A stretch of DNA of 64,000 nucleotides. Source: Gammaproteobacteria bacterium. GTDB lineage: Bacteria > Pseudomonadota > Gammaproteobacteria > Xanthomonadales > SZUA-36. Under the pieces are notes generated by a model. That model did not search any database, was not told the DNA's origin, and worked only from the letters and a program-made list of their open reading frames with translations. The stretch's first letter is position 1, and every line of letters begins with the position of its first letter. Shown here piece by piece: positions 1 to 64,000 of the stretch. The DNA lies in NCBI GenBank assembly GCA_030428105.1, contig JAUIBE010000005.1, forward strand, positions 6,476 to 70,475. Direction: 5' to 3'. Position numbers and translations under genes: made by a program.

Positions 1-57
1 GACGAGGAAGCCCGCGCGCTGCTTGAAGCGTTCAGCTTCCCGTTCAAGGAAAAGTAA
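1..57 (+). CDS. rplE: 50S ribosomal protein L5, C-terminal end (partial, truncated by window start)
   Basis: Frame 1 reads ...DEEARALLEAFSFPFKEK*, matching the conserved L5 C-terminus (E. coli ...FDFPFRK). It sits immediately upstream of rpsN, as in the spc operon. Confidence 0.8.
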   Translation, partial: DEEARALLEAFSFPFKEK

Positions 58-78
58 CAGGACCGAAAGGAAAACAAG

Positions 79-384
79 ATGGCTAAAGTTTCGATGGTCA
101 ACCGCGAGAATCGTCGCACCAAGCTGGTCAACAAGTACGCCGAAAAGCGTGCCCGTTTGAAGGCAATTGTTTCGAACCCGGAATCGAGTTTCGACGAGCG
201 CCAGGCGGCCATGTTCGATCTGCAGAAGCTGCCGCGCGATTCCAGCCCGGTTCGCCAGCGCAATCGCTGTGCGCTTTCCGGTCGTCCGCGCGGTTTCTAC
301 CGCAAGTTCGGACTGTCCCGAAACAAGCTGCGCGAAGCCGCCATGCGCGGTGACGTACCAGGGCTGAAGAAAGCCTCCTGGTAA
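79..384 (+). CDS. rpsN: 30S ribosomal protein S14
   Basis: 101-aa [31 protein letters not shown]... with a typical S14 sequence, in the spc operon position after rplE. Confidence 0.95.
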
Positions 385-408
385 GCGGAACGAATTGAGG
401 AAATACCG

Positions 409-804
409 ATGAGTATGAACGACCCGATTTCAGACATGCTGGCGCGCATTCGCAATGCCCAGGCCGTTAACAAGGCCACGGTGACCATGCCTGCGTCCAA
501 GGTAAAGACTGGCATTGCCGAGGTTCTGAAGGAAGAAGGCTATATCAACGACTTCCGCGACGCCGAGCTGGATGGCAAGCCCGCGCTTGAAATCACCCTG
601 CGCTACAGCCAGGGCCGCGGCGTGATCGAAACGCTGAAGCGCGCCAGCCGTCCCGGCCTGCGCCAGTACCGTGGCAAGGACGACCTGCCGCGCATCCAGA
701 ATGGCCTGGGTGTCGCCGTGGTGAGCACCTCGAAAGGCATCATGACCGATGCCCGCGCTCGCCAGGAAGGTCACGGCGGGGAAGTTCTCTGCATCGTTAC
801 GTGA
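409..804 (+). CDS. rpsH: 30S ribosomal protein S8
   Basis: 131 aa, [18 protein letters not shown]..., collinear with E. coli S8 (MSMQDPIADMLTRIRNGQ...). Confidence 0.96.
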
Positions 805-842
805 TGCATTGTTAGATGCAGATTTGAGTTTGGAGAATTGAG

Positions 843-1370
843 ATGTCACGCATAGCCAACGCCCCGCTCGAATTGCCGTCAGGCGTGGAGTTCAACCACA
901 CCGGCGACCAGATTCGCGTGAAGGGTCCCAAAGGTGACCTGGAAATGACGCTGCATTCCAGCGTCCTGATTGAGAAGGATGACGCCACCATCACGGTGAA
1001 GCCTGCCCAGGACTCTGACGTCCCGATGGCCGGCACCATGCGCGCCCTGCTGGGCAACATGGTCACCGGTGTAACCGATGGCTTCGTCAAGCGCCTGACG
1101 CTGGTTGGCGTTGGTTACCGCGCGCAGATGCAGGGCAAGAACCTGTCGCTGGCGCTGGGCTTCTCACACCCGGTTGAATACGCGGCGCCCGAAGGAGTCA
1201 CCATCGAGACGCCCAGCCAGACCGAGATCGTGGTTTCTGGTTGTGACAAGCAGCGCGTCGGACAAACCGCCGCAGAGATTCGCGCTTTCCGTCCGCCGGA
1301 GCCGTACAAGGGCAAGGGCGTGCGTTACTCAGACGAGCGCGTGGTTCGCAAGGAAGCCAAGAAGGCCTAA
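843..1370 (+). CDS. rplF: 50S ribosomal protein L6
   Basis: 175 aa, [17 protein letters not shown]...[18 protein letters not shown], the L6 signature, in spc operon order. Confidence 0.95.
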
Positions 1371-1408
1371 GCAAGGGCTGCCCTGGCGAATTGACGAGGT
1401 TAAAGAGC

Positions 1409-1771
1409 ATGGACAAGAAAAAAGCGGCGCGTATTCGCCGTGCAACCAAGAACCGCAGCCAGATCCGCAGGCTGGAAGTACCGCGCCTGACGGTGCACCG
1501 CAGTGGCAAGCACCTGTATGCACAGGTCATCGCCGCCGATGGCGCCACCGTGGTAGCCGCGGCTTCAACGGTTCAGAAAGCGCTGCGCGAAGAGCACAGC
1601 CTGAAAGCCACCTGCAACAAGGACGCCGCCGCTGCCGTGGGCAAGACCGTGGCCAAGCGCGCCCTGGATGCAGGTATCGAATCGGTCGCATTCGACCGTT
1701 CCGGCTTCAAGTATCACGGCCGGATCAAGGCGCTGGCGGATGCCGCGCGCGAAGGCGGCCTGAAGTTCTAA
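1409..1771 (+). CDS. rplR: 50S ribosomal protein L18
   Basis: [18 protein letters not shown]... aligns with E. coli L18 (MDKKSARIRRA...). The ORF track starts 18 nt earlier at 1391, but the homolog start is MDKK. Confidence 0.93.
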
Positions 1772-1812
1772 GGCCCGGTAATTAGCGAGTACCCGGACAA
1801 ACAGGAAAGACG

Positions 1813-2325
1813 ATGGCGAATATGGAAAGAGAAAACGGCGACGGCCTGCTGGAGAAGCTGGTTGCAGTCAACCGTGTGGCGAAAGTGGTCAAGGGTGGCC
1901 GTATTTTTGGTTTCACCGCACTCAGCGTGGTTGGCGACGGCGAAGGCAAGGTTGGTTTCGGCTATGGCAAGGCCCGCGAAGTTCCGGTGGCCATCCAGAA
2001 GTCGATGGAAAAAGCCCGCAAGAACATGATCAACGTGGATTTGCGTGACGGCACCCTGTGGCACGCCGTGAAGGCAAGCCACGCCGGTTCGCGTGTGTAC
2101 ATGCAGCCTGCTTCCGAGGGTACGGGCGTAATTGCCGGCGGCGCGATGCGCGCGGTTTGCGAGGCGGTTGGCATTCACAACGTTCTGGCCAAGAGCGTGG
2201 GTTCCAACAACCCGATCAACCTGGTGCGCGCCACGATGAAAGGCCTGCAAGCCATGCAGAGCCCGCAGGCGGTAGCCACCAAGCGTGGCAAGTCGCTTGA
2301 CGAAATCATGGCCAACGTCGGCTGA
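1813..2325 (+). CDS. rpsE: 30S ribosomal protein S5
   Basis: 170 aa with ...[43 protein letters not shown]..., nearly identical to the E. coli S5 core. Confidence 0.96.
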
Positions 2326-2341
2326 ACAGGAAGGTAGAACC

Positions 2342-2530
2342 ATGGCCAAGAAAAAGCAGATCAAGGTGACCCTGACGCGTTCACCCTTTGGATACAAGCC
2401 CCGCCACCGCGAATGCGTACGTGGCCTGGGCCTGAAACGCATGCACCAGACCGTGACTCTGGAAGACACGCCGTCGGTGCGCGGAATGATCAACAAGATC
2501 GATTACATGGTACGAGTGGAGGAAGCCTGA
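2342..2530 (+). CDS. rpmD: 50S ribosomal protein L30
   Basis: Internal ATG of ORF 2285..2530. [33 protein letters not shown]...[20 protein letters not shown] matches L30 at ~60 aa. Confidence 0.92.
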
Positions 2531-2585
2531 GCCCCGGCTTTGAGGCTGAATCTGCGAACCGAGCAGGACATAGGAAAGTACTGAC

Positions 2586-3017
2586 ATGAAACTGAATGAA
2601 CTGAGCCCCGCTGAGGGCGCCAAGAAAGACCGCAAGCGCGCGGGGCGGGGCATCGGCTCCGGCCTGGGCAAGACCGGGGGTCGTGGCCACAAAGGCCAGA
2701 AATCGCGTTCCGGCGGAATGCCCAAGGTTGGCTTCGAGGGTGGTCAGATGCCCTTGCAGCGTCGCCTGCCGAAGCGTGGTTTCGCTTCCAAGACGGCACG
2801 CTACAACGAAGAAGTGCGCCTGTACCAGATCCAGGCCATGAACGCCGACGTGATCAACCTTGAGACCCTCAAGGAAGCGGGCATGATTGGCCACGCGATT
2901 CGCAAGGTGAAGGTCATCAACACCGGCGAAATCGAGCGCGCAGTGACCATCCAGGGCCTGGGCGTGACCGAAGGCGCGAAAGCAGCCATTGAAGCAGCCG
3001 GAGGCAAGGTCGAGTAA
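2586..3017 (+). CDS. rplO: 50S ribosomal protein L15
   Basis: 143 aa, [44 protein letters not shown]..., typical L15. Its stop overlaps the secY start (TAATG). Confidence 0.95.
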
Positions 3018-4360
3018 TGGCTCGTTCCCCCTCACAAATGGCTGAGACTCTGGGCGGACTGGGTCGTTTGACCGAGTTGCGCCAGCGTCTGCTGTTCGTG
3101 TTTGCGGCGCTGATCATCTACCGCATCGGTACGTTTATCCCGGTGCCGGGTGTGAATCCGCAGGCGCTGCTGCAGTTCATGAACTCGCAGCAGGGAACCA
3201 TCGTGGACGTGTTCAACCTGTTCACCGGTGGCGCCCTCGAGCGCTTCTCGCTGTTCGCACTGGGCGTGATGCCGTACATCACCTCGTCGATCATCATGCA
3301 GTTGATGTCCAGCGCGGTACCGCAGCTGGCGCAGCTCAAGAAAGAAGGTTCGGCAGGGCGGCAGAAGATCACCCAGTACACGCGTAACCTGACGGTGCTG
3401 TTCGCCGGCATCCAGGCCGGCGGTGTGGCGTTCGCGCTGCAGGGCCAGACGGGCGTGGTGCTGGCGCCGGGCTTCGGCTTCGTGTTCACCGCCATTGTCA
3501 CGCTGACCGCGGGCACGATTTTCCTGATGTGGCTGGGTGAGCAGATCACCGAGCGCGGCGTGGGTAACGGTATTTCGCTGATTATCTTCGCCGGCATTGT
3601 CGCGGGCTTACCGCGCGCCGTGGCGGGTACGCTGGAACTGGTCAACACCGGCCAGCTCAGCATCCCGGCAACGCTGCTGATCCTGCTGCTGGTACTGGGC
3701 GTGATCTACTTCGTGGTTCGCGTCGAGCGTGGCCAGCGCCGTATCACGGTCAACTATGCACAGCGCCAGGGCAGGGTGGCTTACCAGAACCAGTCAACCC
3801 ACCTGCCGTTGAAGGTGAACATGTCGGGCGTAATCCCGGCGATCTTCGCCTCCAGCATCGTGATTTTCCCGTCCACCCTGGCCACCTGGTTCAGCGGTGG
3901 CGGTAACGCGGGATGGCTTACGGATGTATCCGCGGCGCTGACGCCCGGAAACCTGGCGTACACGATCATGTTCTCGGGCCTGATCATCTTCTTCTGCTTT
4001 TTCTACACGGCGATCGTGTTCAATTCGAAGGAGACGGCCGACAACTTGAAGCGCTCAGGCGCTTTTATCCCGGGGATCCGTCCGGGGCGCCAGACCGCAG
4101 AGTACATCGACACGGTGCTGACGCGCCTGACGATGGTTGGCTCGCTGTACCTGGTGGCAGTGTGTTTGCTGCCTGATATTTTGCGCGTGGTGTGGCAGGT
4201 GCCGTTCTATTTCGGTGGCACCTCGGTCCTGATCGTCGTCGTGGTGATCATGGACTTTATCGCCCAGGTCCAGGCGCATTTGATTTCGCACCAGTACGAC
4301 AGCCTGATGAAAAAGGCAAACCTGAAGTCCTACGGCCGCTCCGGCGTGGTGCGCCGCTAA
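3017..4360 (+). CDS. secY: preprotein translocase subunit SecY
   Basis: 447 aa, multi-TM, with conserved SecY segments (...[19 protein letters not shown]..., ...[24 protein letters not shown]...). Confidence 0.96.
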
Positions 4361-4388
4361 TTACACGGGCCAGGACAGGAGTAGAGAG

Positions 4389-4502
4389 ATGAAAGTACAG
4401 GCTTCGGTAAAGAAAATCTGCCGCAACTGCAAGATCGTGCGCCGCAAAGGTGTGCTGTACGTGATTTGCAGTGAGAAGAAACACAAGCAGCGCCAGGGCT
4501 AG
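4389..4502 (+). CDS. rpmJ: 50S ribosomal protein L36
   Basis: 37-aa [40 protein letters not shown], absent from the ORF track because it is under 60 aa. Near-identical to E. coli L36 and preceded by a GGAG SD. Confidence 0.93.
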
Positions 4503-4514
4503 TCCCCACTCGCT

Positions 4515-4540
4515 GGCTCGATTTCGATTGGATATAATGC
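4515..4540 (+). promoter_or_regulatory. candidate sigma70-type internal promoter (alpha-operon promoter) between rpmJ and rpsM
   Basis: A perfect TATAAT hexamer at ~4533-4538 lies in the 78-nt rpmJ-rpsM spacer. E. coli has an internal promoter at the equivalent position. The -35 element is weak or unclear. Confidence 0.3.
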
Positions 4541-4580
4541 GCCGCCCTAAATCAGGCGCCAAGTAGACAGGAGTTAAGAC

Positions 4581-4937
4581 ATGGCTCGCATTGCAGGAGT
4601 CAACATTCCGATTCAGAAGCACACCTGGGTGGGCTTGACGCACATTTTCGGCATCGGTCGCACGACCGCGCTGAAGATCTGTGAATCGGCAAATGTGGAA
4701 CCGACCACCAAGATTCGTGACCTGACAGAGGCCGAAGTCGAAGCGATTCGCGCCGAGGTTGGCAAGATTACTGTTGAAGGCGATCTGCGACGCGAGGTGT
4801 CCATGAACATCAAGCGTCTCATGGACCTGGGTGCATACCGTGGTCTGCGCCACCGCCGCGGCTTGCCCGTGCGCGGCCAGCGCACCAAGACCAATGCGCG
4901 TACCCGGAAAGGGCCGCGCCGCCCCATCAAGCGTTAA
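4581..4937 (+). CDS. rpsM: 30S ribosomal protein S13
   Basis: 118 aa, [30 protein letters not shown]... with a basic C-terminal tail, typical S13. Confidence 0.96.
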
Positions 4938-4963
4938 TCACTACTGAACAGAGCGATAGATAA

Positions 4964-5347
4964 ATGGCTAAGCCGACAAAGAGAAAGAAGGTTAAAAAGA
5001 CCGTGGTGGACGGCATCGCCCACGTGCATGCTTCTTTCAACAACACCATCATTACCATCACCGACCGCCAGGGTAACGCCCTGTCGTGGGCGACTTCCGG
5101 CGGCGCCGGTTTTCGCGGTTCGCGCAAGAGCACGCCGTTCGCTGCACAGGTTGCAGCCGAGAACGCCGGCCGCGCGGCGCTGGATTATGGTTTGAAAAAC
5201 CTGGAAGTGCGCGTCAAGGGCCCTGGCCCGGGTCGCGAGTCTTCCGTGCGTGCGCTGAACGCTATCGGTTACAAAATTACGAACATTACCGACGTGACGC
5301 CGATTCCGCACAATGGTTGCCGGCCGCCGAAAAAACGTCGCGTATAA
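4964..5347 (+). CDS. rpsK: 30S ribosomal protein S11
   Basis: 127 aa with ...[43 protein letters not shown]..., the S11 signature. Confidence 0.96.
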
Positions 5348-5362
5348 GTGGAGTGAATTCTA

Positions 5363-5989
5363 ATGGCTAGATACACAGGACCCACCTGCAAACTGGCGCG
5401 TCGTGAAGGCGTAGACCTGGAGCTCAAGAGCGCTGCGCGCGGCCTTGAGTCTAAGTGCAAGCTTCAGCAGCCGCCGGGGCAGCATGGCTCTTCCCGTCGT
5501 CAGCGTCTTTCCGACTACGCGCTGCAGTTGCGCGAGAAGCAGAAAGTACGCCGCATGTACGGAGTTTTGGAGCGCCAGTTCCGCAACTACTACAAGCTGG
5601 CCGCCAAGCAGAAAGGCGCCACCGGTGAAAACCTGCTGCGCCTGCTGGAAAGCCGGCTCGACAACGTGGTTTACCGCATGGGCTTTGCTGTAACCCGTGC
5701 CCAGGCGCGCCAGTTGGTGTCGCACAAGGGTATTTCGGTCAACGGCGAAACCGTGAACATCCCGTCCTACCGGGTTAAGCCGGAAGACGTGGTTGCGGTG
5801 CGCGAAAAGGCCAAGAAACAACTGCGAGTCACTGAAGCCGTCACCCTGAGCCAGGAAATGGACATGGTTCCGGCGTGGCTGGAAGTGGACTCCAAGAAGC
5901 TCGAGGGCGCCTTCAAGGCTTACCCGGATCGCGATCAGCTGTCTGCGGACATTAACGAAAACCTGATCGTCGAGCTTTACTCCAAGTAA
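5363..5989 (+). CDS. rpsD: 30S ribosomal protein S4
   Basis: 208 aa, [19 protein letters not shown]..., the S4 N-terminus plus an S4 RNA-binding domain. Confidence 0.96.
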
Positions 5990-6011
5990 TAAATTTTAGC
6001 GAGGTCATCAC

Positions 6012-6998
6012 ATGTTGGGTGTTATTGAAAACATGCTCAAGCCCAGCGCGGTTGGCGTTGACGAAGTCAACCCGAACCGTGCGCGCATCACGCTGGAACC
6101 GCTCGAGCGCGGTTTTGGCCACACGCTGGGTAACGCCTTGCGCAGGGTGCTCCTTTCCTCCATTCCTGGCTGCGCGATTGTCGAAGTCGAGATGGACGGC
6201 GTACTCCACGAGTACACCGCGGTGGAAGGATTGCAGGAAGACATTATCGAGATCCTTTTGAACCTCAAGGGCGTTGCGCTGCGCATGCACGAACGCGAAG
6301 AGGCGGTTCTGACCCTGAGCAAGAACGGGGCAGGCCCGGTCACCGCGGGTGACATCCAGGTAGACCACACCATCGAGGTGGTTAACCCGGATCACATCAT
6401 CTGCAACCTGACCAAGGACGGCAGCATCAACATGCGCCTGAAGGTGGTGCGTGGTGTGGGTTACCAGCCGGCCACCCAGTTCGAGATTGGTGAGCAGGAA
6501 TCACGCCCCATTGGCCGCCTGCAGCTTGATGCGTCTTTCTGCCCGGTGCGCAAAGTAGCGTACAGCGTTGACGCGGCTCGTGTTGAGCAGCGCACCAACC
6601 TGGACAAGCTGGTGCTGGACATCGAAACCAACGGCACGGTTGATTGCGAAGGCGCAGTCAAGCTGGCCGCCAACATCCTGGCTGACCAGCTGGGCGTGTT
6701 CATCGATTTCCGTGCCCGCCAGGAAGTGGAAGCCGAGCCCAAGTCAGAGGAAATCGACCCGGTGCTGCTGCGCCCGATCGACGATCTCGAACTGACCGTG
6801 CGCTCAGCCAACTGCCTGAAGGCGGAAAGCATTCTTTATATTGGCGACCTGGTGCAGCGCACCGAGGTTGAACTGCTGAAAACCCCGAATCTCGGCAAGA
6901 AATCACTCACCGAGATCAAGGACGTGCTTGCTTCGCACGACCTTTCGCTGGGCATGAAACTGGAAAACTGGCCGCCGGCCAGCCTGGTTAGCGCCTGA
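6012..6998 (+). CDS. rpoA: DNA-directed RNA polymerase subunit alpha
   Basis: 328 aa, ...[24 protein letters not shown]... and a C-terminal ...[22 protein letters not shown]..., nearly identical to E. coli RpoA. Confidence 0.97.
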
Positions 6999-7028
6999 GC
7001 GACTGACTAATAACGACAGGAAAGAACG

Positions 7029-7433
7029 ATGCGTCACCTCAAATCAGGAAGAAAGCTGAATCGAACCAGCTCACACCGCAAGGCCATGTTCCGCAACATG
7101 GCGGCGTCGCTGTTCGAGCACGAAATCATCAAGACCACCGTGCCCAAGGCCAAGGAGCTGCGCCGCGTGGCTGAGCCCCTGATTACCCTGGCCAAGGAAG
7201 ACAGCGTGGCGAACCGCCGCCAGGCGTTCGATCGCCTGCGCGACCGCGACACCGTCACCAAGCTGTTCAACGAGCTGGGCCCGCGTTTCGCCGACCGTCC
7301 GGGTGGTTACCTGCGCATTCTCAAGTGCGGCTACCGCGCTGGCGACAGCGCGCCGATGGCGTATGTCGAACTGGTGGGTCGTCCGAGCGGCGAAGGTGCT
7401 GATAACGACGTGGCTGCCGAAGCTGCCGAATAA
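7029..7433 (+). CDS. rplQ: 50S ribosomal protein L17
   Basis: 134 aa, [28 protein letters not shown]..., L17. It is the last gene of the alpha operon. Confidence 0.95.
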
Positions 7434-7458
7434 CAGCAGCTAACAAGTCAAGACATGA

Positions 7459-7486
7459 AAAACCCGGCTTTTAGCCGGGTTTTTTA
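7459..7486. terminator. Rho-independent (probably bidirectional) terminator after rplQ and the convergent RHS gene
   Basis: aaaaaCCCGGCTtttAGCCGGGttttttatt: a perfect GC-rich hairpin flanked by an A-run on one side and a T-run on the other. It sits between the rplQ stop (7433) and the RHS stop (7529). Confidence 0.85.
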
Positions 7487-7528
7487 TTGGCAGTTACAGA
7501 AGAGTGTTCAATCCTAATTGCGAATTCC

Positions 7529-10500
7529 TTAAGGCTCGTCATCTGTCTCAAGAAAGATAACAATGCCTCCTGTCAACACGGATGGGCGGCCGGAAGAGCG
7601 ATCGGTGCTTCCATTGCCCGCGCCGGCTCGCAGATTTTCCGACGCCACGCCCAAAGGTTCCCCTCCTTCAGCCCAGGGGCCCAGGTCCAAGCCGGCGGGT
7701 GCGCGCCGACGAGTCCTGGGCTCAATCGAATTACATCCGGTCAATGACAGCAGATCTTCCCGTTCAATCGTTAAGGGTGCATTGACGGGGTCACCAACCA
7801 GTTCCGCCACGGATCCGAACCAGCCAAAGGTCAAGGCCGACCAATGGGCGACGTGACAAGGCAGTCCAACCTCGTTGTTAAGGGCGCCAGCAATCGTTGA
7901 GCTGACAGTCATCACCGCCTCGAAAAAAACAGCTTCGTCTATGGCCGCGGTCTCCCCGGTAGGGTCGGTAACCCTCGTCGGATTGTTGAGCGCATAGCGG
8001 TACAGGTTGTAATCACGACCCCTGAATCCCAGCGGATCCTCCTGGGTGAAGCGGCCATGCGCAGAGTCGTAAAAGCGACGGCGGTTGTCGTATAAGCCCA
8101 ATTCGGGCACCCAGGGGCGGGCTGCAAATCCCAGCGTTTCGCCAGCAGGCAGCATGGAACCCGGTTGCAGGTTGCCGTAGCTGTCGTAGTCGAGCCATGC
8201 CTGCACGACAAAGGCTGCATCGGTAACTCCGCGTACTGAGCCGAGTTGATCGTGCAAATACCAACGTTCGCCCAATGCATCGTCGCGCCAGGCGGCATAG
8301 ACCGCATCCAACTTGGCAGGATCGTAGAGGTAGCTTGCGCTCAAGACGTTGGCGCCTTCTGAAAATTCGGCGACCGGTTGCTGGTGGTCGTGAAGAACCC
8401 AGGTGCGAACACCGTTGACGATTCTAAAAAGCAAACGATTTTGATAGTCATAGCCGAACTCGAGTAGGTCGTCGGCCGGGGCGCCCAGGGAGGCATGCGT
8501 GCTGGCGCGGATCAGCCGATTGCGGTGGTCATATGCCAGCTCGATGACGCTGCCCGTGACGGTGTCGGTGCGACGAACCAGGTTGCCCGCATCGTCGTAA
8601 TCAAATGTGAAGTCACCTGAAGCGGTCAGTTCATTTGCTGCGGCGAAGGTCGCAGCACCCGGGGCCGTGTGCGAGGTAAGCCGATTTCCTCCCAGATCGT
8701 AGGTGTAGGATTCATCGGGATAGGCCGGATCAGAATGCATCGCTGAAAGGATTTGCCCGTTGCCATCGTAGGAGTAGGAGGCGGTATTTCCCGCATTGAC
8801 TTCACTCAGCAAGCGGCCTTCAGGATCCCACGAATAGCCCAGGTCGCCGTTTCCATGAAGCAGCGCACCGCCGTCATCTTCGTGCCTGATCTGAGCCACG
8901 CGGCCCAGGTTGTCGTAGCTAAAGTGGGTCACGGCAACCGCGTTGCCGCCGTTGGCGCCGGTTTCGCGCTGCACGCGCTCCAGTCGGCCGGTACTGGTGC
9001 GGCGCAGTTCAACGGAATTGTCCACACCGCTGGAACCGGGGTGCAGCCACCGCAAGCCCCAGACCTGGCCGGCATAAGGCTGAACCTGAATCCGGGCTCG
9101 TGTGCTGGCGCCAAGATTGACCCTGATATCAGCAGGCGTGTGAATCTCGTTGTTCCAGGTGTAGCGAATCTGCCAGTCTTCCTGCCCTGGTAGCACATAG
9201 GTCACCCGGCTTGGTCTCGGTAGCGCACCGCTGTAGACCAGCGTGTAGGTTTCGCCTGCCGTCATGTCGCTGTCGTCAATCTGCTGCAGCCCGGTTGCGG
9301 CCGAGTAGGTGAAGACGATTTCGCGTACCACAGCACCGCCACCGTCGTGCCAGAGCTCTCGTGTCATCCTGCGATTGGCATCCCATTCGAAGGTACGTCG
9401 CTTGCCGTTGCGGTCGATGGTCTCGACCACGTTTCCGGCCGGGTCGTAGGTTGCGGAGCGAGCATTACCGCGAGAGTCAGTGAACGAGCCCGGACGGTTA
9501 AGTGCATCAAAGGCGTAAGTTCGGCCATAGCCCAGTGGATCGGTGATGCTTGCTGGGTTGCCGTCCGCATCGAATTGGGTTGCCACATTGCCACCTTCTG
9601 GCAATCCCAGCGATACGGGCCGACCGTCCGCGTCAAAGTCGACCTGCGACACATTGCCGTTGCGATCGGTGCGCGTCAGCGACTCATCACTGTTGCGGGT
9701 AAGCGTTGCGGTGTTTCCGTCGTCGTCGGTCTGCGTGTTGACCAAGCCATGGGGTGAAAAGCTGACGCTCAGGTTGCCGTTGTCGTCATCACGCTGAATC
9801 ATGCGCCCGGACGCGGAATTGGTCATGTTTGATTCATAGCCGTAGGAGTTGGACTGATGATTGACAAACCCGAACGCGTCGTAACCGTACTCGACCACGA
9901 AATCGTCACCCAGGCGACGGCGTGAGAGACGACCTTCCGGTCCGTACTCGAAAGTGAATTCCAGCCCGTCAAACGGTACTTCGCTGAGCCGATTGCCGAT
10001 GGAATCGTAGGTGTAGACCGATACATTTCCGTCGTTGTCTTCGAACCGGGTCAGATTGCCCAGTGCGTCGTACTCCATGTCGAAACGCTGCTGGGAAAGG
10101 CCCGATGCAAGCGGCGTGCTGAGGCGCGTTGGCAGACCCAGGTTGTTGTACTCGTAGATCCACGATTCGCCAAGCTGATCGGTAACCCGGGTGCGAAGGT
10201 CGGGGTTGGCCGGGTCTGCGTATTCAAATGTCATGGTGTTGCCGAGCGGATCTTCCTCAAAAACAATGTTTCCACGCGCGTCAAACTGGCTATAGGTGGT
10301 ATTGCCACGGGCATCCATGGTCACGCCGTCAAACGCCGCCGTATCAACCAGGGATTCTCTGCGATTGCCATTTTCATCGATCACCGCGATCAGGCGGCCG
10401 GTGACCGGGTCGTACTCGTAGCTTCGGAATGATCGGCCCTGCGGGTCAGTAATCGTGTCCAGGAAATGAACAGGGCTGGCATGGTACGAATACGTCTCAG

Positions 10501-13198
10501 TGATTCCATCAGCGTCCGTATGAGAATCCAGGTTGCCCTGTGCATCGTAGGAATAGCTCCAGGTGTTGCCCTCGGGGTCGATGATGTCGGTGATCCGGTC
10601 TGCACCGTCTCGAACGTAAGTCAGCCGCATTCCGCTCGAGTGTTCCACGCCGTCCGGGTTAAAGCTCAGGGTATTGCCGTTGAGGTCTTCGGCAGCCAGT
10701 AAGCCCTTATCTTCATGGATGGTGTAACGAATGCCTTCGCGTGAAACAAGTATGTATTGCTCCGGGTTGTAAGGCAGTGCAATGGGGAACAGGAAGGCTT
10801 CTCCGTCTGCACGGATGGTAATGAAAGGCGCGTCACCCTGGGGTACTTCGAGACGATAATAGGTGCCCGGGTCCGGTGTGAAGACCACGCGGTAGGGTTG
10901 GCCCAATGGGCTTGGGGGCCCCAGCTCCGGGTTGAAAGTGAAGCCGAGCCGCTCGCCGGTTGGCGCGTTCACGTATACACGTGTGCCGACGCGAAGCGGG
11001 GTGGCGCCGAACAAACCCAACACGCCGGTATCGGGTACTGTCTCGCGTAGATCCGGGTCCTGCATGCCAAGCGACCAGCCGAACCCGAAATCACCGCTCT
11101 TGTTCGCTTCAATCGAGTCGTAGATTCGCTCCAGCCGTAACGGAAACCCAGCGAGGTTAATCGCGATATCCTCGAACACCACCCGGTTTCGGCCGAGTTT
11201 TTTCTCCCCGGTCACTTCCAGCAGCAGCGGCTCAACCCAACCCATGCCGATCGTGTTTCGCGCCATGACGCGGACAACGTAGCGGCCGTTGCGCAGCATG
11301 GTCGCATCGAAGCTGGCGAGCACTGCCTCGACATCGACGGTGTCGCTTCCCTGGCCGATACGCCGCCAGTTGGCGTTATCTGCGCCCAGGTTATTGAGGT
11401 TTATTTCTGCAGCCGGTGCGACATCGACAAACCAATCAAGTAGCGGCTGTACCGACATGATGGACCCGAGAATATCCACTGCCACGGAAACATGATCATC
11501 ATTGCTGGGTGAGCTGATGGATATCTGTGGCCTCAGGTCTGCTTCCGAAACATTTCTGGCGATGACCTGGCCAAAGTGTGCCGGTGGACCGGTGGCACCC
11601 TGGGCAGTCAGGCGCAGGAAGTAGATGCCGTCTGCCAGCGTTGACATTGGTGCCGTGCCGATTACTTCGGAAAACACGTTACCCGAGCCGGCCGCCAACT
11701 GCTGATAGTCGGGGTCGTCTACTTCCAGTGCGTAAGGATCAATATCCGCCACTGGTGCGATTTCCAGTTGCCATGTGACTGGTGTCGGGGGTCCGAGGAC
11801 TGACGCGGTGATGGGCAGGTCGTCACTGCTTACAGTGCCCGGCGCCGGGGTGACGATTTTCACCGCAGGCGCGCCTTCGCCAGCGTTGGAAGAGCCGGTT
11901 GAATTCGGCGAAAAGGGGTCACTACCATCGGCATTAAGCACATAGAGCACGGCATCGCGCTGCACCGACTGTCCCGCCGAATCGATGGCCTCGGCTTCGA
12001 TGAGCAATTCACCGGCCATGGTCGTGGGCACCACGGCACTGAGCCCGCTGTCCAGCGGTACCAGCGCACCGTTCACTTGCAGTGTCGTGGTGGCAATGGC
12101 CACATCGTCGGTTGCCGTCAGTTGCACCGTCACTGACTCTCCGGCGAGCACTTCCGGGGTTTCCGGGTCGTTGTCGGTTACGCCCAGGGCGAGGCTTGGC
12201 GGTAGATCCTGTGAGTAGCGGCCGAAATCACGATCCTCGAAGATGAGCTCTGTTTGGGTGATATTGACCACATGGGTACCCGGAGCCGGAGCAGCGATGC
12301 TAAGCGCTTCAAGTCCGGCCACCTCAGCCCCAGCCCACGCGCCGCCATTGCCCACTGCAACCAGGGTGACGTAATGCACGGGACCCTGGTATGCAATGTC
12401 CGATAGGTCCAGATACACACCAGTGATCTCTTCGGCGTAGATACCCATGGATACCTGGGTAAATTCCGTTGGACCAACCAGTACCTCAAAGGCCTCATCG
12501 GTTTGTGCATCCAGGGTGTGAATGAGCAGATCGGGCCCGGGGCCGTCAAAGACCACCTCGTCGAAGCGAACTGTCAGGCGTGCAGTGTCCGGCATCGTCA
12601 GAACTTCGACGCCGCGAGTCACGCGACCCGCGGTCAATTTATTGCGCACCCCGATTGGCTGGAGAACCAGGTCAACGCTGTCGATAGGTTCCGGCAGGGG
12701 ACGAGTGGAGATCTGTGGCCAATCGGGCGGAAAGGGCCAGGCGAGCTTGCCGTAGGGCACATCAAAATCGCCTGTCCCGGCGGGAGCGTGAACGTAATCC
12801 ACAACCTCGTCGGGCAGGCCGTCGGTCACGGGCGTAATACCGCCTTCGGGAAAGGTCTGCACGGCTGGGGGCGTCAAGGCCTGCCTCACGTGGTAAAGAC
12901 CTTGCGGCAAGTTCAAGAACTGATAAAAGCCGTCGGCGGCGGATTCGGTAACCCAGTCGTCGTCATCCAGGATGCCGTTGAAGTTCAAATCCAGGTAAAT
13001 CTGCACCCCGGAGCGCGGATCTTCCCCGCTGAGGTCTCCGTCGTGGTCCGAGTCGAAGTAGACGTGGCCGGAAATGGTCCCGGGATTGGCCAGACCTTCA
13101 AAGCCATGACGAAATACCACATCGCCACCCGAGGCAGCGAAGGCGGGTAACGCCGGTAACAGGAGGATCAACGCCAGGGCTAGCCTGGCATTCATCAT
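7529..13198 (-). CDS. secreted RHS/YD-repeat protein (~1890 aa) with an N-terminal SdrD-B/CnaB-like domain and a 140-aa C-terminal domain after the DPxGE core boundary
   Basis: Signal peptide MMNARLALALILLLPALPAFAASG (the track ORF starts 54 nt upstream at 13252). FDSDHDGDLSGEDP... is a B-type calcium-binding fold. Dozens of YD repeats are present (YDALGNLTRF, YTYDSIGNRL, YDPAGNVVE...). The canonical RHS core end is ...RFYDSAHGRFTQEDPLGFRGRDYNLYRYALNNPTRVTDPTGE, followed by a 140-aa tail. Confidence 0.9.
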   Translation of the reverse strand: MMNARLALALILLLPALPAFAASGGDVVFRHGFEGLANPGTISGHVYFDSDHDGDLSGEDPRSGVQIYLDLNFNGILDDDDWVTESAADGFYQFLNLPQGLYHVRQALTPPAVQTFPEGGITPVTDGLPDEVVDYVHAPAGTGDFDVPYGKLAWPFPPDWPQISTRPLPEPIDSVDLVLQPIGVRNKLTAGRVTRGVEVLTMPDTARLTVRFDEVVFDGPGPDLLIHTLDAQTDEAFEVLVGPTEFTQVSMGIYAEEITGVYLDLSDIAYQGPVHYVTLVAVGNGGAWAGAEVAGLEALSIAAPAPGTHVVNITQTELIFEDRDFGRYSQDLPPSLALGVTDNDPETPEVLAGESVTVQLTATDDVAIATTTLQVNGALVPLDSGLSAVVPTTMAGELLIEAEAIDSAGQSVQRDAVLYVLNADGSDPFSPNSTGSSNAGEGAPAVKIVTPAPGTVSSDDLPITASVLGPPTPVTWQLEIAPVADIDPYALEVDDPDYQQLAAGSGNVFSEVIGTAPMSTLADGIYFLRLTAQGATGPPAHFGQVIARNVSEADLRPQISISSPSNDDHVSVAVDILGSIMSVQPLLDWFVDVAPAAEINLNNLGADNANWRRIGQGSDTVDVEAVLASFDATMLRNGRYVVRVMARNTIGMGWVEPLLLEVTGEKKLGRNRVVFEDIAINLAGFPLRLERIYDSIEANKSGDFGFGWSLGMQDPDLRETVPDTGVLGLFGATPLRVGTRVYVNAPTGERLGFTFNPELGPPSPLGQPYRVVFTPDPGTYYRLEVPQGDAPFITIRADGEAFLFPIALPYNPEQYILVSREGIRYTIHEDKGLLAAEDLNGNTLSFNPDGVEHSSGMRLTYVRDGADRITDIIDPEGNTWSYSYDAQGNLDSHTDADGITETYSYHASPVHFLDTITDPQGRSFRSYEYDPVTGRLIAVIDENGNRRESLVDTAAFDGVTMDARGNTTYSQFDARGNIVFEEDPLGNTMTFEYADPANPDLRTRVTDQLGESWIYEYNNLGLPTRLSTPLASGLSQQRFDMEYDALGNLTRFEDNDGNVSVYTYDSIGNRLSEVPFDGLEFTFEYGPEGRLSRRRLGDDFVVEYGYDAFGFVNHQSNSYGYESNMTNSASGRMIQRDDDNGNLSVSFSPHGLVNTQTDDDGNTATLTRNSDESLTRTDRNGNVSQVDFDADGRPVSLGLPEGGNVATQFDADGNPASITDPLGYGRTYAFDALNRPGSFTDSRGNARSATYDPAGNVVETIDRNGKRRTFEWDANRRMTRELWHDGGGAVVREIVFTYSAATGLQQIDDSDMTAGETYTLVYSGALPRPSRVTYVLPGQEDWQIRYTWNNEIHTPADIRVNLGASTRARIQVQPYAGQVWGLRWLHPGSSGVDNSVELRRTSTGRLERVQRETGANGGNAVAVTHFSYDNLGRVAQIRHEDDGGALLHGNGDLGYSWDPEGRLLSEVNAGNTASYSYDGNGQILSAMHSDPAYPDESYTYDLGGNRLTSHTAPGAATFAAANELTASGDFTFDYDDAGNLVRRTDTVTGSVIELAYDHRNRLIRASTHASLGAPADDLLEFGYDYQNRLLFRIVNGVRTWVLHDHQQPVAEFSEGANVLSASYLYDPAKLDAVYAAWRDDALGERWYLHDQLGSVRGVTDAAFVVQAWLDYDSYGNLQPGSMLPAGETLGFAARPWVPELGLYDNRRRFYDSAHGRFTQEDPLGFRGRDYNLYRYALNNPTRVTDPTGETAAIDEAVFFEAVMTVSSTIAGALNNEVGLPCHVAHWSALTFGWFGSVAELVGDPVNAPLTIEREDLLSLTGCNSIEPRTRRRAPAGLDLGPWAEGGEPLGVASENLRAGAGNGSTDRSSGRPSVLTGGIVIFLETDDEP

Positions 13199-13387
13199 TC
13201 CTTTTACTGGACATCGGGTTGAGGCAGTGCGCGAAAATGCAATCATGTTCAAAACTCATCCTGACTACATAACCATCGCGCAAACCGAAGGCAAGTTCGG
13301 ACACTCATCTTGCAAGCACGCGCAAGGCCTTGGAAAATAAGGGCTAGTCGAGTCACCCGAGCAATCAAGGCAGCAGAGTTGCGGTTT

Positions 13388-13978
13388 ATGGACGGATCCG
13401 GGCAGAGCATCACGCAATGGCTAAGGGAGCTTCCGGCTCGCCAGGAGGGTGCGTGGGAGGAGCTTGCACCCGCCCTCTATACAGAACTTCGCCTGCTGGC
13501 TCACGCCCGATTGCGACATGAGCGACCCGGCCACACCTTGTCCACGACCGGGCTGGTTCACGAGGCTTACCTGAAGCTTAGCCAGCAGCTAAATCTCGAC
13601 GTTAACAGCCGCGCCGAGTTTTTTGCTTTCGCCAGCGAATGCATGCGCCGCGTACTGGTCGACTATGCACGGGCTCGCCAGGCGGTAAAACGCGGTGGTG
13701 GCGCAGTGCCAGCAACGTTCGACGACGCCATTCTGATTACCGATGCACAGGCCAAAGAAGTGACAGAAATTGATTTGGCACTCAACAAGCTGGAACAGCG
13801 ACTGCCACGCTGCGCACTGGTCCTGCAATGCCGGCTGTTTGGCGGCTTGACGCTTGATGAGACCGCGAGCGCGCTGGCTGTTTCTGCGAAGACGGTTCAG
13901 CGTGACTGGACCGCGGCAATTGCCTGGCTGAGAAGTGAAGTCGGTCCGGAACAGACATCGTTCGAAGTTGACCTTTGA
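13388..13978 (+). CDS. ECF-type sigma-70 family factor (kinase-associated ECF class)
   Basis: ...WEELAPALYTELRLLAHARLRHERPGHTLSTTGLVHEAYLKL... is the sigma-2 region of ECF sigma factors that lack anti-sigma partners and pair with Ser/Thr kinases. C-terminal sigma-4 HTH: ...GGLTLDETASALAVSAKTVQRDW.... Start chosen at the internal ATG (MDGSGQ); the track ORF begins at 13310. Its stop overlaps the kinase start (ATGA). Confidence 0.8.
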   Translation: MDGSGQSITQWLRELPARQEGAWEELAPALYTELRLLAHARLRHERPGHTLSTTGLVHEAYLKLSQQLNLDVNSRAEFFAFASECMRRVLVDYARARQAVKRGGGAVPATFDDAILITDAQAKEVTEIDLALNKLEQRLPRCALVLQCRLFGGLTLDETASALAVSAKTVQRDWTAAIAWLRSEVGPEQTSFEVDL

Positions 13979-16446
13979 TGACCCGGGCCGATTGGCATGA
14001 TTTGCTCCCCTTGTTCGAGAACATTGCATCCAGGCCTGCAAGCGAACATTCCGCCCTGGTTGACCGGGCAGTCTCCGAGCATGGACTGAACGCCGACCAG
14101 AAGCAGATGCTTTGCGACATGCTGCGCGGGCTTCGGGCCGACCCCCTGCACCTGGAGGAATCCCTGCGGCCAGAAGACACGCTGCCGGAGCGATTCGGCC
14201 CGTATCGCGTACTGGAGCAAATCGGCAAGGGTGGCATGGGGGAGGTATTCCTTGCCGAACGCGATGATGGTGCGTTTGAGCGCCGCGTGGCGATCAAGAC
14301 AATTACAACTCGAGTCGTACCGACGAGTTGGGCCGATCGCTTTCACCGCGAGCAGGCCATTCTTGGCAAGTTGCAGCACGTTGGCATCGCGCGAATGCTC
14401 GACGCTGGTGTCAGCGATGAGGGCATTCCTTACCTGGTTCTGGAATATGTCGATGGGCAGAGCATCCTGGAATTCGCCAGCCGGAATCAGCTTTCGACTC
14501 GCCAACGGGTTGAGCTGATCATCCAGGTTTGCGATGCATTGGCGTTTGCCCACAACCGGCTGGTTCTACATCGCGACATCAAGCCGGCCAATCTCCTGGT
14601 GGGTGCGGATTCACAAGTGCGGCTGCTGGACTTTGGAATCGCCAAGTTGCTTGATGATGACGAACCAGGGCAACGCTTCCAGACTCAGACCGGAGAGCGC
14701 CTGCTGACGCCCCGCTATGCCAGCCCTGAGCAAAATCGTAGTGATGCGCTGAGTGTGGCCAGCGATGTCTATTCGGTGGGCGTGGTGCTCTACGAGTTGC
14801 TTACCGGAAAGACGCCGTTTGCAGAAGTGTCCGACTATGAACTCGCCGGCGCCCAACACAACCAGAGCCCAAAGGCGCCAACCCGAACAGTTGCGGGAAG
14901 CCTGGTGCCGGCTGACCTGCAGGCAATCTGTCTCAAGTCCCTGGAAGTCAATGTAGCGGATCGCTACCCCACCGCGGCAGATCTTGGCGAGGATTTGCGG
15001 CGCTTTATGGGTCACCGCACGATTTCGGCCAGGAAGCCTGGCCTTGTTGAGCGCGCCAAGCGCCTTCGGCAGCGACATCCGGTGGCGTTTCCCCTATCTG
15101 CCCTGGCCGGCCTGATCATTGTCGTGGCGGTTGCAACCAGTGTCTGGCAAGCCAACGAAGCCGCGCTGCAGAGAGACCAGGCAGAGGCTGAGCGGGACAG
15201 GGCGGAAGAAGTTTCCCGCCTGTTGATTGACCTCTTTGACTCGGATCCATTTGCGGAAACCGAAGAACGCCGCGACGACCTTACCCTGCGAGAATTCCTG
15301 GTCAGTCGTGCGGACCAAATCGATGCCTCCATGGGCGATCATCCCCAGTTGCAGGCCACGATTTCCGAGCTGTTTGCCAGCATGCTGACCAACCTGGCCT
15401 TGCTTGACGAGGCCAATCCGCACGCCGAAAAAGCACTGGCGCTTAACCGCCTGTTGCATGGTGACGGCCCGAACGAAGACCTCGCCAAGAGCCTCAATAC
15501 ACTGGGAACACTTCGTCAGCACCAGGGCCGCTTTGACGAAGCTGAAGCAGCTTTTCGCGCGGCGCTTGCAATGAGGGAGCAACTTTACGAATACGACCAT
15601 CCGCTGGTCGCCACCAGCGTGAACAATCTGAGCGCGCTGCTTCACTATTGGGGCAAGCCAGACACCCTGGACGAGGCATTCCAGCTCGACGAGCGGGCGC
15701 TGCAGGTCAACATCAAGCGCTTTGGAGCCAGGTCCCTTCAGGCCGCGCAGAATTACAACAACCTGGCGGCCTCGCTGCATGCGAGGGGAGAGTCGGAAGA
15801 CCTCGTTCGCGCTGCGGACTTGATGAGTGAAGCACTTGATATTCGCCGTCAGCTCCTGGGAGAGCGGCACCCCAACACCATCAACGCCATATCCAACCTG
15901 GCCAATATCAAGTACGACTCCGGAAATTTGGGAGAAGCTGACCGCCTGTTTCGCCAGGCCCTTGAGTACACCCGCGCGGCCATGGGGGATGAACACACGC
16001 GAGTTGCGGATGTGCTTTATGGGCATGCGCCACTGCTGGTTGACCTCGGCAAACTGGACGAGGCCATACAATCCCTCACCGAAGCGTTGGCCATCTACAA
16101 CCAGGCGTTGCCTGCAGGTCATCCATACCAGGCGGATACAGCAGTTGCCCTGGGCCGGGCTTTGGTTGCTGCGGGCTCACTCGAGCAAGCAGTGCCACAT
16201 TTCGAGCGCGCTGCTGGCATTCTTGAGCCCCGGCCCGAATTTATCGCTGACTGGTTCGAGGCGCGCTACTTGCTGGCCTCAACGCTGGAATCGGCCGGGG
16301 CGCACCAGCGCGCTATGCAGGTGGCCGCAGCGCTGTTAGATGAGCCAGGGGCATCCCAGCACCTGTCACAGGAACAGGTGGATCAGCTGGCCAGCGCACT
16401 TGATCTTCAGTTTCAGAAGATCAATGAATCTACCCCCGAAAATTGA
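13975..16446 (+). CDS. membrane Ser/Thr protein kinase with C-terminal TPR repeats
   Basis: Hanks kinase motifs: GKGGMGEVFLAE (P-loop), AIK, HRDIKPANLL (catalytic loop), DFGIAKL. A TM segment (AFPLSALAGLIIVVAVATSVW) is followed by ~400 aa of TPR-like repeats (NLAASLHARGESEDL..., NLANIKYDSGNLGEA...). Confidence 0.88.
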   Translation: MMTRADWHDLLPLFENIASRPASEHSALVDRAVSEHGLNADQKQMLCDMLRGLRADPLHLEESLRPEDTLPERFGPYRVLEQIGKGGMGEVFLAERDDGAFERRVAIKTITTRVVPTSWADRFHREQAILGKLQHVGIARMLDAGVSDEGIPYLVLEYVDGQSILEFASRNQLSTRQRVELIIQVCDALAFAHNRLVLHRDIKPANLLVGADSQVRLLDFGIAKLLDDDEPGQRFQTQTGERLLTPRYASPEQNRSDALSVASDVYSVGVVLYELLTGKTPFAEVSDYELAGAQHNQSPKAPTRTVAGSLVPADLQAICLKSLEVNVADRYPTAADLGEDLRRFMGHRTISARKPGLVERAKRLRQRHPVAFPLSALAGLIIVVAVATSVWQANEAALQRDQAEAERDRAEEVSRLLIDLFDSDPFAETEERRDDLTLREFLVSRADQIDASMGDHPQLQATISELFASMLTNLALLDEANPHAEKALALNRLLHGDGPNEDLAKSLNTLGTLRQHQGRFDEAEAAFRAALAMREQLYEYDHPLVATSVNNLSALLHYWGKPDTLDEAFQLDERALQVNIKRFGARSLQAAQNYNNLAASLHARGESEDLVRAADLMSEALDIRRQLLGERHPNTINAISNLANIKYDSGNLGEADRLFRQALEYTRAAMGDEHTRVADVLYGHAPLLVDLGKLDEAIQSLTEALAIYNQALPAGHPYQADTAVALGRALVAAGSLEQAVPHFERAAGILEPRPEFIADWFEARYLLASTLESAGAHQRAMQVAAALLDEPGASQHLSQEQVDQLASALDLQFQKINESTPEN

Positions 16447-16462
16447 ATACAAGGAACGAGCA

Positions 16463-17476
16463 ATGAACCCGGAAAACTCCCCCCAGAAAAATCTCGTGTC
16501 GAGGCGCTCACTGATCATCGGCGCTGCAGCGGCGTCAATCGCGGCTGGCAACGCAACGGTGAGAGCCGCGCCGGCCAACGGCCCGGTCATCGTCACGAGC
16601 TGGGAATTCGGGCCGGGCGCCAACGACCAGGGGTGGCCAATCCTCGCGGATGGTGGATTGGCCATCGATGCGGTGGAAAAGGCCATCAACTACGTGGAAT
16701 TGCTGCCCGATGAATTCTGGGTGGGCTACGGCGGTGTCTACAACGAGGTGGGAGAAACCACGCTGGATGCCATGATGATGTGGGGCCCGACCCATGATGT
16801 GGGTGCCGTCGGCTGTCTCAAGCGGGTCAAGCGCGCTGTCTCCGTGGCGCGCAAGGTGATGGAGGAAACCCAGCACACCCTGATCGTTGGCGATGATGCG
16901 ACTCGGTTTGCGGCTCGAATGGGTTTCCAGGAAACCTCGCTGAGCAATGAAACCTCGATCAAGGCATGGGAAGAGTGGCAAGCGAAGAACGAACCGTCGG
17001 ACGCCTGGGATCCGGAGCCCATCGGTGGCGGCGAGAAGCCGGACGGTCATGACACGGTAGGCACCATGGTCGTCGATGTTCACGGCAATGTGTGTGTCGG
17101 TTGCTCGACCAACGGCAGGTTGCACAAGATTCCGGGTAGGGTGGGCGATTCACCGATCGCGGGCGCTGGCGCTTATTGCGACAACGATGTGGGCGCTGCA
17201 ATCGCAACCGGGAACGGAGATGTCATGATGCGGTTTCTGCCGACCTATCACACCGTCGAGTTGATGCGCGCCGGCGCTTCGCCCGAGGAGGCCGCAAGGG
17301 CGGCCATCGACCGAATCCTGGCCAAGGGTTACCACTTTGACGGCGGAATCATTGCGCTCGCGAAAGACGGGCGCCACGGCGCGGCCAAGGCTGGCTGGGC
17401 AGACGAGAATTTCGGCTATGCCGTACGCAACCAGGCCGGTTCCGAATACATTCCAGTTGGCGCCAACGGAACCTGA
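16463..17476 (+). CDS. Tat-exported Ntn-hydrolase asparaginase (isoaspartyl peptidase / glycosylasparaginase family)
   Basis: RRSLIIGAAAASIAAG is a twin-arginine signal. ...GGEKPDGHDTVGTMVVD... carries the autoproteolytic D|T nucleophile site typical of plant-type asparaginase/IaaA. Only 16 nt downstream of the kinase stop. Confidence 0.8.
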   Translation: MNPENSPQKNLVSRRSLIIGAAAASIAAGNATVRAAPANGPVIVTSWEFGPGANDQGWPILADGGLAIDAVEKAINYVELLPDEFWVGYGGVYNEVGETTLDAMMMWGPTHDVGAVGCLKRVKRAVSVARKVMEETQHTLIVGDDATRFAARMGFQETSLSNETSIKAWEEWQAKNEPSDAWDPEPIGGGEKPDGHDTVGTMVVDVHGNVCVGCSTNGRLHKIPGRVGDSPIAGAGAYCDNDVGAAIATGNGDVMMRFLPTYHTVELMRAGASPEEAARAAIDRILAKGYHFDGGIIALAKDGRHGAAKAGWADENFGYAVRNQAGSEYIPVGANGT

Positions 17477-17651
17477 TCAAGGAAAGGGAAGGTTTCCTCA
17501 AAGTGAAGCGTGCAACAGTTTCCCGGGTTTGAGCGCTGTCGTATTCAGTAAACTGTCCCCGGAATACGAATTCAGTTTTTTTCACTTTTCAGCCAAGGAA
17601 GTTTTTCGCCCGCGCTGATACATTCCCACCTATTCGCATGGCAGCCAGGGA

Positions 17652-19775
17652 ATGTATTTCATGATGAAAGGGAACATGGTGCGACGGGCGTTTCTGGTTT
17701 TGGCCGGGGTAATGCTGGCCGCCGCCGAAACAGGGTTCGCCGCCACCATCACGGTTAACGCCCCAGACTCCGATGGATTCACCATTGCCGATGATGGCCA
17801 GTGCACGCTGACCGAGGCGATCACCTCTGCCAACTCCAACACGGCTTCCGGCGCGAGTGCTGGCGAGTGTGCGGCGGGTGATTTCGAACCCACGGTGGAT
17901 ACGATTGAGTTCGCACCATCGGTTTCTCCAGGGGTCATTCATACGTTGAGTACGCTGGTGGTCATCAGTTCGGTGGAAATTCTGGGGCCGGGTCGCCAGT
18001 TACTGACGCTGACCAATATCGCGGAGAACCGGCTGTTCGATGTGACCTCCGGTGTGGCGGGAGTCAGCTTCACGATTCGGGACCTTACCCTGGCCAGCAA
18101 CCGGGTCACCGGAGAGGGCAGCGCTATCCAGGCCGCCCTGGGCAGTGGTACGGAGTTGAATGTCAGCCGCGTCCACTTTCTGGGCAACAGCGCTGACCGT
18201 GGGGGCGGCGCCATGGCCGTTTATGGCACGTCGAATACGCCACCTGCGGAAATCCTGATCGTCAACTCGGTATTCGAGGACAACTTCGTCAACGATGACG
18301 AGGCCAGTGACCAGGAGACCGGTGGCGGAGCCATTTTTGTCGGGGCCGGCATCAATGTTACGGTGCGAAACAGCACTTTCGTGGGCAACCGGGCAGAAAA
18401 CCTCAGCAGGCCGGAACCGCAGGAAGACCTCTCCGGTGGCGCCATCCTGATCCGTTCCGCTGATCCTTTTTTTACCAACGTAGTGATTGATTCGTCGACT
18501 TTTCATTCGAACATTGCCTATGGTCCCGGCGGCGCCGTTGCGGTTGGAGGTTTTGGCTTTCCCGATGAAGACTCCACTGTGGAGATCCGTCACTCCACCT
18601 TCACCGCCAATATCGCGGATTTCAACGCCAACCAGAGCGGGGCGACGATCCATGGTGGCGGGGGTATCTGGTCCGGAAGCAGTGTTGCCACCACGCTCAG
18701 GAACACCGTGGTCGCGCTCAACGAAGACCGCGCGGTTTCGTTTGAGAATGATATTTCGGGCGCGGTCATTTCGTCCGGCTTCAACTTGATTTCTGACGCG
18801 TTGGGCCACGGTGGCACCTTTCCCGCGGGCCAACCCAATGCCAATGACGACTGGGTGGGCTTGTTCCCCGTCATTCTTGATCCCGAGCTGGATGTTTTGG
18901 CAGACAACGGCGGCCCGACATCCACTTCCATGCCCATGGCTACCAGTCTGCTGATTGACCACGGCAAATGCATCGCCAAATCCATCGATCAACGCGGATT
19001 CCATGACCCGGTGGCCATGACCCGCGCGGTTGACGACCCGTCGGTCGCAGACAGCGATGATGGTTGTGATATCGGTGCGGTGGAACGGGGCGCGGAGATT
19101 GCAAACAGCCCGCCGGTGGCCAACGACGATGACTATTTCCTGCTGGAAGGCGACGCGGTCGTGTTTGGTGTTTCCCTTGGCGTGTTGTCGAATGACGTCG
19201 ATGACGACCCGCTGGTGGTCGTTGACGCGGGAAGCCGACCGCTCGACAACGGCAGTGGATTGAGCGGCGAACTCGAGCTAGCCATTGATGGCAGTTTTGC
19301 CTTTACCCCGGATGACCCCGACATGAACGGTGCGGTCAGCTTCCAATACGACGTGACGGACCAGCGCACCCAGGTGACGGGCGAGGCCACCATCCACCTG
19401 GCTCCTGTGAATGACGCGCCCAGCTTCACCGCGACCCTGCTTAACCTGCAGTTGGCGCCGGGAACGGTGTTCAGCGAAAGCGGCTGGGCCAGTGATATTT
19501 CCCCTGGCCCGGCCAATGAGTCGGACCAGCTGTTGCAGTTCGTGATTTCCGGCAGCCCGCCGCCGAACTTTTTCACCGTTCCGCCCAGTGTCAATGCCAC
19601 CACCGGCGACCTCTCGTTCACGCTCCACAGCCAGGCCAGCGGCACCGCGGAGTTGCAGATCCGCTTGCAGGATTCTGGTGGCACCAGCAGTGGCGGGGTC
19701 AACCTGTCGCCGCCGGTCAGCCTGACGATTGAGTCGCTCAACGCAGACGTGCTGTTTTCCGATGGCTTCGAGTAG
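17652..19775 (+). CDS. secreted CSLREA-domain / right-handed beta-helix repeat protein with tandem cadherin/Ig-like domains
   Basis: Signal peptide (MVRRAFLVLAGVMLAAAETGFA). ...DDGQCTLTEAITSANSNTASGASAGECAAGDF...TIEF is the C-S-L-R-E-A motif region. Repeated NxxFxxN / 'SxFxxN' beta-helix rungs are present. C-terminal ...PPVANDDDYFLLEGDAVVFGVSLGVLSNDVDDDPLVV... and ...APVNDAPSF... resemble VCBS/cadherin-like repeats. Confidence 0.7.
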   Translation: MYFMMKGNMVRRAFLVLAGVMLAAAETGFAATITVNAPDSDGFTIADDGQCTLTEAITSANSNTASGASAGECAAGDFEPTVDTIEFAPSVSPGVIHTLSTLVVISSVEILGPGRQLLTLTNIAENRLFDVTSGVAGVSFTIRDLTLASNRVTGEGSAIQAALGSGTELNVSRVHFLGNSADRGGGAMAVYGTSNTPPAEILIVNSVFEDNFVNDDEASDQETGGGAIFVGAGINVTVRNSTFVGNRAENLSRPEPQEDLSGGAILIRSADPFFTNVVIDSSTFHSNIAYGPGGAVAVGGFGFPDEDSTVEIRHSTFTANIADFNANQSGATIHGGGGIWSGSSVATTLRNTVVALNEDRAVSFENDISGAVISSGFNLISDALGHGGTFPAGQPNANDDWVGLFPVILDPELDVLADNGGPTSTSMPMATSLLIDHGKCIAKSIDQRGFHDPVAMTRAVDDPSVADSDDGCDIGAVERGAEIANSPPVANDDDYFLLEGDAVVFGVSLGVLSNDVDDDPLVVVDAGSRPLDNGSGLSGELELAIDGSFAFTPDDPDMNGAVSFQYDVTDQRTQVTGEATIHLAPVNDAPSFTATLLNLQLAPGTVFSESGWASDISPGPANESDQLLQFVISGSPPPNFFTVPPSVNATTGDLSFTLHSQASGTAELQIRLQDSGGTSSGGVNLSPPVSLTIESLNADVLFSDGFE

Positions 19776-19907
19776 CCCATCGTCGCCAAGGTGGTGCAAT
19801 AGCGTTGTGCATCGCCGTGCTTGAACCTAAGATGACTGCTTCGGTATGCCGCTTGTTATGGCGCAGTGGCAGCCACCACACGCGCTTGGGTTTATCACTG
19901 GCATTCG

Positions 19908-22319
19908 ATGCAGTATCGCTTCAAAAAATTCCTGCTGGATACCGACGAAAAGACGCTGTCTTGGTCTGGCCAGCCGGTCACGCTGACCGCGAAAACCTAC
20001 GAAATTCTCCAGCTCCTGGTTCAGCACCAGGGCGAACTGGTTGGCCGCGAGGAGTTGATCCAGCAAGTCTGGAAAGGCCGCATCGTCACCGACAACACCC
20101 TGGACCAAAATCTTTATCGCTTGCGCAAAGCGCTTGATTCGCTTGAGCCTGGCAAGTACATCGAGGCGGTTTACGGGCAGGGCCTGCGTTTTTTACCCGT
20201 AGTAGAGGAGGGGGCGCCACCTGCCGAAAATGCGCCAAAGCTTGCGTCCTCGGCCGTGCGAACCATGAGGTTCGCTGTGGCCGGCCTGGCCCTGCTTGGG
20301 TTGCTGTCGCTGCTGTGGTGGACACTCCACGTGGAAGACAGCGGGCAGCCAGGCACTCCACAACCATCGGCGGATAACCTCGAATGGAAAGCGCCTGCGG
20401 CTTTGGCGCCTGGAGAAGCAACAGCCCAGCAGCCGCCTGTATCCCTCGCGGCATATCGTTTCTACCTGGGCGACTTGCTCAGCGAACTGCTTTCGGGCAG
20501 TGCCTACCAGGTGGAGGACCTGCCTTCGGCAAGCAGCAGCAATGCGCCAAGCCAGGAGTTTGTCCTGTCCATCTCGGCGGCCGACGAGGACGCAGCACGG
20601 GATGGGGTGGAAATCCGCTTCCAGGCGCCTGAAGGCGATGCGGGCTTGCGCGCCACGTTGGTCTCGGTGCGCGGCGATGTCCGGCAGGCACCGACTGCGT
20701 ATTCAAACTCGCAGGCGCTGCCTTTGTTTACCCAGGTCATGCAGGCGCTGGAAGAGGCATTACAGCTGGAAGCGCGCCAGGAGCGCGTTGCCGTCTACCT
20801 GCCCGGTACCGAAGCTGTGTTAACCGCTCACCTCGAGGCGACCGCAGCGCGCATGCGCGGCGAAGCGGCGCTGGCCAACCAGAATGCCCAATGGGCAACC
20901 GACTCGGAGCCGGACTTTCCGCTCGCCTGGTACGAGTTGGCGCTGTCATTCCGCGACCTCGGCGAACTGGAAAGCGCCCTCGCGGTGGTTGCGGCCGTGG
21001 CGCCCGATCGGTTTGTGTCCGCCAATCCGCGCTTTTCCTATCGATTGGGCTTGTTGCATGCCCAGTTACTGGAGCAGCTGGGGCGAATTGACGAGGCCGA
21101 GCAGCGCTACAACGCCATCTTTGACCGGGCAGCCAGCCAGGGCGACGAAGTGAAGCTGGCCTCGGTGCGCATTAGCCAGGCGATCATGTACCGCAAGGCA
21201 GGCGACTACCCACAGGCGCAATCCTACCTGGATGAAGCCAGGACCTGGCTCTCCATAGAGCAAGACCCCCGCCTGTTCGGCACCTGGGCCAACACGCAGG
21301 CGCGCCTGAGCAAAATCACCGGCGACAACCGCGTGGCCATGGAGCATGCCATCCTGGCCGCCGATGCCTTCAGGCAGGCGGGTCACGTGAAATACGAAAT
21401 GGCTTCCAGCAACCTGGCGGCCTCGCTGCTGTTGGCCCAGCGTGAGCACAGCGAGGCCGAGCGGCTGATCAAGTCCACCCTGTTTACCAACGAAAGCATC
21501 GGCAATGTGCGCGGCCAGTGCGACAACCTGTTCTTGCTGGCTGGGCTGTACCAGCACAGCGGCCGCCTGCAGCTGGCCCGGCAGCGCTGGGACGAAGTCA
21601 TTGCCTGTAAACAGGACCTGGGGCTGACGGGGCGTGAAGCCCTGGCCTACCTGGAAGCCATGCGATCCGCGATCGCCCAGAGAAAGCCGCGCGAAGCGAA
21701 CAACTATTTCCGCTTCCTGCAAACCCTTGTCCAGGAGCAGGGAGATGAGTCGCTGGCGCCTTACGCCAGGCAGGCGGAGGTGGAAATGGCCATCGCCCAG
21801 CAGGACCAGGCACTGCTGCAGGCATTGTTGGAATCGGAGGAAGCGTTTCCCGATGGCCGCACCGATTACTACCGCGGCGTGTTGGCCGAGTTATTTGAGA
21901 ACGAAGCCCTTGCCGAACAGTATTTTGTCGCCGGTCGGGAGCAACTTCCCGCTGGCGCCAGTTTTGACCTGCACCTGCTCTATCTCAATGGTCTGAACCG
22001 CATCTATGCCAGGACCAACCCCGAAAAGCTGCGGGAAAACCTGGCGCTGTGCCAGGCTTACAGGCCCTCGGCCTATCCGTTCATGAAATACCAGGCCCTG
22101 GTCGCGCTGCATGACGAGAATCCCACTCGTGCGCGACAGCTACTGGAGGCTATGAAACTCGAAGCGCCAGAGCAGTGGTGGCCGGAAGACGCGCAAATGC
22201 TGGATCGGGTGCGTCAAGCCACGGCTGCATACTGGTCGCTGAATCCAACACTGTTTCTCGCTGACTCAAATTCTGTTGATTCAGGCTTAGTGCCTGAGCT
22301 GCCCAAGGATAAATTGTGA
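19908..22319 (+). CDS. ToxR/CadC-like membrane-anchored transcriptional regulator (winged-helix OmpR-type DBD, TM, periplasmic TPR-like domain)
   Basis: N-terminal MQYRFKKFLLDTDEKTLSWSGQPVTLTAKTYEILQLLVQHQGELVGREELIQQVWKGRIVTDNTLDQNLYRLRKAL... is the trans_reg_C winged-helix domain. One TM follows (FAVAGLALLGLLSLLWW), then a ~600-aa periplasmic TPR-like domain. Its stop overlaps the next gene's start. Confidence 0.75.
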   Translation: MQYRFKKFLLDTDEKTLSWSGQPVTLTAKTYEILQLLVQHQGELVGREELIQQVWKGRIVTDNTLDQNLYRLRKALDSLEPGKYIEAVYGQGLRFLPVVEEGAPPAENAPKLASSAVRTMRFAVAGLALLGLLSLLWWTLHVEDSGQPGTPQPSADNLEWKAPAALAPGEATAQQPPVSLAAYRFYLGDLLSELLSGSAYQVEDLPSASSSNAPSQEFVLSISAADEDAARDGVEIRFQAPEGDAGLRATLVSVRGDVRQAPTAYSNSQALPLFTQVMQALEEALQLEARQERVAVYLPGTEAVLTAHLEATAARMRGEAALANQNAQWATDSEPDFPLAWYELALSFRDLGELESALAVVAAVAPDRFVSANPRFSYRLGLLHAQLLEQLGRIDEAEQRYNAIFDRAASQGDEVKLASVRISQAIMYRKAGDYPQAQSYLDEARTWLSIEQDPRLFGTWANTQARLSKITGDNRVAMEHAILAADAFRQAGHVKYEMASSNLAASLLLAQREHSEAERLIKSTLFTNESIGNVRGQCDNLFLLAGLYQHSGRLQLARQRWDEVIACKQDLGLTGREALAYLEAMRSAIAQRKPREANNYFRFLQTLVQEQGDESLAPYARQAEVEMAIAQQDQALLQALLESEEAFPDGRTDYYRGVLAELFENEALAEQYFVAGREQLPAGASFDLHLLYLNGLNRIYARTNPEKLRENLALCQAYRPSAYPFMKYQALVALHDENPTRARQLLEAMKLEAPEQWWPEDAQMLDRVRQATAAYWSLNPTLFLADSNSVDSGLVPELPKDKL

Positions 22320-24658
22320 AAAATCCCATGCGCTTATTGATTCTTTTTTCCGTGTTGTTTTCTGCAACTTCCCTGGTTCACGCCGAAGAAAAAGGCCTGC
22401 TGGAACTAGCAGCAGACTCGGAAACGGGGGCGGTTCTCCTGAGTCTGGAGTCCTTGCCGGCGGAGTTCTTATATGTGCCAGCGCTGCAATCTGGCGTTGG
22501 CTCGAATGACCTGGGGCTGGATCGCGGCCAGTTGGAAAGAACGCGCCTGGTTCGATTTGAACGCTATGGCAACAAGGTGTTATTGATCGAGCCCAATCTC
22601 GACTTCCGTGCCGATACCCGCAACGCGGCAGAAAAACGCGCCGTTTCAGAAGCCTTTGCGCAATCCGTGATTGCCGGCTTTGACATCACTAATCCGGGTG
22701 AAGACCAGGTGACCATTGACCTCACGCCGTTGCTGGTTTCCGATATAACCCGTATTTCTTCCCGGGTTGCAGAGCTGGAGCAGGGCAGCTTTGAAGTGGA
22801 CCCGGAACGGTCAGCCGTTGATATCGCTTCCATCAAGAACTTTCCGCAAAACACCCTGATTCCCGCGGTCATCACCTTCAAGGGCAGCGAACCTGGGCAG
22901 TTTATCCAGGACGTGACGCCCACTCCCGACTCACTGACCGTTCGCGTGACCCATCAATTCGTTGCATTACCGGATGATGGCTATGCGCCCCGTGCCTTCC
23001 ACCCCCGGTCCGGATACTTTGCCCTGCAATACAAGGACTACGCCGCTTCACTGGAATCAAGCATGGAGCGTCGCTTGATTTATCGCCATCGCCTGGCCGC
23101 TGGTGAAACACTGGTCTACTACGTGGATAACGGCACGCCGGAGCCGATTCGCAGCGCACTGCTCGAAGGTGCTTCCTGGTGGGCGGATGCTTTCGCTGCT
23201 GCCGGTTTTCCGGGCGCATTCAAGGTTGAAGTGTTGCCGGAGGGTGCAGATCCCCTGGATGTGCGGTACAACGTGATCCAGTGGGTACATCGGGCCACGC
23301 GGGGCTGGTCTTATGGTTTCAGTGTTTCCGACCCGCGCACCGGAGAAATCATTAAAGGTCACGTCAGCCTGGGTTCTCTACGAGTACGGCAAGACCAGAT
23401 GATTGCCGAGGCATTGACGGCTCCCTTCGAAGGTGAAGGGGAAGGCGTTACGGCTGCGCGTGAAATGGCCCTCGCCCGTCTGCGCCAGCTATCGGCGCAC
23501 GAAGTAGGGCACACCCTGGGCATTGATCATAATTTTGCAGCTTCATACTCGGGGGATGCTTCGGTCATGGATTATCCACATCCGAATTTCACCCTCGATG
23601 AGCAAGGCAATATTCGATTGGACCAGGCTTACGCAGTGGGTGTAAGCCCCTGGGATAAGCTCACCATTCGTTATGGTTACACGGTCTTCGAAGCAGCTTC
23701 GGAGCAGGCATCACTGGATGCCATCCTGGCCGAGGCCGCTGATCAGAAAATCGCCTTTATCACCGATCAGGATGCACGCGAACCTGGAAGCGCTCACCCG
23801 GCGGCAAATCTTTGGGACAACGGCACCGATGCCATTGTGCGCCTCGATGAATTGCTGGAGATTCGCCGCATCGCATTGCAGCAGTTTTCTGAAGCGGTAG
23901 TCCCCGTGGGCACCACTTTGTTCGAAATCGAACGACGTCTGGTTCCTGTGTACCTGTTGCACCGCTACCAGGTAGACGCAGTTGCCAAGTTGCTGGCAGG
24001 CCTGAACTACGATTACCGTTTCCGTGGTGACACGCCCTCGGCGGTCGAGCCTGTGGCTGTGTCCGTTCAGGAAGACGCTTTACAGCGCCTGCTTGGGCTG
24101 CTGCAGCCTTCAACGCTTGCCCTGCCTGATTCACTGCGTTACCTGATTCCGCCACCACCCTCTGAATACGCCAGGGACCGGGAGAGCTTTCCAGGCGGCA
24201 CCGGTAAGGCTTTCGATCACCTGGCGCCAGCACGTGCCGCAGTCGATCTCGTATTGCGTGAATTGCTTCAGCCCCAGCGACTGGCGCGCCTGGCAGAACA
24301 AAACGCACTCGATCCATCCCAGCCCAGTCCTGCGGACCTGATGTCCGGCCTGATGGATGCGAGTTGGCAGGCCAAGTCTAGTTCTGATGCCTATCTTGCT
24401 GCGATCCAGGCAGAGGTTGACTGGTTGGTGTTGCGTCACTTGATGGCATTGGCCAGCAACATGGAAGCGACCGATAGCACCCGCGCGCTGGGGCTGTCGC
24501 AGTTGATCCTGTTGAGCAGAAGTCTTGAGCCCCGGTCGAAAAAAGGCGATCGACAAGCTATTGCAGCCTTGCAGGAGATACGCCTGTTTCTTGCGCGGCA
24601 ACCGGCCGAAGCTGCGCCTATGCCAAATCCAGCACCACCAGGAAGCCCCATTGGCTGA
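22316..24658 (+). CDS. secreted zinc metalloprotease (HExxH; DUF4953/DUF5117-type)
   Basis: Signal peptide MRLLILFSVLFSATSLVHA. HEVGHTLGIDHNF is the zincin motif, with a downstream ...SVMDYP... that is reprolysin/DUF4953-like. Translationally coupled (GTGA) to the upstream regulator. Confidence 0.75.
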   Translation: MKNPMRLLILFSVLFSATSLVHAEEKGLLELAADSETGAVLLSLESLPAEFLYVPALQSGVGSNDLGLDRGQLERTRLVRFERYGNKVLLIEPNLDFRADTRNAAEKRAVSEAFAQSVIAGFDITNPGEDQVTIDLTPLLVSDITRISSRVAELEQGSFEVDPERSAVDIASIKNFPQNTLIPAVITFKGSEPGQFIQDVTPTPDSLTVRVTHQFVALPDDGYAPRAFHPRSGYFALQYKDYAASLESSMERRLIYRHRLAAGETLVYYVDNGTPEPIRSALLEGASWWADAFAAAGFPGAFKVEVLPEGADPLDVRYNVIQWVHRATRGWSYGFSVSDPRTGEIIKGHVSLGSLRVRQDQMIAEALTAPFEGEGEGVTAAREMALARLRQLSAHEVGHTLGIDHNFAASYSGDASVMDYPHPNFTLDEQGNIRLDQAYAVGVSPWDKLTIRYGYTVFEAASEQASLDAILAEAADQKIAFITDQDAREPGSAHPAANLWDNGTDAIVRLDELLEIRRIALQQFSEAVVPVGTTLFEIERRLVPVYLLHRYQVDAVAKLLAGLNYDYRFRGDTPSAVEPVAVSVQEDALQRLLGLLQPSTLALPDSLRYLIPPPPSEYARDRESFPGGTGKAFDHLAPARAAVDLVLRELLQPQRLARLAEQNALDPSQPSPADLMSGLMDASWQAKSSSDAYLAAIQAEVDWLVLRHLMALASNMEATDSTRALGLSQLILLSRSLEPRSKKGDRQAIAALQEIRLFLARQPAEAAPMPNPAPPGSPIG

Positions 24659-24673
24659 TTTCAAGGCAAGGGG

Positions 24674-25882
24674 TCATTCTTTTTGGTTTGCTGGTGCGGG
24701 AACTTCGCCGAGTTCTTCGATGGTCACGCGGCCCTCACGCAACAGGATGGCGGCATCCTGCTTCTCCTTGATTTCCACCAGGTAATCGAGGATTTCAGGC
24801 GAGACATTTGAGAGTGGTTCGCCCTTGGCAACCACGCTGGAGTAAGCCACCGAGAAGTTGGTTGGCGTGGCCTTGCCGCCGGCCGAGTACTGCACATTTT
24901 CCACTGAATCGATCATCGCCGCCTGGCTGGTGGCAAAGCTGCCGCCCATGTCGCGCATGGTGCCGTGCACATCAACGATGTTCCAGTCATCAATATCGGG
25001 CTTGAGTGTGCTGGCCGCTTGCAAGGCCGCGCGCTCGTCGCCCTCGATAAAACGCATCAGGTGCTGTTTCAGGTCGGTATCGAAATTCGGAAAGTAATGC
25101 GCGTTGCGCTGGTACAGGCTCGAGACCTCGAATGTGTCGTTCTGCGCATGGGTGCCGCGGTTCGAGTTGATGAACTCCTCGGCATTGTCCTGCAGCTGTT
25201 GGTAGACCTTGTCGCCGGTATACGCCGACCGGCGAATGTTTGGGCTGCCGATATAGCCCTGGTGCAGTCCGTACAGGATGACTGGGTCGTTGTTGTAGTT
25301 GGCGGCCAGGATGGTGTGCTGGATATCGTTCAGGCTGAGATCAATGCCTGACACGTTGAGGATTTTCGGTTCCAGGATCGATTTTTTGCCGATGATCTCT
25401 TTCTTGAGGTTGCGCTCCGGATAGAGCTGCACCAGTTCGTCCAGCACCGTGATGTTGTACAGGTTCAGCCAATAGGCCAGCTGCTCGTCACGGTTGAAGT
25501 GTTCCAGCGGCATGCGGCCCGGAATCGCTTCCAGCGCCAGGCGCACCTGGCGCAGGGCCTGGCGGAAATTCTCATTGTCCTCGAACTCCTCGAACCAGAA
25601 GCGATTGGCCTCGGTTGCGGTCTGGCGGTTGACCTGGGTTTTCATCCGGGTGCCCACGGTGGCCTGGATTTCTGGCGCTTTCTCGCGCGACGAGCGGCCC
25701 ACGTCCACCACCATGACCTTGAGCACGGTGTTCACGTCTTCGTACTGGATGGTGAATTTCGAGTCGGGGTTGTGTCCGCGAAATGGCTCCGGCACCGTCT
25801 CGGCGGCAGCCATCACATCGGTAGCGGCCATACCTGCGGCCAGGGCGAATGGCAGCCCCACAAAGATTCTGACCCTATTCAT
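24674..25882 (-). CDS. secreted DUF547 domain protein
   Basis: ...EQLAYWLNLYNITVLDELV... is the DUF547 signature. Signal peptide MNRVRIFVGLPFALAAGMAATDVMAAA. Confidence 0.65.
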   Translation of the reverse strand: MNRVRIFVGLPFALAAGMAATDVMAAAETVPEPFRGHNPDSKFTIQYEDVNTVLKVMVVDVGRSSREKAPEIQATVGTRMKTQVNRQTATEANRFWFEEFEDNENFRQALRQVRLALEAIPGRMPLEHFNRDEQLAYWLNLYNITVLDELVQLYPERNLKKEIIGKKSILEPKILNVSGIDLSLNDIQHTILAANYNNDPVILYGLHQGYIGSPNIRRSAYTGDKVYQQLQDNAEEFINSNRGTHAQNDTFEVSSLYQRNAHYFPNFDTDLKQHLMRFIEGDERAALQAASTLKPDIDDWNIVDVHGTMRDMGGSFATSQAAMIDSVENVQYSAGGKATPTNFSVAYSSVVAKGEPLSNVSPEILDYLVEIKEKQDAAILLREGRVTIEELGEVPAPANQKE

Positions 25883-26109
25883 GTTTGAAGCGCCTCCTCG
25901 AAAGTTGGTTGCGACGAGCCGTACATCCCCAGTTGACCCCAACTACAGGATAAATATGACAAAAAACACGTTACCCCTGAAGTTTAGCCACGGGTCCGGG
26001 GGACAGTCTTGATCGATTGCCGCATCTTTGTGTTGTGACATTAGAATCGCAACGACCGGCGGAATTTGCCCTATAGTGGTATGAGGGAGAACAATAAGAG
26101 TTACGCACC

Positions 26110-28008
26110 TTGGTAATTCCAGGTATCGCGAAGAGAAGCCGAATCGTTGCATCAGTGCTCGCGGCGCTGGTGTATCTGGTGTTCGCAATGTTTCCCCACG
26201 TCGCGCAAGCCCGCTTTGAACTGATCAAGGAGTGGGTGCTGGCTGAGTCCCTTGAAAACGGTAGCCTCAGCGCGCCATTTCCGGGCTGGCAGCTCGCGGA
26301 TGGGATGGTTTATCTGTGGGACGACAACGGTCCTTCGCCGTACCGTCTGTGGCGCCTGGAGGGCACAACGCTGACCCCGGTTACCGGGTTCAATTTCGAC
26401 TTCGACCGCTTTGTTCCCAACGCGATTTTCAGCCAGGGTGACCGGGTGGTGCTTTCCGGTACGTTTGACGGTGTACAGGGGCACTGGAGCATTGTCGGCG
26501 ACGACGTGATTTCCATGGAGCCGCTGCTGGGTCCGGTCCCGTTTTACGCGCCGTATCTGTGGACGCCAACCGATGCGGGTGTGGTGATTTCTGCCCGCAC
26601 CGACGAGCATGGCCGCGAGCTATGGTTGATGAGCGAAGACGGCTATCAACTGATCGCGGATCTTAACCCCGGCGCTGCCGACAGCCATCCAGGAAGTGCA
26701 GGTTGGGATGCCGTGCCCATCTATGACTGGCATGCAGCATTCACAGGGGCGCAGGGCCCGCAGTCTCGGCTCATGTTTTCCCTTGATGATGGCTCAAGCG
26801 GCTCCGAGCCATGGGTTTTTGATGCGGCAGACCAATCACTGACCCAGGTCGGCGACCTGGTGGCGGGCGAAGAGGCATCGCACCCCTGGTGGCTGGGCTC
26901 GGTGGGTGAGACCCAGTACTTTGGCATCATCGATCGCCAGATCTTTCGCTCGGATGAAACCACTGCGATCAGCATAGATGACCGGGTCGGGTTGTTTTCT
27001 TACGGCAGCCCTTCCAGCCAGCATAACTTCGTGCTCGATGGCGCGCTGCACGCATGGTGGGGCCCCCACGCCTTTGACTCCTATGGCTACATCACCCGCA
27101 TCAACCCGGATGACTCGATCGAGTTTTTCCGCGCGCGGCGATTTCCGGCGTCACCCACACTTGAATTGGATTCCGTATTCCCTTTCGACGGCGCTGCGCA
27201 GATTGTTTCCGGCTCCACTTTCCTGAAACTGCAAGGCTCCGAGTTGGTCGAGTCTGACTTGTTCACTGGCAAGGCGGGGCGGCCCGGGGTTATTACCTGG
27301 TCGGAAAGCGAAGTGCTGTTCGAGGAAGAGGCATCCGGTGTGTTCCAGGGCGATGTTTACTGCCTGGTCAACGACCAGTCGGTTGCCATGTGGCGCAAAC
27401 CACAGGATATCCCCTACGCCGGGCATTCGGTGGTGCGCCGCGGAGGCTGGGTCTATCTCCGCACAAGCGACCCCGCGGCTATTGAGGGCGAAGCAGGTGG
27501 CCGGGCACAGTTGTGGGGCATGCCCTTTCCCGGCGGTTGCCAGCAAGCATGGCCGGAAGAATTTCACATCAACGCCAGCCTGAATGACGCCTGGTACAGC
27601 CCGGACACCCCGGGGCAGGGGTTTTTCATCACCGTGTTCGAGGAACAGGGCACCGTCTTCGCGGCGTGGTTTACCTACGACGCCGAGCGCCCGCCCGCAA
27701 ATGTCCAGGCCATCCTGGCTGAACCGGGCCACCGCTGGCTGACGGCCTACGGACCCTACCAGGGTGCCCAGGCCGACCTGGAACTGGAGAAAACATCGGG
27801 CGGAATCTTCAATTCGGCCCAGCCGGAAGTGAGCCAGGTATTCGCGGGGATCCTCAACATCCGATTTACCGGCTGCAACAGCGCGGTGGTTGAATTCCTG
27901 ATCACCGACACCGACCCGCCCCAATCCATACCCGCCGGGTCGATCGAAATAGAACGAATTGCGCCTGACAACGTGGCTGCCTGCGAGCAGGCCATCGCCC
28001 GCCAGTAG
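26110..28008 (+). CDS. secreted ELWxxDGT-repeat protein with a C-terminal 'WFTYD' module
   Basis: TTG start with signal peptide (KRSRIVASVLAALVYLVFAMFPHVAQA). Repeats include ...GRELWLMSEDGYQLIADLNPGAADSHPGS... and ...YRLWRLEGTTLTPV..., ELWxxDGT-like. C-terminal ...DAWYSPDTPGQGFFITVFEEQGTVFAAWFTYD... recurs in the protein at 37855-39876. Confidence 0.6.
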   Translation: MVIPGIAKRSRIVASVLAALVYLVFAMFPHVAQARFELIKEWVLAESLENGSLSAPFPGWQLADGMVYLWDDNGPSPYRLWRLEGTTLTPVTGFNFDFDRFVPNAIFSQGDRVVLSGTFDGVQGHWSIVGDDVISMEPLLGPVPFYAPYLWTPTDAGVVISARTDEHGRELWLMSEDGYQLIADLNPGAADSHPGSAGWDAVPIYDWHAAFTGAQGPQSRLMFSLDDGSSGSEPWVFDAADQSLTQVGDLVAGEEASHPWWLGSVGETQYFGIIDRQIFRSDETTAISIDDRVGLFSYGSPSSQHNFVLDGALHAWWGPHAFDSYGYITRINPDDSIEFFRARRFPASPTLELDSVFPFDGAAQIVSGSTFLKLQGSELVESDLFTGKAGRPGVITWSESEVLFEEEASGVFQGDVYCLVNDQSVAMWRKPQDIPYAGHSVVRRGGWVYLRTSDPAAIEGEAGGRAQLWGMPFPGGCQQAWPEEFHINASLNDAWYSPDTPGQGFFITVFEEQGTVFAAWFTYDAERPPANVQAILAEPGHRWLTAYGPYQGAQADLELEKTSGGIFNSAQPEVSQVFAGILNIRFTGCNSAVVEFLITDTDPPQSIPAGSIEIERIAPDNVAACEQAIARQ

Positions 28009-28116
28009 TCGATCGCAGGCCAGTGCGTAAGCCATAGCCCAGGGGCTTCATTGTCTCCTGGCTCATGCAGGTGTCCCGCTTGAGCAGTCCATTCCTTCGC
28101 GGAGCCGGTCCGCCAA

Positions 28117-30090
28117 TCAGTCGAGGTACTTGGCCAGGAACTTCTCCAGTAGCTTCAAAGTTTCTTCGCGGTCGCTGCTCCTGGCCAGCAGGTTGTGTCC
28201 GGCGTATTCGAATGAAACGAGCTCGTGGTCGGCGCCCGCCTTTTTTAGCGCGCTGGCCATCTGCTTGGATTGCTTGTAGGGCACGCGCTGGTCTTGTTCC
28301 CCGGCCAGAAGCAGCACGGGAATAGTGATTTTGTCGGCGTGTTCAACCGGGCTGTTGGCTTCCAGCATGGCCTTGTCCTTTTTTGGGTGGCCCACTCGAT
28401 CAAACAGCAGTTCATCCCAGTACGCCTTGTCGACCAGTTCCTTCATGTCGTACTTGAGCATCTGCACCAGGTCGGTGACCCCGTTGATGCTGACCGCGCA
28501 GGTGTAGAGGTCGGGAGTCTTGATGGCACCCATTAATGCCGCGTATCCGCCGTAGGAACCACCGACGATGCAGATTCGTTCCGGGTCGGCATAGCCCCGC
28601 CTGATGATAGACGTTGCCGCATCGGTAACATCGTCCTGCATCAGTCCTCCCCATTGGCGGTAACCGGCTTCTTCAAACTCGCGGCCATAGCCAACCGAAC
28701 CGCGAAAATTCGGCTGCACCACGATATAACCTCGGGTGGAAAGGAACTGTGCCAGAAGGTCAAATTCAGCCCGGCTGCGTGCTTGTGGGCCGCCATGCGG
28801 CATGATCACGGTAGGGTGGGGACTGCCGGTTTCGAAATTCCTGGGTAGCAAGATGTAAGCGCGGATATTGGTGCCGTCTCTTGCGGTGTAGGTCGTCACT
28901 GTGGGCCGGGAGAGTGTCTCGGGCGGAGTTTCGGGGTATGCACTGTCGAGGTAGGTCAGGGTCTGTGACTCGAAGTTCCACAGGTAGTAAATCAGACGTA
29001 CGTCCGGCCCGGAAACCGCGACCAGCGCGCGGCCGATTTCCGGGTCAAGGTTGGAAACGCTGAAGTTGTTGTTGCCAATGCGCTCAGCAATGGCGTCGTA
29101 CTGTTTTTGCTGGAATGCGTCGAAATAGACGTGTCGAACATTGTCCTGTTCAACCGCGTAACCAATCACCTGGTCTGAACGCGCATGGAACAGTGCGCCA
29201 AAGATGTCCTGCCCGTTTTCTGCGGCCAGTGCTTGCTCGGTGCTCGCCGAGCGATTGATCCGGACCAGTTCATAGAACCCGGTTTTGGCGTTCTGTTTGC
29301 GGTATACAAGGTCACCGTCGAGGAGCGCCACCAGTTCGCTGGAATCAAAGCGGTCTTCATCGTCGCGATTCAGGCGAATTTCGTCAATTTCTTCCCAGTC
29401 ATCGCCATCCTTGAAGGCAAAAAGCTCGATGGTGTTTCTTCGCTCGCGGTAGTCGAAACGATAGAGGGGAACGCCGTTGTCATCATTGAGGAAACGAAAA
29501 GTGCGCGGGGAGCCGCGGGTGATCATTTCAGCCCCGCCGTCGCGGATGTTGACCTTGTACAGGGCGCGCTTGCCACCTTTGTAGGCCGCCATCAGGACAT
29601 GATCCTCGTCGTTGGGCAGAAAATTGGTAACCCGCGAGAGGGAGTAGTTTCTTCGCAGGCTGCGCTCACCTTCCATCAGAAAGGTTTGCTCTGACATGTC
29701 GATGTTCATTGCCACCATGCGGCTGAAGCCTATGGATTCATCGGGCGCGTAGAACGTGCTGTTGAATCGCTTGTCGAGAAACACGCTCCACGGAATCCAG
29801 ATGGACAGTAGCAAGCGGTCATTGCTGCCCCAGGTCAGCCACGATGGCTGCAGGATCTCCTCGGAAAACGCACCGACGATCGGCATGCCAGGCTGCTCGA
29901 CGTTGCGTACAATCACCACCCGCCGTTCCGGCTCGCGGATGATCACGGCAAGATGCTTGCCGTCCGGCGACAACTCGGCATCGCGAATGGTTGCCTGCTG
30001 CAGGAAGTCATCAACCGTCGGTTGGGCCCAGGTTGGCGGGCATATCAAGGCCCAGAGTAAACCCAGCGCGGCAATGTTTGTTTGCTTCAT
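28117..30090 (-). CDS. secreted S9 family serine peptidase (prolyl oligopeptidase/dipeptidyl-peptidase-like)
   Basis: Signal peptide MKQTNIAALGLLWALICPPTWA. C-terminal ...HGGPQARSRAEFDLLAQFLSTRGYIVVQPNFRGSVGYGREF...ICIVGGSYGGYAAL... is the GxSYGG nucleophile elbow plus S9 catalytic domain. The N-terminal ~400 aa is beta-propeller-like. Confidence 0.85.
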   Translation of the reverse strand: MKQTNIAALGLLWALICPPTWAQPTVDDFLQQATIRDAELSPDGKHLAVIIREPERRVVIVRNVEQPGMPIVGAFSEEILQPSWLTWGSNDRLLLSIWIPWSVFLDKRFNSTFYAPDESIGFSRMVAMNIDMSEQTFLMEGERSLRRNYSLSRVTNFLPNDEDHVLMAAYKGGKRALYKVNIRDGGAEMITRGSPRTFRFLNDDNGVPLYRFDYRERRNTIELFAFKDGDDWEEIDEIRLNRDDEDRFDSSELVALLDGDLVYRKQNAKTGFYELVRINRSASTEQALAAENGQDIFGALFHARSDQVIGYAVEQDNVRHVYFDAFQQKQYDAIAERIGNNNFSVSNLDPEIGRALVAVSGPDVRLIYYLWNFESQTLTYLDSAYPETPPETLSRPTVTTYTARDGTNIRAYILLPRNFETGSPHPTVIMPHGGPQARSRAEFDLLAQFLSTRGYIVVQPNFRGSVGYGREFEEAGYRQWGGLMQDDVTDAATSIIRRGYADPERICIVGGSYGGYAALMGAIKTPDLYTCAVSINGVTDLVQMLKYDMKELVDKAYWDELLFDRVGHPKKDKAMLEANSPVEHADKITIPVLLLAGEQDQRVPYKQSKQMASALKKAGADHELVSFEYAGHNLLARSSDREETLKLLEKFLAKYLD

Positions 30091-30097
30091 TTCCAGC

Positions 30098-31291
30098 TTA
30101 CTGCGTGTAACGGCAGAACTCGGGCAACTGTTCATAGCTGAGCCCCTCGCCATCAACGCACAGCCAGAAAATCGACCCATCGTCATCGATCCGGGGCGAA
30201 AGGATCAGGTCGCCTTGCTTCAGGGGCAAGGTCAACTCCATGTTTTCCGCGTCGAGCGAAACTGAGAATGTTTCCGTTAAGTGTTCACTGATACCTACTT
30301 CCTCAAGGGACTCCGGCACCGTTTCGGTTTCTTCGTAGTACGCTCCGAGCGTTGCCATTGCTTCTTCGGCGGTTTCGAACGCCACCGTAACCTGGGCCCG
30401 GGTCACGTAATCCTGGTAGGCGGGTAAACCTATGGAAAGCGCAATAAATACGATGTAAACCAGCAGCAGGAAGCCGAAACCCGCGCCCAGCCTGCCGGTG
30501 TATGGAATGAAGATCGCCAACAGGTAAGCGAAACCGTTGCGCCTGGGCACTGGCTGGTTGGGCATGAGCACCCTCGCAACACGCTTGGTCAACCAGGGGT
30601 AGGCTGAGGTGAGTTCATGGAAGGACATCCAGAAACCGGAGGTGTGTTCGGTCTGCCGCATGTAGGCGTTAAGGTCCAGGTTTTTCCAGCGTTCAATGCC
30701 GGCGGCCAGTACGGCCAGCGCCCGCGCCGCGCCTTCGGGCGTTTTGCTGCAGGCCAGCCCGTGTAGGTCACAGGTGCTCTCGCGCGCCCGGGAGTAGGCG
30801 GCGCCCAGTAGGGGCAGCCACAGTACCGGCCAGCGCAGAAACTGCAGCGTCAGGTGTTTCATTCGCAGGTGGCCCAGTTCATGGCCAATGTAGAAACGCA
30901 CCCCGTCCTGGTGGTCATCCATGACATCGACGATATCCGACAGCAACACCACGTACTGGGTACTCAGGAATTTGGTGGCGAAGGCATTCAGGCCGCCATC
31001 GCCATTGAGGATGTATGCTTCGGGACGCTTGGCCAGTTGCAGCTTGTCGCAGCAGTCTACGAATTGCGCATACAGGTCAGGGAATTGTCCGCTAGACAGT
31101 TCCACGCCGTTGCCCTTGATGTAGGCGATCAGCGCCGACTGGAAGAACAGGTAGGCGAGAAAACCGACGCCCAACAGGATCAGCGCGGTACCCAGGGTCG
31201 CCACGATGAGCACCAGCCAGGCAATGCAGCCCAGGACCATGGTGGTGGCACCAAGAATTTCTTCGTGGGGGTAAACAAGCTCTTTTTTCAT
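30098..31291 (-). CDS. M48 (HtpX-like) zinc metalloprotease fused to a C-terminal type IV pilin-like domain
   Basis: Two N-terminal TMs, then HELGHLRMKH (HExxH) and a downstream ...ESTCDLHG... ligand glutamate, typical M48. The C-terminal ~130 aa reads ...GAGFGFLLLVYIVFIALSIGLPAYQDYVTRAQVTVAFETAEEA...WLCVDGEGLSYEQLPEFC. This matches the type IV pilin N-terminal helix motif (IAIPAYQDYTARAQV) and a C-terminal Cys pair. Ends 8 nt upstream of the S9 peptidase gene, so it is operonic. Confidence 0.75.
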   Translation of the reverse strand: MKKELVYPHEEILGATTMVLGCIAWLVLIVATLGTALILLGVGFLAYLFFQSALIAYIKGNGVELSSGQFPDLYAQFVDCCDKLQLAKRPEAYILNGDGGLNAFATKFLSTQYVVLLSDIVDVMDDHQDGVRFYIGHELGHLRMKHLTLQFLRWPVLWLPLLGAAYSRARESTCDLHGLACSKTPEGAARALAVLAAGIERWKNLDLNAYMRQTEHTSGFWMSFHELTSAYPWLTKRVARVLMPNQPVPRRNGFAYLLAIFIPYTGRLGAGFGFLLLVYIVFIALSIGLPAYQDYVTRAQVTVAFETAEEAMATLGAYYEETETVPESLEEVGISEHLTETFSVSLDAENMELTLPLKQGDLILSPRIDDDGSIFWLCVDGEGLSYEQLPEFCRYTQ

Positions 31292-31339
31292 TGTTGTTAT
31301 CTCTTGTCTTGAAAGCGGGAAGTAGTCGATGAAGCGACC

Positions 31340-31378
31340 GTTCACCAATTAACAATAGTTTGACATTTATGTCAAATA
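31340..31378 (-). promoter_or_regulatory. candidate promoter/operator: perfect palindrome TTGACATttATGTCAA upstream of the M48-pilin gene
   Basis: A 7-2-7 inverted repeat at ~31362-31377 contains a TTGACA -35 hexamer on the minus strand. It lies 70-85 nt upstream of the M48 start codon and just downstream of the SPFH terminator. Confidence 0.35.
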
Positions 31379-31380
31379 CT

Positions 31381-31423
31381 AAAAAACCACCTGCACCGGC
31401 ATTGCACCGGTTCAGGTGGTTGA
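31381..31423 (-). terminator. intrinsic terminator after the SPFH gene (minus strand)
   Basis: Minus-strand RNA ACCACCUGAACCGGUGCAAUGCCGGUGCAGGUGGUUUUUU: a ~12-bp GC-rich stem with one bulge, followed by a 6-U run. It starts immediately after the SPFH stop codon. Confidence 0.7.
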
Positions 31424-31424
31424 C

Positions 31425-32576
31425 TTAGCGGGCATCAAGATTGATCTTGACGGTATCCCGCAGGACGCTGTCCAGGCCGCCGAAGACGGTCAGTCGATCG
31501 ACCTTTTCGGTAACCTTTTCCAGCGTTTCCAGCTCCTTCAAACGCATCAGCGTCGGGTTTTCGTCCATCAGCTTTGCGGTGTTGAGCAGGCTACGCGTTG
31601 CCGCGGTCTCCTCGCGCCGCTTGATCACGTTTGCGTGGGCTGCGTTCTCGGCCTCGACCACCCGGTTGAGAATTTCCTTCATCTCGCCCGGCAGGATGAT
31701 GTCCTTGAGGCCCACCTTTACGATCTCCACGCCGTAATCGCAGATCTGGCTGGCGACCGTTTCGGTGATGGTGCCGTCAAGCTCACTCTTGTTGGCCAGC
31801 AGGACGTCCAGCGTGCGCGTGCCGATTGCCTGGCGCAGTGCAAATTGCAGGGATGCGTACAGGGTTTCGACCACGTTGACGCTGGTGCGGCGAGCCCGCA
31901 CCGGGTCACTCACGCGGTACTGGGCAGCCAGGTTCACCCGCAGGCTGACCTTGTCCTTGGTCAGGATTTCCTGGCCGGACACGTCCATCGCCTGGATACG
32001 GGTTTCCACCAGCTCCACCTTGACCTCGTGGTTGTAACGCCAGAAGGCGTAGACACCCGGGGCCAGGGTACGGACGAGGTTGCCGTTAATGGTCAGCAAG
32101 CCAACCTGGTCAGAGGCCACTTCAACCGGCAGCACCGTGTTGCGAACCGCTTCCAGCAGCTGGCGATCACGCGGGCGAGTCAGCAACCGTGCGAGATCCG
32201 TTGGGATCTCGGCCTCGTCGCCGATCGTCTCGATCACCACCGTGGTTTCCACCGGGCCGTTCCAGTACACCGCGCGGGAAGCCGGCGGCAACACGTCCAC
32301 CAGCCGCTCGTTGCGGTACACCAGGCCGACCTGGTCGGCGGCCAGTTCGTAAACGTCGAAGTGACGCGCCATCAGTTCCGGGTTGGCAGCCAGCAATACA
32401 TCCAGCTGCGGGTGCTCGAAACGCGGATGCGTTACGTCGTACACCTGCCATTCGGTTCGGCCAGGAGCGTCGAAACGCCAGTACACGCCCGGCTCTGCGA
32501 TGGACTGCAGAGTACGGTTGACGAATACCAGCGCACGCTCGTTCTGAGCCACGACCGTTCGATTCAATCCGAACAT
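31425..32576 (-). CDS. SPFH/band-7 (stomatin/flotillin/HflC-like) domain protein
   Basis: 383 aa. ...KDKVSLRVNLAAQYRVSDPVRA...GLKDIILPGEMKEILNRVVEAENAAHANVIKRREETAATRS... is the SPFH domain followed by a coiled-coil. A strong AAAGGAGG SD precedes the ATG. Confidence 0.8.
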   Translation of the reverse strand: MFGLNRTVVAQNERALVFVNRTLQSIAEPGVYWRFDAPGRTEWQVYDVTHPRFEHPQLDVLLAANPELMARHFDVYELAADQVGLVYRNERLVDVLPPASRAVYWNGPVETTVVIETIGDEAEIPTDLARLLTRPRDRQLLEAVRNTVLPVEVASDQVGLLTINGNLVRTLAPGVYAFWRYNHEVKVELVETRIQAMDVSGQEILTKDKVSLRVNLAAQYRVSDPVRARRTSVNVVETLYASLQFALRQAIGTRTLDVLLANKSELDGTITETVASQICDYGVEIVKVGLKDIILPGEMKEILNRVVEAENAAHANVIKRREETAATRSLLNTAKLMDENPTLMRLKELETLEKVTEKVDRLTVFGGLDSVLRDTVKINLDAR

Positions 32577-32835
32577 TTTCTTTCCTCCTTTGCTTTTGGG
32601 TTAAAAAATGGCGAAAAAGCGCCTGCCGCTGCTGCGAGGGTGATCCCGCGAGCGCGCTGCGGACCCAGGCCCTGGCTGCGAAACATCCGGGCACCCCCTT
32701 TTGCCCCTCCGTCCGGCGACCCGGTTCCGGGTTGGCAGCGTTCCGGTGAGATCACTCGGGTCGCAGCCACGGTGCGGTCATTGGGCAGGGCATTGCCTGC
32801 TCAAAGCCGCGCGGCGCTTTTCCGCCCTCGTGGGT

Positions 32836-32903
32836 GCGCAAGGCACCCTCATGTGGAGTCGAACCACAGCCCGTAGGCTTTACCTCTAGGCAACCTGACA
32901 AGT
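32836..32903 (-). ncRNA. tRNA-like element 2 (second T-arm module, incomplete cloverleaf)
   Basis: A second UGUGG-UUCGACU-CCACA T-arm lies ~77 nt downstream of the first on the same strand. I could not find a matching 5' acceptor or D-arm. It may be a degenerate tRNA or part of a larger structured RNA. Confidence 0.25.
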
Positions 32904-32979
32904 TGCTCGGATAACGGGAGTCGAACCCGTGACACATCGAGTCAATATCGATTGCTCTACCCATCTGAGCTATATCCAC
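32904..32979 (-). ncRNA. tRNA-like element 1 (cloverleaf with atypical features; candidate tRNA-Gln(UUG)-like pseudo-tRNA or Y-RNA-type tRNA mimic)
   Basis: Minus strand reads GUGGAUA-UA-GCUC-AGAUGGGU-AGAGC-A-AUCGA-UAUUGAC-UCGAU-GUGUC-ACGGG-UUCGACU-CCCGU-UAUCCGA-G. The D-arm, anticodon arm and T-arm (GGTTCGACTCC) are canonical. Three features are atypical: position 33 is A rather than the near-universal U, the 1:72 pair is a G.A mismatch, and the 3' end is GCAA rather than CCA. Coordinates approximate. Confidence 0.45.
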
Positions 32980-33226
32980 ATGGTGCACTGGTCACTCCTT
33001 CGGCTCGGCATACAGCCGTGCACGGCACGCTGCACCGGACGGGCTTTTGGAACCCGAACCGCTGTAACCGTCGGATCTGACACATGCCTCATTTCGTCGA
33101 AGCAGGCTTCGACGCAAACCAATGTTCCTGCCCCCCCGGTGACGGCCGTGCGCCGCAGATCGATACGACCGTCACCTTGCGCCGCCGCCAGTGCCTTCAC
33201 TGGGACGGCTTGAACGCGAACACTTC

Positions 33227-34423
33227 CTAGCCTTTTACACAAACCACCTGTTTCAAGGTGGCTACTACTTCAACCAGGTCAGACTGGTTGGCCATCACGG
33301 CATCGATGTCCTTGTACGCTGCCGGGATCTCGTCGATCACGGCCTTGTCCTTACGGCATTCGACGCCGCGCGTCTGCTTCACCAGGTCGTCCTTGCTGAA
33401 GGCCTTCCTGGCCGCAGTCCTGGACATCTTCCTTCCGGCGCCGTGGGCGCAGGAGTGGAAAGCGTCGGCGTTACCCTTGCCCTTCACGATGTAGGACCTG
33501 GCGCCCATGCTTCCCGGGATAATGCCCAGGTCGCCGTTGCCGGCACGGATGGCACCTTTACGCGTGACATAAACCTCGGCGTCAAAGTGCTGCTCCTTCG
33601 CCACGTAGTTGTGGTGACAGTTGATGGCGGTGTCCTCGATGGTGAATTCCGGCAGTGTTGCCTTCATCGCCTCGATCACATTGGCCATCATCACCTCACG
33701 GTTGGTGGCGGCGTAGTCCTGCGCCCAGTCGACTGCGAACACGTAGTCGTTGAACAACTCGGTGCCCTCGTCGAACCACGCCAGGTTCTTGTCCGGCAGC
33801 GTTACGCCACGCTTTTCCAGTTCGGTCTTGGCGGCTTCAATGAAGTGCCTGCCGATCTGGTTACCGATGCCCCTGGAGCCGGAGTGCAGCATCACCCACA
33901 CATTGCCGACGGTATCCAGGCAAACCTCGATAAAGTGGTTGCCGCCACCCAGCGTGCCGATCTGGCGCGCCCAGCTCTGGTCTTTCTCGGCCTTACGGCT
34001 GATCAGCTTCGGGTGCTTGTCCAGGATCTGCTTCAGCCCCTGGCTCACCTTGCTGGCCGCGGCGGTCGGGGTGCGGTCATGCTTGTGCATGTAGAACCCC
34101 ACCGGTACGGAACGCTCAATCGCGTGCCTGACCTTGGCCAGGTTGTCCGGCAGCTGGCGGGCGCTCAGGCTGGTCTTGACCGCCATCATTCCGCAGCCAA
34201 TATCCACGCCCACGGAGGCCGGAATAATGGCCCTGTGGGTCGGGATCACGGATCCCACCGTGGCGCCAATGCCCAGGTGAACGTCCGGCATGGCCGCCAC
34301 GTGGTGATGCACAAACGGCAGGCTGGCGATATTGCGCAGCTGCTCTTCCGCAGCCGCATCAATGTCGTTGGTCCAGATGTGCACCGGAACCCTGGTGTCG
34401 TTGATTGTTTTGCTAATTGCCAC
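33227..34423 (-). CDS. rtcB: RNA-splicing ligase RtcB (3'-phosphate/5'-hydroxyl RNA ligase)
   Basis: 398 aa, ...IGTLGGGNHFIEV...HSGSRGIGNQIG...HNYVAKEQHFD...CAHGAGR..., the full set of RtcB metal-binding and GMP-His motifs. Confidence 0.93.
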   Translation of the reverse strand: MAISKTINDTRVPVHIWTNDIDAAAEEQLRNIASLPFVHHHVAAMPDVHLGIGATVGSVIPTHRAIIPASVGVDIGCGMMAVKTSLSARQLPDNLAKVRHAIERSVPVGFYMHKHDRTPTAAASKVSQGLKQILDKHPKLISRKAEKDQSWARQIGTLGGGNHFIEVCLDTVGNVWVMLHSGSRGIGNQIGRHFIEAAKTELEKRGVTLPDKNLAWFDEGTELFNDYVFAVDWAQDYAATNREVMMANVIEAMKATLPEFTIEDTAINCHHNYVAKEQHFDAEVYVTRKGAIRAGNGDLGIIPGSMGARSYIVKGKGNADAFHSCAHGAGRKMSRTAARKAFSKDDLVKQTRGVECRKDKAVIDEIPAAYKDIDAVMANQSDLVEVVATLKQVVCVKG

Positions 34424-34450
34424 TGTCTTTTCCTATCGTCGGCTCACCTT

Positions 34451-34488
34451 CTGGCGGGCGAAAAAAAACCCCCGGAGGCAAGGACCTG
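34451..34488 (-). terminator. strong intrinsic terminator ~30 nt upstream of the rtcB start codon (candidate attenuator)
   Basis: Minus-strand RNA ACCCCCGCAGGUCCUUGCCUCCGGGGGUUUUUUUU: a 6-bp G/C stem plus 3 further bp, followed by 8 U. Its 3' end lies only ~27 nt from the rtcB ATG, leaving no room for a promoter between them. Confidence 0.75.
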
Positions 34489-34546
34489 CGGGGGTTTCAT
34501 CCGTCACAGGTCTGCTAATCGCAGACCCGGAATTTCAGGGGCTGCA

Positions 34547-34651
34547 TTAACTCATGGTCGCATCTTGAAGGCGCAGGGGTTTGCCACAGGCAAACTCGCC
34601 CGTGACCGATACGCGGCCTTCGTATGGATATGAGATAAACCAATTCATCAT
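34547..34651 (-). CDS. candidate 34-aa leader small ORF upstream of the rtcB terminator
   Basis: ATGATGAATTGG... translates to MMNWFISYPYEGRVSVTGEFACGKPLRLQDATMS* and ends ~55 nt before the terminator hairpin. SD is weak, and third-position codon usage is AT-richer than the genome, so coding status is uncertain. Confidence 0.2.
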   Translation of the reverse strand: MMNWFISYPYEGRVSVTGEFACGKPLRLQDATMS

Positions 34652-34719
34652 TTCATTCTCTGTAAGTAGTTCTAATCAGCGCCAATTGCTGTCGCGGCGC
34701 CGGTTGAATAAGGCGGCGG

Positions 34720-34748
34720 AATCTACGCCCGCATGGGTGGAAAGTCAA
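34720..34748 (-). promoter_or_regulatory. candidate sigma70 promoter for the rtcB leader (TTGACT-N17-TAGATT)
   Basis: The minus strand reads TTGACTttccacccatgcgggcgTAGATT, ~75 nt upstream of the leader sORF. Sequence-based only. Confidence 0.3.
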
Positions 34749-34851
34749 AGCCGAATCTAGCCAACCGTGGTGAGCGGTCGGAAAGTTCGGACGGGCGGAT
34801 CGCCAGGCCGATATAACCGCAGAGACTGCTTATGTGATTACCCGGGTGCGA

Positions 34852-36015
34852 CTAGGCTCGGCACAGGTAGGCGAAAACATCGTCCACCATGGCCTCGCAG
34901 CGCTGCAGTTCGGCCGGATCGATAAACTCGTTGGGCTGGTGTGCCTGGTCAATGGAACCGGGCCCGCAGACCACGCTGCTGACACCGGCGCGCTGGAAGC
35001 TGCCGGCCTCGGTGGCGAACGAAACCTCGCCGGAGCCGCCTTCGCGAACGCCGCCAAGGCCTCGCACCCAGCGTTCTGCCTTCGCTTCCGGGTCTGGCGC
35101 CAGAGGCGGCACCTGGGCGATGGGAGTGGTCTCGATAGAAGCCTCAGGCGCAAACTCTTGCAGGTCAGGCAGCACTTCGCGCTCGATGAACGCCTGCATG
35201 GCCTGGCTGATAAACGCGGGGTCTTCTTCGGGCAGACCGCGGTATTCCCACAGAAATTCGCACTGCGAGGGCAGGATGTTGACGGCCGTGCCGCCTCTAA
35301 TCTTGCCCACCTGAACCGTGGTCCACGGCGGTTCGCAGCCGGAATCGCCAGCCTCCCGGCGCCTGGTTCGGCCAATCGAATCCAGGTGCTCGATAATGCG
35401 CGCCGCGGCCAGGATGGCGCTGGCGCCGCGGTGGGGCTGGCTGGAATGGGCCGCCTTGCCGGTCACCAGCGTGCGAAACACGTTGATTGATTTGTGGGCG
35501 CGAACAATCTGCATGCTGGTTGGCTCGCCGATGATGGCGAAATCCGGCCTGGCGAAGTGGCCCAGTGCGTCATCCACCATGCGGTCAATGCCCAGGCAGC
35601 CGATTTCCTCGTCGTAGGAAAGGGCCAGGTACAACGGTTTTTTCAGTGCGGCGATGTCCAGCGAAGCCAGGCGTGACAGGAACACCGCTGAAAAACCTTT
35701 CATGTCGGAGCTTCCGCGGCCATAGAGCAGGCCATCGCGCTCGGTTAGCTCGAACGGGTTGGTGTGCCAGTCCTGGTCATCGACAGGCACCACGTCGGTA
35801 TGGCCCGACAGCACCACGCCGCCAGGAACATCCGGCCCGATTGCCGCAAACAGGTTGGCCTTGGTCCTTTCACTGTTCCAGGTGCGGCGGCAGCGCGCAC
35901 CGAACGGCGCCAAGTAGTTTTCGACCCAGTCGATCAGTGGCAGGTTGGAATCGCGTGACACGGTGGGGAAAGCCACCAGCCGGGTGAGCATCTCGATCGA
36001 ATTCATTGGACTCAT
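34852..36015 (-). CDS. argE: acetylornithine deacetylase (M20 family, ArgE-like)
   Basis: 387 aa. ...SGHTDVVPVDDQDWHTNPFEL...GRGSSDMKGF... carries the M20 metal-binding motifs. Global collinearity with ArgE. An alternative start at M4 would be 36006. Confidence 0.8.
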   Translation of the reverse strand: MSPMNSIEMLTRLVAFPTVSRDSNLPLIDWVENYLAPFGARCRRTWNSERTKANLFAAIGPDVPGGVVLSGHTDVVPVDDQDWHTNPFELTERDGLLYGRGSSDMKGFSAVFLSRLASLDIAALKKPLYLALSYDEEIGCLGIDRMVDDALGHFARPDFAIIGEPTSMQIVRAHKSINVFRTLVTGKAAHSSQPHRGASAILAAARIIEHLDSIGRTRRREAGDSGCEPPWTTVQVGKIRGGTAVNILPSQCEFLWEYRGLPEEDPAFISQAMQAFIEREVLPDLQEFAPEASIETTPIAQVPPLAPDPEAKAERWVRGLGGVREGGSGEVSFATEAGSFQRAGVSSVVCGPGSIDQAHQPNEFIDPAELQRCEAMVDDVFAYLCRA

Positions 36016-37487
36016 GGCTCGGTTCTGGGTGGATTGACGTAGGATTCGACCAGGGCCTCGTCCTGCGCGGGCGTGAGCAGGGAAACCAGCACAAGGACCG
36101 GCACGTGCACCAGGAGGCCGAACACGCCTTCATGCAGGTCGATCGGCCTCAACTCCGGCCAGAAGAAGAACAGCAGGGCGGTTGCCCCGCCAGCGACCAG
36201 CCCGGCTATCACTCCGGCGGTGGTTGCACGGCGCCAGAACAGCGCGGCAATCACGGGCGGGGCGAGTTGGGCAATGATGCCGTAGGAAGTAAGCAGCAGC
36301 ACCACCAGGGAAACACCCTCGGTGACCGCAAAAAAGTAAGCGATTGCGCCCGCAGCAACGATGAGCACCCGAATCAGCAGGCGTTGCCGGGCTTCCTCCA
36401 GCCTGGCGAACGGACCCAATCCATCTTCCACGGCAACCGAGGCGGTGGCGTGCATCAAGGCGTCACCGGTAGACATCGAGGCCGACAGGGCGCCGGCGCA
36501 AAACAGCCCGATCACGATCACCGGCAGGTCGACGTTGAGAATAAGGTGGGGCAGGATGAAATCCGGCCGCTCCAGCGATTCGACGAACAGCACCCCGGCA
36601 AAACCGATCAGGAACACCGGCACCAGGAACAACTGGAAAGTGGGAAACCAGACCACGGTGCGTCGGATGATGCGTTCATCGCGCGCGGTAAAAGCCTTCA
36701 TGAACAGGTGCGGCCACATCGTCAGGCCCACTGCGCTCACCACGATGGCGCTGCTGTAGCCTGCCCAGTTCCACGGCTCACCGCTGGCGGCCAGTCCGGG
36801 CAACTCGAGCAGTTCGGGGCGCTGGCTGATAATGGCTTCGAACATCGGGCCGATTCCGCCATACAGGGAGTAGGGCAGGTAAATGCCCAGTGTCCAGGCA
36901 ATAGCGATCATGAACACGCCCTGCAGCGTGTTGGTCCAGCCCACGGCGCTCACGCCGCTGACCAGCACGTAAACCAGCACGATGCCGTAGGCCACCGCGG
37001 CGCCCATCCACAGCGGAATCCGCCCGTCGGTAACCGCCTCGATGACGATGCCGGCGCCGCGCATCTGCAGCGTGATGTAGGGGATCAGCGCGGCAATGCT
37101 GATCAGGGCAATCAGCAGCGAAAGGCCGCGTGACTGGAAACGGCCGGTGAGGAACTGGGCCTGGGTCACCTGCCCAAGGCTTCGGCCAATGCGCGCCACC
37201 TTGGGGCCAATCACGTACCACGGCGCCATGCCCAGCACCCCGTAGGACAGGATGTAGAAAGCAGCCGCCCCGCGCGAATACGCCCAGCCCGGACCACCCA
37301 GGAAGGCGAAGGCGGAAAACACCGTCGCCCCGGTCACGAAGTACATCACCAGGAAGCCGAAGTTGCGATCTCCGGCAACGAATCCGTCGATGGTGGAAGA
37401 GGTGCCGCGACCGGCCCGCAGCCCGACCCACAGGGTGAGGCCCAGGTAGGCCACGATCATCAGTGAGATTACCAGCCAGCGTTCCAT
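36012..37487 (-). CDS. sodium:solute symporter (SSF/SSS family)
   Basis: 491 aa with 13-14 predicted TMs and an N-terminus typical of SSS transporters. Its start overlaps the stop of the upstream small membrane protein. Confidence 0.8.
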   Translation of the reverse strand: MERWLVISLMIVAYLGLTLWVGLRAGRGTSSTIDGFVAGDRNFGFLVMYFVTGATVFSAFAFLGGPGWAYSRGAAAFYILSYGVLGMAPWYVIGPKVARIGRSLGQVTQAQFLTGRFQSRGLSLLIALISIAALIPYITLQMRGAGIVIEAVTDGRIPLWMGAAVAYGIVLVYVLVSGVSAVGWTNTLQGVFMIAIAWTLGIYLPYSLYGGIGPMFEAIISQRPELLELPGLAASGEPWNWAGYSSAIVVSAVGLTMWPHLFMKAFTARDERIIRRTVVWFPTFQLFLVPVFLIGFAGVLFVESLERPDFILPHLILNVDLPVIVIGLFCAGALSASMSTGDALMHATASVAVEDGLGPFARLEEARQRLLIRVLIVAAGAIAYFFAVTEGVSLVVLLLTSYGIIAQLAPPVIAALFWRRATTAGVIAGLVAGGATALLFFFWPELRPIDLHEGVFGLLVHVPVLVLVSLLTPAQDEALVESYVNPPRTEP

Positions 37488-37717
37488 TACTGGTCCTCGT
37501 CCCTGTTTTCGGCCTGATTACCGTTCTCAAAGTGGTCCAGCACCAGGAGCATGACAAGGCCGACCACGATCCAGGCAACCGGCCAAACCATGGACAGCGG
37601 AAAGCCAAACACCAGCGGTTTGGCCGACTTGAAGAAGGATGCAAGCGGCCAGGTAACAGCCAGGGCGTTTAGCAGGAATACACCGATCGCGATGCGGCGG
37701 ATCAAGGTTCGGTTCAA
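37487..37717 (-). CDS. small membrane protein (DUF3311-like symporter partner)
   Basis: ~76 aa with two TMs (...IAIGVFLLNALAVTWPLASFF...PLVFGFPLSMVWPVAWIVVGLVMLLVL...), overlapping the SSS symporter start as in YhdT/DUF3311 pairs. The start is probably TTG after an AGAGAAG SD; the track ORF extends to 37756. Confidence 0.5.
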   Translation of the reverse strand: MNRTLIRRIAIGVFLLNALAVTWPLASFFKSAKPLVFGFPLSMVWPVAWIVVGLVMLLVLDHFENGNQAENRDEDQ

Positions 37718-37854
37718 GGGGCTTCTCTGCGGCGAACAAACCCCAGTATGCGGCACCCCTGCCGACGGTTCAATTTGCCTGGGTGATACGAAAGGGTTCC
37801 GTTCTACGTGGTTGCTAGAAGACAGCGAAGTTACCCATTTTCACCGAAGGGGGT

Positions 37855-39876
37855 GTGCACGTGTTCAGGTCTTCAATCTTTTTCATTTGCCTGCTGGCAG
37901 GCGCGCCGGCTTTCGCCCAAACCGTGGTCAGCGGTGGGCCCAATGTGCCCGAGCTCGCGGTCTTCGATGACACCATGATCCAGTTCATGGATGACCACGA
38001 TGTGCCAGCCGGGCAGCTCGCCGTGGCCTGGCAGGGCAGGCTGGTTTACTCACGTGCGTTCAGCAACAACGCAGAGCATGCACCCAATACCAAGACCCTG
38101 TTTCGGCTCGCCAGCGTGAGCAAGCCACTGACCTCCACCATGATTCATCACGCCCACCAGGAAGGCCTGCTTTCTGTTGATGACACCATCGACCAGTACC
38201 TGGACCTGTCCACGCTGAATGGTGGCGGGCCGGCGGACCCCAGGCTCTCCGGCGTAACCATTCGCAACCTGCTTGAGATGCTGGGCGGTTTTGGCGCGCC
38301 CCAGGAGTATGGGTTCGATCCGGCTTTTGTTGACCGTGACATCGAGGCGCTTACCCATGACGGGTTCCCCGTGCTAAAGAGCCAGATTCTGGCTTACATG
38401 AACGATCGCATGCTGATCCACGAGCCTGGAACTACCTACGCCTACTCCAACTACGGCTACATGCTCCTGGGCATGATCCTGGAAAGCGCTACGGGCTTGC
38501 CTTATGGCGCCTACGCCGACAGTGTTTTCAACCCGATTGGCATGTGGCGATCGCGCCAGGCACGCTCACAGCAACAACGCCTCTACCCCAACGAGGTGCG
38601 TTACTCATCGCCACATTTCGGTGTTTCCGTGGTTGACAACAGTGGTGAGGTGCTTCCGGCCGAGTACGGTTCGCTCAATTACGAAAACATGGCGGCTTAC
38701 GGGGGCTGGGTTTCCACCGCCAATGAGCTGGTTCGCTGGATAACCCGGATGCAGGATCCGGGTTTCCCCGATGCGCCGCTAAGCAGCGGTTCTCTCGACC
38801 TGATGTTCGGGCTTCCGCAAAACTACCCGGGTTCCTACAGCCCAGGTGATTATTTCTACGGATCTGGCTGGCAAGTGCGCGACTACGGCGCCGGTGGGCG
38901 CAATATTTGGCACCACGGATCACTGCCGAGCACATCTACCGTGGTGGCCAGCATTCGTGATGGATTCACCTGGGCGGCGCTGTTCAACAAGCGCTTTGAG
39001 AATTCCTCGGCCTTGCTTTCGGGCGCCTTCGAGGAAGTGATCTACCCGGCGCGCAACCAGGTGGCCCAATGGCCCAGCCACGACCTGTTCAATTCCCAGC
39101 TTACGCCTGCGCCACCCGCGCTGGACGCGGTAGCCGCGGGCTCCTGGTTTGATGTCAGCCACAATGGTGAAGGCTTCACCGTAACCTTCATCAACGCCAG
39201 CACAGCGGTGGTGTACTGGTTCACTTACGATCGCCACGGCAACCAGCGTTGGTATTTCGGTATCGCCGCGGTGGAAGGCACGCGACTGGTGGTGGAAGAA
39301 CTGCTCACCAGCAGCGGTGGGCGCTTCGGGCCGGGCTATAACCCCGCGGATGTAGAGGTCACCCCGGTTGGCTCATTGGTGCTCAACTTCTATGCCGAGG
39401 GCAGGGCCAAGGCCGATTACCTGCTGGGCACTGACTCCGGCTACATGGACCTGGTGCGCCTGTCCCAGCCCTTTGAAAGCGCCAACCCGGCCAATGCCGG
39501 AGACTGGCGCAATGCCCTGCTGTTCGACCCCAGTCACGATGGCGAGGGTTACGTGGTAGAGGCGCTGCCCAACGGCCGGGTGGTGGTGTACTGGTTCACC
39601 TATGACAACAGCGGCAACCAGGCCTGGATGATCGGCACCGTGGTGGGCGATTTTGACAATGGCGTGGCCCTGCCCATGGATCGCCCCGTGGGTGGAAATT
39701 TCGGCGCCGGTTTTGATCCAGACCTGGTCAGCGTATCAGGCAACGGCACCGCCAACATGACCATCCAGTGCGGCGGTGAGATGTCCGTCAGCTACTCTGG
39801 CGGTTCCGGAGCCTTCCCGGCGGTTAACCTCAACCTGCAAGTGCTGGGTGGCTACGTGGCGCCGCCCTGCAACTAG
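37855..39876 (+). CDS. secreted serine hydrolase of the beta-lactamase/PBP4*-esterase fold with two C-terminal 'WFTYD' modules
   Basis: Signal peptide, then SVSK (SxxK) at ...LFRLASVSKPLTST... and a YSN motif (YAYSNYGYMLLG) of class-C-like serine hydrolases. The C-terminal ~270 aa contains two copies of ...W[FY]DxSHxGEG[FY]xV...VVYWFTYDxxGNQxW.... Confidence 0.75.
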   Translation: MHVFRSSIFFICLLAGAPAFAQTVVSGGPNVPELAVFDDTMIQFMDDHDVPAGQLAVAWQGRLVYSRAFSNNAEHAPNTKTLFRLASVSKPLTSTMIHHAHQEGLLSVDDTIDQYLDLSTLNGGGPADPRLSGVTIRNLLEMLGGFGAPQEYGFDPAFVDRDIEALTHDGFPVLKSQILAYMNDRMLIHEPGTTYAYSNYGYMLLGMILESATGLPYGAYADSVFNPIGMWRSRQARSQQQRLYPNEVRYSSPHFGVSVVDNSGEVLPAEYGSLNYENMAAYGGWVSTANELVRWITRMQDPGFPDAPLSSGSLDLMFGLPQNYPGSYSPGDYFYGSGWQVRDYGAGGRNIWHHGSLPSTSTVVASIRDGFTWAALFNKRFENSSALLSGAFEEVIYPARNQVAQWPSHDLFNSQLTPAPPALDAVAAGSWFDVSHNGEGFTVTFINASTAVVYWFTYDRHGNQRWYFGIAAVEGTRLVVEELLTSSGGRFGPGYNPADVEVTPVGSLVLNFYAEGRAKADYLLGTDSGYMDLVRLSQPFESANPANAGDWRNALLFDPSHDGEGYVVEALPNGRVVVYWFTYDNSGNQAWMIGTVVGDFDNGVALPMDRPVGGNFGAGFDPDLVSVSGNGTANMTIQCGGEMSVSYSGGSGAFPAVNLNLQVLGGYVAPPCN

Positions 39877-39879
39877 GTT

Positions 39880-41778
39880 TCAGGGCGCTGCATTGAGGTC
39901 GAGGGTTACCCGCTTTTCGGCCTCTACCTCGACGCTGTGCTCTGAACCAGCCACGCTGACACTGTAGCTGCCAGGCATCAGTTCCACTGGCTCGCCGCCG
40001 GCAACCCCGGCGGCGACCACCTGGCCATCGGCGTCATGCACCTCGTAGGATGGCGCTACCGAGTTGGCCAGTGCGTCGGCAAGCTGGGTTTCATCGGCCG
40101 CATTGAAATAGGCGCCGCCACCCAGGGTGGCCCAGCGCTGAAAGGTGTCCTGCAAGGCCGCGTCATCAATCGCGTAGCCGACGATGTTGAAGCGAATGTC
40201 CTGGCCGCGTGCGCGCATGCCTGCTATCACGGCTGCCGGGTCGCCTTCGCAGGTTTCTTCACCATCGGTGACCAGTACGATAATGCGCTCGCCGGTCACG
40301 CCGCGCAGGTCCGAATCGGTCAGCGCCAGTGAATCGGCAATCGGTGTCTTTGCCAGGTTCATGGCATTCACGCTGCCCAGCGTGCTGCTTGCTGCGCTGC
40401 GGTTCAGCGGTCCCAGCGGGATTTCCAGGTCGGTACGGCAGGCATCGGCCTCCTTGTGGCCAAACACGCGCATGGCGAATGGCGTGCCTTCAGGAATGGT
40501 CTCGCCAACCAGGTGGGCGAGGGTGCGCTTGGCGATTTCAATCCGCCGGTCGCTGCCCTGGCGCTGCAGCATGCTGCCGGATGCATCCAGCACCACTTCA
40601 ACCGCGTCGTTGGGGTCGAACACCGGTTTGTTGTAAGCCAGCACCTGCAAGGAGCCCGGCTTGATGACCGGAGGCGTGATCTCGATGGCCAGGGTTGCCA
40701 GGGTCTTGCCACCCTGTGTGGTGTAACGCAATTCGTGCGGGCCGGGCTCGACCGGCGCCAGTACGCGCACCATGCCGGGTTCGTTCGGGTCGATGTAGGT
40801 GTAGGCCACATCATTCTCGCCACCCACCGGGAAAAGCTGGATCAAGTCTCCGTAATTGCCAGGGCCTTGCCACTGCACTTCAAACCATTCGTGGCCGGGC
40901 GCCTCGGAGGGGGCAGCCAGGTCAGCCGTGACTTCCGTGACTTTAAAAGCCACCTCGCCGATCACCATGCCACCGGTGCGATAGACCACACTATAGTCGC
41001 CCGGCGTTTCCGGAGCGCGTAAGCTGGCCTTTTCCGGATTGTTGCCAACGTAGGCGTAGCTGCCCGCGTTGCTACCGTCGGCGTTGACGACGCGCAGCAC
41101 ATCGCCCGAGTTCTGCGGGCCTTCCCAGGCCACCTCGAAAAATGCGCCGGCCTGTACCGATTCAGGCGCGCTGAGTGTCGCCTGGGCGCCGACCACTTCA
41201 ATCGGGTCACTGCCAATCAGCTTGCGGCCGGTGATATAAACCACCTGGTAACTGCCGGCTTCCTTGGGCGCCCTGAGATTGATTTTGCCTTCATTGCCCA
41301 GCGAGACATACGCATAGGTGCCGCCGACCGCGGTGCCATCCAGTTGGTACACCTGCAGGGTGTCGCCTTGGTTGAGCGGCCCCTCAAAGGCGACTTCGAA
41401 GGTCTCGAATACGCCCACGCTTTCGGGGGCATCGACAGTTGCCTCAACCGCGTGAACGGTGAGGGGAGAACTTGCGATGACTTCACCCGAGGAAATGTAA
41501 ACAACCAGGTATTCGCCCGGTTCCACCGGCGCCTTGAGGGTGAGCTTTCCTTCCTTGGCGTTGCCCACGTAGCCGTAGCTGCCGCCCAGGACGTTACCCT
41601 CGGCGTCGGCAAAGCGGACCATGTCGCCGCTGGCGGCTTCACCGCCAACGCTGATCTCGATGGATTCGTAGATGCCCGCTTCGGCGGGTGCGGAAACAGT
41701 GCCTTGCGCCCACGCCGAAATGGAGCACAGCATAAGCAGAACGCCGGGGACCAATGCCCGGCTGATAGTGATATTCAT
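39880..41778 (-). CDS. secreted protein with four ~95-aa tandem repeats and a C-terminal von Willebrand factor A (VWA) domain
   Basis: Signal peptide MNITISRALVPGVLLMLCSISAWAQG. Four repeats of a pattern like '...GDxLxVxxxDGxxxGGxYAYVGNxxEGKxxLRAPxExGxYxVVY...'. Then ...AVEVVLDASGSMLQ... supplies the DxSxS MIDAS motif of a VWA domain. Confidence 0.75.
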   Translation of the reverse strand: MNITISRALVPGVLLMLCSISAWAQGTVSAPAEAGIYESIEISVGGEAASGDMVRFADAEGNVLGGSYGYVGNAKEGKLTLKAPVEPGEYLVVYISSGEVIASSPLTVHAVEATVDAPESVGVFETFEVAFEGPLNQGDTLQVYQLDGTAVGGTYAYVSLGNEGKINLRAPKEAGSYQVVYITGRKLIGSDPIEVVGAQATLSAPESVQAGAFFEVAWEGPQNSGDVLRVVNADGSNAGSYAYVGNNPEKASLRAPETPGDYSVVYRTGGMVIGEVAFKVTEVTADLAAPSEAPGHEWFEVQWQGPGNYGDLIQLFPVGGENDVAYTYIDPNEPGMVRVLAPVEPGPHELRYTTQGGKTLATLAIEITPPVIKPGSLQVLAYNKPVFDPNDAVEVVLDASGSMLQRQGSDRRIEIAKRTLAHLVGETIPEGTPFAMRVFGHKEADACRTDLEIPLGPLNRSAASSTLGSVNAMNLAKTPIADSLALTDSDLRGVTGERIIVLVTDGEETCEGDPAAVIAGMRARGQDIRFNIVGYAIDDAALQDTFQRWATLGGGAYFNAADETQLADALANSVAPSYEVHDADGQVVAAGVAGGEPVELMPGSYSVSVAGSEHSVEVEAEKRVTLDLNAAP

Positions 41779-41864
41779 GTCTTGAACCCCTTGCTTACTT
41801 GTTGCGGTTGTTCTTGCGGTTGCCTTTGGTTCTGTCTAGATCATGGGTATCTGGAAAGCGCTTG

Positions 41865-42560
41865 TCAATCAGGGCCTTGCGCGTGCGACTTCAGCGCATC
41901 CAGTGCCTCGGAAACGAATCGCTTTACCAGGGCCGGGTTTTTACGGCCGTCCGCGCTCTCCAGCCCGGTGTGTGCATCGACGGCCGCCGGGCGAACTGCA
42001 TGCACCGCTTCGGCCACATTGGCTGCGGTCAGGCCACCCGCCAGGATCACCGGAAGCCTTGTTGCTTCCACTACTCGCCTGGAAATGGCCCAGTCGTGGG
42101 TCAGCCCGGTGGCGCCGGTACGACCGGTTGCCGGGTCGAAGGTGTCGGTAATGAACGCATCCACCCATGGCTCCATGCGTTGCAGTTGATCCAGCAGCGC
42201 GGCATCGCTTACCTGGTGCACCACCAGGCTCTTGATCAGGCCCAGCGCCGGATCAAGCTCGCGCAGCCTTTCCAGTTCGGATGGGCTGATCGCGCCGTGG
42301 ATCTGCACCCAGCGAGCCCCCAGGCGCTGGCACAACGCCAGGATGTCGGCAGCATTCTCGTGATAGGTGATGCACACCGAGGTGGCGCGAGCGGCGGTTG
42401 CGGCAATGATGTCTGTGGCCTCGTCGACGCTGAGGTCTTCACGGCCATCCTTCAGCCCCAGCGGGAAGCCCAGCATGTCTGCGCCGGCTTCGATCAGGGC
42501 TTCCGCCTCTGCGCGGTCGATTACACCCGCCACCTGTACGCGACCGGGCAGGGCGTTCAT
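41865..42560 (-). CDS. trpF: phosphoribosylanthranilate isomerase (TrpF) family protein
   Basis: 231 aa. ...VQVAGVIDRAEAEALIEAGADMLGF..., ...ATGRTGATGLTHDW... and ...VILAGGLTAANVAEAV... align with E. coli TrpF motifs (GGSGQRFDW, LAGGLGADNCVEA). Only 5 nt downstream of hutI. Confidence 0.7.
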   Translation of the reverse strand: MNALPGRVQVAGVIDRAEAEALIEAGADMLGFPLGLKDGREDLSVDEATDIIAATAARATSVCITYHENAADILALCQRLGARWVQIHGAISPSELERLRELDPALGLIKSLVVHQVSDAALLDQLQRMEPWVDAFITDTFDPATGRTGATGLTHDWAISRRVVEATRLPVILAGGLTAANVAEAVHAVRPAAVDAHTGLESADGRKNPALVKRFVSEALDALKSHAQGPD

Positions 42561-42564
42561 GGCT

Positions 42565-43776
42565 TCAGACCCACTGTCCCCGCTTGATCACTCGATGGCA
42601 GGCGTTGGCCTGGAAGTGATACATCCACTGGTTGATGTCGGGCGTGTCGATGATGGCGATATCGGCCTGGTAACCGGCTACCAGGGAGCCGATTCGGTTG
42701 TCGCGACCCACCGCCCGCGCGGCGATGGTGGTGGCGCCCATCAACGTCTCCTGCGGCGTCATGGCCTGGTTGATGCAGGCCTGCAGCATGGCCAGCGGCA
42801 GGTGATAGCTGGGGCTGGAACCGGGGTTGAAGTCAGTGGCCACCGCCACGCCGACACCCGCGTCCATTAATTTTCGGGCCGGGAGGTAGCGCTCGTTGAG
42901 GTACATGCTGGCCAGCGGCAGGCTGACGGCCACGGTGCCGGCTTGCGCCAGGGCAGCAATGCCCTCGTCGTCAATGTATTCCAGGTGCTCTGCTGAGACG
43001 GCGCCGTGCTTCGCGGCCAGTTGCGCGCCGCCGCCGGCGCTGAGTTGGTCGGCGTGCAGCTTGATGCCCAGGCCATGGGCGGAAGCCGTGCCCAGGATGC
43101 GCTCGCCTTCTTCAATGGTATAGGCGTTGTCTTCGACGAAGGCATCACAAAACTCAGCCAGGCCTTCCTTTGCAATCCGCGGGATCAGCGTTTCGCACAA
43201 CAGGTCAACGTACGCCTTGCGGTCGTCGCGATGCTCCGGCGGAATGATGTGGGCGCCGAGGAAGGTGGGCACCAGTTCAACCACGTGGTTGGCGGCCAGG
43301 TCACGATAGACCTGGAGCTGCTTGAGTTCGGCTTCCTCGTTCAGTCCGTAGCCGCTCTTGCACTCCACCGTGGTTACGCCGAGCGCGAGCATGGCATCGA
43401 GGAAGCCAGCGGCGCGTTCGCGTAGCGCTTCGGCGCTGGTTTCGCGAGTAGCTTTCACCGTGCTGGCGATGCCACCGCCGGCCGCGGCGATATCCTGGTA
43501 ACTACGGCCTTCGATGCGCATGGCGAACTCGTCGCCGCGCCAGCCGCCAAAGCACAGGTGGGTGTGGCAGTCGACGAGGCCCGGAATCACCAGGCGTCCT
43601 TCGCAGTCATGGGCTTGTTCGCCCAGCAGGTCCGCCGGCAACTCTTCCTGAGGCCCGGCCCAGGTGATCTTTTCTTCGTCGAAGGCCAGCGCTGCGCCAG
43701 CAATCAACCCGGCGTCGGACTGGGCATTGTCTGCCGGGCAGGTGGCCAATTGGCCGATGTTGGTGAGTACAGGCAC
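42565..43776 (-). CDS. hutI: imidazolonepropionase
   Basis: 403 aa amidohydrolase with ...PGLVDCHTHL... and ...GIKLHADQLS.... In hutU-hutH-hutI order. Confidence 0.9.
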   Translation of the reverse strand: MPVLTNIGQLATCPADNAQSDAGLIAGAALAFDEEKITWAGPQEELPADLLGEQAHDCEGRLVIPGLVDCHTHLCFGGWRGDEFAMRIEGRSYQDIAAAGGGIASTVKATRETSAEALRERAAGFLDAMLALGVTTVECKSGYGLNEEAELKQLQVYRDLAANHVVELVPTFLGAHIIPPEHRDDRKAYVDLLCETLIPRIAKEGLAEFCDAFVEDNAYTIEEGERILGTASAHGLGIKLHADQLSAGGGAQLAAKHGAVSAEHLEYIDDEGIAALAQAGTVAVSLPLASMYLNERYLPARKLMDAGVGVAVATDFNPGSSPSYHLPLAMLQACINQAMTPQETLMGATTIAARAVGRDNRIGSLVAGYQADIAIIDTPDINQWMYHFQANACHRVIKRGQWV

Positions 43777-43795
43777 GCTGCTCGGGCCAGCGAAA

Positions 43796-45301
43796 TCAGA
43801 GCAGCGGCTCGAGCTGGTCCGCGACCGCCCGGCTCAATGCGCCTTCGTGCAACAGCTGTGCGCAGTGATCGAGGTCATTACGGACCTCGTAGTCCCGGTG
43901 CGCATGCGCGACGTGCTGCCTCAGCACCTCGTGGCCAATCATCACGCCGCGCCCGGGTTTCAGCGGCGCGCGGAAATCCAGCGCCTGTCCGGCGGTAAGC
44001 ATTTCCACCGCGAGGATGCGTTCCAGGTTGCGCATCACGCCCAGCAGCTTGATGGCGCTGATTGAACCCATGCTCACATGGTCTTCCTGGCCGAGGCTGG
44101 TGGGGATGGAATCGACACTGGCCGGGTGCGCCAGGATCTTGTTCTCGGAAACCAGCGCGGCAGCAGTGTACTGCGGAATCATGAACCCGGAGTTCACCCC
44201 GGTATCCTGCATCAGCAACTTGGGCAGGCCGTCGTGACCTTCCAGCAGCAAGTAGGTGCGGCGCTCTGAAATGCTGCCAAGTTCTGCCAGGGCGATGGCG
44301 GCAAAATCCAACGCCAGCGCCAGTGGCTGGCCGTGGAAGTTGCCCGCGGAAATAATGTCGCCGCCGTCGAAAACCAGCGGGTTATCTGTGACTGAATTCA
44401 ATTCAGTTTCAATAACCTGCGTGGCATACCTGAGTGCGTCTCGACTGGCGCCATGCACCTGGGGCACGCAGCGCAGGCAATACGGATCCTGCACTTTTCC
44501 GCAGTCGCGGTGCGAATCCATGATCTCGCTGTCGCGCAGCAGCATGCGCAGGTTCTGGGCGACTTGCCCCTGGCCGGGGTGAGGGCGAATCTCGTGCACC
44601 CGGGCGTCGAAGGGTGCGGCGCTGCCTTGCAGCGCTTCCAGGCTCATCGCCGCCAGCACATCCACTTCCAGGATCAGCCGCTGTGCCCGCTCCAGGATGT
44701 AGGCGCCATAGGCGGCCATTAACTGCGTGCCGTTAATCAGCGCCAGGCCGTCTTTCGCAGACAGGCTGACCGGCTCGATGCCGGCGGCGGCTAGCGCAGG
44801 CGCCGCGGAGGTGCGGTCGCGGCGTTTCTCATCCCACACCTCGCCGCGACCAATCAGCGGCAGGCACATATGGGCCAGCGGCGCCAGGTCACCCGAGGCG
44901 CCAACGCTTCCCCGGCTCGGCACCCAGGGCAGGATGTCATGCTCGTCAAAAGCCAGGAGCTGGGCAAACGTGGGGCGAGAAATGCCGGAATTTCCAAGCC
45001 CTAGCGCATGAATCTTCAACTGCAGCATCAGGCGGGTAATTTCCGGCGGCACCGGGTCGCCCACGCCGCAGGCATGGCTCAGTAGGATGTTGGTCTGCAG
45101 GTCGTTGAGCTCCTCGCGGCTGATGCGCTTGTTGGCCAGGATGCCAAAACCGGTATTGATGCCGTAATGGGGCTTGCCGTCTTCCAGGGCGGCCAGGACC
45201 ACCTCGCGAGAGCGGTCGACGGCCGAATGGTCCTGTCTCAGGGCGGCCATGCTGGCGCCCAGGTCTTCGTACAGGTTCTTGATTGTTATTGTTTGATTCA
45301 T
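43796..45301 (-). CDS. hutH: histidine ammonia-lyase
   Basis: 501 aa. ...GSVGASGDLAPLAHM... contains the MIO-forming ASG triad. Confidence 0.93.
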   Translation of the reverse strand: MNQTITIKNLYEDLGASMAALRQDHSAVDRSREVVLAALEDGKPHYGINTGFGILANKRISREELNDLQTNILLSHACGVGDPVPPEITRLMLQLKIHALGLGNSGISRPTFAQLLAFDEHDILPWVPSRGSVGASGDLAPLAHMCLPLIGRGEVWDEKRRDRTSAAPALAAAGIEPVSLSAKDGLALINGTQLMAAYGAYILERAQRLILEVDVLAAMSLEALQGSAAPFDARVHEIRPHPGQGQVAQNLRMLLRDSEIMDSHRDCGKVQDPYCLRCVPQVHGASRDALRYATQVIETELNSVTDNPLVFDGGDIISAGNFHGQPLALALDFAAIALAELGSISERRTYLLLEGHDGLPKLLMQDTGVNSGFMIPQYTAAALVSENKILAHPASVDSIPTSLGQEDHVSMGSISAIKLLGVMRNLERILAVEMLTAGQALDFRAPLKPGRGVMIGHEVLRQHVAHAHRDYEVRNDLDHCAQLLHEGALSRAVADQLEPLL

Positions 45302-45311
45302 AGGGTTTCGG

Positions 45312-47003
<1,692 letters not shown>

Positions 47004-47088
47004 TGCTGTGTGCGAAACTACAAATTATAGAAGAAACCGGGCGCCCCCGATGCGGCGCCGCTGCCAATTCGAACAAGGATTCAAACCC

Positions 47089-47604
47089 ATGAGTTTTATT
47101 TTCAAACCACGCCCGTGGTTCCTGATCGTCACGCTGTGCTGCGCAGGGCTGCTTGGCTACGCCCTTTACGTTCAACACGTTGATTTCCTTGATCCTTGTC
47201 CGTTGTGCATCTTCCAGCGCGTGGTTTTCATGTATATCGGCGTGATCGCGCTGGCGGCCTTCATTCACAACCCTGGCCGAACGGGCCGCTGGGTGTATAC
47301 CGGGCTGCTGGCAATTGGCGGTTTTACCGGCATCGGCATCGCCTGGCGCCACGTCTGGCTGCAGAACCTGCCGCCCGACCAGGTGCCCGAATGCGGCCAG
47401 GGCCTCAATTACATGATCGACAGCATGCCGTTCACCGATGTGCTGGCCCAGGTGTTGCAGGGCTCAGGTGAATGCGCTGCCATCGACTGGACGTTCCTGG
47501 GCCTGAGCATGCCCGCGTGGACGCTGATCTGGTACATCGGACTCACAGCCGTTACCATCGGGGTCACAGTGCGGGCAAATGCCAGGCAACGGACTTACCA
47601 ATGA
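47089..47604 (+). CDS. dsbB: disulfide bond formation protein B
   Basis: 171 aa, four TMs. Periplasmic loop 1 Cys pair in ...DPCPLCIFQR... and loop 2 Cys pair in ...PECGQG...GECAAIDW.... Internal start of track ORF 46990. Confidence 0.85.
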   Translation: MSFIFKPRPWFLIVTLCCAGLLGYALYVQHVDFLDPCPLCIFQRVVFMYIGVIALAAFIHNPGRTGRWVYTGLLAIGGFTGIGIAWRHVWLQNLPPDQVPECGQGLNYMIDSMPFTDVLAQVLQGSGECAAIDWTFLGLSMPAWTLIWYIGLTAVTIGVTVRANARQRTYQ

Positions 47605-48998
47605 ATAGCGCGCAGGAACAATCCATGGAGCCCCCTGTTAAAGGGGTGAATATTGCACCGGGCTGGAAGCCCGATACCTGGACAGGGCGGGAGACCCTGC
47701 AGCAGCCGACCTATCCGGACCAGGCTGCACTGCACAGCGTGCTCGATCGCCTGAGCACCCTGCCGCCGCTGGTCACCTCGTGGGAAATTCTTAACCTGCG
47801 CGAGCAGATTGCCGACGCCCAGGCGGGCAAACGCTTTGTGCTGCAGGGCGGCGATTGCGCCGAGAGCTTCAACGAATGCTCTTCGCCGTTGATCACCAAC
47901 CGCCTGAAAGTGCTGCTGCAGATGAGCCTGGTGCTGGTGCACGGCATGGAAAAACCGGTGGTGCGCATCGGCCGCTTCGCCGGCCAGTACGCCAAGCCGC
48001 GCTCTTCCGATACCGAAACCCGCGGTGATGTGACGTTGCCCAGCTACCGTGGCGACCTGGTCAACTCGGTGGAATTCACCGAGGAAGCGCGGATTCCCAA
48101 CCCGCAGCGCCTGATCGAGGGCCATGCTTGCTCCTCGCTGACGATGAACTTTGTCCGCGCCCTGGTGGACGGCGGCTTTGCCGACCTGCATCACCCCGAA
48201 TACTGGAACCTGAGCTGGGTAGAGCACTCGCCCCTGGCCGAGGAATTCCAGCGCCTGGCGGACAACATCGGTCAATCGGTGCGCTTCATGGAAACCATTT
48301 CCGGACGTAAGCCGGGCAGCGTCAAGCGGGTGGATTTCTTCACCTCCCACGAGGCCTTGCACCTGCACTACGAACAGGCGCTTACCCGCCAGGTGCCGCG
48401 CCAGTGGGGCTGGTTCAACCTGTCTACCCATTTCCCGTGGATCGGCATGCGCACAGCGGCGCTGGACGGCGGCCACGTGGAGTTCTTCCGCGGCATCCGT
48501 AATCCCATTGGTATCAAGGTAGGCCCTGGCATGACCCGCGAGTGGCTGGCAGACCTGCTGGCGGTGCTCAACCCCGAGCGTGAAGCCGGGCGCATCGTGC
48601 TGATTCACCGCATGGGTGAGCAGAAGATCGAGGAGCACCTGCCCAAGCTGATCTCAACCGTGAAAGACACCGGCTCGCCGGTGCTGTGGGTGTGCGACCC
48701 GATGCACGGCAACACCGAATCTACCCAGTCGGGCGTCAAGACCCGTCGTTTCCGCAAGATCATGAACGAGGTCGACCTGGCTTTCGATATTCATGCCTCG
48801 CAGGGCAGTCGCCTGGGTGGCGTGCACCTGGAGCTTACCGGCGAAGACGTTACTGAATGCACCGGCGGAGCGCGCGACCTGTCTGATGAAGACCTGGGCC
48901 GGGCCTACAAGACCATGGTCGACCCGCGGCTTAACTACGAGCAGTCGCTGGAACTGGCCATGCTGATCGTTCGCAAGCACAACCAGGTCACGCCCTGA
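47601..48998 (+). CDS. 3-deoxy-7-phosphoheptulonate (DAHP) synthase, class II
   Basis: ~465 aa from MNSAQEQ.... ...LQGGDCAESF... and ...WIGMRT... are class II (plant/Mycobacterium-type) AroA(II) motifs. The start overlaps the dsbB stop (ATGA). Confidence 0.85.
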   Translation: MNSAQEQSMEPPVKGVNIAPGWKPDTWTGRETLQQPTYPDQAALHSVLDRLSTLPPLVTSWEILNLREQIADAQAGKRFVLQGGDCAESFNECSSPLITNRLKVLLQMSLVLVHGMEKPVVRIGRFAGQYAKPRSSDTETRGDVTLPSYRGDLVNSVEFTEEARIPNPQRLIEGHACSSLTMNFVRALVDGGFADLHHPEYWNLSWVEHSPLAEEFQRLADNIGQSVRFMETISGRKPGSVKRVDFFTSHEALHLHYEQALTRQVPRQWGWFNLSTHFPWIGMRTAALDGGHVEFFRGIRNPIGIKVGPGMTREWLADLLAVLNPEREAGRIVLIHRMGEQKIEEHLPKLISTVKDTGSPVLWVCDPMHGNTESTQSGVKTRRFRKIMNEVDLAFDIHASQGSRLGGVHLELTGEDVTECTGGARDLSDEDLGRAYKTMVDPRLNYEQSLELAMLIVRKHNQVTP

Positions 48999-49071
48999 GG
49001 CGCTGTTTCTGAGGTTCACGGCTCCACCACGGGCGCATCGCTTCTGGCTGGCCGCGGCTGCGGTTGCCGCT

Positions 49072-50898
49072 TTGCTGTTTGCGCCGGTGCAGGTTTTGCT
49101 GGCGCAAGGTTCCGCTGGCGGCGTGACCAGCGTCAGCCACACCCTCAGTTTCCCGCGCCGCGCGGCCCAGTACCTCCACGTTGAATCGACATTTCCCGCC
49201 AGCGGTGCGACGCTGGAGGTGTCCATGCCAAGCTGGACGCCAGGTTCCTACCTGATCCGCGACTTCGCTGGCCAGGTCGAAGGCATGGCGGCCCGTAGTG
49301 CCGCCGGCAAATCGCTTCCCATCCTCAAGGTGGCCAAGAATCGCTGGTTGGTGGAAACCCGTGGCGCTACCGCGGTCACCCTGGGCTATGACGTGTGGGG
49401 CGGAACCCTCAGCGTGCAGGACAACTGGGTGGAACAGGATTTTGCCCTGCTCAACGGCGCCGGCGTCTACCTCTACAGCGAAGCCAGCCGCGCGCTGCCG
49501 CAAGCACTGCGAATTGAGCTGCCGCAAAGCTGGCCGGACGTACACGTGGCTTTGCCGGGCCCGGATTCGTCGGGGCGCTATACGGCGCGCAACTTCGATG
49601 AGCTGGTGGACAGCCCGATCCTGGCCGGCCGCACCAGCGTTTATTCCTTCTCCGCCTGGGGCGCCAACTTCCAGTTGGTGAACTACGGCGAAACCGAACT
49701 GTGGGACGCGCAGCAGGCGGCGACTGACCTGGGGCGGCTGTCGCGTACACAACTCGAGTTCTGGGGCTCCAACCCTTTCGAGCGCGATTACCTGTATCTC
49801 AATGTGCTGATGGGTGGCCGCTCCGGGCTGGAGCACGACCACAGCACGGTGATGATGGGCGACCCGGGCCTGATGCGAGATCGCGATGCCTACATCAAGT
49901 GGTTGGCGCTGGCTTCGCACGAACTGTTCCACGCCTGGAACGTGCGCCGCATGCGGCCCGAGGCATTGCAGGCTTATGACTACGACAGCGAGGTCTACTC
50001 CACCCAGCTGTGGTTCGCCGAGGGCATCACCAGTTACTACGACAACCTGCTGTTGTTCCGCTCCGGCGCCATCACGGTGCAGGAGTTTTTTGACCTGCTT
50101 TCTTTCGAGATACAACAGTACGAGATTCAACCCGGCCGCCTGGTCAGTTCGGCCGAGGAAGCTTCTTTTGACAGCTGGATCAAGCACTACAAGCCCAACG
50201 CCAACCTGGTGAACAGCAGCAGTAATTACTACCGCCGGGGATCGGTGATTGGCTTTGTGCTGGACACCGCCATTCGGCGCGAATCCGACGGTCGTTTCAG
50301 CCTGGATGATGCGATGCGCGAGATGTACAGCCGCTACGGGCCGAGTGCCGAAGGTGTCGGCAGTTTCCCTCCCGGGGCGCTCACCGAGCTTGTCTCCGAA
50401 ATGGCGGGCGCGTCGGTGGCGCAGCGCCTGGAAACCCTGCTCAGCGAACCGGTAGACCCCGATGTGGACGCCGCGCTCGACTGGTATGGCCTGGTGTTGG
50501 AGCGCGCGCCGACACGCAAGGCCGCCGAGGAGGCGGGTAGCCCGCCGCCTGGCGATTTCGGCGTGGTGTGGCAGGAAGCGGCAAGCGCGCTGGTGGTCGA
50601 AAGCGTGCTCCATGGAGGCGCTGCCGCCAACGCGGGGCTGCTGCCCGGTGACGAGTTACTGGCTATTGACGGACACCGGGTTACCCGCGAAACCCAGGAC
50701 CTGGCCTTTCGCATCCTGCGCCCGGGCGAAACGGTGACGCTTACTGTTTCACGCCATCAACGGCTGCGCACGGTGGATGTCACGGTGCAGCACGCGGTGC
50801 CGCAGAACTACCTGATTACCGTCAAGCCGCGAGTGCGGGCTTCAGAGGAACGCCGTCTCGAGGCCTGGCTGGGCCGCGAGCTGGCTATCCAGCAGTAA
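49072..50898 (+). CDS. secreted M61 family glycyl aminopeptidase with C-terminal PDZ domain
   Basis: HELFHAWN plus a downstream E is the M61 zincin motif. C-terminal ...LHGGAAANAGLLPGDELLAIDGHRV... is a PDZ domain. The start appears to be TTG; the N-terminal hydrophobic stretch is signal-peptide-like and the true start may lie upstream. Confidence 0.75.
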   Translation: MLFAPVQVLLAQGSAGGVTSVSHTLSFPRRAAQYLHVESTFPASGATLEVSMPSWTPGSYLIRDFAGQVEGMAARSAAGKSLPILKVAKNRWLVETRGATAVTLGYDVWGGTLSVQDNWVEQDFALLNGAGVYLYSEASRALPQALRIELPQSWPDVHVALPGPDSSGRYTARNFDELVDSPILAGRTSVYSFSAWGANFQLVNYGETELWDAQQAATDLGRLSRTQLEFWGSNPFERDYLYLNVLMGGRSGLEHDHSTVMMGDPGLMRDRDAYIKWLALASHELFHAWNVRRMRPEALQAYDYDSEVYSTQLWFAEGITSYYDNLLLFRSGAITVQEFFDLLSFEIQQYEIQPGRLVSSAEEASFDSWIKHYKPNANLVNSSSNYYRRGSVIGFVLDTAIRRESDGRFSLDDAMREMYSRYGPSAEGVGSFPPGALTELVSEMAGASVAQRLETLLSEPVDPDVDAALDWYGLVLERAPTRKAAEEAGSPPPGDFGVVWQEAASALVVESVLHGGAAANAGLLPGDELLAIDGHRVTRETQDLAFRILRPGETVTLTVSRHQRLRTVDVTVQHAVPQNYLITVKPRVRASEERRLEAWLGRELAIQQ

Positions 50899-50904
50899 GC
50901 GGAT

Positions 50905-52761
50905 CTAGGCCCCTTCGGCCGCGGCTCTTTCCCGGTCTGCTCGCTTGCGCTCATGCTCCAGCAAATGGAGCTTGCGGATGCGGATGTTCTCGGGCGTGAC
51001 TTCCACCAGTTCATCGTCGTCGATAAATTCCAGCGCCTGCTCCAGTGTCATCTTCAGCGCGCCGTCCATCTGCACGTTTTCGTCTTTCAGCACGGTGCGG
51101 ATGTTGGTGAGTTGCTTGGCCTTCATCGGGTTCACGGTGAGGTCGTTGTCGCGGCTGTGAATGCCAATCACCTGGCCCTCGTACACTTCCGAGCCCGGTT
51201 CAATGATCATCCGGCCGCGTTCCTGCAGGTTGAACAGGGCGTAGGGCAGGGCCTTGCCGGTGCCATTGGAGATCAGTACGCCGTTGCGCCGCGCGCTGAT
51301 GGCGCCCTGGCGCACCTGGCCGTAGTGATCGAAGACGTGGAACATCAGGCCGGTGCCGGCGGTGATGGTGCGGAACTCTGACTGGAAGCCAATCAGGCCG
51401 CGCGCCGGTATGGTGTAATCGAGGCGCACACGTCCCTTTCCGTCCGGCTTCATGTCCTGCAATTCACCCTTGCGCTCGCCCAGCGATTCCATCACCGAGC
51501 CCTGGTATTCGGCCTCGAGGTCCACCACCAGTTGCTCGTAGGGTTCCTGGCGCTCGCCATCGCGTTCGATGACGATCACCTCGGGGCGGGAGATGGCCAG
51601 TTCGTAACCCTCGCGGCGCATGGTTTCGATAAGGATGGAAAGGTGCAGTTCGCCGCGGCCTGAAACGCGGAACTTCTCCGGGTCGTCGCCTTCTTCCACG
51701 CGCAGGGCCACGTTGTGGCTGGCCTCACGCAACAGGCGCTCTCGCAATTGGCGGCTGGTGAGGTACTTGCCCTCGCGACCGGCGAACGGTGAGTTGTTCA
51801 CCCGGAAGGTCATGCTGATGGTGGGTTCATCCACGGTCAGCACCGGCATCGCCTCGGGGCTGTCGCGGTCGCACAGCGTGTCAGAGATGCGCAGGTCTTC
51901 CACTCCGGTTACGGCAATGATGTCGCCGGCCTCGGCTTTTTCCACCTCGATGCGCTCCAGGCCATGGAAGCCCAGTACCTGCAACACACGCGCGTTGCGC
52001 TGTTCGCCATCGCGGTCCACCACGCAGATGCGTTGGTTGGGCGCCACGCTTCCGCGCTGCACGCGGCCCACGCCGATCACGCCCACGTAAGGGCTGTAAT
52101 CCAGCGATGAAATGCGCATCTGGAACGGGCCGTCCAGGTCAACACTCGGCGGCGCCACCCGGTTGACGATGGTTTCAAACAGCGGCTGCATGTCGCCTTC
52201 GCGCGCGCTGGACTCGGTAGAGGCAAAGCCCTGCAGCGCCGACGCGTAAATCACCGGAAAATCCAGTTGCTCATCCGAGGCGCCAAGCTTGTCGAACAGT
52301 TCGAAAGTCTGGTCCAGCACCCAATCAGGGCGGGCGCCGTCACGGTCGATCTTGTTGATCACCACGATGGGGTGGAAGCCGAGTTCGAAAGCCTTGCTGG
52401 TGACGAAGCGCGTCTGTGGCATCGGGCCGTCGACGGCGTCTACCAGCAACAGCACCGAATCGACCATGCTGAGAATGCGTTCCACTTCGCCGCCGAAATC
52501 AGCATGGCCCGGGGTATCGACGATGTTGATGCGCCACGGCTCGCCGCTGTCGTCTCCGGGTTGGTTCCAGGTGATCGAGGTGTTCTTGGACAGAATCGTG
52601 ATGCCGCGCTCGCGCTCCAGTTCGTTGGAGTCCATGACTCGCTCGGGCTTGGCGGCGCGTTCGCCCAGCGTTCCGGACTGTTGCAGCAGCTTATCCACCA
52701 GGGTGGTTTTGCCATGGTCGACATGGGCGATGATGGCGATGTTTCTTAAGCGTTCAATCAT
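50905..52761 (-). CDS. typA: translational GTPase TypA/BipA
   Basis: 618 aa. [23 protein letters not shown]... carries the G1-G4 motifs. EF-G-like domain order. Confidence 0.95.
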
Positions 52762-53801
52762 AGGTTCAGGTCGCGTCTGAGCGGGTAATTGGCCCGCAGG
52801 GCTTCAAAGCCTGCGCTGCGCTCTGACGCGGGCAAGGCCAGCAAGTTCCGCATCGCGGCATCATCCCGTTCCACCGGGAGGGCGTGCAGAAAGGACTCGA
52901 TGAAGTGTTCCGCGTTGATGTCCAGTTCGGGCGCGTCGCCGTTGGCGGGCGCACGCGGCGCCGGCCTTGGCTCAACACCAAAGCACCGGCAGAATTCCTG
53001 GTAAACCATCGCAGAGGCGCGAAACTTGCCATCGAGGCTATAGCCCGCGATATGTGGGGTGGCTACCACCGTGTTTTCAAGGGTTGGCGGGTCAATTTCC
53101 GGTTCGCCGGGCCACACGTCCAGCGCCGCTTTGCCGCCCCGGTTCTGCCAATCGAGCAGGGCAGTGCCGTCAATTACGTCGCCACGACAGGCGTTTATCA
53201 GCAAGGCATCGGCGCCCAGGGCGTCCAGTGCGCTGGCATTGACCATCCGCCAGGTCGGCCAGCGCCCTTCGCGGGTGAGTGGCACGTGAAGGCTGACTAC
53301 ATCGCAGTCGTAGATGGCCGACATCTCCACCAGGCCGGCTTGACCCTGCTCGGCCAAGGGCGGATCGCAGGCAAGGGTCTCGATGCCCAACCGTTGCAGT
53401 AACCCTTGCAGCCGGCTGCCCACGTTGCCGACACCCACGATGCCAAAACGCTGTGCGTACGGGTCCTTGCCGAGCCTTTGGCAAGCCAGGAAGTACATGG
53501 CCAGGGTGTGCTGCGCAGTCGTGACCGCGTTGCAGCCGGGCGCCGAGGCCCAGTGAATGCCTTGCGCTTCCAGGTAGGCGATATCGAGATGGTCGGAGCC
53601 GATGGTGGCGGTGCCTACAAACCGTACCGGCGTTCCCTTTAGCAAAGACTCGTTGACTGGCGTGACCGTACGGGTAATCAGCGCATCGGCATCGGCCAGG
53701 TCATCGCGGGTGATGGCGCGGCCGGGCATGCACACCACTTCGCCGTGGCGGGCAAAAGCCTCGTCGAGCGCGGCAATGCGCTCGTCGGCAACGATTTTCA
53801 C
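52758..53801 (-). CDS. pdxB: erythronate-4-phosphate dehydrogenase
   Basis: GTG start (VKIVADERI...), as E. coli PdxB starts MKILVDE. ...[13 protein letters not shown]... is the NAD-binding Rossmann motif. C-terminal dimerisation domain present. Confidence 0.8.
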
Positions 53802-53826
53802 GCCGGCAATCCGCCAAGAGTGCGGA

Positions 53827-55530
53827 CTAGTAGCCCGCCGCCTGGCCGTCCTTGCGTGATTCGGAAGCGCCGATATACACCCCTTGCTCGTGATCACGCA
53901 GGATGGCCTGGTAGCCGCCGTACGGCCCGCGTGCGAATTCGATGGTGTGGCCGCGGCCCATCAGTTCGCGAATTACTTCGTAATCAAACCCCGACTCCAG
54001 GTTGATCACACCGCCGTCACTCATGACCTCGCCGGTGGGTTCGCTCGAACCGGTGTGGTGGATGCGCGGCGCATCGCCGGCCTCCTGCAGGTTCATGCCG
54101 AAATCGATCATGTTCACCACGATCTGCACATGGCCCTGGGGCTGCATGCCACCGCCCATCACGCCGAAGCTCATCCACGGTTTGCCGTCCTTGGTTACGA
54201 AGGCCGGGATAATGGTGTGGAAGGGGCGTTTGCCCGGTTCAAAGCGGTTGGGGTGATCGGCGTCCAGGCTGAACAGCTCACCGCGGTCCTGGAGGCTAAA
54301 GCCCAGCCCAGGCGGCGTCATGCCCGAACCCATGCCGCGGTAGTTGCTCTGGATCAGCGAAACCATGTTGCCCTGGGCGTCGGCGGTGGTGAGGTAAATG
54401 GTGTCGCCTTGCTCCAGCACCGCCGGGTCGCCGTGTGGATAACTGCGCGCGGCGCGCTCCATGTTAATCAGCTCGCCTCGCTCGGCGGCGTATTCCTTGG
54501 AAATCAGGTGGTCCACCGGCGAATCGTAGAAGCTGGAGTCGGCGTAGAAGCGGGCGCGGTCCTCGTAGGCCACTTTCTTGGCCTCGGTGAACAGGTGCAC
54601 GTAGTCAGCCGAACCAAAGCCCATGGCGGCGATGTCGTAAGGCTCCATCAGGTTGAGCATCTGCAGCGCGGCAATGCCCTGGCCGTTAGGCGGAAGCTCC
54701 CACACATCGTAACCACGGTAATTGGTAGAAACCGGCTCGACCCACTCGCTTTCATGCTCGGCCAGGTCCTCGTAAGTGATGAATCCGCCGTTGGCCTGCA
54801 TGTATTCGGCAATCGTGCGCGCGATGTCGCCCTTGTAAAAGGCATCACGGCCACCCTGGGCGATTTGTTCCAGGGTGTTGGCGAGGTTCGGGTTTTTCCA
54901 AATTTCGCCCTTGCGCGGCGCGCGGCCGTCGATGGTGTATTGCTCGACAAATCCTGGGTATTCGCTGCGCGTTGGCACGCTAAGGTTCCAGTAATACGCG
55001 ATCAGCTCACTCACGGGATGGCCGTTGCGTGCGTAGTCGATCGTGGGTTGCAGGATGGCCGTCATCGGCAGGCTGCCGAAGCGCTCGTGCAGCTCGAACC
55101 AGCCATCCACCGCGCCCGGCACCGAAACGGGCAGGGGGCCGTAGGGTGGTATCGAGGTGTAACCGTTTTCGATAAACCATTCGCGGCTCAGGCTCTTCGG
55201 CGAACGGCCCGAGGCGTTCAGCCCGTATAGCTGCTGGCTTTCGGCGTCCCACACGATGGCGTACAGGTCGCCGCCAATGCCATTGCCGGTGGGCTCCATC
55301 AGGCCCAGCGCCGCGTTGGTGGCAATCGCCGCGTCAATGGCGTTGCCGCCGTCTTTCAGAATCTGCAGGCCAATCTGTGTGGCCAGCGGGTGGCTGCTCG
55401 CCACCATGCCGTGCGGAGCGATGACTTCCGAGCGCGTGGCGAAGGGTTTGCCGGTGATTCTGTCTGCGGCCATGGCTTGGGCTCCAAGAAAAAGGCTGAA
55501 CAGGAAAACGGAAAGCTTGGAAATACGCAT
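53827..55530 (-). CDS. ggt: gamma-glutamyltransferase
   Basis: Signal peptide MRISKLSVFLFSLFLGAQAMAA. ...GGNAIDAAIA... and the autoprocessing ...FGVMGGGMQPQGHVQ... with the T nucleophile region (...GTTADAQG... / TTHY-like). Confidence 0.88.
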   Translation of the reverse strand: MRISKLSVFLFSLFLGAQAMAADRITGKPFATRSEVIAPHGMVASSHPLATQIGLQILKDGGNAIDAAIATNAALGLMEPTGNGIGGDLYAIVWDAESQQLYGLNASGRSPKSLSREWFIENGYTSIPPYGPLPVSVPGAVDGWFELHERFGSLPMTAILQPTIDYARNGHPVSELIAYYWNLSVPTRSEYPGFVEQYTIDGRAPRKGEIWKNPNLANTLEQIAQGGRDAFYKGDIARTIAEYMQANGGFITYEDLAEHESEWVEPVSTNYRGYDVWELPPNGQGIAALQMLNLMEPYDIAAMGFGSADYVHLFTEAKKVAYEDRARFYADSSFYDSPVDHLISKEYAAERGELINMERAARSYPHGDPAVLEQGDTIYLTTADAQGNMVSLIQSNYRGMGSGMTPPGLGFSLQDRGELFSLDADHPNRFEPGKRPFHTIIPAFVTKDGKPWMSFGVMGGGMQPQGHVQIVVNMIDFGMNLQEAGDAPRIHHTGSSEPTGEVMSDGGVINLESGFDYEVIRELMGRGHTIEFARGPYGGYQAILRDHEQGVYIGASESRKDGQAAGY

Positions 55531-55693
55531 TGGGGCTCCCGGGGAACGTAATTCGGCCGAATCCGGCAGGAGGCCGGGCGGCAATTTCGGGTACAATGAT
55601 ACAGATTTACTGCGCGTTGGCTCCAACCGCGCGCATCACCGTAGAACCACGGCCGGCAAAGCCGGCGTAGCAAGTCTTTAAGGAGCAGTTTTC

Positions 55694-56671
55694 ATGAACC
55701 CACCCGTCAGAGTGGCCATCACCGGGGCCGCCGGCCAGATTGGCTATCAACTGTGTTTTCGCATCGCCGCCGGCGACATGCTGGGCCCCAACCAGCCCGT
55801 CATCCTGCAGTTGCTTGAAATCACCCCGGCGCTTGGCGCGCTGGAAGGCGTGGTCATGGAGCTCAAGGACGCGGCATTCCCGTTGCTCGATGGCGTGGTG
55901 GCTACCGACGATGCCAACAAGGCCTTCGATGGCGCTGACTACGCCCTGCTGGTGGGCGCTAAGCCGCGCGGCCCAGGCATGGAGCGTGGCGACCTGCTGG
56001 CTGAGAACGGCAAGATCTTTGGCCCCCAGGGCGCGGCGCTGAATGCCCACGCCAGCCGTGACGTGAAAGTCCTGGTGGTGGGCAACCCGGCCAACACCAA
56101 TGCGCTGATCGCGCAGGCTGCAGCGCCGGACCTGGATCCGCGCAACTTCACCGCCATGACCCGGCTCGACCACAACCGCGCCCTGGCGCAACTGGCCGAG
56201 CAGACTGGCAGCCACCATGGCGATATCCGCAAGATGGTGATCTGGGGCAACCACTCCAGCACCCAGTACCCGGATATCCGCTTTGCAGAGGTGGAAGGCA
56301 AGAATGCGACCGAACTGGTAGAGCAGGGCTGGTACCGCGATACCTTCATCCCCGCGGTGCAGCAGCGTGGCGCGGCCATCATCAAGGCGCGCGGCGCTTC
56401 CAGCGCGGCATCTGCCGCCTCTGCCGCGATTGACCACATTCGCAGCTGGGCCCATGGCACCGCGGAAGGCGACTGGGTTTCCATGGCGGTTCCGGCTGAC
56501 GGTAGCTACGGCATCGAACCGGGCATCATTTATTCCTTCCCCTGCGTTTGCAGCAACGGCGACTACCAGATCGTCACTGGCCTGGATATCGACGCATTCA
56601 GCCGCGAGCGCATGGACGCCACCGAAACCGAGCTGCGCGAAGAGCGCGCCGCGGTGGAAAACCTGCTGTAA
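55694..56671 (+). CDS. mdh: malate dehydrogenase (type 2, LDH-like)
   Basis: 325 aa. [20 protein letters not shown]... is the NAD-binding motif. ...[10 protein letters not shown]... and ...RLDHNRA... are catalytic motifs. Confidence 0.93.
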
Positions 56672-56699
56672 GCATCAAAGCAAGATAGGAAGTGAATCA

Positions 56700-57587
56700 A
56701 TGTCGAATACCGCGTCGCCAGGAAAGCGACTCAGGCAAGCCGTAGAAGAAAACAAGCCGCTCCAGGTTGTTGGCGCAATCAACGCCTACACCGCGCGCAT
56801 GGCGCAGGCCGTTGGGCACAAGGCGCTGTACCTCTCGGGTGGTGGCGTGGCCGCCAACTCGCTGGGGATCCCCGACCTGGGCATCAGCACCCTCGAAGAT
56901 GTGCTCACCGATGCATCACGCATCACCTCGGCCAGCGATCTTCCTCTGCTGGTGGATGTGGATACCGGTTTTGGCGGCGCCTTCAGTATCGCCCGCACCG
57001 TGCGTTCGCTGATCCGCGCCGAGGTAGCCGGCATGCACATTGAAGACCAGGTGGCCACCAAGCGCTGCGGTCATCGCCCCGGCAAAGCCATTGTTTCCAA
57101 GGAAGAAATGGTCGACCGGGTGAAAGCGGCGGTGGATGCGCGCGGCGATGACGACTTCGTCATCATGGCCCGCACCGATGCCCTGGCGGTGGAAGGCATG
57201 GAGTCGGCGGTTGAACGCGCGGTGGCCTGCGTGGAAGCCGGCGCCGACATGATCTTCCCCGAGGCGATGCGCGAGATTGACCAGTACTCCACGTTCCGCA
57301 AGGCGGTGGGCGTACCGATCCTGGCCAACATCACCGAGTTTGGTCACACCCCGCTGTTCAGCACTCCTGAACTGGGCGAAGCCGGGGTGGATATTGTCCT
57401 GTACTGCTGCTCGGCCTACCGGGCGATGAACCTGGCGGCGGAAACGGTCTACAAGGGCTTGATTTCCGACGGCCATCAACGCAACCTACTTGACAAAATG
57501 CAAACGCGTGACCAGTTATACGAGTACCTGGATTACCACGCCTATGAAGCCAAGCTCGACGAGCTTTTTGCCCAGGCAGACGATTGA
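56700..57587 (+). CDS. prpB: 2-methylisocitrate lyase
   Basis: 295 aa. ...[14 protein letters not shown]... and ...KRCGHRPGK... are ICL/PEP-mutase family catalytic motifs. In prpB-prpC-prpD order. Confidence 0.9.
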
Positions 57588-57615
57588 AACGACGAACAGG
57601 ATTGAAAGCAAAACC

Positions 57616-58752
57616 ATGAGTGAACAGACAGAGGTCAAGAAGAACACCGGTGCCGGACTGCGCGGGCAGTCAGCCGGCCAGACAGCCATTTGCACGGTAG
57701 GCGCCGAAGGCAACAGCCTTCGCTACCGTGGCTACGACATGGTGGAACTGGCCAACCACAGCACTTTCTACGAAACGGCCTACCTGATCCTCAAGGGCGA
57801 GCTACCCAACCAGCAGGAGCTGGATGCCTGGAAAACCAAGCTCAAAGGCTTGCGCGGCCTGCCGCAGTCCCTGCGCGAGGTGTTGGAGCGCATTCCCGCC
57901 GATGCGCACCCGATGGACGTGATGCGCACCGGTTGCTCCTTCCTGGGCAACATCGAGCAGGAAGGCGACTTCTCCAACCAGCAGGACGTGGCCGACCGCC
58001 TGCTGGCGGCGTTCCCCTCGATCGTCACTTACTGGTATCGCTACAGCCACGACGGCGTGCGTATTGAAACCGAAACCGATGACGACGGCATCGGCGCACA
58101 CTTCCTGCACATGCTGCATGGCGAGGCGCCGGACGAGCTGGCCGCCCGGGTGATGGATGTTTCGCTGATCCTCTATGCCGAGCACGAATTCAACGCCTCT
58201 ACCTTCACCGCCAGGGTGTGCGCGTCGACGCTGTCTGACCTGCACTCCTGCATCACCGCGGCCATCGGCTCGCTGCGTGGCCCACTGCACGGTGGCGCCA
58301 ACGAGGCGGCCATGGATATGATCGAACAATACGCCTCAGCCGAGGAAGCGGTGGAAGACGTGAAGCGCAAGCTGGCCGCCAAGGAACTGATCATGGGCTT
58401 CGGTCACGCGGTGTACCGCCTGCGTGACCCGCGCAACGCCATCATCAAGGAATGGTCGCGCAAGCTCTCCGAGCAGACCGGCGATGAAGTGCTGTTCCCC
58501 GTCTCCGATGCGGTAGAGCGCACCATGAAGGAAGAGAAGAACATGTTCGCCAATGCGGATTTCTTCCACGCCAGCGCGTACCACTTCATGGGTATTCCCA
58601 CCAAGCTGTTCACGCCGATCTTCGTGATGTCGCGTGTTACCGGCTGGGCCGCGCACTGCTTCGAGCAGCGCGCCAACAACCGCATAATTCGCCCGGGCGC
58701 CGATTACGTCGGACCGGCCGATCGATCCTACGTATCTATCGAAAATCGTTAA
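57616..58752 (+). CDS. prpC: 2-methylcitrate synthase
   Basis: 378 aa citrate-synthase family, with ...GFGHAVYR... and ...HGGANE... motifs. Confidence 0.9.
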   Translation: MSEQTEVKKNTGAGLRGQSAGQTAICTVGAEGNSLRYRGYDMVELANHSTFYETAYLILKGELPNQQELDAWKTKLKGLRGLPQSLREVLERIPADAHPMDVMRTGCSFLGNIEQEGDFSNQQDVADRLLAAFPSIVTYWYRYSHDGVRIETETDDDGIGAHFLHMLHGEAPDELAARVMDVSLILYAEHEFNASTFTARVCASTLSDLHSCITAAIGSLRGPLHGGANEAAMDMIEQYASAEEAVEDVKRKLAAKELIMGFGHAVYRLRDPRNAIIKEWSRKLSEQTGDEVLFPVSDAVERTMKEEKNMFANADFFHASAYHFMGIPTKLFTPIFVMSRVTGWAAHCFEQRANNRIIRPGADYVGPADRSYVSIENR

Positions 58753-58770
58753 TCAAGGAATTTCCAACCC

Positions 58771-60222
58771 ATGAGCCAAATTGGTACCCGCGCCGCCAGG
58801 CGCCCCGACCCGGACCAGGTGCTGGTCGACATTGCCGACTACGTTTGCAACTACGAAATCGACAGCGACGAGGCATACTCCACCGCCCGTTACTGCCTGA
58901 TGGACAGCCTGGCCTGCGGCCTGATGGCGCTGAAGTTTGACGGTTGCAACCGCCTGCTTGGCCCGCTGGTGGAAGGCGCTGACATGGCCGACGGCCCGCG
59001 CGTGCCCGGTACCCCGTATGCCCTGGATCCGGTGCAAGCCGCGTTCAACCTGGGCGTAATGATTCGCTACCTCGATTTCAACGACACCTGGCTGGCAGCC
59101 GAGTGGGGCCACCCCTCGGATAACCTGGGCGCCATCCTGCCGGTGGCCGAATACGTTTCGCGCCAGCGCGTGGCCAGGGGCGAAGCGCCGCTGACCATGA
59201 AAGACGTGCTCACCGCGATGATCAAGGCGCATGAAATCCAGGGTTGCCTGGCGCTGGAGAATTCCTTCAACCGGGTGGGGCTGGACCACGTTCTGCTGGT
59301 TCGCGTGGCCTCAACCGCGGTCGTTACCCACTTGTTGGGCGGCACCCGCCAGCAGGTGATCGATGCCGTTTCCAATGCCTGGATCGATGGCGGCGCACTG
59401 CGCACCTACCGCCATGCGCCCAACACCGGTTCACGCAAGAGCTGGGCAGCGGGTGACGCCTGCCGCCGTGCCGTGACGCTGGCGCTGATGGTGCTGCGCG
59501 GTGAAATGGGCTATCCCTCGGCGCTGAGCGCGGATGTGTGGGGCTTCTACGACGTGCTGTTCAAGGGCAATGAGTTCAAATTCCAGCGCCCCTACGGCAG
59601 CTACGTGATGGAGCAGGTGCTTTTCAAGATTTCCTACCCGGCCGAGTTCCACGCCCAGACGGCTGTGGAATGCGCCCTGGCGCTGCACCCGGAGGTGAAG
59701 GACCGCCTGGATGACATCGAGAAAATCGTCATCGAAACCCAGGAAGCCGGCGCCCGCATCATCGACAAGACTGGCCCGCTGGATAACTATGCCGACCGCG
59801 ATCACTGCATCCAGTACATGGTGGCGGTGCCGATGATCTTCGGTGAGCTCACCGCGGAAAGCTACGAAGACGCCGTGGCCGCAGATCCCCGCATCGACGC
59901 CTTGCGCGACAAGATGGAAGTGCGCGAGAACGAGGAGTTCACCAGGGACTACTTCGACCCGGACAAACGCGGCATCGGCAATGCCATCCAGGTGTTCTTC
60001 AACGATGGCTCAAGCACCGAGCGCGTGCGCATCGACTACCCGGTCGGCCACCGCCGCCGCCGCGAGGAAGGCATTCCGCTGCTGGTCAACAAGTTTGACG
60101 CTGCCCTGGCCAGGCACTACGAGGCCGCGCAGGCCGAGGGTATCCAGGCGGGCGTCAGCGACCAGGCAGCGCTTGAGGCTGCCCCGGTGGAAGACTTTGT
60201 CGACCTCTGGGTTAAGTCCTAG
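58771..60222 (+). CDS. prpD: 2-methylcitrate dehydratase
   Basis: 483 aa MmgE/PrpD family. Collinear with PrpD. Confidence 0.88.
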
Positions 60223-60225
60223 CGC

Positions 60226-61218
60226 CTATTCGTAGCTCAGCTCGCTGGCCTTGCCGCTGAACACACGGTAGATGAACACCGTGTAGGCAAGAATCATGGG
60301 CACGGCAATTGCCACGCCCACCAGCACGAACTGCAGCGATTTGGGGTGGGCGAGTGATTCCACCAGTTCCAGCTTGCCGATGATGATGTCGGGGTAGATG
60401 CTGTACGCCAGGCCCAGGGAGCACATCAGGCAGATGATGGCCATGGCCAGGAAAACGATCCAGCCGTAGCCCGCCTTCAGCGCCTGCTCGTGCCATAGCA
60501 ACCACGCAACCGTGGCAAATGCGAGCAGGGTAGTGAGTGGAATGGGCAGCAGGCCGATGCCGGCCGGCAGGGAAAACCACTTGGCGGCAATCTCGCTGCT
60601 GGCAATCGGCGTGGCGATGGACACCAGGAACAGGCCGATGCCTGCCGGCACGATCGTACGCCGCGCCCAGCGAATGGCCTTCTCGAACAAGGCGCCCTCG
60701 GCCTTGATGATCAACCAGGCGCAGCCGAGCATGACGTAGAACGCCGGCAGCGCCAGGGCGATTCCAGCGGCGAACCACACGCTGACCGCGTGGTACTCCA
60801 GGCCCATCACGAAAACGCCCAGCATCCAGCCCTGCGCCAGCGAGGCCAGCAGCGAGCCGATGAAAAACATCCGGTTCCACAGCCGGCGTCCGCGGGTTCC
60901 CGCCTTTACCCGGAAATCAAAAGCCACGCCGCGCAGGATCAGGGCAACCAGCATCAGCGTAACCGGGAGATACAGCGAGGTGAGGATGATGCCGTGGGCC
61001 ACGGGGAAGGCGATGAGCAATACGCCTACACCCAGTACGATCCAGGTCTCGTTGGCGTCCCAGAAAGGCCCAATGCTGGCGATCATCATGTCTTTTTCAT
61101 CGGCTTCCGCCAGTGGCAGCAGGATGCCGATGCCCAGGTCATAGCCATCGAGAATGATGTAAATCAGCAGCGCCAGGCCCATGACGCTCATGAAGATCAG
61201 TGCGAGTGCCTGTTCCAT
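60226..61218 (-). CDS. cioB: cytochrome bd-type (cyanide-insensitive, CioB-like) quinol oxidase subunit II
   Basis: 330 aa, 8-9 TMs with a CydB-like sequence. Overlaps the subunit I stop by 1 nt. Confidence 0.88.
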   Translation of the reverse strand: MEQALALIFMSVMGLALLIYIILDGYDLGIGILLPLAEADEKDMMIASIGPFWDANETWIVLGVGVLLIAFPVAHGIILTSLYLPVTLMLVALILRGVAFDFRVKAGTRGRRLWNRMFFIGSLLASLAQGWMLGVFVMGLEYHAVSVWFAAGIALALPAFYVMLGCAWLIIKAEGALFEKAIRWARRTIVPAGIGLFLVSIATPIASSEIAAKWFSLPAGIGLLPIPLTTLLAFATVAWLLWHEQALKAGYGWIVFLAMAIICLMCSLGLAYSIYPDIIIGKLELVESLAHPKSLQFVLVGVAIAVPMILAYTVFIYRVFSGKASELSYE

Positions 61219-62579
61219 TATTGCGTCCCTCCCTCGGGCGCCGGCGAACCAGGCACCAGCTGCTGGCCTGCCAACAGCGATTTGGCGGGTTTCGATGACA
61301 GGTAGCGCAAGGCCAGGATGTAGGAAACCAGCAGAAAGGCGTAGAGAAACAGGTAGACCAGCAGGGTGGCCAAAACCGTGCCGCCACCGTGTTCTGCCAC
61401 CACTTCCCTGGTCCTGATGACGCCGTACACGATCCAGGGCTGGCGGCCCATTTCGGTGACGTACCAGCCGGCCAGCACCGCGATCCAGCCTGAGAAAGTC
61501 ATCAGTGAAAGCGCGGTCAATACCCGTGGGCCAGCGCGCTCATTGCGCTTTAGGCTCCAGGCGGCCCACCACGAGACCAGGATCATCAACAGCCCCATGC
61601 CCACCATCACCCGGAAGCTCCAGAAAACGGGCGCCACCGGCGGATGGGCATCGGGGAACTCATTCAGCCCCCTGATTTCGCCATCAAAATCATGGGTCAG
61701 GAACCAGCTGGCCATCTTGGGAACCGTGATCGCGAAGCGGTTGCTGCGGGTTTCTTCGTCCGGCCAGGCGAACAAGGTTAGCGGCGCCCCGCGCTCGGTT
61801 TCCCACACGCCCTCGATGGCGGCAATCTTGGCCGGCTGGTGTTCAAAGGTGTTCAGTCCGTGCATGTCGCCGACGAATGCCTGGACAGGGGTAAGGACCG
61901 CAGCAGCGAAAACGCAGGTGCGAATGACCTTCCAGGTGGCTGGCCCGTCGACTTTTTTGCGCGCGCGCCATGCAGAAATGCCCGCTACGAAAAACATCGT
62001 GGTGATCAGCGAGGCCAGCAGCATGTGGGCCAGGCGATAGGGGAATGACGGGTTGAAGATCACCTCGGGCCAACTTTCCACCAGCACCACGCCATCTTCC
62101 AGGCTGAAGCCGGTGGGTGTCTGCATCCACGAATTGAGGCTCAGGATCCAGAAGGCGGAAAACGTGGTGCCAACCGCCACCAGGCTGGCTGAGATGAGGT
62201 GCAGCCGGTTGGAAACGCGCCCTTTGCCGAACAGCATGATGCCCAGGAACGAGGCTTCCAGGAAAAACGCGGTAAGCACCTCGTAACCCAGCAGCGGCCC
62301 GGCCACGTTGCCTGCGCGTTCCATGAACCCCGGCCAGTTGGTGCCAAACTGGAAGCTCATGGTGATGCCGGATACCACGCCCAGCGCGAAGGTCAGGGCG
62401 AAAACCCTCACCCAGAAGTCGTAGGCGTATTCCCAGTTGCGGTCGCCGGTAATCGTATAGCGAAAACGGAAGAACACCAGCAACCAACACAGGCCGATGG
62501 TGATGGTGGGAAACAGGATGTGGAAGCTGATATTCGCCGCAAATTGAATGCGGGCCAGTACAAACGGGTCCAGTTCCAC
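61218..62579 (-). CDS. cioA: cytochrome bd-type quinol oxidase subunit I (short Q-loop, CioA-like)
   Basis: 453 aa with a CydA-like N-terminus (...ARIQFAANISFHILFPTITIGL...). The short length implies the short Q-loop variant. Confidence 0.88.
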   Translation of the reverse strand: MELDPFVLARIQFAANISFHILFPTITIGLCWLLVFFRFRYTITGDRNWEYAYDFWVRVFALTFALGVVSGITMSFQFGTNWPGFMERAGNVAGPLLGYEVLTAFFLEASFLGIMLFGKGRVSNRLHLISASLVAVGTTFSAFWILSLNSWMQTPTGFSLEDGVVLVESWPEVIFNPSFPYRLAHMLLASLITTMFFVAGISAWRARKKVDGPATWKVIRTCVFAAAVLTPVQAFVGDMHGLNTFEHQPAKIAAIEGVWETERGAPLTLFAWPDEETRSNRFAITVPKMASWFLTHDFDGEIRGLNEFPDAHPPVAPVFWSFRVMVGMGLLMILVSWWAAWSLKRNERAGPRVLTALSLMTFSGWIAVLAGWYVTEMGRQPWIVYGVIRTREVVAEHGGGTVLATLLVYLFLYAFLLVSYILALRYLSSKPAKSLLAGQQLVPGSPAPEGGTQ

Positions 62580-62726
62580 AATCGCTCCTGCGGCGGGTCT
62601 TGGGTGCCCGCCGGGTGATGTCTATTTTACTATTTTGGGGCGATTCATTCGACCCAAAAGGGGGCGCTTCAGGGGGGATTCGGGCAGGTCAACCAGGCCG
62701 TGAAAGGCTTTAGCACCGGGTGGCCG

Positions 62727-63011
62727 CTAGGGGCACAAGTCGGCAAGTTTTCGATGCAGTTTTTCTTCGCTGAGGCCGGCAATTTCCACCACCTTGCGCG
62801 GTGAAGTGGGGCCGGAAACGATGGTCACGTTTTTGGCTGGAACACCAAGCGCCTCACTCAACAGCGCCTGCACTGCCGCGTTGGCTTTTCCGCGTTCGGG
62901 CGCCGCGGCGACCTTCACCTTCAGGGCATCCCCAAGCCAGCCCGCGATGACGCTGCGTGAGGAGCCGGGGATGACCTTCAGGGAAAGCCTTGCAACGGGG
63001 TTGTTTGTCAT
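62727..63011 (-). CDS. DUF167 (YggU-like) family protein
   Basis: 94 aa, ...LKVKVAAAPERGKANAAVQALLSEALGVPAKNVTIVSG..., the DUF167 signature. Confidence 0.7.
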   Translation of the reverse strand: MTNNPVARLSLKVIPGSSRSVIAGWLGDALKVKVAAAPERGKANAAVQALLSEALGVPAKNVTIVSGPTSPRKVVEIAGLSEEKLHRKLADLCP

Positions 63012-63064
63012 GGATGAGGATTGCTCCGCGGAGTCAGTTTCCCGACGTTTCCGCGGAAACGCGC

Positions 63065-63445
63065 TTAGATTTCCGCCTTGTTTTCGGTGCCTTCTTCGGG
63101 GGTTATGAATAGCATGCGGGCGCGTTCGGCGACCCTGGCGGTATGCCAGGTGTTGCGCGGTACAACCAGGTATTCGCCCGGTTGGGAAAGCGACACGAGT
63201 CGGTCGACTTCGTCCTCGCGAAGAATCATCGTGGCGCGACCGGACAGCAGGACCACGGTTTCATCCCCGGCAGGGTGGCGCTCCCAGGTGGGCCAGTCCT
63301 CCGAGAACTCGTACTCGGAGACCAGCAGGTGGCCTTTGAACCCTGCGTAGTTGGTATCCAGGTCTGGGTAGAGCGATGGCGTTACTGGCACGGTGTCTAC
63401 CGAAAGATCGGGTTTGATCACCGAAAATGTGTCTGAAAGCTTCAT
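63065..63445 (-). CDS. cupin domain protein
   Basis: 126 aa. ...HPAGDETVVLLSGRATMIL...GEYLVVPRNTWHTAR... are the two cupin motifs. Confidence 0.65.
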   Translation of the reverse strand: MKLSDTFSVIKPDLSVDTVPVTPSLYPDLDTNYAGFKGHLLVSEYEFSEDWPTWERHPAGDETVVLLSGRATMILREDEVDRLVSLSQPGEYLVVPRNTWHTARVAERARMLFITPEEGTENKAEI

Positions 63446-63458
63446 CTGCGAGAATTCC

Positions 63459-64000
63459 TTAAAAACTGGAGCCGGGTTGTTTCAGAAACTCGATTTCCTC
63501 CGCCGTGGACTCGCGTCCCAGGATTGCATTGCGGTGCGGATAACGCCCAAAGCGGTCGATGATGGCCTTGTGCTTGGCCTCGTACTCGGCGTTGTTTTCG
63601 GGCGTGTACTGGTTGAACAGCGCCAGGGCGCGTTCATGGATAACCCTGGATTCCGAGTGCATCAAGGGCATCAGCAGGAAGGCGCGCTCGGTTTTATCCA
63701 GCGCCTCCAGGGCGCCGTTGCTGATGGCTTCCTGGGTGAGGGCAACCGCCATCGGGTCTTGCGCGAAGGCACGCGGCGTATCGCGGAAGGCATTGCGCGA
63801 GAACTGGTCCAGCACGATGATTTCGGCCAGGCGGCCCTTGGCAGTGCTGCGCCATCCGTCCAGTTCACCCAGGGCGGCGCTTTCCAGCAGGGCCAGGAAA
63901 CGATCGTGGATCAGTGCGTCAAACGCCAGGTCTTTCTTGAACCATTGAGCGGGTTCAATCTCTTCAAACCAAAACGCCAGGACTTGCCTGGCGTTTGGGG
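63459..64000 (-). CDS. DUF924 family protein (partial, N-terminus beyond window end)
   Basis: The reading frame stays open to the window edge (...VLAFWFEEIEPAQWFKKDLAFDALIHDRFLALLESAALGELDGWRS...IIVLDQFSRNAFRDTPRAF...). The track ORF at 63815 is an internal GTG. Confidence 0.7.
   Translation of the reverse strand, partial: PNARQVLAFWFEEIEPAQWFKKDLAFDALIHDRFLALLESAALGELDGWRSTAKGRLAEIIVLDQFSRNAFRDTPRAFAQDPMAVALTQEAISNGALEALDKTERAFLLMPLMHSESRVIHERALALFNQYTPENNAEYEAKHKAIIDRFGRYPHRNAILGRESTAEEIEFLKQPGSSF

Follow-up and report, generated by a model that had tools for sequence, protein, structure and literature searches.

Polymorphic toxins, RHS proteins among them, are usually viewed as partners in toxin-immunity pairs, and kin-discriminating toxins exchange tail alleles and normally need immunity. 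WapA of Bacillus subtilis and Streptococcus suis is a Sec-dependent RHS-repeat protein that has a display region at its N-terminus and ends in a variable module; it has a Gram-positive cell-wall anchor and nuclease-type toxin domains, followed by the immunity gene WapI. In Tc toxins, TcB-TcC forms an RHS cocoon inside which autoproteolysis releases a hypervariable C-terminal region that can be exchanged. These toxins depend on TcA as translocator and on the beta-propeller of TcB as gate, their cargo is an enzyme of about 30 kDa, and they require no immunity gene, the target not being kin. T6SS Rhs effectors (P. aeruginosa Tse5 8cp6, P. protegens RhsA 7q97, A. baumannii Tse15, 8h8a) likewise have an RHS cocoon, a C-terminal autoproteolysis motif and a hypervariable C-terminus exchanged at DPxG, together with PAAR, VgrG-binding or clade domains, no signal peptide, export through the T6SS and adjacent immunity genes (e.g. 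tsi5); the cargo of Tse5 is small, membrane-active and pore-forming (PMC10684867). Teneurin-like proteins (TLPs) have a superfold of FN-plug, NHL beta-propeller and YD-shell, the cavity of which fits C-terminal domains (CTDs) of about 15 kDa (PMC13018210). BiTLP of Bacillus inaquosorum (PDB 9pt5/9ifo) has a Sec signal, Ig-like domains for adhesion in its N-terminal part, a YD/RHS shell, a PxxxxDPxG site and a bipartite aspartyl protease, both motifs as defined in the same study; the first Asp of the protease is preceded, at a distance of 13 residues, by a conserved Arg. The hydrophobic CTD of BiTLP (92 aa) is cleaved, lies inside the YD shell, is disulfide-linked and, acting from the periplasmic side, makes membranes permeable (PMC13018210).

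Here we describe an RHS gene that shares much of this layout and lies beside rplQ in a window of 64,000 nucleotides (the whole stretch of DNA that was analysed). We consider it moderately probable that its product is a Sec-exported, self-cleaving RHS cocoon through which a small peptide effector reaches targets other than kin. The features of the locus are listed in Table 1; residue numbers refer to the 1889-aa form, which begins at the start codon used in the preliminary description.

Table 1. Features of the RHS locus, with positions in the window.
Feature	Residues	Positions	Strand	Basis or remark
rplQ		7029-7433	+	Convergent with RHS gene
Bidirectional intrinsic terminator hairpin, AAAAACCCGGCTTTTAGCCGGGTTTTTT		7459-7486	both	Common to rplQ and RHS gene
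Whole RHS gene		7529-13252	minus	5.7-kb ORF, intact
Start option TTG	1907 aa	13252	minus	
Start option ATG	1905 aa	13246	minus	Public gene call
Start option ATG	1889 aa	13198	minus	Used for residue numbers
Predicted Sec-type signal peptide, MMNARLALALILLLPALPAFA, cleavage before AS	1-21	13136-13198	minus	Read by eye
N-terminal stalk, about five beta-sandwich/Ig-like domains		11213-13081	minus	Weak Pfam matches, AlphaFold2, Foldseek
RHS/YD-repeat shell	~680-1670	8189-11161	minus	Pfam RHS_repeat, TIGR01643, NF041261
Rhs-associated core, predicted aspartyl autoprotease plug	1671-1748	7955-8188	minus	TIGR03696, E=2.9e-17
Family-conserved tail module	1749-1825 (77 aa)	7724-7954	minus	Alignment, HMM, structure model
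Organism-specific extension, G/A/R/P/S-rich	1826-1889 (64 aa)	7532-7723	minus	Absent from relatives
Candidate stop-loss site GAG, +4 after last Cys	Glu1826	7721-7723	minus	Sequence, relatives' tail ends
ECF sigma factor (PF07638)		13310-13978	+	Divergent from RHS gene
Ser/Thr kinase-TPR protein		13975-16446	+	Divergent from RHS gene

The preliminary description had recognised a giant secreted RHS/YD-repeat ORF; the RHS assignment is borne out by Pfam and NCBIfam matches, and a Sec-like leader is predicted. The N-terminus looks like a Sec signal peptide, with an n-h-c pattern and an AFA/A site discerned by eye, and hydrophobic runs occur at the N-terminus of nearly all relatives. The domains of the stalk (aa ~40-107, 200-300, 335-421, 445-548 and 558-662) have weak matches to Pfam SdrD_B and Big_7. 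Their AlphaFold2 model is all-beta, with the last two domains reaching a pLDDT of about 90, and Foldseek relates them to MG/Ig/FN3 arrays and bacterial adhesins. The stalk is kept across the family (53% mean column identity in alignment A4), and the N-terminal family alignment, used as a profile against the PDB, gave no match. The shell has eight stretches of Pfam RHS_repeat (PF05593, E=6e-57) and partial matches to TIGR01643 (E=6e-38) and NF041261; the family member P0001 carries a precomputed PF25023 TEN_YD-shell, and the PDB sequence matches of the shell are Rhs cocoons and BiTLP. The TIGR03696 Rhs_assc_core match places the end of the core at G1748 (nt 7955), followed by E1749 at 7952-7954, in agreement with the earlier estimate of about nt 7952. 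The core contains P-x4-DPTG and a bipartite DPLG-x20-DPTG motif, in which R1708, D1721 and D1745 (R1724, D1737 and D1761 in the numbering of P0001) are invariant in 24 aligned sequences. With these shell repeats and a core that has the two predicted catalytic Asp plus the Arg, the protein classifies as a member of the RHS/YD-repeat class.

Among the closest known systems, BiTLP shares the arrangement of (predicted) leader, adhesion-type domains, shell and protease motifs, including the spacing of the Arg. Both also have a small helical/hydrophobic CTD, of about 92 aa in BiTLP and about 77 aa in the present protein, with a cysteine of functional importance and a place inside the shell, these last two points being predictions for the present protein. 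Shell similarity to BiTLP amounts to about 98 bits; the alignments stop at the core, and the tails have no sequence similarity. The CTD cysteine of BiTLP bonds to the FN-plug, whereas here, as in most members of the family, the mature protein has just two cysteines, both in the tail. No match to the FN-plug (PF24329) or to NHL repeats (PF25021/PF01436) was found in the protein at E<=0.1, and the N-terminal model consists of beta-sandwiches only, the stretch from aa 662 to the shell lying outside the model. The protein thus appears to have the YD-shell of the TLP superfold and to fall outside its full definition. T6SS Rhs effectors provide the best PDB sequence matches, but the present protein has a Sec-like leader and a beta-sandwich stalk instead of their N-terminal domains, and no PAAR, DUF6531 or VgrG-related Pfam match. 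For the genome, a check for T6SS and PAAR genes had been suggested; within the window, none of the 20 annotated ORFs is a T6SS gene. By its domains and by these ORFs, the protein would not be counted among T6SS Rhs effectors. Its predicted cargo is a peptide of about 8 kDa, as opposed to the Tc-toxin enzyme, and TcA, TcB and SpvB signatures were absent from the protein, as were Tc families from neighbouring ORFs; within the protein and the ORFs of the window, it does not appear to be a Tc-toxin BC component. WapA differs in its wall anchor, nuclease-type toxin domain and downstream immunity gene, all of which are lacking here.

The core is followed by 141 residues, which the preliminary description had presented as a single unassigned domain of 140 aa. 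They remain unassigned, with no match to a Pfam or NCBIfam family, but they consist of two parts, a 77-aa family-conserved module and a 64-aa organism-specific extension. The module is common to about 25 full-length relatives from Wenzhouxiangellaceae/Lysobacterales and Verrucomicrobiota. Its structure model is a hairpin of two helices (module residues 2-24 and 30-54; pLDDT 80-90) with a short helix at 68-72, and C1781 (nt 7856-7858), F1791 and C1822 (nt 7733-7735) are invariant. A PDB profile search and Foldseek against PDB gave no match for the tail, which in these and in the Pfam and NCBIfam searches is not a recognisable toxin domain. The sole tail homolog found by phmmer in 1.8 billion representatives is an RHS family member. 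Tail-only and tail-profile searches of a 5.8-billion-protein database returned nothing; even the identical protein and the sequences that make up the profile escaped them. In a local scan of all fetched loci, matches of the tail HMM were confined to the C-termini of family members, with no orphan tail copies or orphan tail/immunity modules. Tail dN/dS was 0.17-0.23 wherever dS was measurable, and we regard the tail, on these rates and alignments, as functional, modular and under purifying selection.

The tail helices reach a best 19-residue Kyte-Doolittle mean of 0.8-1.96, which is only moderate, and in most tails the net charge is acidic (-1 to -14). Acidic charge and moderate hydropathy are atypical of membrane-active antibacterial peptides, and a clear transmembrane or pore-forming tail was rejected on these values.

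The orthologous family comprises about 40 full-length proteins of Wenzhouxiangellaceae/Lysobacterales and Verrucomicrobiota, with identities of 34-68% at 91-97% coverage. Complete genomes that carry members include OZ244963.1, OZ260084.1 and that of Roseibacillus ishigakijimensis KCTC 12986. The nearest relatives suggest that the window is of Wenzhouxiangellaceae-like origin. In species-representative genomes, it was found by an alignment-based scan; a scan with the single protein found nothing. Pairwise comparison of core and tail revealed an abrupt divergence in close pairs, by which a conserved, non-polymorphic tail was rejected. P0006 and P0008 are 88% identical in the core (90% in its last 60 aa) and 32% in the tail, and pS increases from 0.30-0.36 to 0.77; P0002 and P0122 are 94% and 61% identical, respectively. 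The drop starts exactly after DPxG, and dS is saturated in the tail alone. The tail of P0006 clusters with those of P0003 and P0005, although the cores are only about 52% identical. The abrupt drop together with the saturated tail dS indicates that tail alleles have been exchanged between lineages by recombination at DPxG. As judged from these alignments, the C-terminal region varies after DPxG between close relatives, as in polymorphic toxins. The tails of the close family are nevertheless variants of one fold family and not unrelated toxin domains, so that of the polymorphism for which a comparison of relatives had been proposed, hypervariability and exchange were found, but not replacement by unrelated toxins.

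The RHS gene and rplQ share a terminator hairpin that folds with -21.2 and -17.9 kcal/mol on the two strands (z = -5.8 and -5.0) and has a U-run behind it in each direction. The RHS stop codon (TAA, 7529-7531) lies 42 nt from the hairpin, slightly closer than the 45 nt given earlier, and because of this gap there is, as had been noted, no room for a downstream immunity ORF in the window. The junction had been taken as the reason for the missing immunity gene, but this explanation does not hold: among 13 loci of varied context there is equally no conserved or sub-type-linked downstream ORF, and the absence of an immunity gene immediately downstream, correctly observed for the window, is therefore a trait of the family. 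The ribosomal neighbourhood, which had been remarked on as unusual for a polymorphic toxin, is among the compared loci unique to the present organism; neighbourhoods vary, and the location is without meaning for the family. Two findings had been named in advance as arguing against a polymorphic toxin, namely an invariant tail homologous to a structural domain and a housekeeping adhesin widely kept at the ribosomal locus. Neither was cleanly observed: the tail is hypervariable but homologous, PDB profile and Foldseek PDB searches gave no structural-domain homology, and the ribosomal location occurs in the present organism only.

An ECF sigma factor and a Ser/Thr kinase-TPR protein are encoded divergently from the RHS gene, and a pair of this kind is also found near the RHS gene in locus L016; on this arrangement, it is possible that they regulate the gene. 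A weak candidate for an ECF-type promoter is GAAC-N16-CGAT on the minus strand (13275-13298), a motif that has 17 matches in the window versus 8 expected and none upstream of the relatives' genes. Subsets of loci have ECF-kinase pairs, Trans_reg_C-TPR regulators or large surface proteins as recurrent neighbours, but with paralog-level identity (25-41%), and a conserved operon was rejected.

According to the preferred reading, the RHS shell would fold in the periplasm around the tail after Sec export, and the cysteine pair of the tail would be oxidised to a disulfide. Self-cleavage of the core after G1748 would leave a peptide of 8-15 kDa free inside the cocoon, which may be displayed or released and bind its target through the beta-sandwich stalk. 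The peptide would then act as an effector against non-kin targets, e.g. prey bacteria or eukaryotic grazers. We infer its toxicity. With non-kin targets, the producer would need no cognate immunity protein, as in the case of the Tc-toxin hypervariable regions. Among the alternatives offered in the preliminary description, a CTD of novel type fits best, in the version for which no cognate immunity is required.

It is unlikely that the RHS protein is non-toxic and serves adhesion, structure or signalling at the cell surface or outside the cell, with a tail that is structural or released as a signal. The resemblance of the stalk to adhesin/Ig arrays is consistent with such a role, as are the neighbours in the Wenzhouxiangellaceae clade, where large surface proteins (Flg_new_2, DUF11/beta-helix and collagen-like) and a Trans_reg_C-TPR regulator adjoin the gene. 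The acidic, moderately hydrophobic tail has no toxin homology, there is no immunity gene, and metazoan teneurins are YD shells repurposed for adhesion (PMC13018210). However, the autoprotease triad, which is lost in non-toxic teneurins, is strictly kept in 24/24 aligned members, and a purely structural element would not be expected to move as a cassette from lineage to lineage, as the tail does.

Quite unlikely is a classical kin-directed polymorphic RHS toxin with its immunity gene elsewhere in the genome or in a very small uncalled ORF. The hypervariable tails swapped at DPxG agree with this explanation, and distant relatives have other short tail types, glycine-zipper-like hydrophobic ones included; one Verrucomicrobiales MAG encodes two paralogs with different tails (L012, L018). 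TLP genes are almost always followed by an immunity gene (PMC13018210), but the 13 loci of the present family have no conserved or sub-type-specific ORF after the RHS gene. The next gene is convergent in the window, L001 and L005, and the syntenic loci L004 and L090 differ in their tails but share the radical-SAM gene that comes next, with no credible small ORF in the gaps of 155-297 nt before the shared gene in syntenic loci. The lack of orphan tail/immunity modules and the single fold of all close-family tails also argue against a kin-directed toxin.

The 64-aa extension probably arose by stop-loss read-through from TAG to GAG, as suggested by the sequence and by the tail ends of relatives. 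The GAG codon coincides with the modal stop-codon position of relatives and is one base from TAG; 67 residues follow the last Cys here, compared with 0-6 in about 25 relatives (19 in one relative). The extension is predicted to be disordered (pLDDT <50), it is an outlier in GC2 (0.60-0.63), and its codon-position composition departs from what is typical of the RHS gene; a stop-free run of this length is unremarkable (P 0.14-0.35). No homologs were found in 1.8 billion representatives by phmmer or in any frame of related loci, and a remnant of a degraded neighbouring or immunity gene was thereby rejected. Three independent assemblies contain the RHS gene, with its extension, in identical form, and all retrieved copies are 100% identical, which gives no information on selection acting on the extension. 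As no shorter ORF turned up in a closely related strain, the stop-loss origin is a deduction; a DNA alignment of the 3' end of the window with the 68%-identical relative, made for the ancestral stop, was out of register. It is very unlikely that the extension was acquired as something functional, e.g. a signal for sorting or secretion or additional cargo, and is not neutral read-through: it is intact in three independent assemblies, and the 141-aa tail (about 15 kDa) would still be inside the capacity range of the YD-shell (PMC13018210), but it is absent from all of the about 25 relatives, has no homologs, is predicted to be disordered with atypical codon-position composition, contains by eye no PEP-CTERM, GlyGly-CTERM or LPXTG-like motif, and its identical copies are uninformative on selection. 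For annotation, caution is indicated, as half of the unassigned CTD in the window is probably a translated former 3' flank.

The family keeps the shell, the self-cleavage site and a cassette-like exchange of cargo, and has no immunity gene in the compared loci. Tentatively, and with considerable doubt, we propose that it represents a distinct RHS delivery class, in which a Sec-exported cocoon on an Ig-like stalk carries recombining, immunity-free hairpin peptides of about 8 kDa with a single disulfide. If so, the protein would be an inter-species, predatory or anti-grazer effector or a signalling device and not a kin-discrimination toxin, and the copy in the window would be a case in which stop loss gave rise to C-terminal sequence de novo in an encapsulated cargo. 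One genus of Wenzhouxiangellaceae includes a described predator of Gram-positive bacteria. The two cysteines of the mature protein (for disulfide mapping), the invariant catalytic residues (for cleavage mutants) and the natural variant with 64 appended residues provide experimental handles. If confirmed, the family would separate cargo diversification from kin discrimination and would point to small peptides delivered by RHS proteins as a new class, in marine/saline Wenzhouxiangellaceae and in Verrucomicrobiota.

The RHS gene is an uninterrupted ORF on the minus strand of the window, with a product of 1907 aa if translation begins at the first TTG, 1905 aa as publicly annotated (P0001) and 1889 aa if it begins at ATG 13198, the start chosen in the preliminary description and used here for residue numbering. 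The protein contains eight RHS_repeat stretches (Pfam, E=6e-57), YD repeats and an Rhs-associated core (NCBIfam TIGR03696, aa 1671-1748), whose end places the core boundary at G1748 of ...NNPTRVTDPTG (nt 7955), with 141 residues beyond it. The N-terminal sequence MMNARLALALILLLPALPAFA/AS resembles a Sec signal peptide. Since the identical gene, together with rplQ and the same upstream genes, is present in three independent public assemblies (100% DNA identity), it is not an assembly artefact. The perfect palindrome between the convergent genes has an A-run on one side and a T-run on the other, with a U-run after it each way. Its hairpin is stable in either strand (folding energies -21.2 and -17.9 kcal/mol; z = -5.8 and -5.0) and could plausibly serve rplQ and the RHS gene as a bidirectional terminator; a simple terminator scan missed it, although it apparently meets the criteria of that scan. 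There is no room for an ORF downstream of the RHS gene. The preliminary description of a giant secreted RHS protein with a 140-aa C-terminal domain and no immunity gene was partly right: the ORF is real and its coordinates were accurate, and no immunity gene follows a stop codon so close to the hairpin, with rplQ beyond. The C-terminal part, however, is not a single domain and consists of a conserved module and a 64-aa extension peculiar to this protein.

Coordinates of the RHS gene and associated features (nt of the window unless a locus is named)
Feature	Position	Strand	Remarks
rplQ	7029-7433		convergent with RHS gene
Putative terminator hairpin AAAAACCCGGCTTTTAGCCGGGTTTTTT	7459-7486	both	between rplQ and RHS gene
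RHS stop codon	7529-7531	-	42 nt from hairpin
RHS ORF	7529-13252	-	
First codon of extension (GAG)	7721-7723	-	
GAAC-N16-CGAT, ECF-promoter-like motif	13275-13298	-	about 100 nt upstream of ATG 13198
ECF sigma factor (PF07638), then Ser/Thr kinase-TPR protein	13310-16446	+	divergent from RHS gene
PMP-repeat/Big_9 surface protein (707 aa) and Trans_reg_C-TPR regulator (817 aa)	17652-22319	+	4-9 kb from RHS gene
Secreted or periplasmic peptidase cluster	22316-36015		Met-zincin DUF4953/DUF5117, S9 prolyl oligopeptidase, M48, M20
632-aa protein without Pfam match	26110-28008	+	C-terminal 150 aa 44% identical to L005 4700-5842
Homologous ECF-kinase pair	L016 4364-7741	-	35% and 33% identity; 1.5 kb downstream of RHS gene

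A full-length search recovered a family of about 40 proteins of 1,820-2,260 aa (query coverage 91-97%, identity 34-68%), and a scan of species-representative genomes located members in Wenzhouxiangellaceae/Lysobacterales MAGs (about 50% identity) and in many Verrucomicrobiota (34-46% identity), among them Roseibacillus ishigakijimensis, a cultured bacterium. Mean column identity in an alignment of 24 sequences was 59%. The N-terminal ~680 residues are also conserved (mean column identity 53%) and were modelled (AlphaFold2) as about five beta-sandwich domains, the last two with pLDDT near 90. Foldseek matches to this region all had low TM-scores and were limited to tandem MG/Ig/FN3 arrays of a generic type, large adhesins of bacteria and S-layer proteins; the region is a stalk or display module and not an enzyme. 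The nearest solved structures of the shell by sequence are the T6SS Rhs cocoons 8h8a, RhsA (7q97), Tse5 (8cp6) and Tse15, and BiTLP, the teneurin-like protein of Bacillus inaquosorum (9pt5/9ifo); the similarity is remote (about 100 bits), and all alignments end at the core boundary. The protein carries a P-x4-DPTG and a bipartite DPLG-x20-DPTG motif and, like BiTLP (R2103/D2116; PMC13018210), an Arg 13 residues ahead of the first Asp. The core R, D and D are invariant in 24/24 aligned sequences, and the autoproteolysis apparatus is intact.

All close relatives possess tails of 69-99 aa after DPxG, with a shared pattern of a helix, the motif PC.IA..A..F.YFD..AE.I.DP, a proline-rich stretch and a terminal (T)GC. 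The last Cys is followed by 0-6 residues in the relatives (19 in one of them) and by 67 in the window's protein. The tail model (AlphaFold2 on the tail alignment) comprises a hairpin of helices 2-24 and 30-54 (pLDDT about 80-90) and a short helix 68-72. In most members, the mature protein of ~1,850 aa has exactly two Cys, the invariant tail pair, which are 41-44 residues apart; other cysteines, where present, lie within the N-terminal leader. In a protein exported to an oxidising compartment, having only these two Cys suggests an intramolecular disulfide between the start of helix 2 and the C-terminus. A tail HMM matched the C-termini of family members only and found no orphan tail modules in the window or any fetched locus, and neither a PDB profile search nor Foldseek against PDB returned a fold or sequence homolog of known function. 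Exhaustive phmmer searching of 1.8 billion representatives yielded a single match, which itself belongs to the family, aligns with tail residues 17-76 alone and leaves the extension unmatched; negatives from a word-indexed database of 5.8 billion proteins are unreliable for queries of ~80-140 aa, as it returned zero matches even for the identical protein or a profile's own members.

The first impression of a conserved, non-polymorphic tail was revised after comparing core and tail in close pairs of family proteins, which gave identities of 88% (90% across the final 60 residues of the core) and 32% for P0006/P0008, 94% (96.7% in the last 300) and 61% for P0002/P0122, 84% and 78% for P0012/P0014, and 82% and 86% for P0009/P0014. 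The DNA alignment of P0006 and P0008 breaks directly past the DPSG-E codons, and pS, at 0.30-0.36 in the core, reaches the saturated value of 0.77 in the tail. Three tail sub-types occur inside one core clade (core identity at least 70%), and the P0006 tail clusters with the tails of two proteins, P0003 and P0005, that share only about 52% core identity with P0006. Wherever dS was measurable, tail dN/dS was 0.17-0.23, similar to the core. The jump in pS combined with the low tail dN/dS therefore reflects recombination at DPxG that brings in old alleles already purified by selection, and neither in-situ positive selection on the tail nor its decay.

Distant Verrucomicrobiota relatives have other short tails (64-136 aa), some cysteine-rich and some glycine-zipper-like. 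Four Verrucomicrobiota proteins of 3,200-3,400 aa (loci L025, L031, L040 and L041) end in strongly hydrophobic tails of 89-127 aa, rich in small-xxx-small motifs, that resemble membrane-inserting peptides much more closely than does the tail encoded in the window. One Verrucomicrobiales MAG (CBDDAB01; L012 and L018) encodes two paralogs, one with a 78-aa two-Cys tail and one with a 100-aa tail type. Tandem paralogs with the same tail module family share the contig of L015 (53-3319 and 3680-9229), and next to them come a 327-aa unknown protein, which has a homolog in the downstream region of L014, and a DUF11/beta-helix protein of 902 aa.

The genes next to family members vary: rplQ in the window, an MFS transporter and a convergent sigma-54 activator in L001, a racemase followed by a 253-aa unknown and a VWA protein in L003, a convergent 136-aa ORF in L005, transposases and a 3-keto-disaccharide hydrolase in L006, and collagen-like or DUF11/beta-helix surface proteins in L013 and L015. 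When the ORFs flanking the gene at the first 11 loci were compared all against all, no family proved common to most of them; L090 and L091 were inspected separately. The ribosomal location, previously considered notable for a polymorphic toxin, is therefore an accident of the window's genome, and lacking an immunity gene is characteristic of the whole family. Decisive here are L090 (P0006) and L004 (P0007), which have different tail sub-types and share synteny to either side of the gene (Trans_reg_C-TPR regulator, Flg_new_2 protein, RHS, radical-SAM gene), with no credible ORF in the gaps of 297 and 155 nt before the radical-SAM gene, so the tail cassette moves without a partner gene. In contrast, almost every toxin gene of teneurin-like proteins has an immunity gene next downstream (PMC13018210). 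An immunity gene located elsewhere in the genome is a live alternative. The 64-kb window contains genes for ribosomal proteins, peptidases, histidine catabolism and comparable housekeeping functions, and no T6SS, PAAR, VgrG or Tc genes.

Tail residues 77-141 of the window's protein were modelled as disordered (AlphaFold2, pLDDT below 50), and the extension matched nothing when about 90 related loci were compared with it in every frame. Its second-position GC is 0.60-0.63 versus 0.35-0.54 for every other segment of the gene. The first codon, one base from TAG, is at +4 after the final Cys, where the relatives most often have their stop (TGCNTK, TGCSPR, TGCNAR and others, each directly before the stop). 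Once such a stop is lost, the probability of reading at least 61 further codons without another is 0.14 from composition and 0.35 empirically. The extension is thus probably a stop-loss read-through, an origin beyond proof because all retrievable copies of the organism's gene are identical. The capacity of YD shells still accommodates a tail of 141 aa (~15 kDa) (PMC13018210).

The divergent ECF-kinase pair, which has a homologous pair in L016, may be linked to RHS regulation or may merely be abundant in such genomes; a kinase fragment is also present at the end of L013. GAAC-N16-CGAT is a loosely defined motif, with 17 occurrences across the window versus 8 expected, and is absent upstream of the relatives' genes. 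In Wenzhouxiangellaceae relatives (L004, L014, L090 and L091), a Trans_reg_C-TPR regulator is directly upstream of RHS, usually with a Flg_new_2 surface protein; these regulators are about 25% identical to that of the window, which is the level of paralogs. The ORF directly upstream of the L005 RHS gene resembles the C-terminus of the window's 632-aa protein. The peptidase cluster is consistent with the proteolytic lifestyle of Wenzhouxiangella (PMC7691419), a group to which the nearest relatives of the RHS protein suggest that the window may be close.

The domain order, conserved catalytic residues, cysteine pattern, purifying selection on and cassette exchange of the tail, and lack of linked immunity genes are established from the sequences; the mechanism proposed here goes further. 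After Sec export, the shell would fold in the periplasm around the tail, the cysteine pair would be oxidised and the core would cleave after G1748. The cocoon would then be displayed or released, possibly through the T2SS that Wenzhouxiangella genomes encode (PMC7691419). The beta-sandwich stalk would bind the target, and a peptide of ~8 kDa (15 kDa in the window's protein) would be released as effector. Exchangeable RHS cargo without immunity is represented by the hypervariable region of Tc toxins, which needs none because the targets are not kin. Small, membrane-active cargo of RHS proteins has two precedents, Tse5-CT (PMC10684867) and the 92-aa CTD of BiTLP. The latter, both enclosed and disulfide-linked, permeabilises cells only if directed to the periplasm (PMC13018210). 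A non-toxic protein with an adhesive or signalling role is a live alternative to such an effector. A simple pore-former is disfavoured by tail helices that are only moderately hydrophobic and tails that are mostly acidic.

Judged from its sequence, the protein appears to belong among the RHS encapsulation proteins, with a Sec leader, an Ig-like stalk, a recombining mini-peptide cargo, one Cys pair and no immunity partner. Cassette exchange without immunity, combined with only two cysteines, is an unusual and easily testable pattern in a system that is still recognisably RHS.
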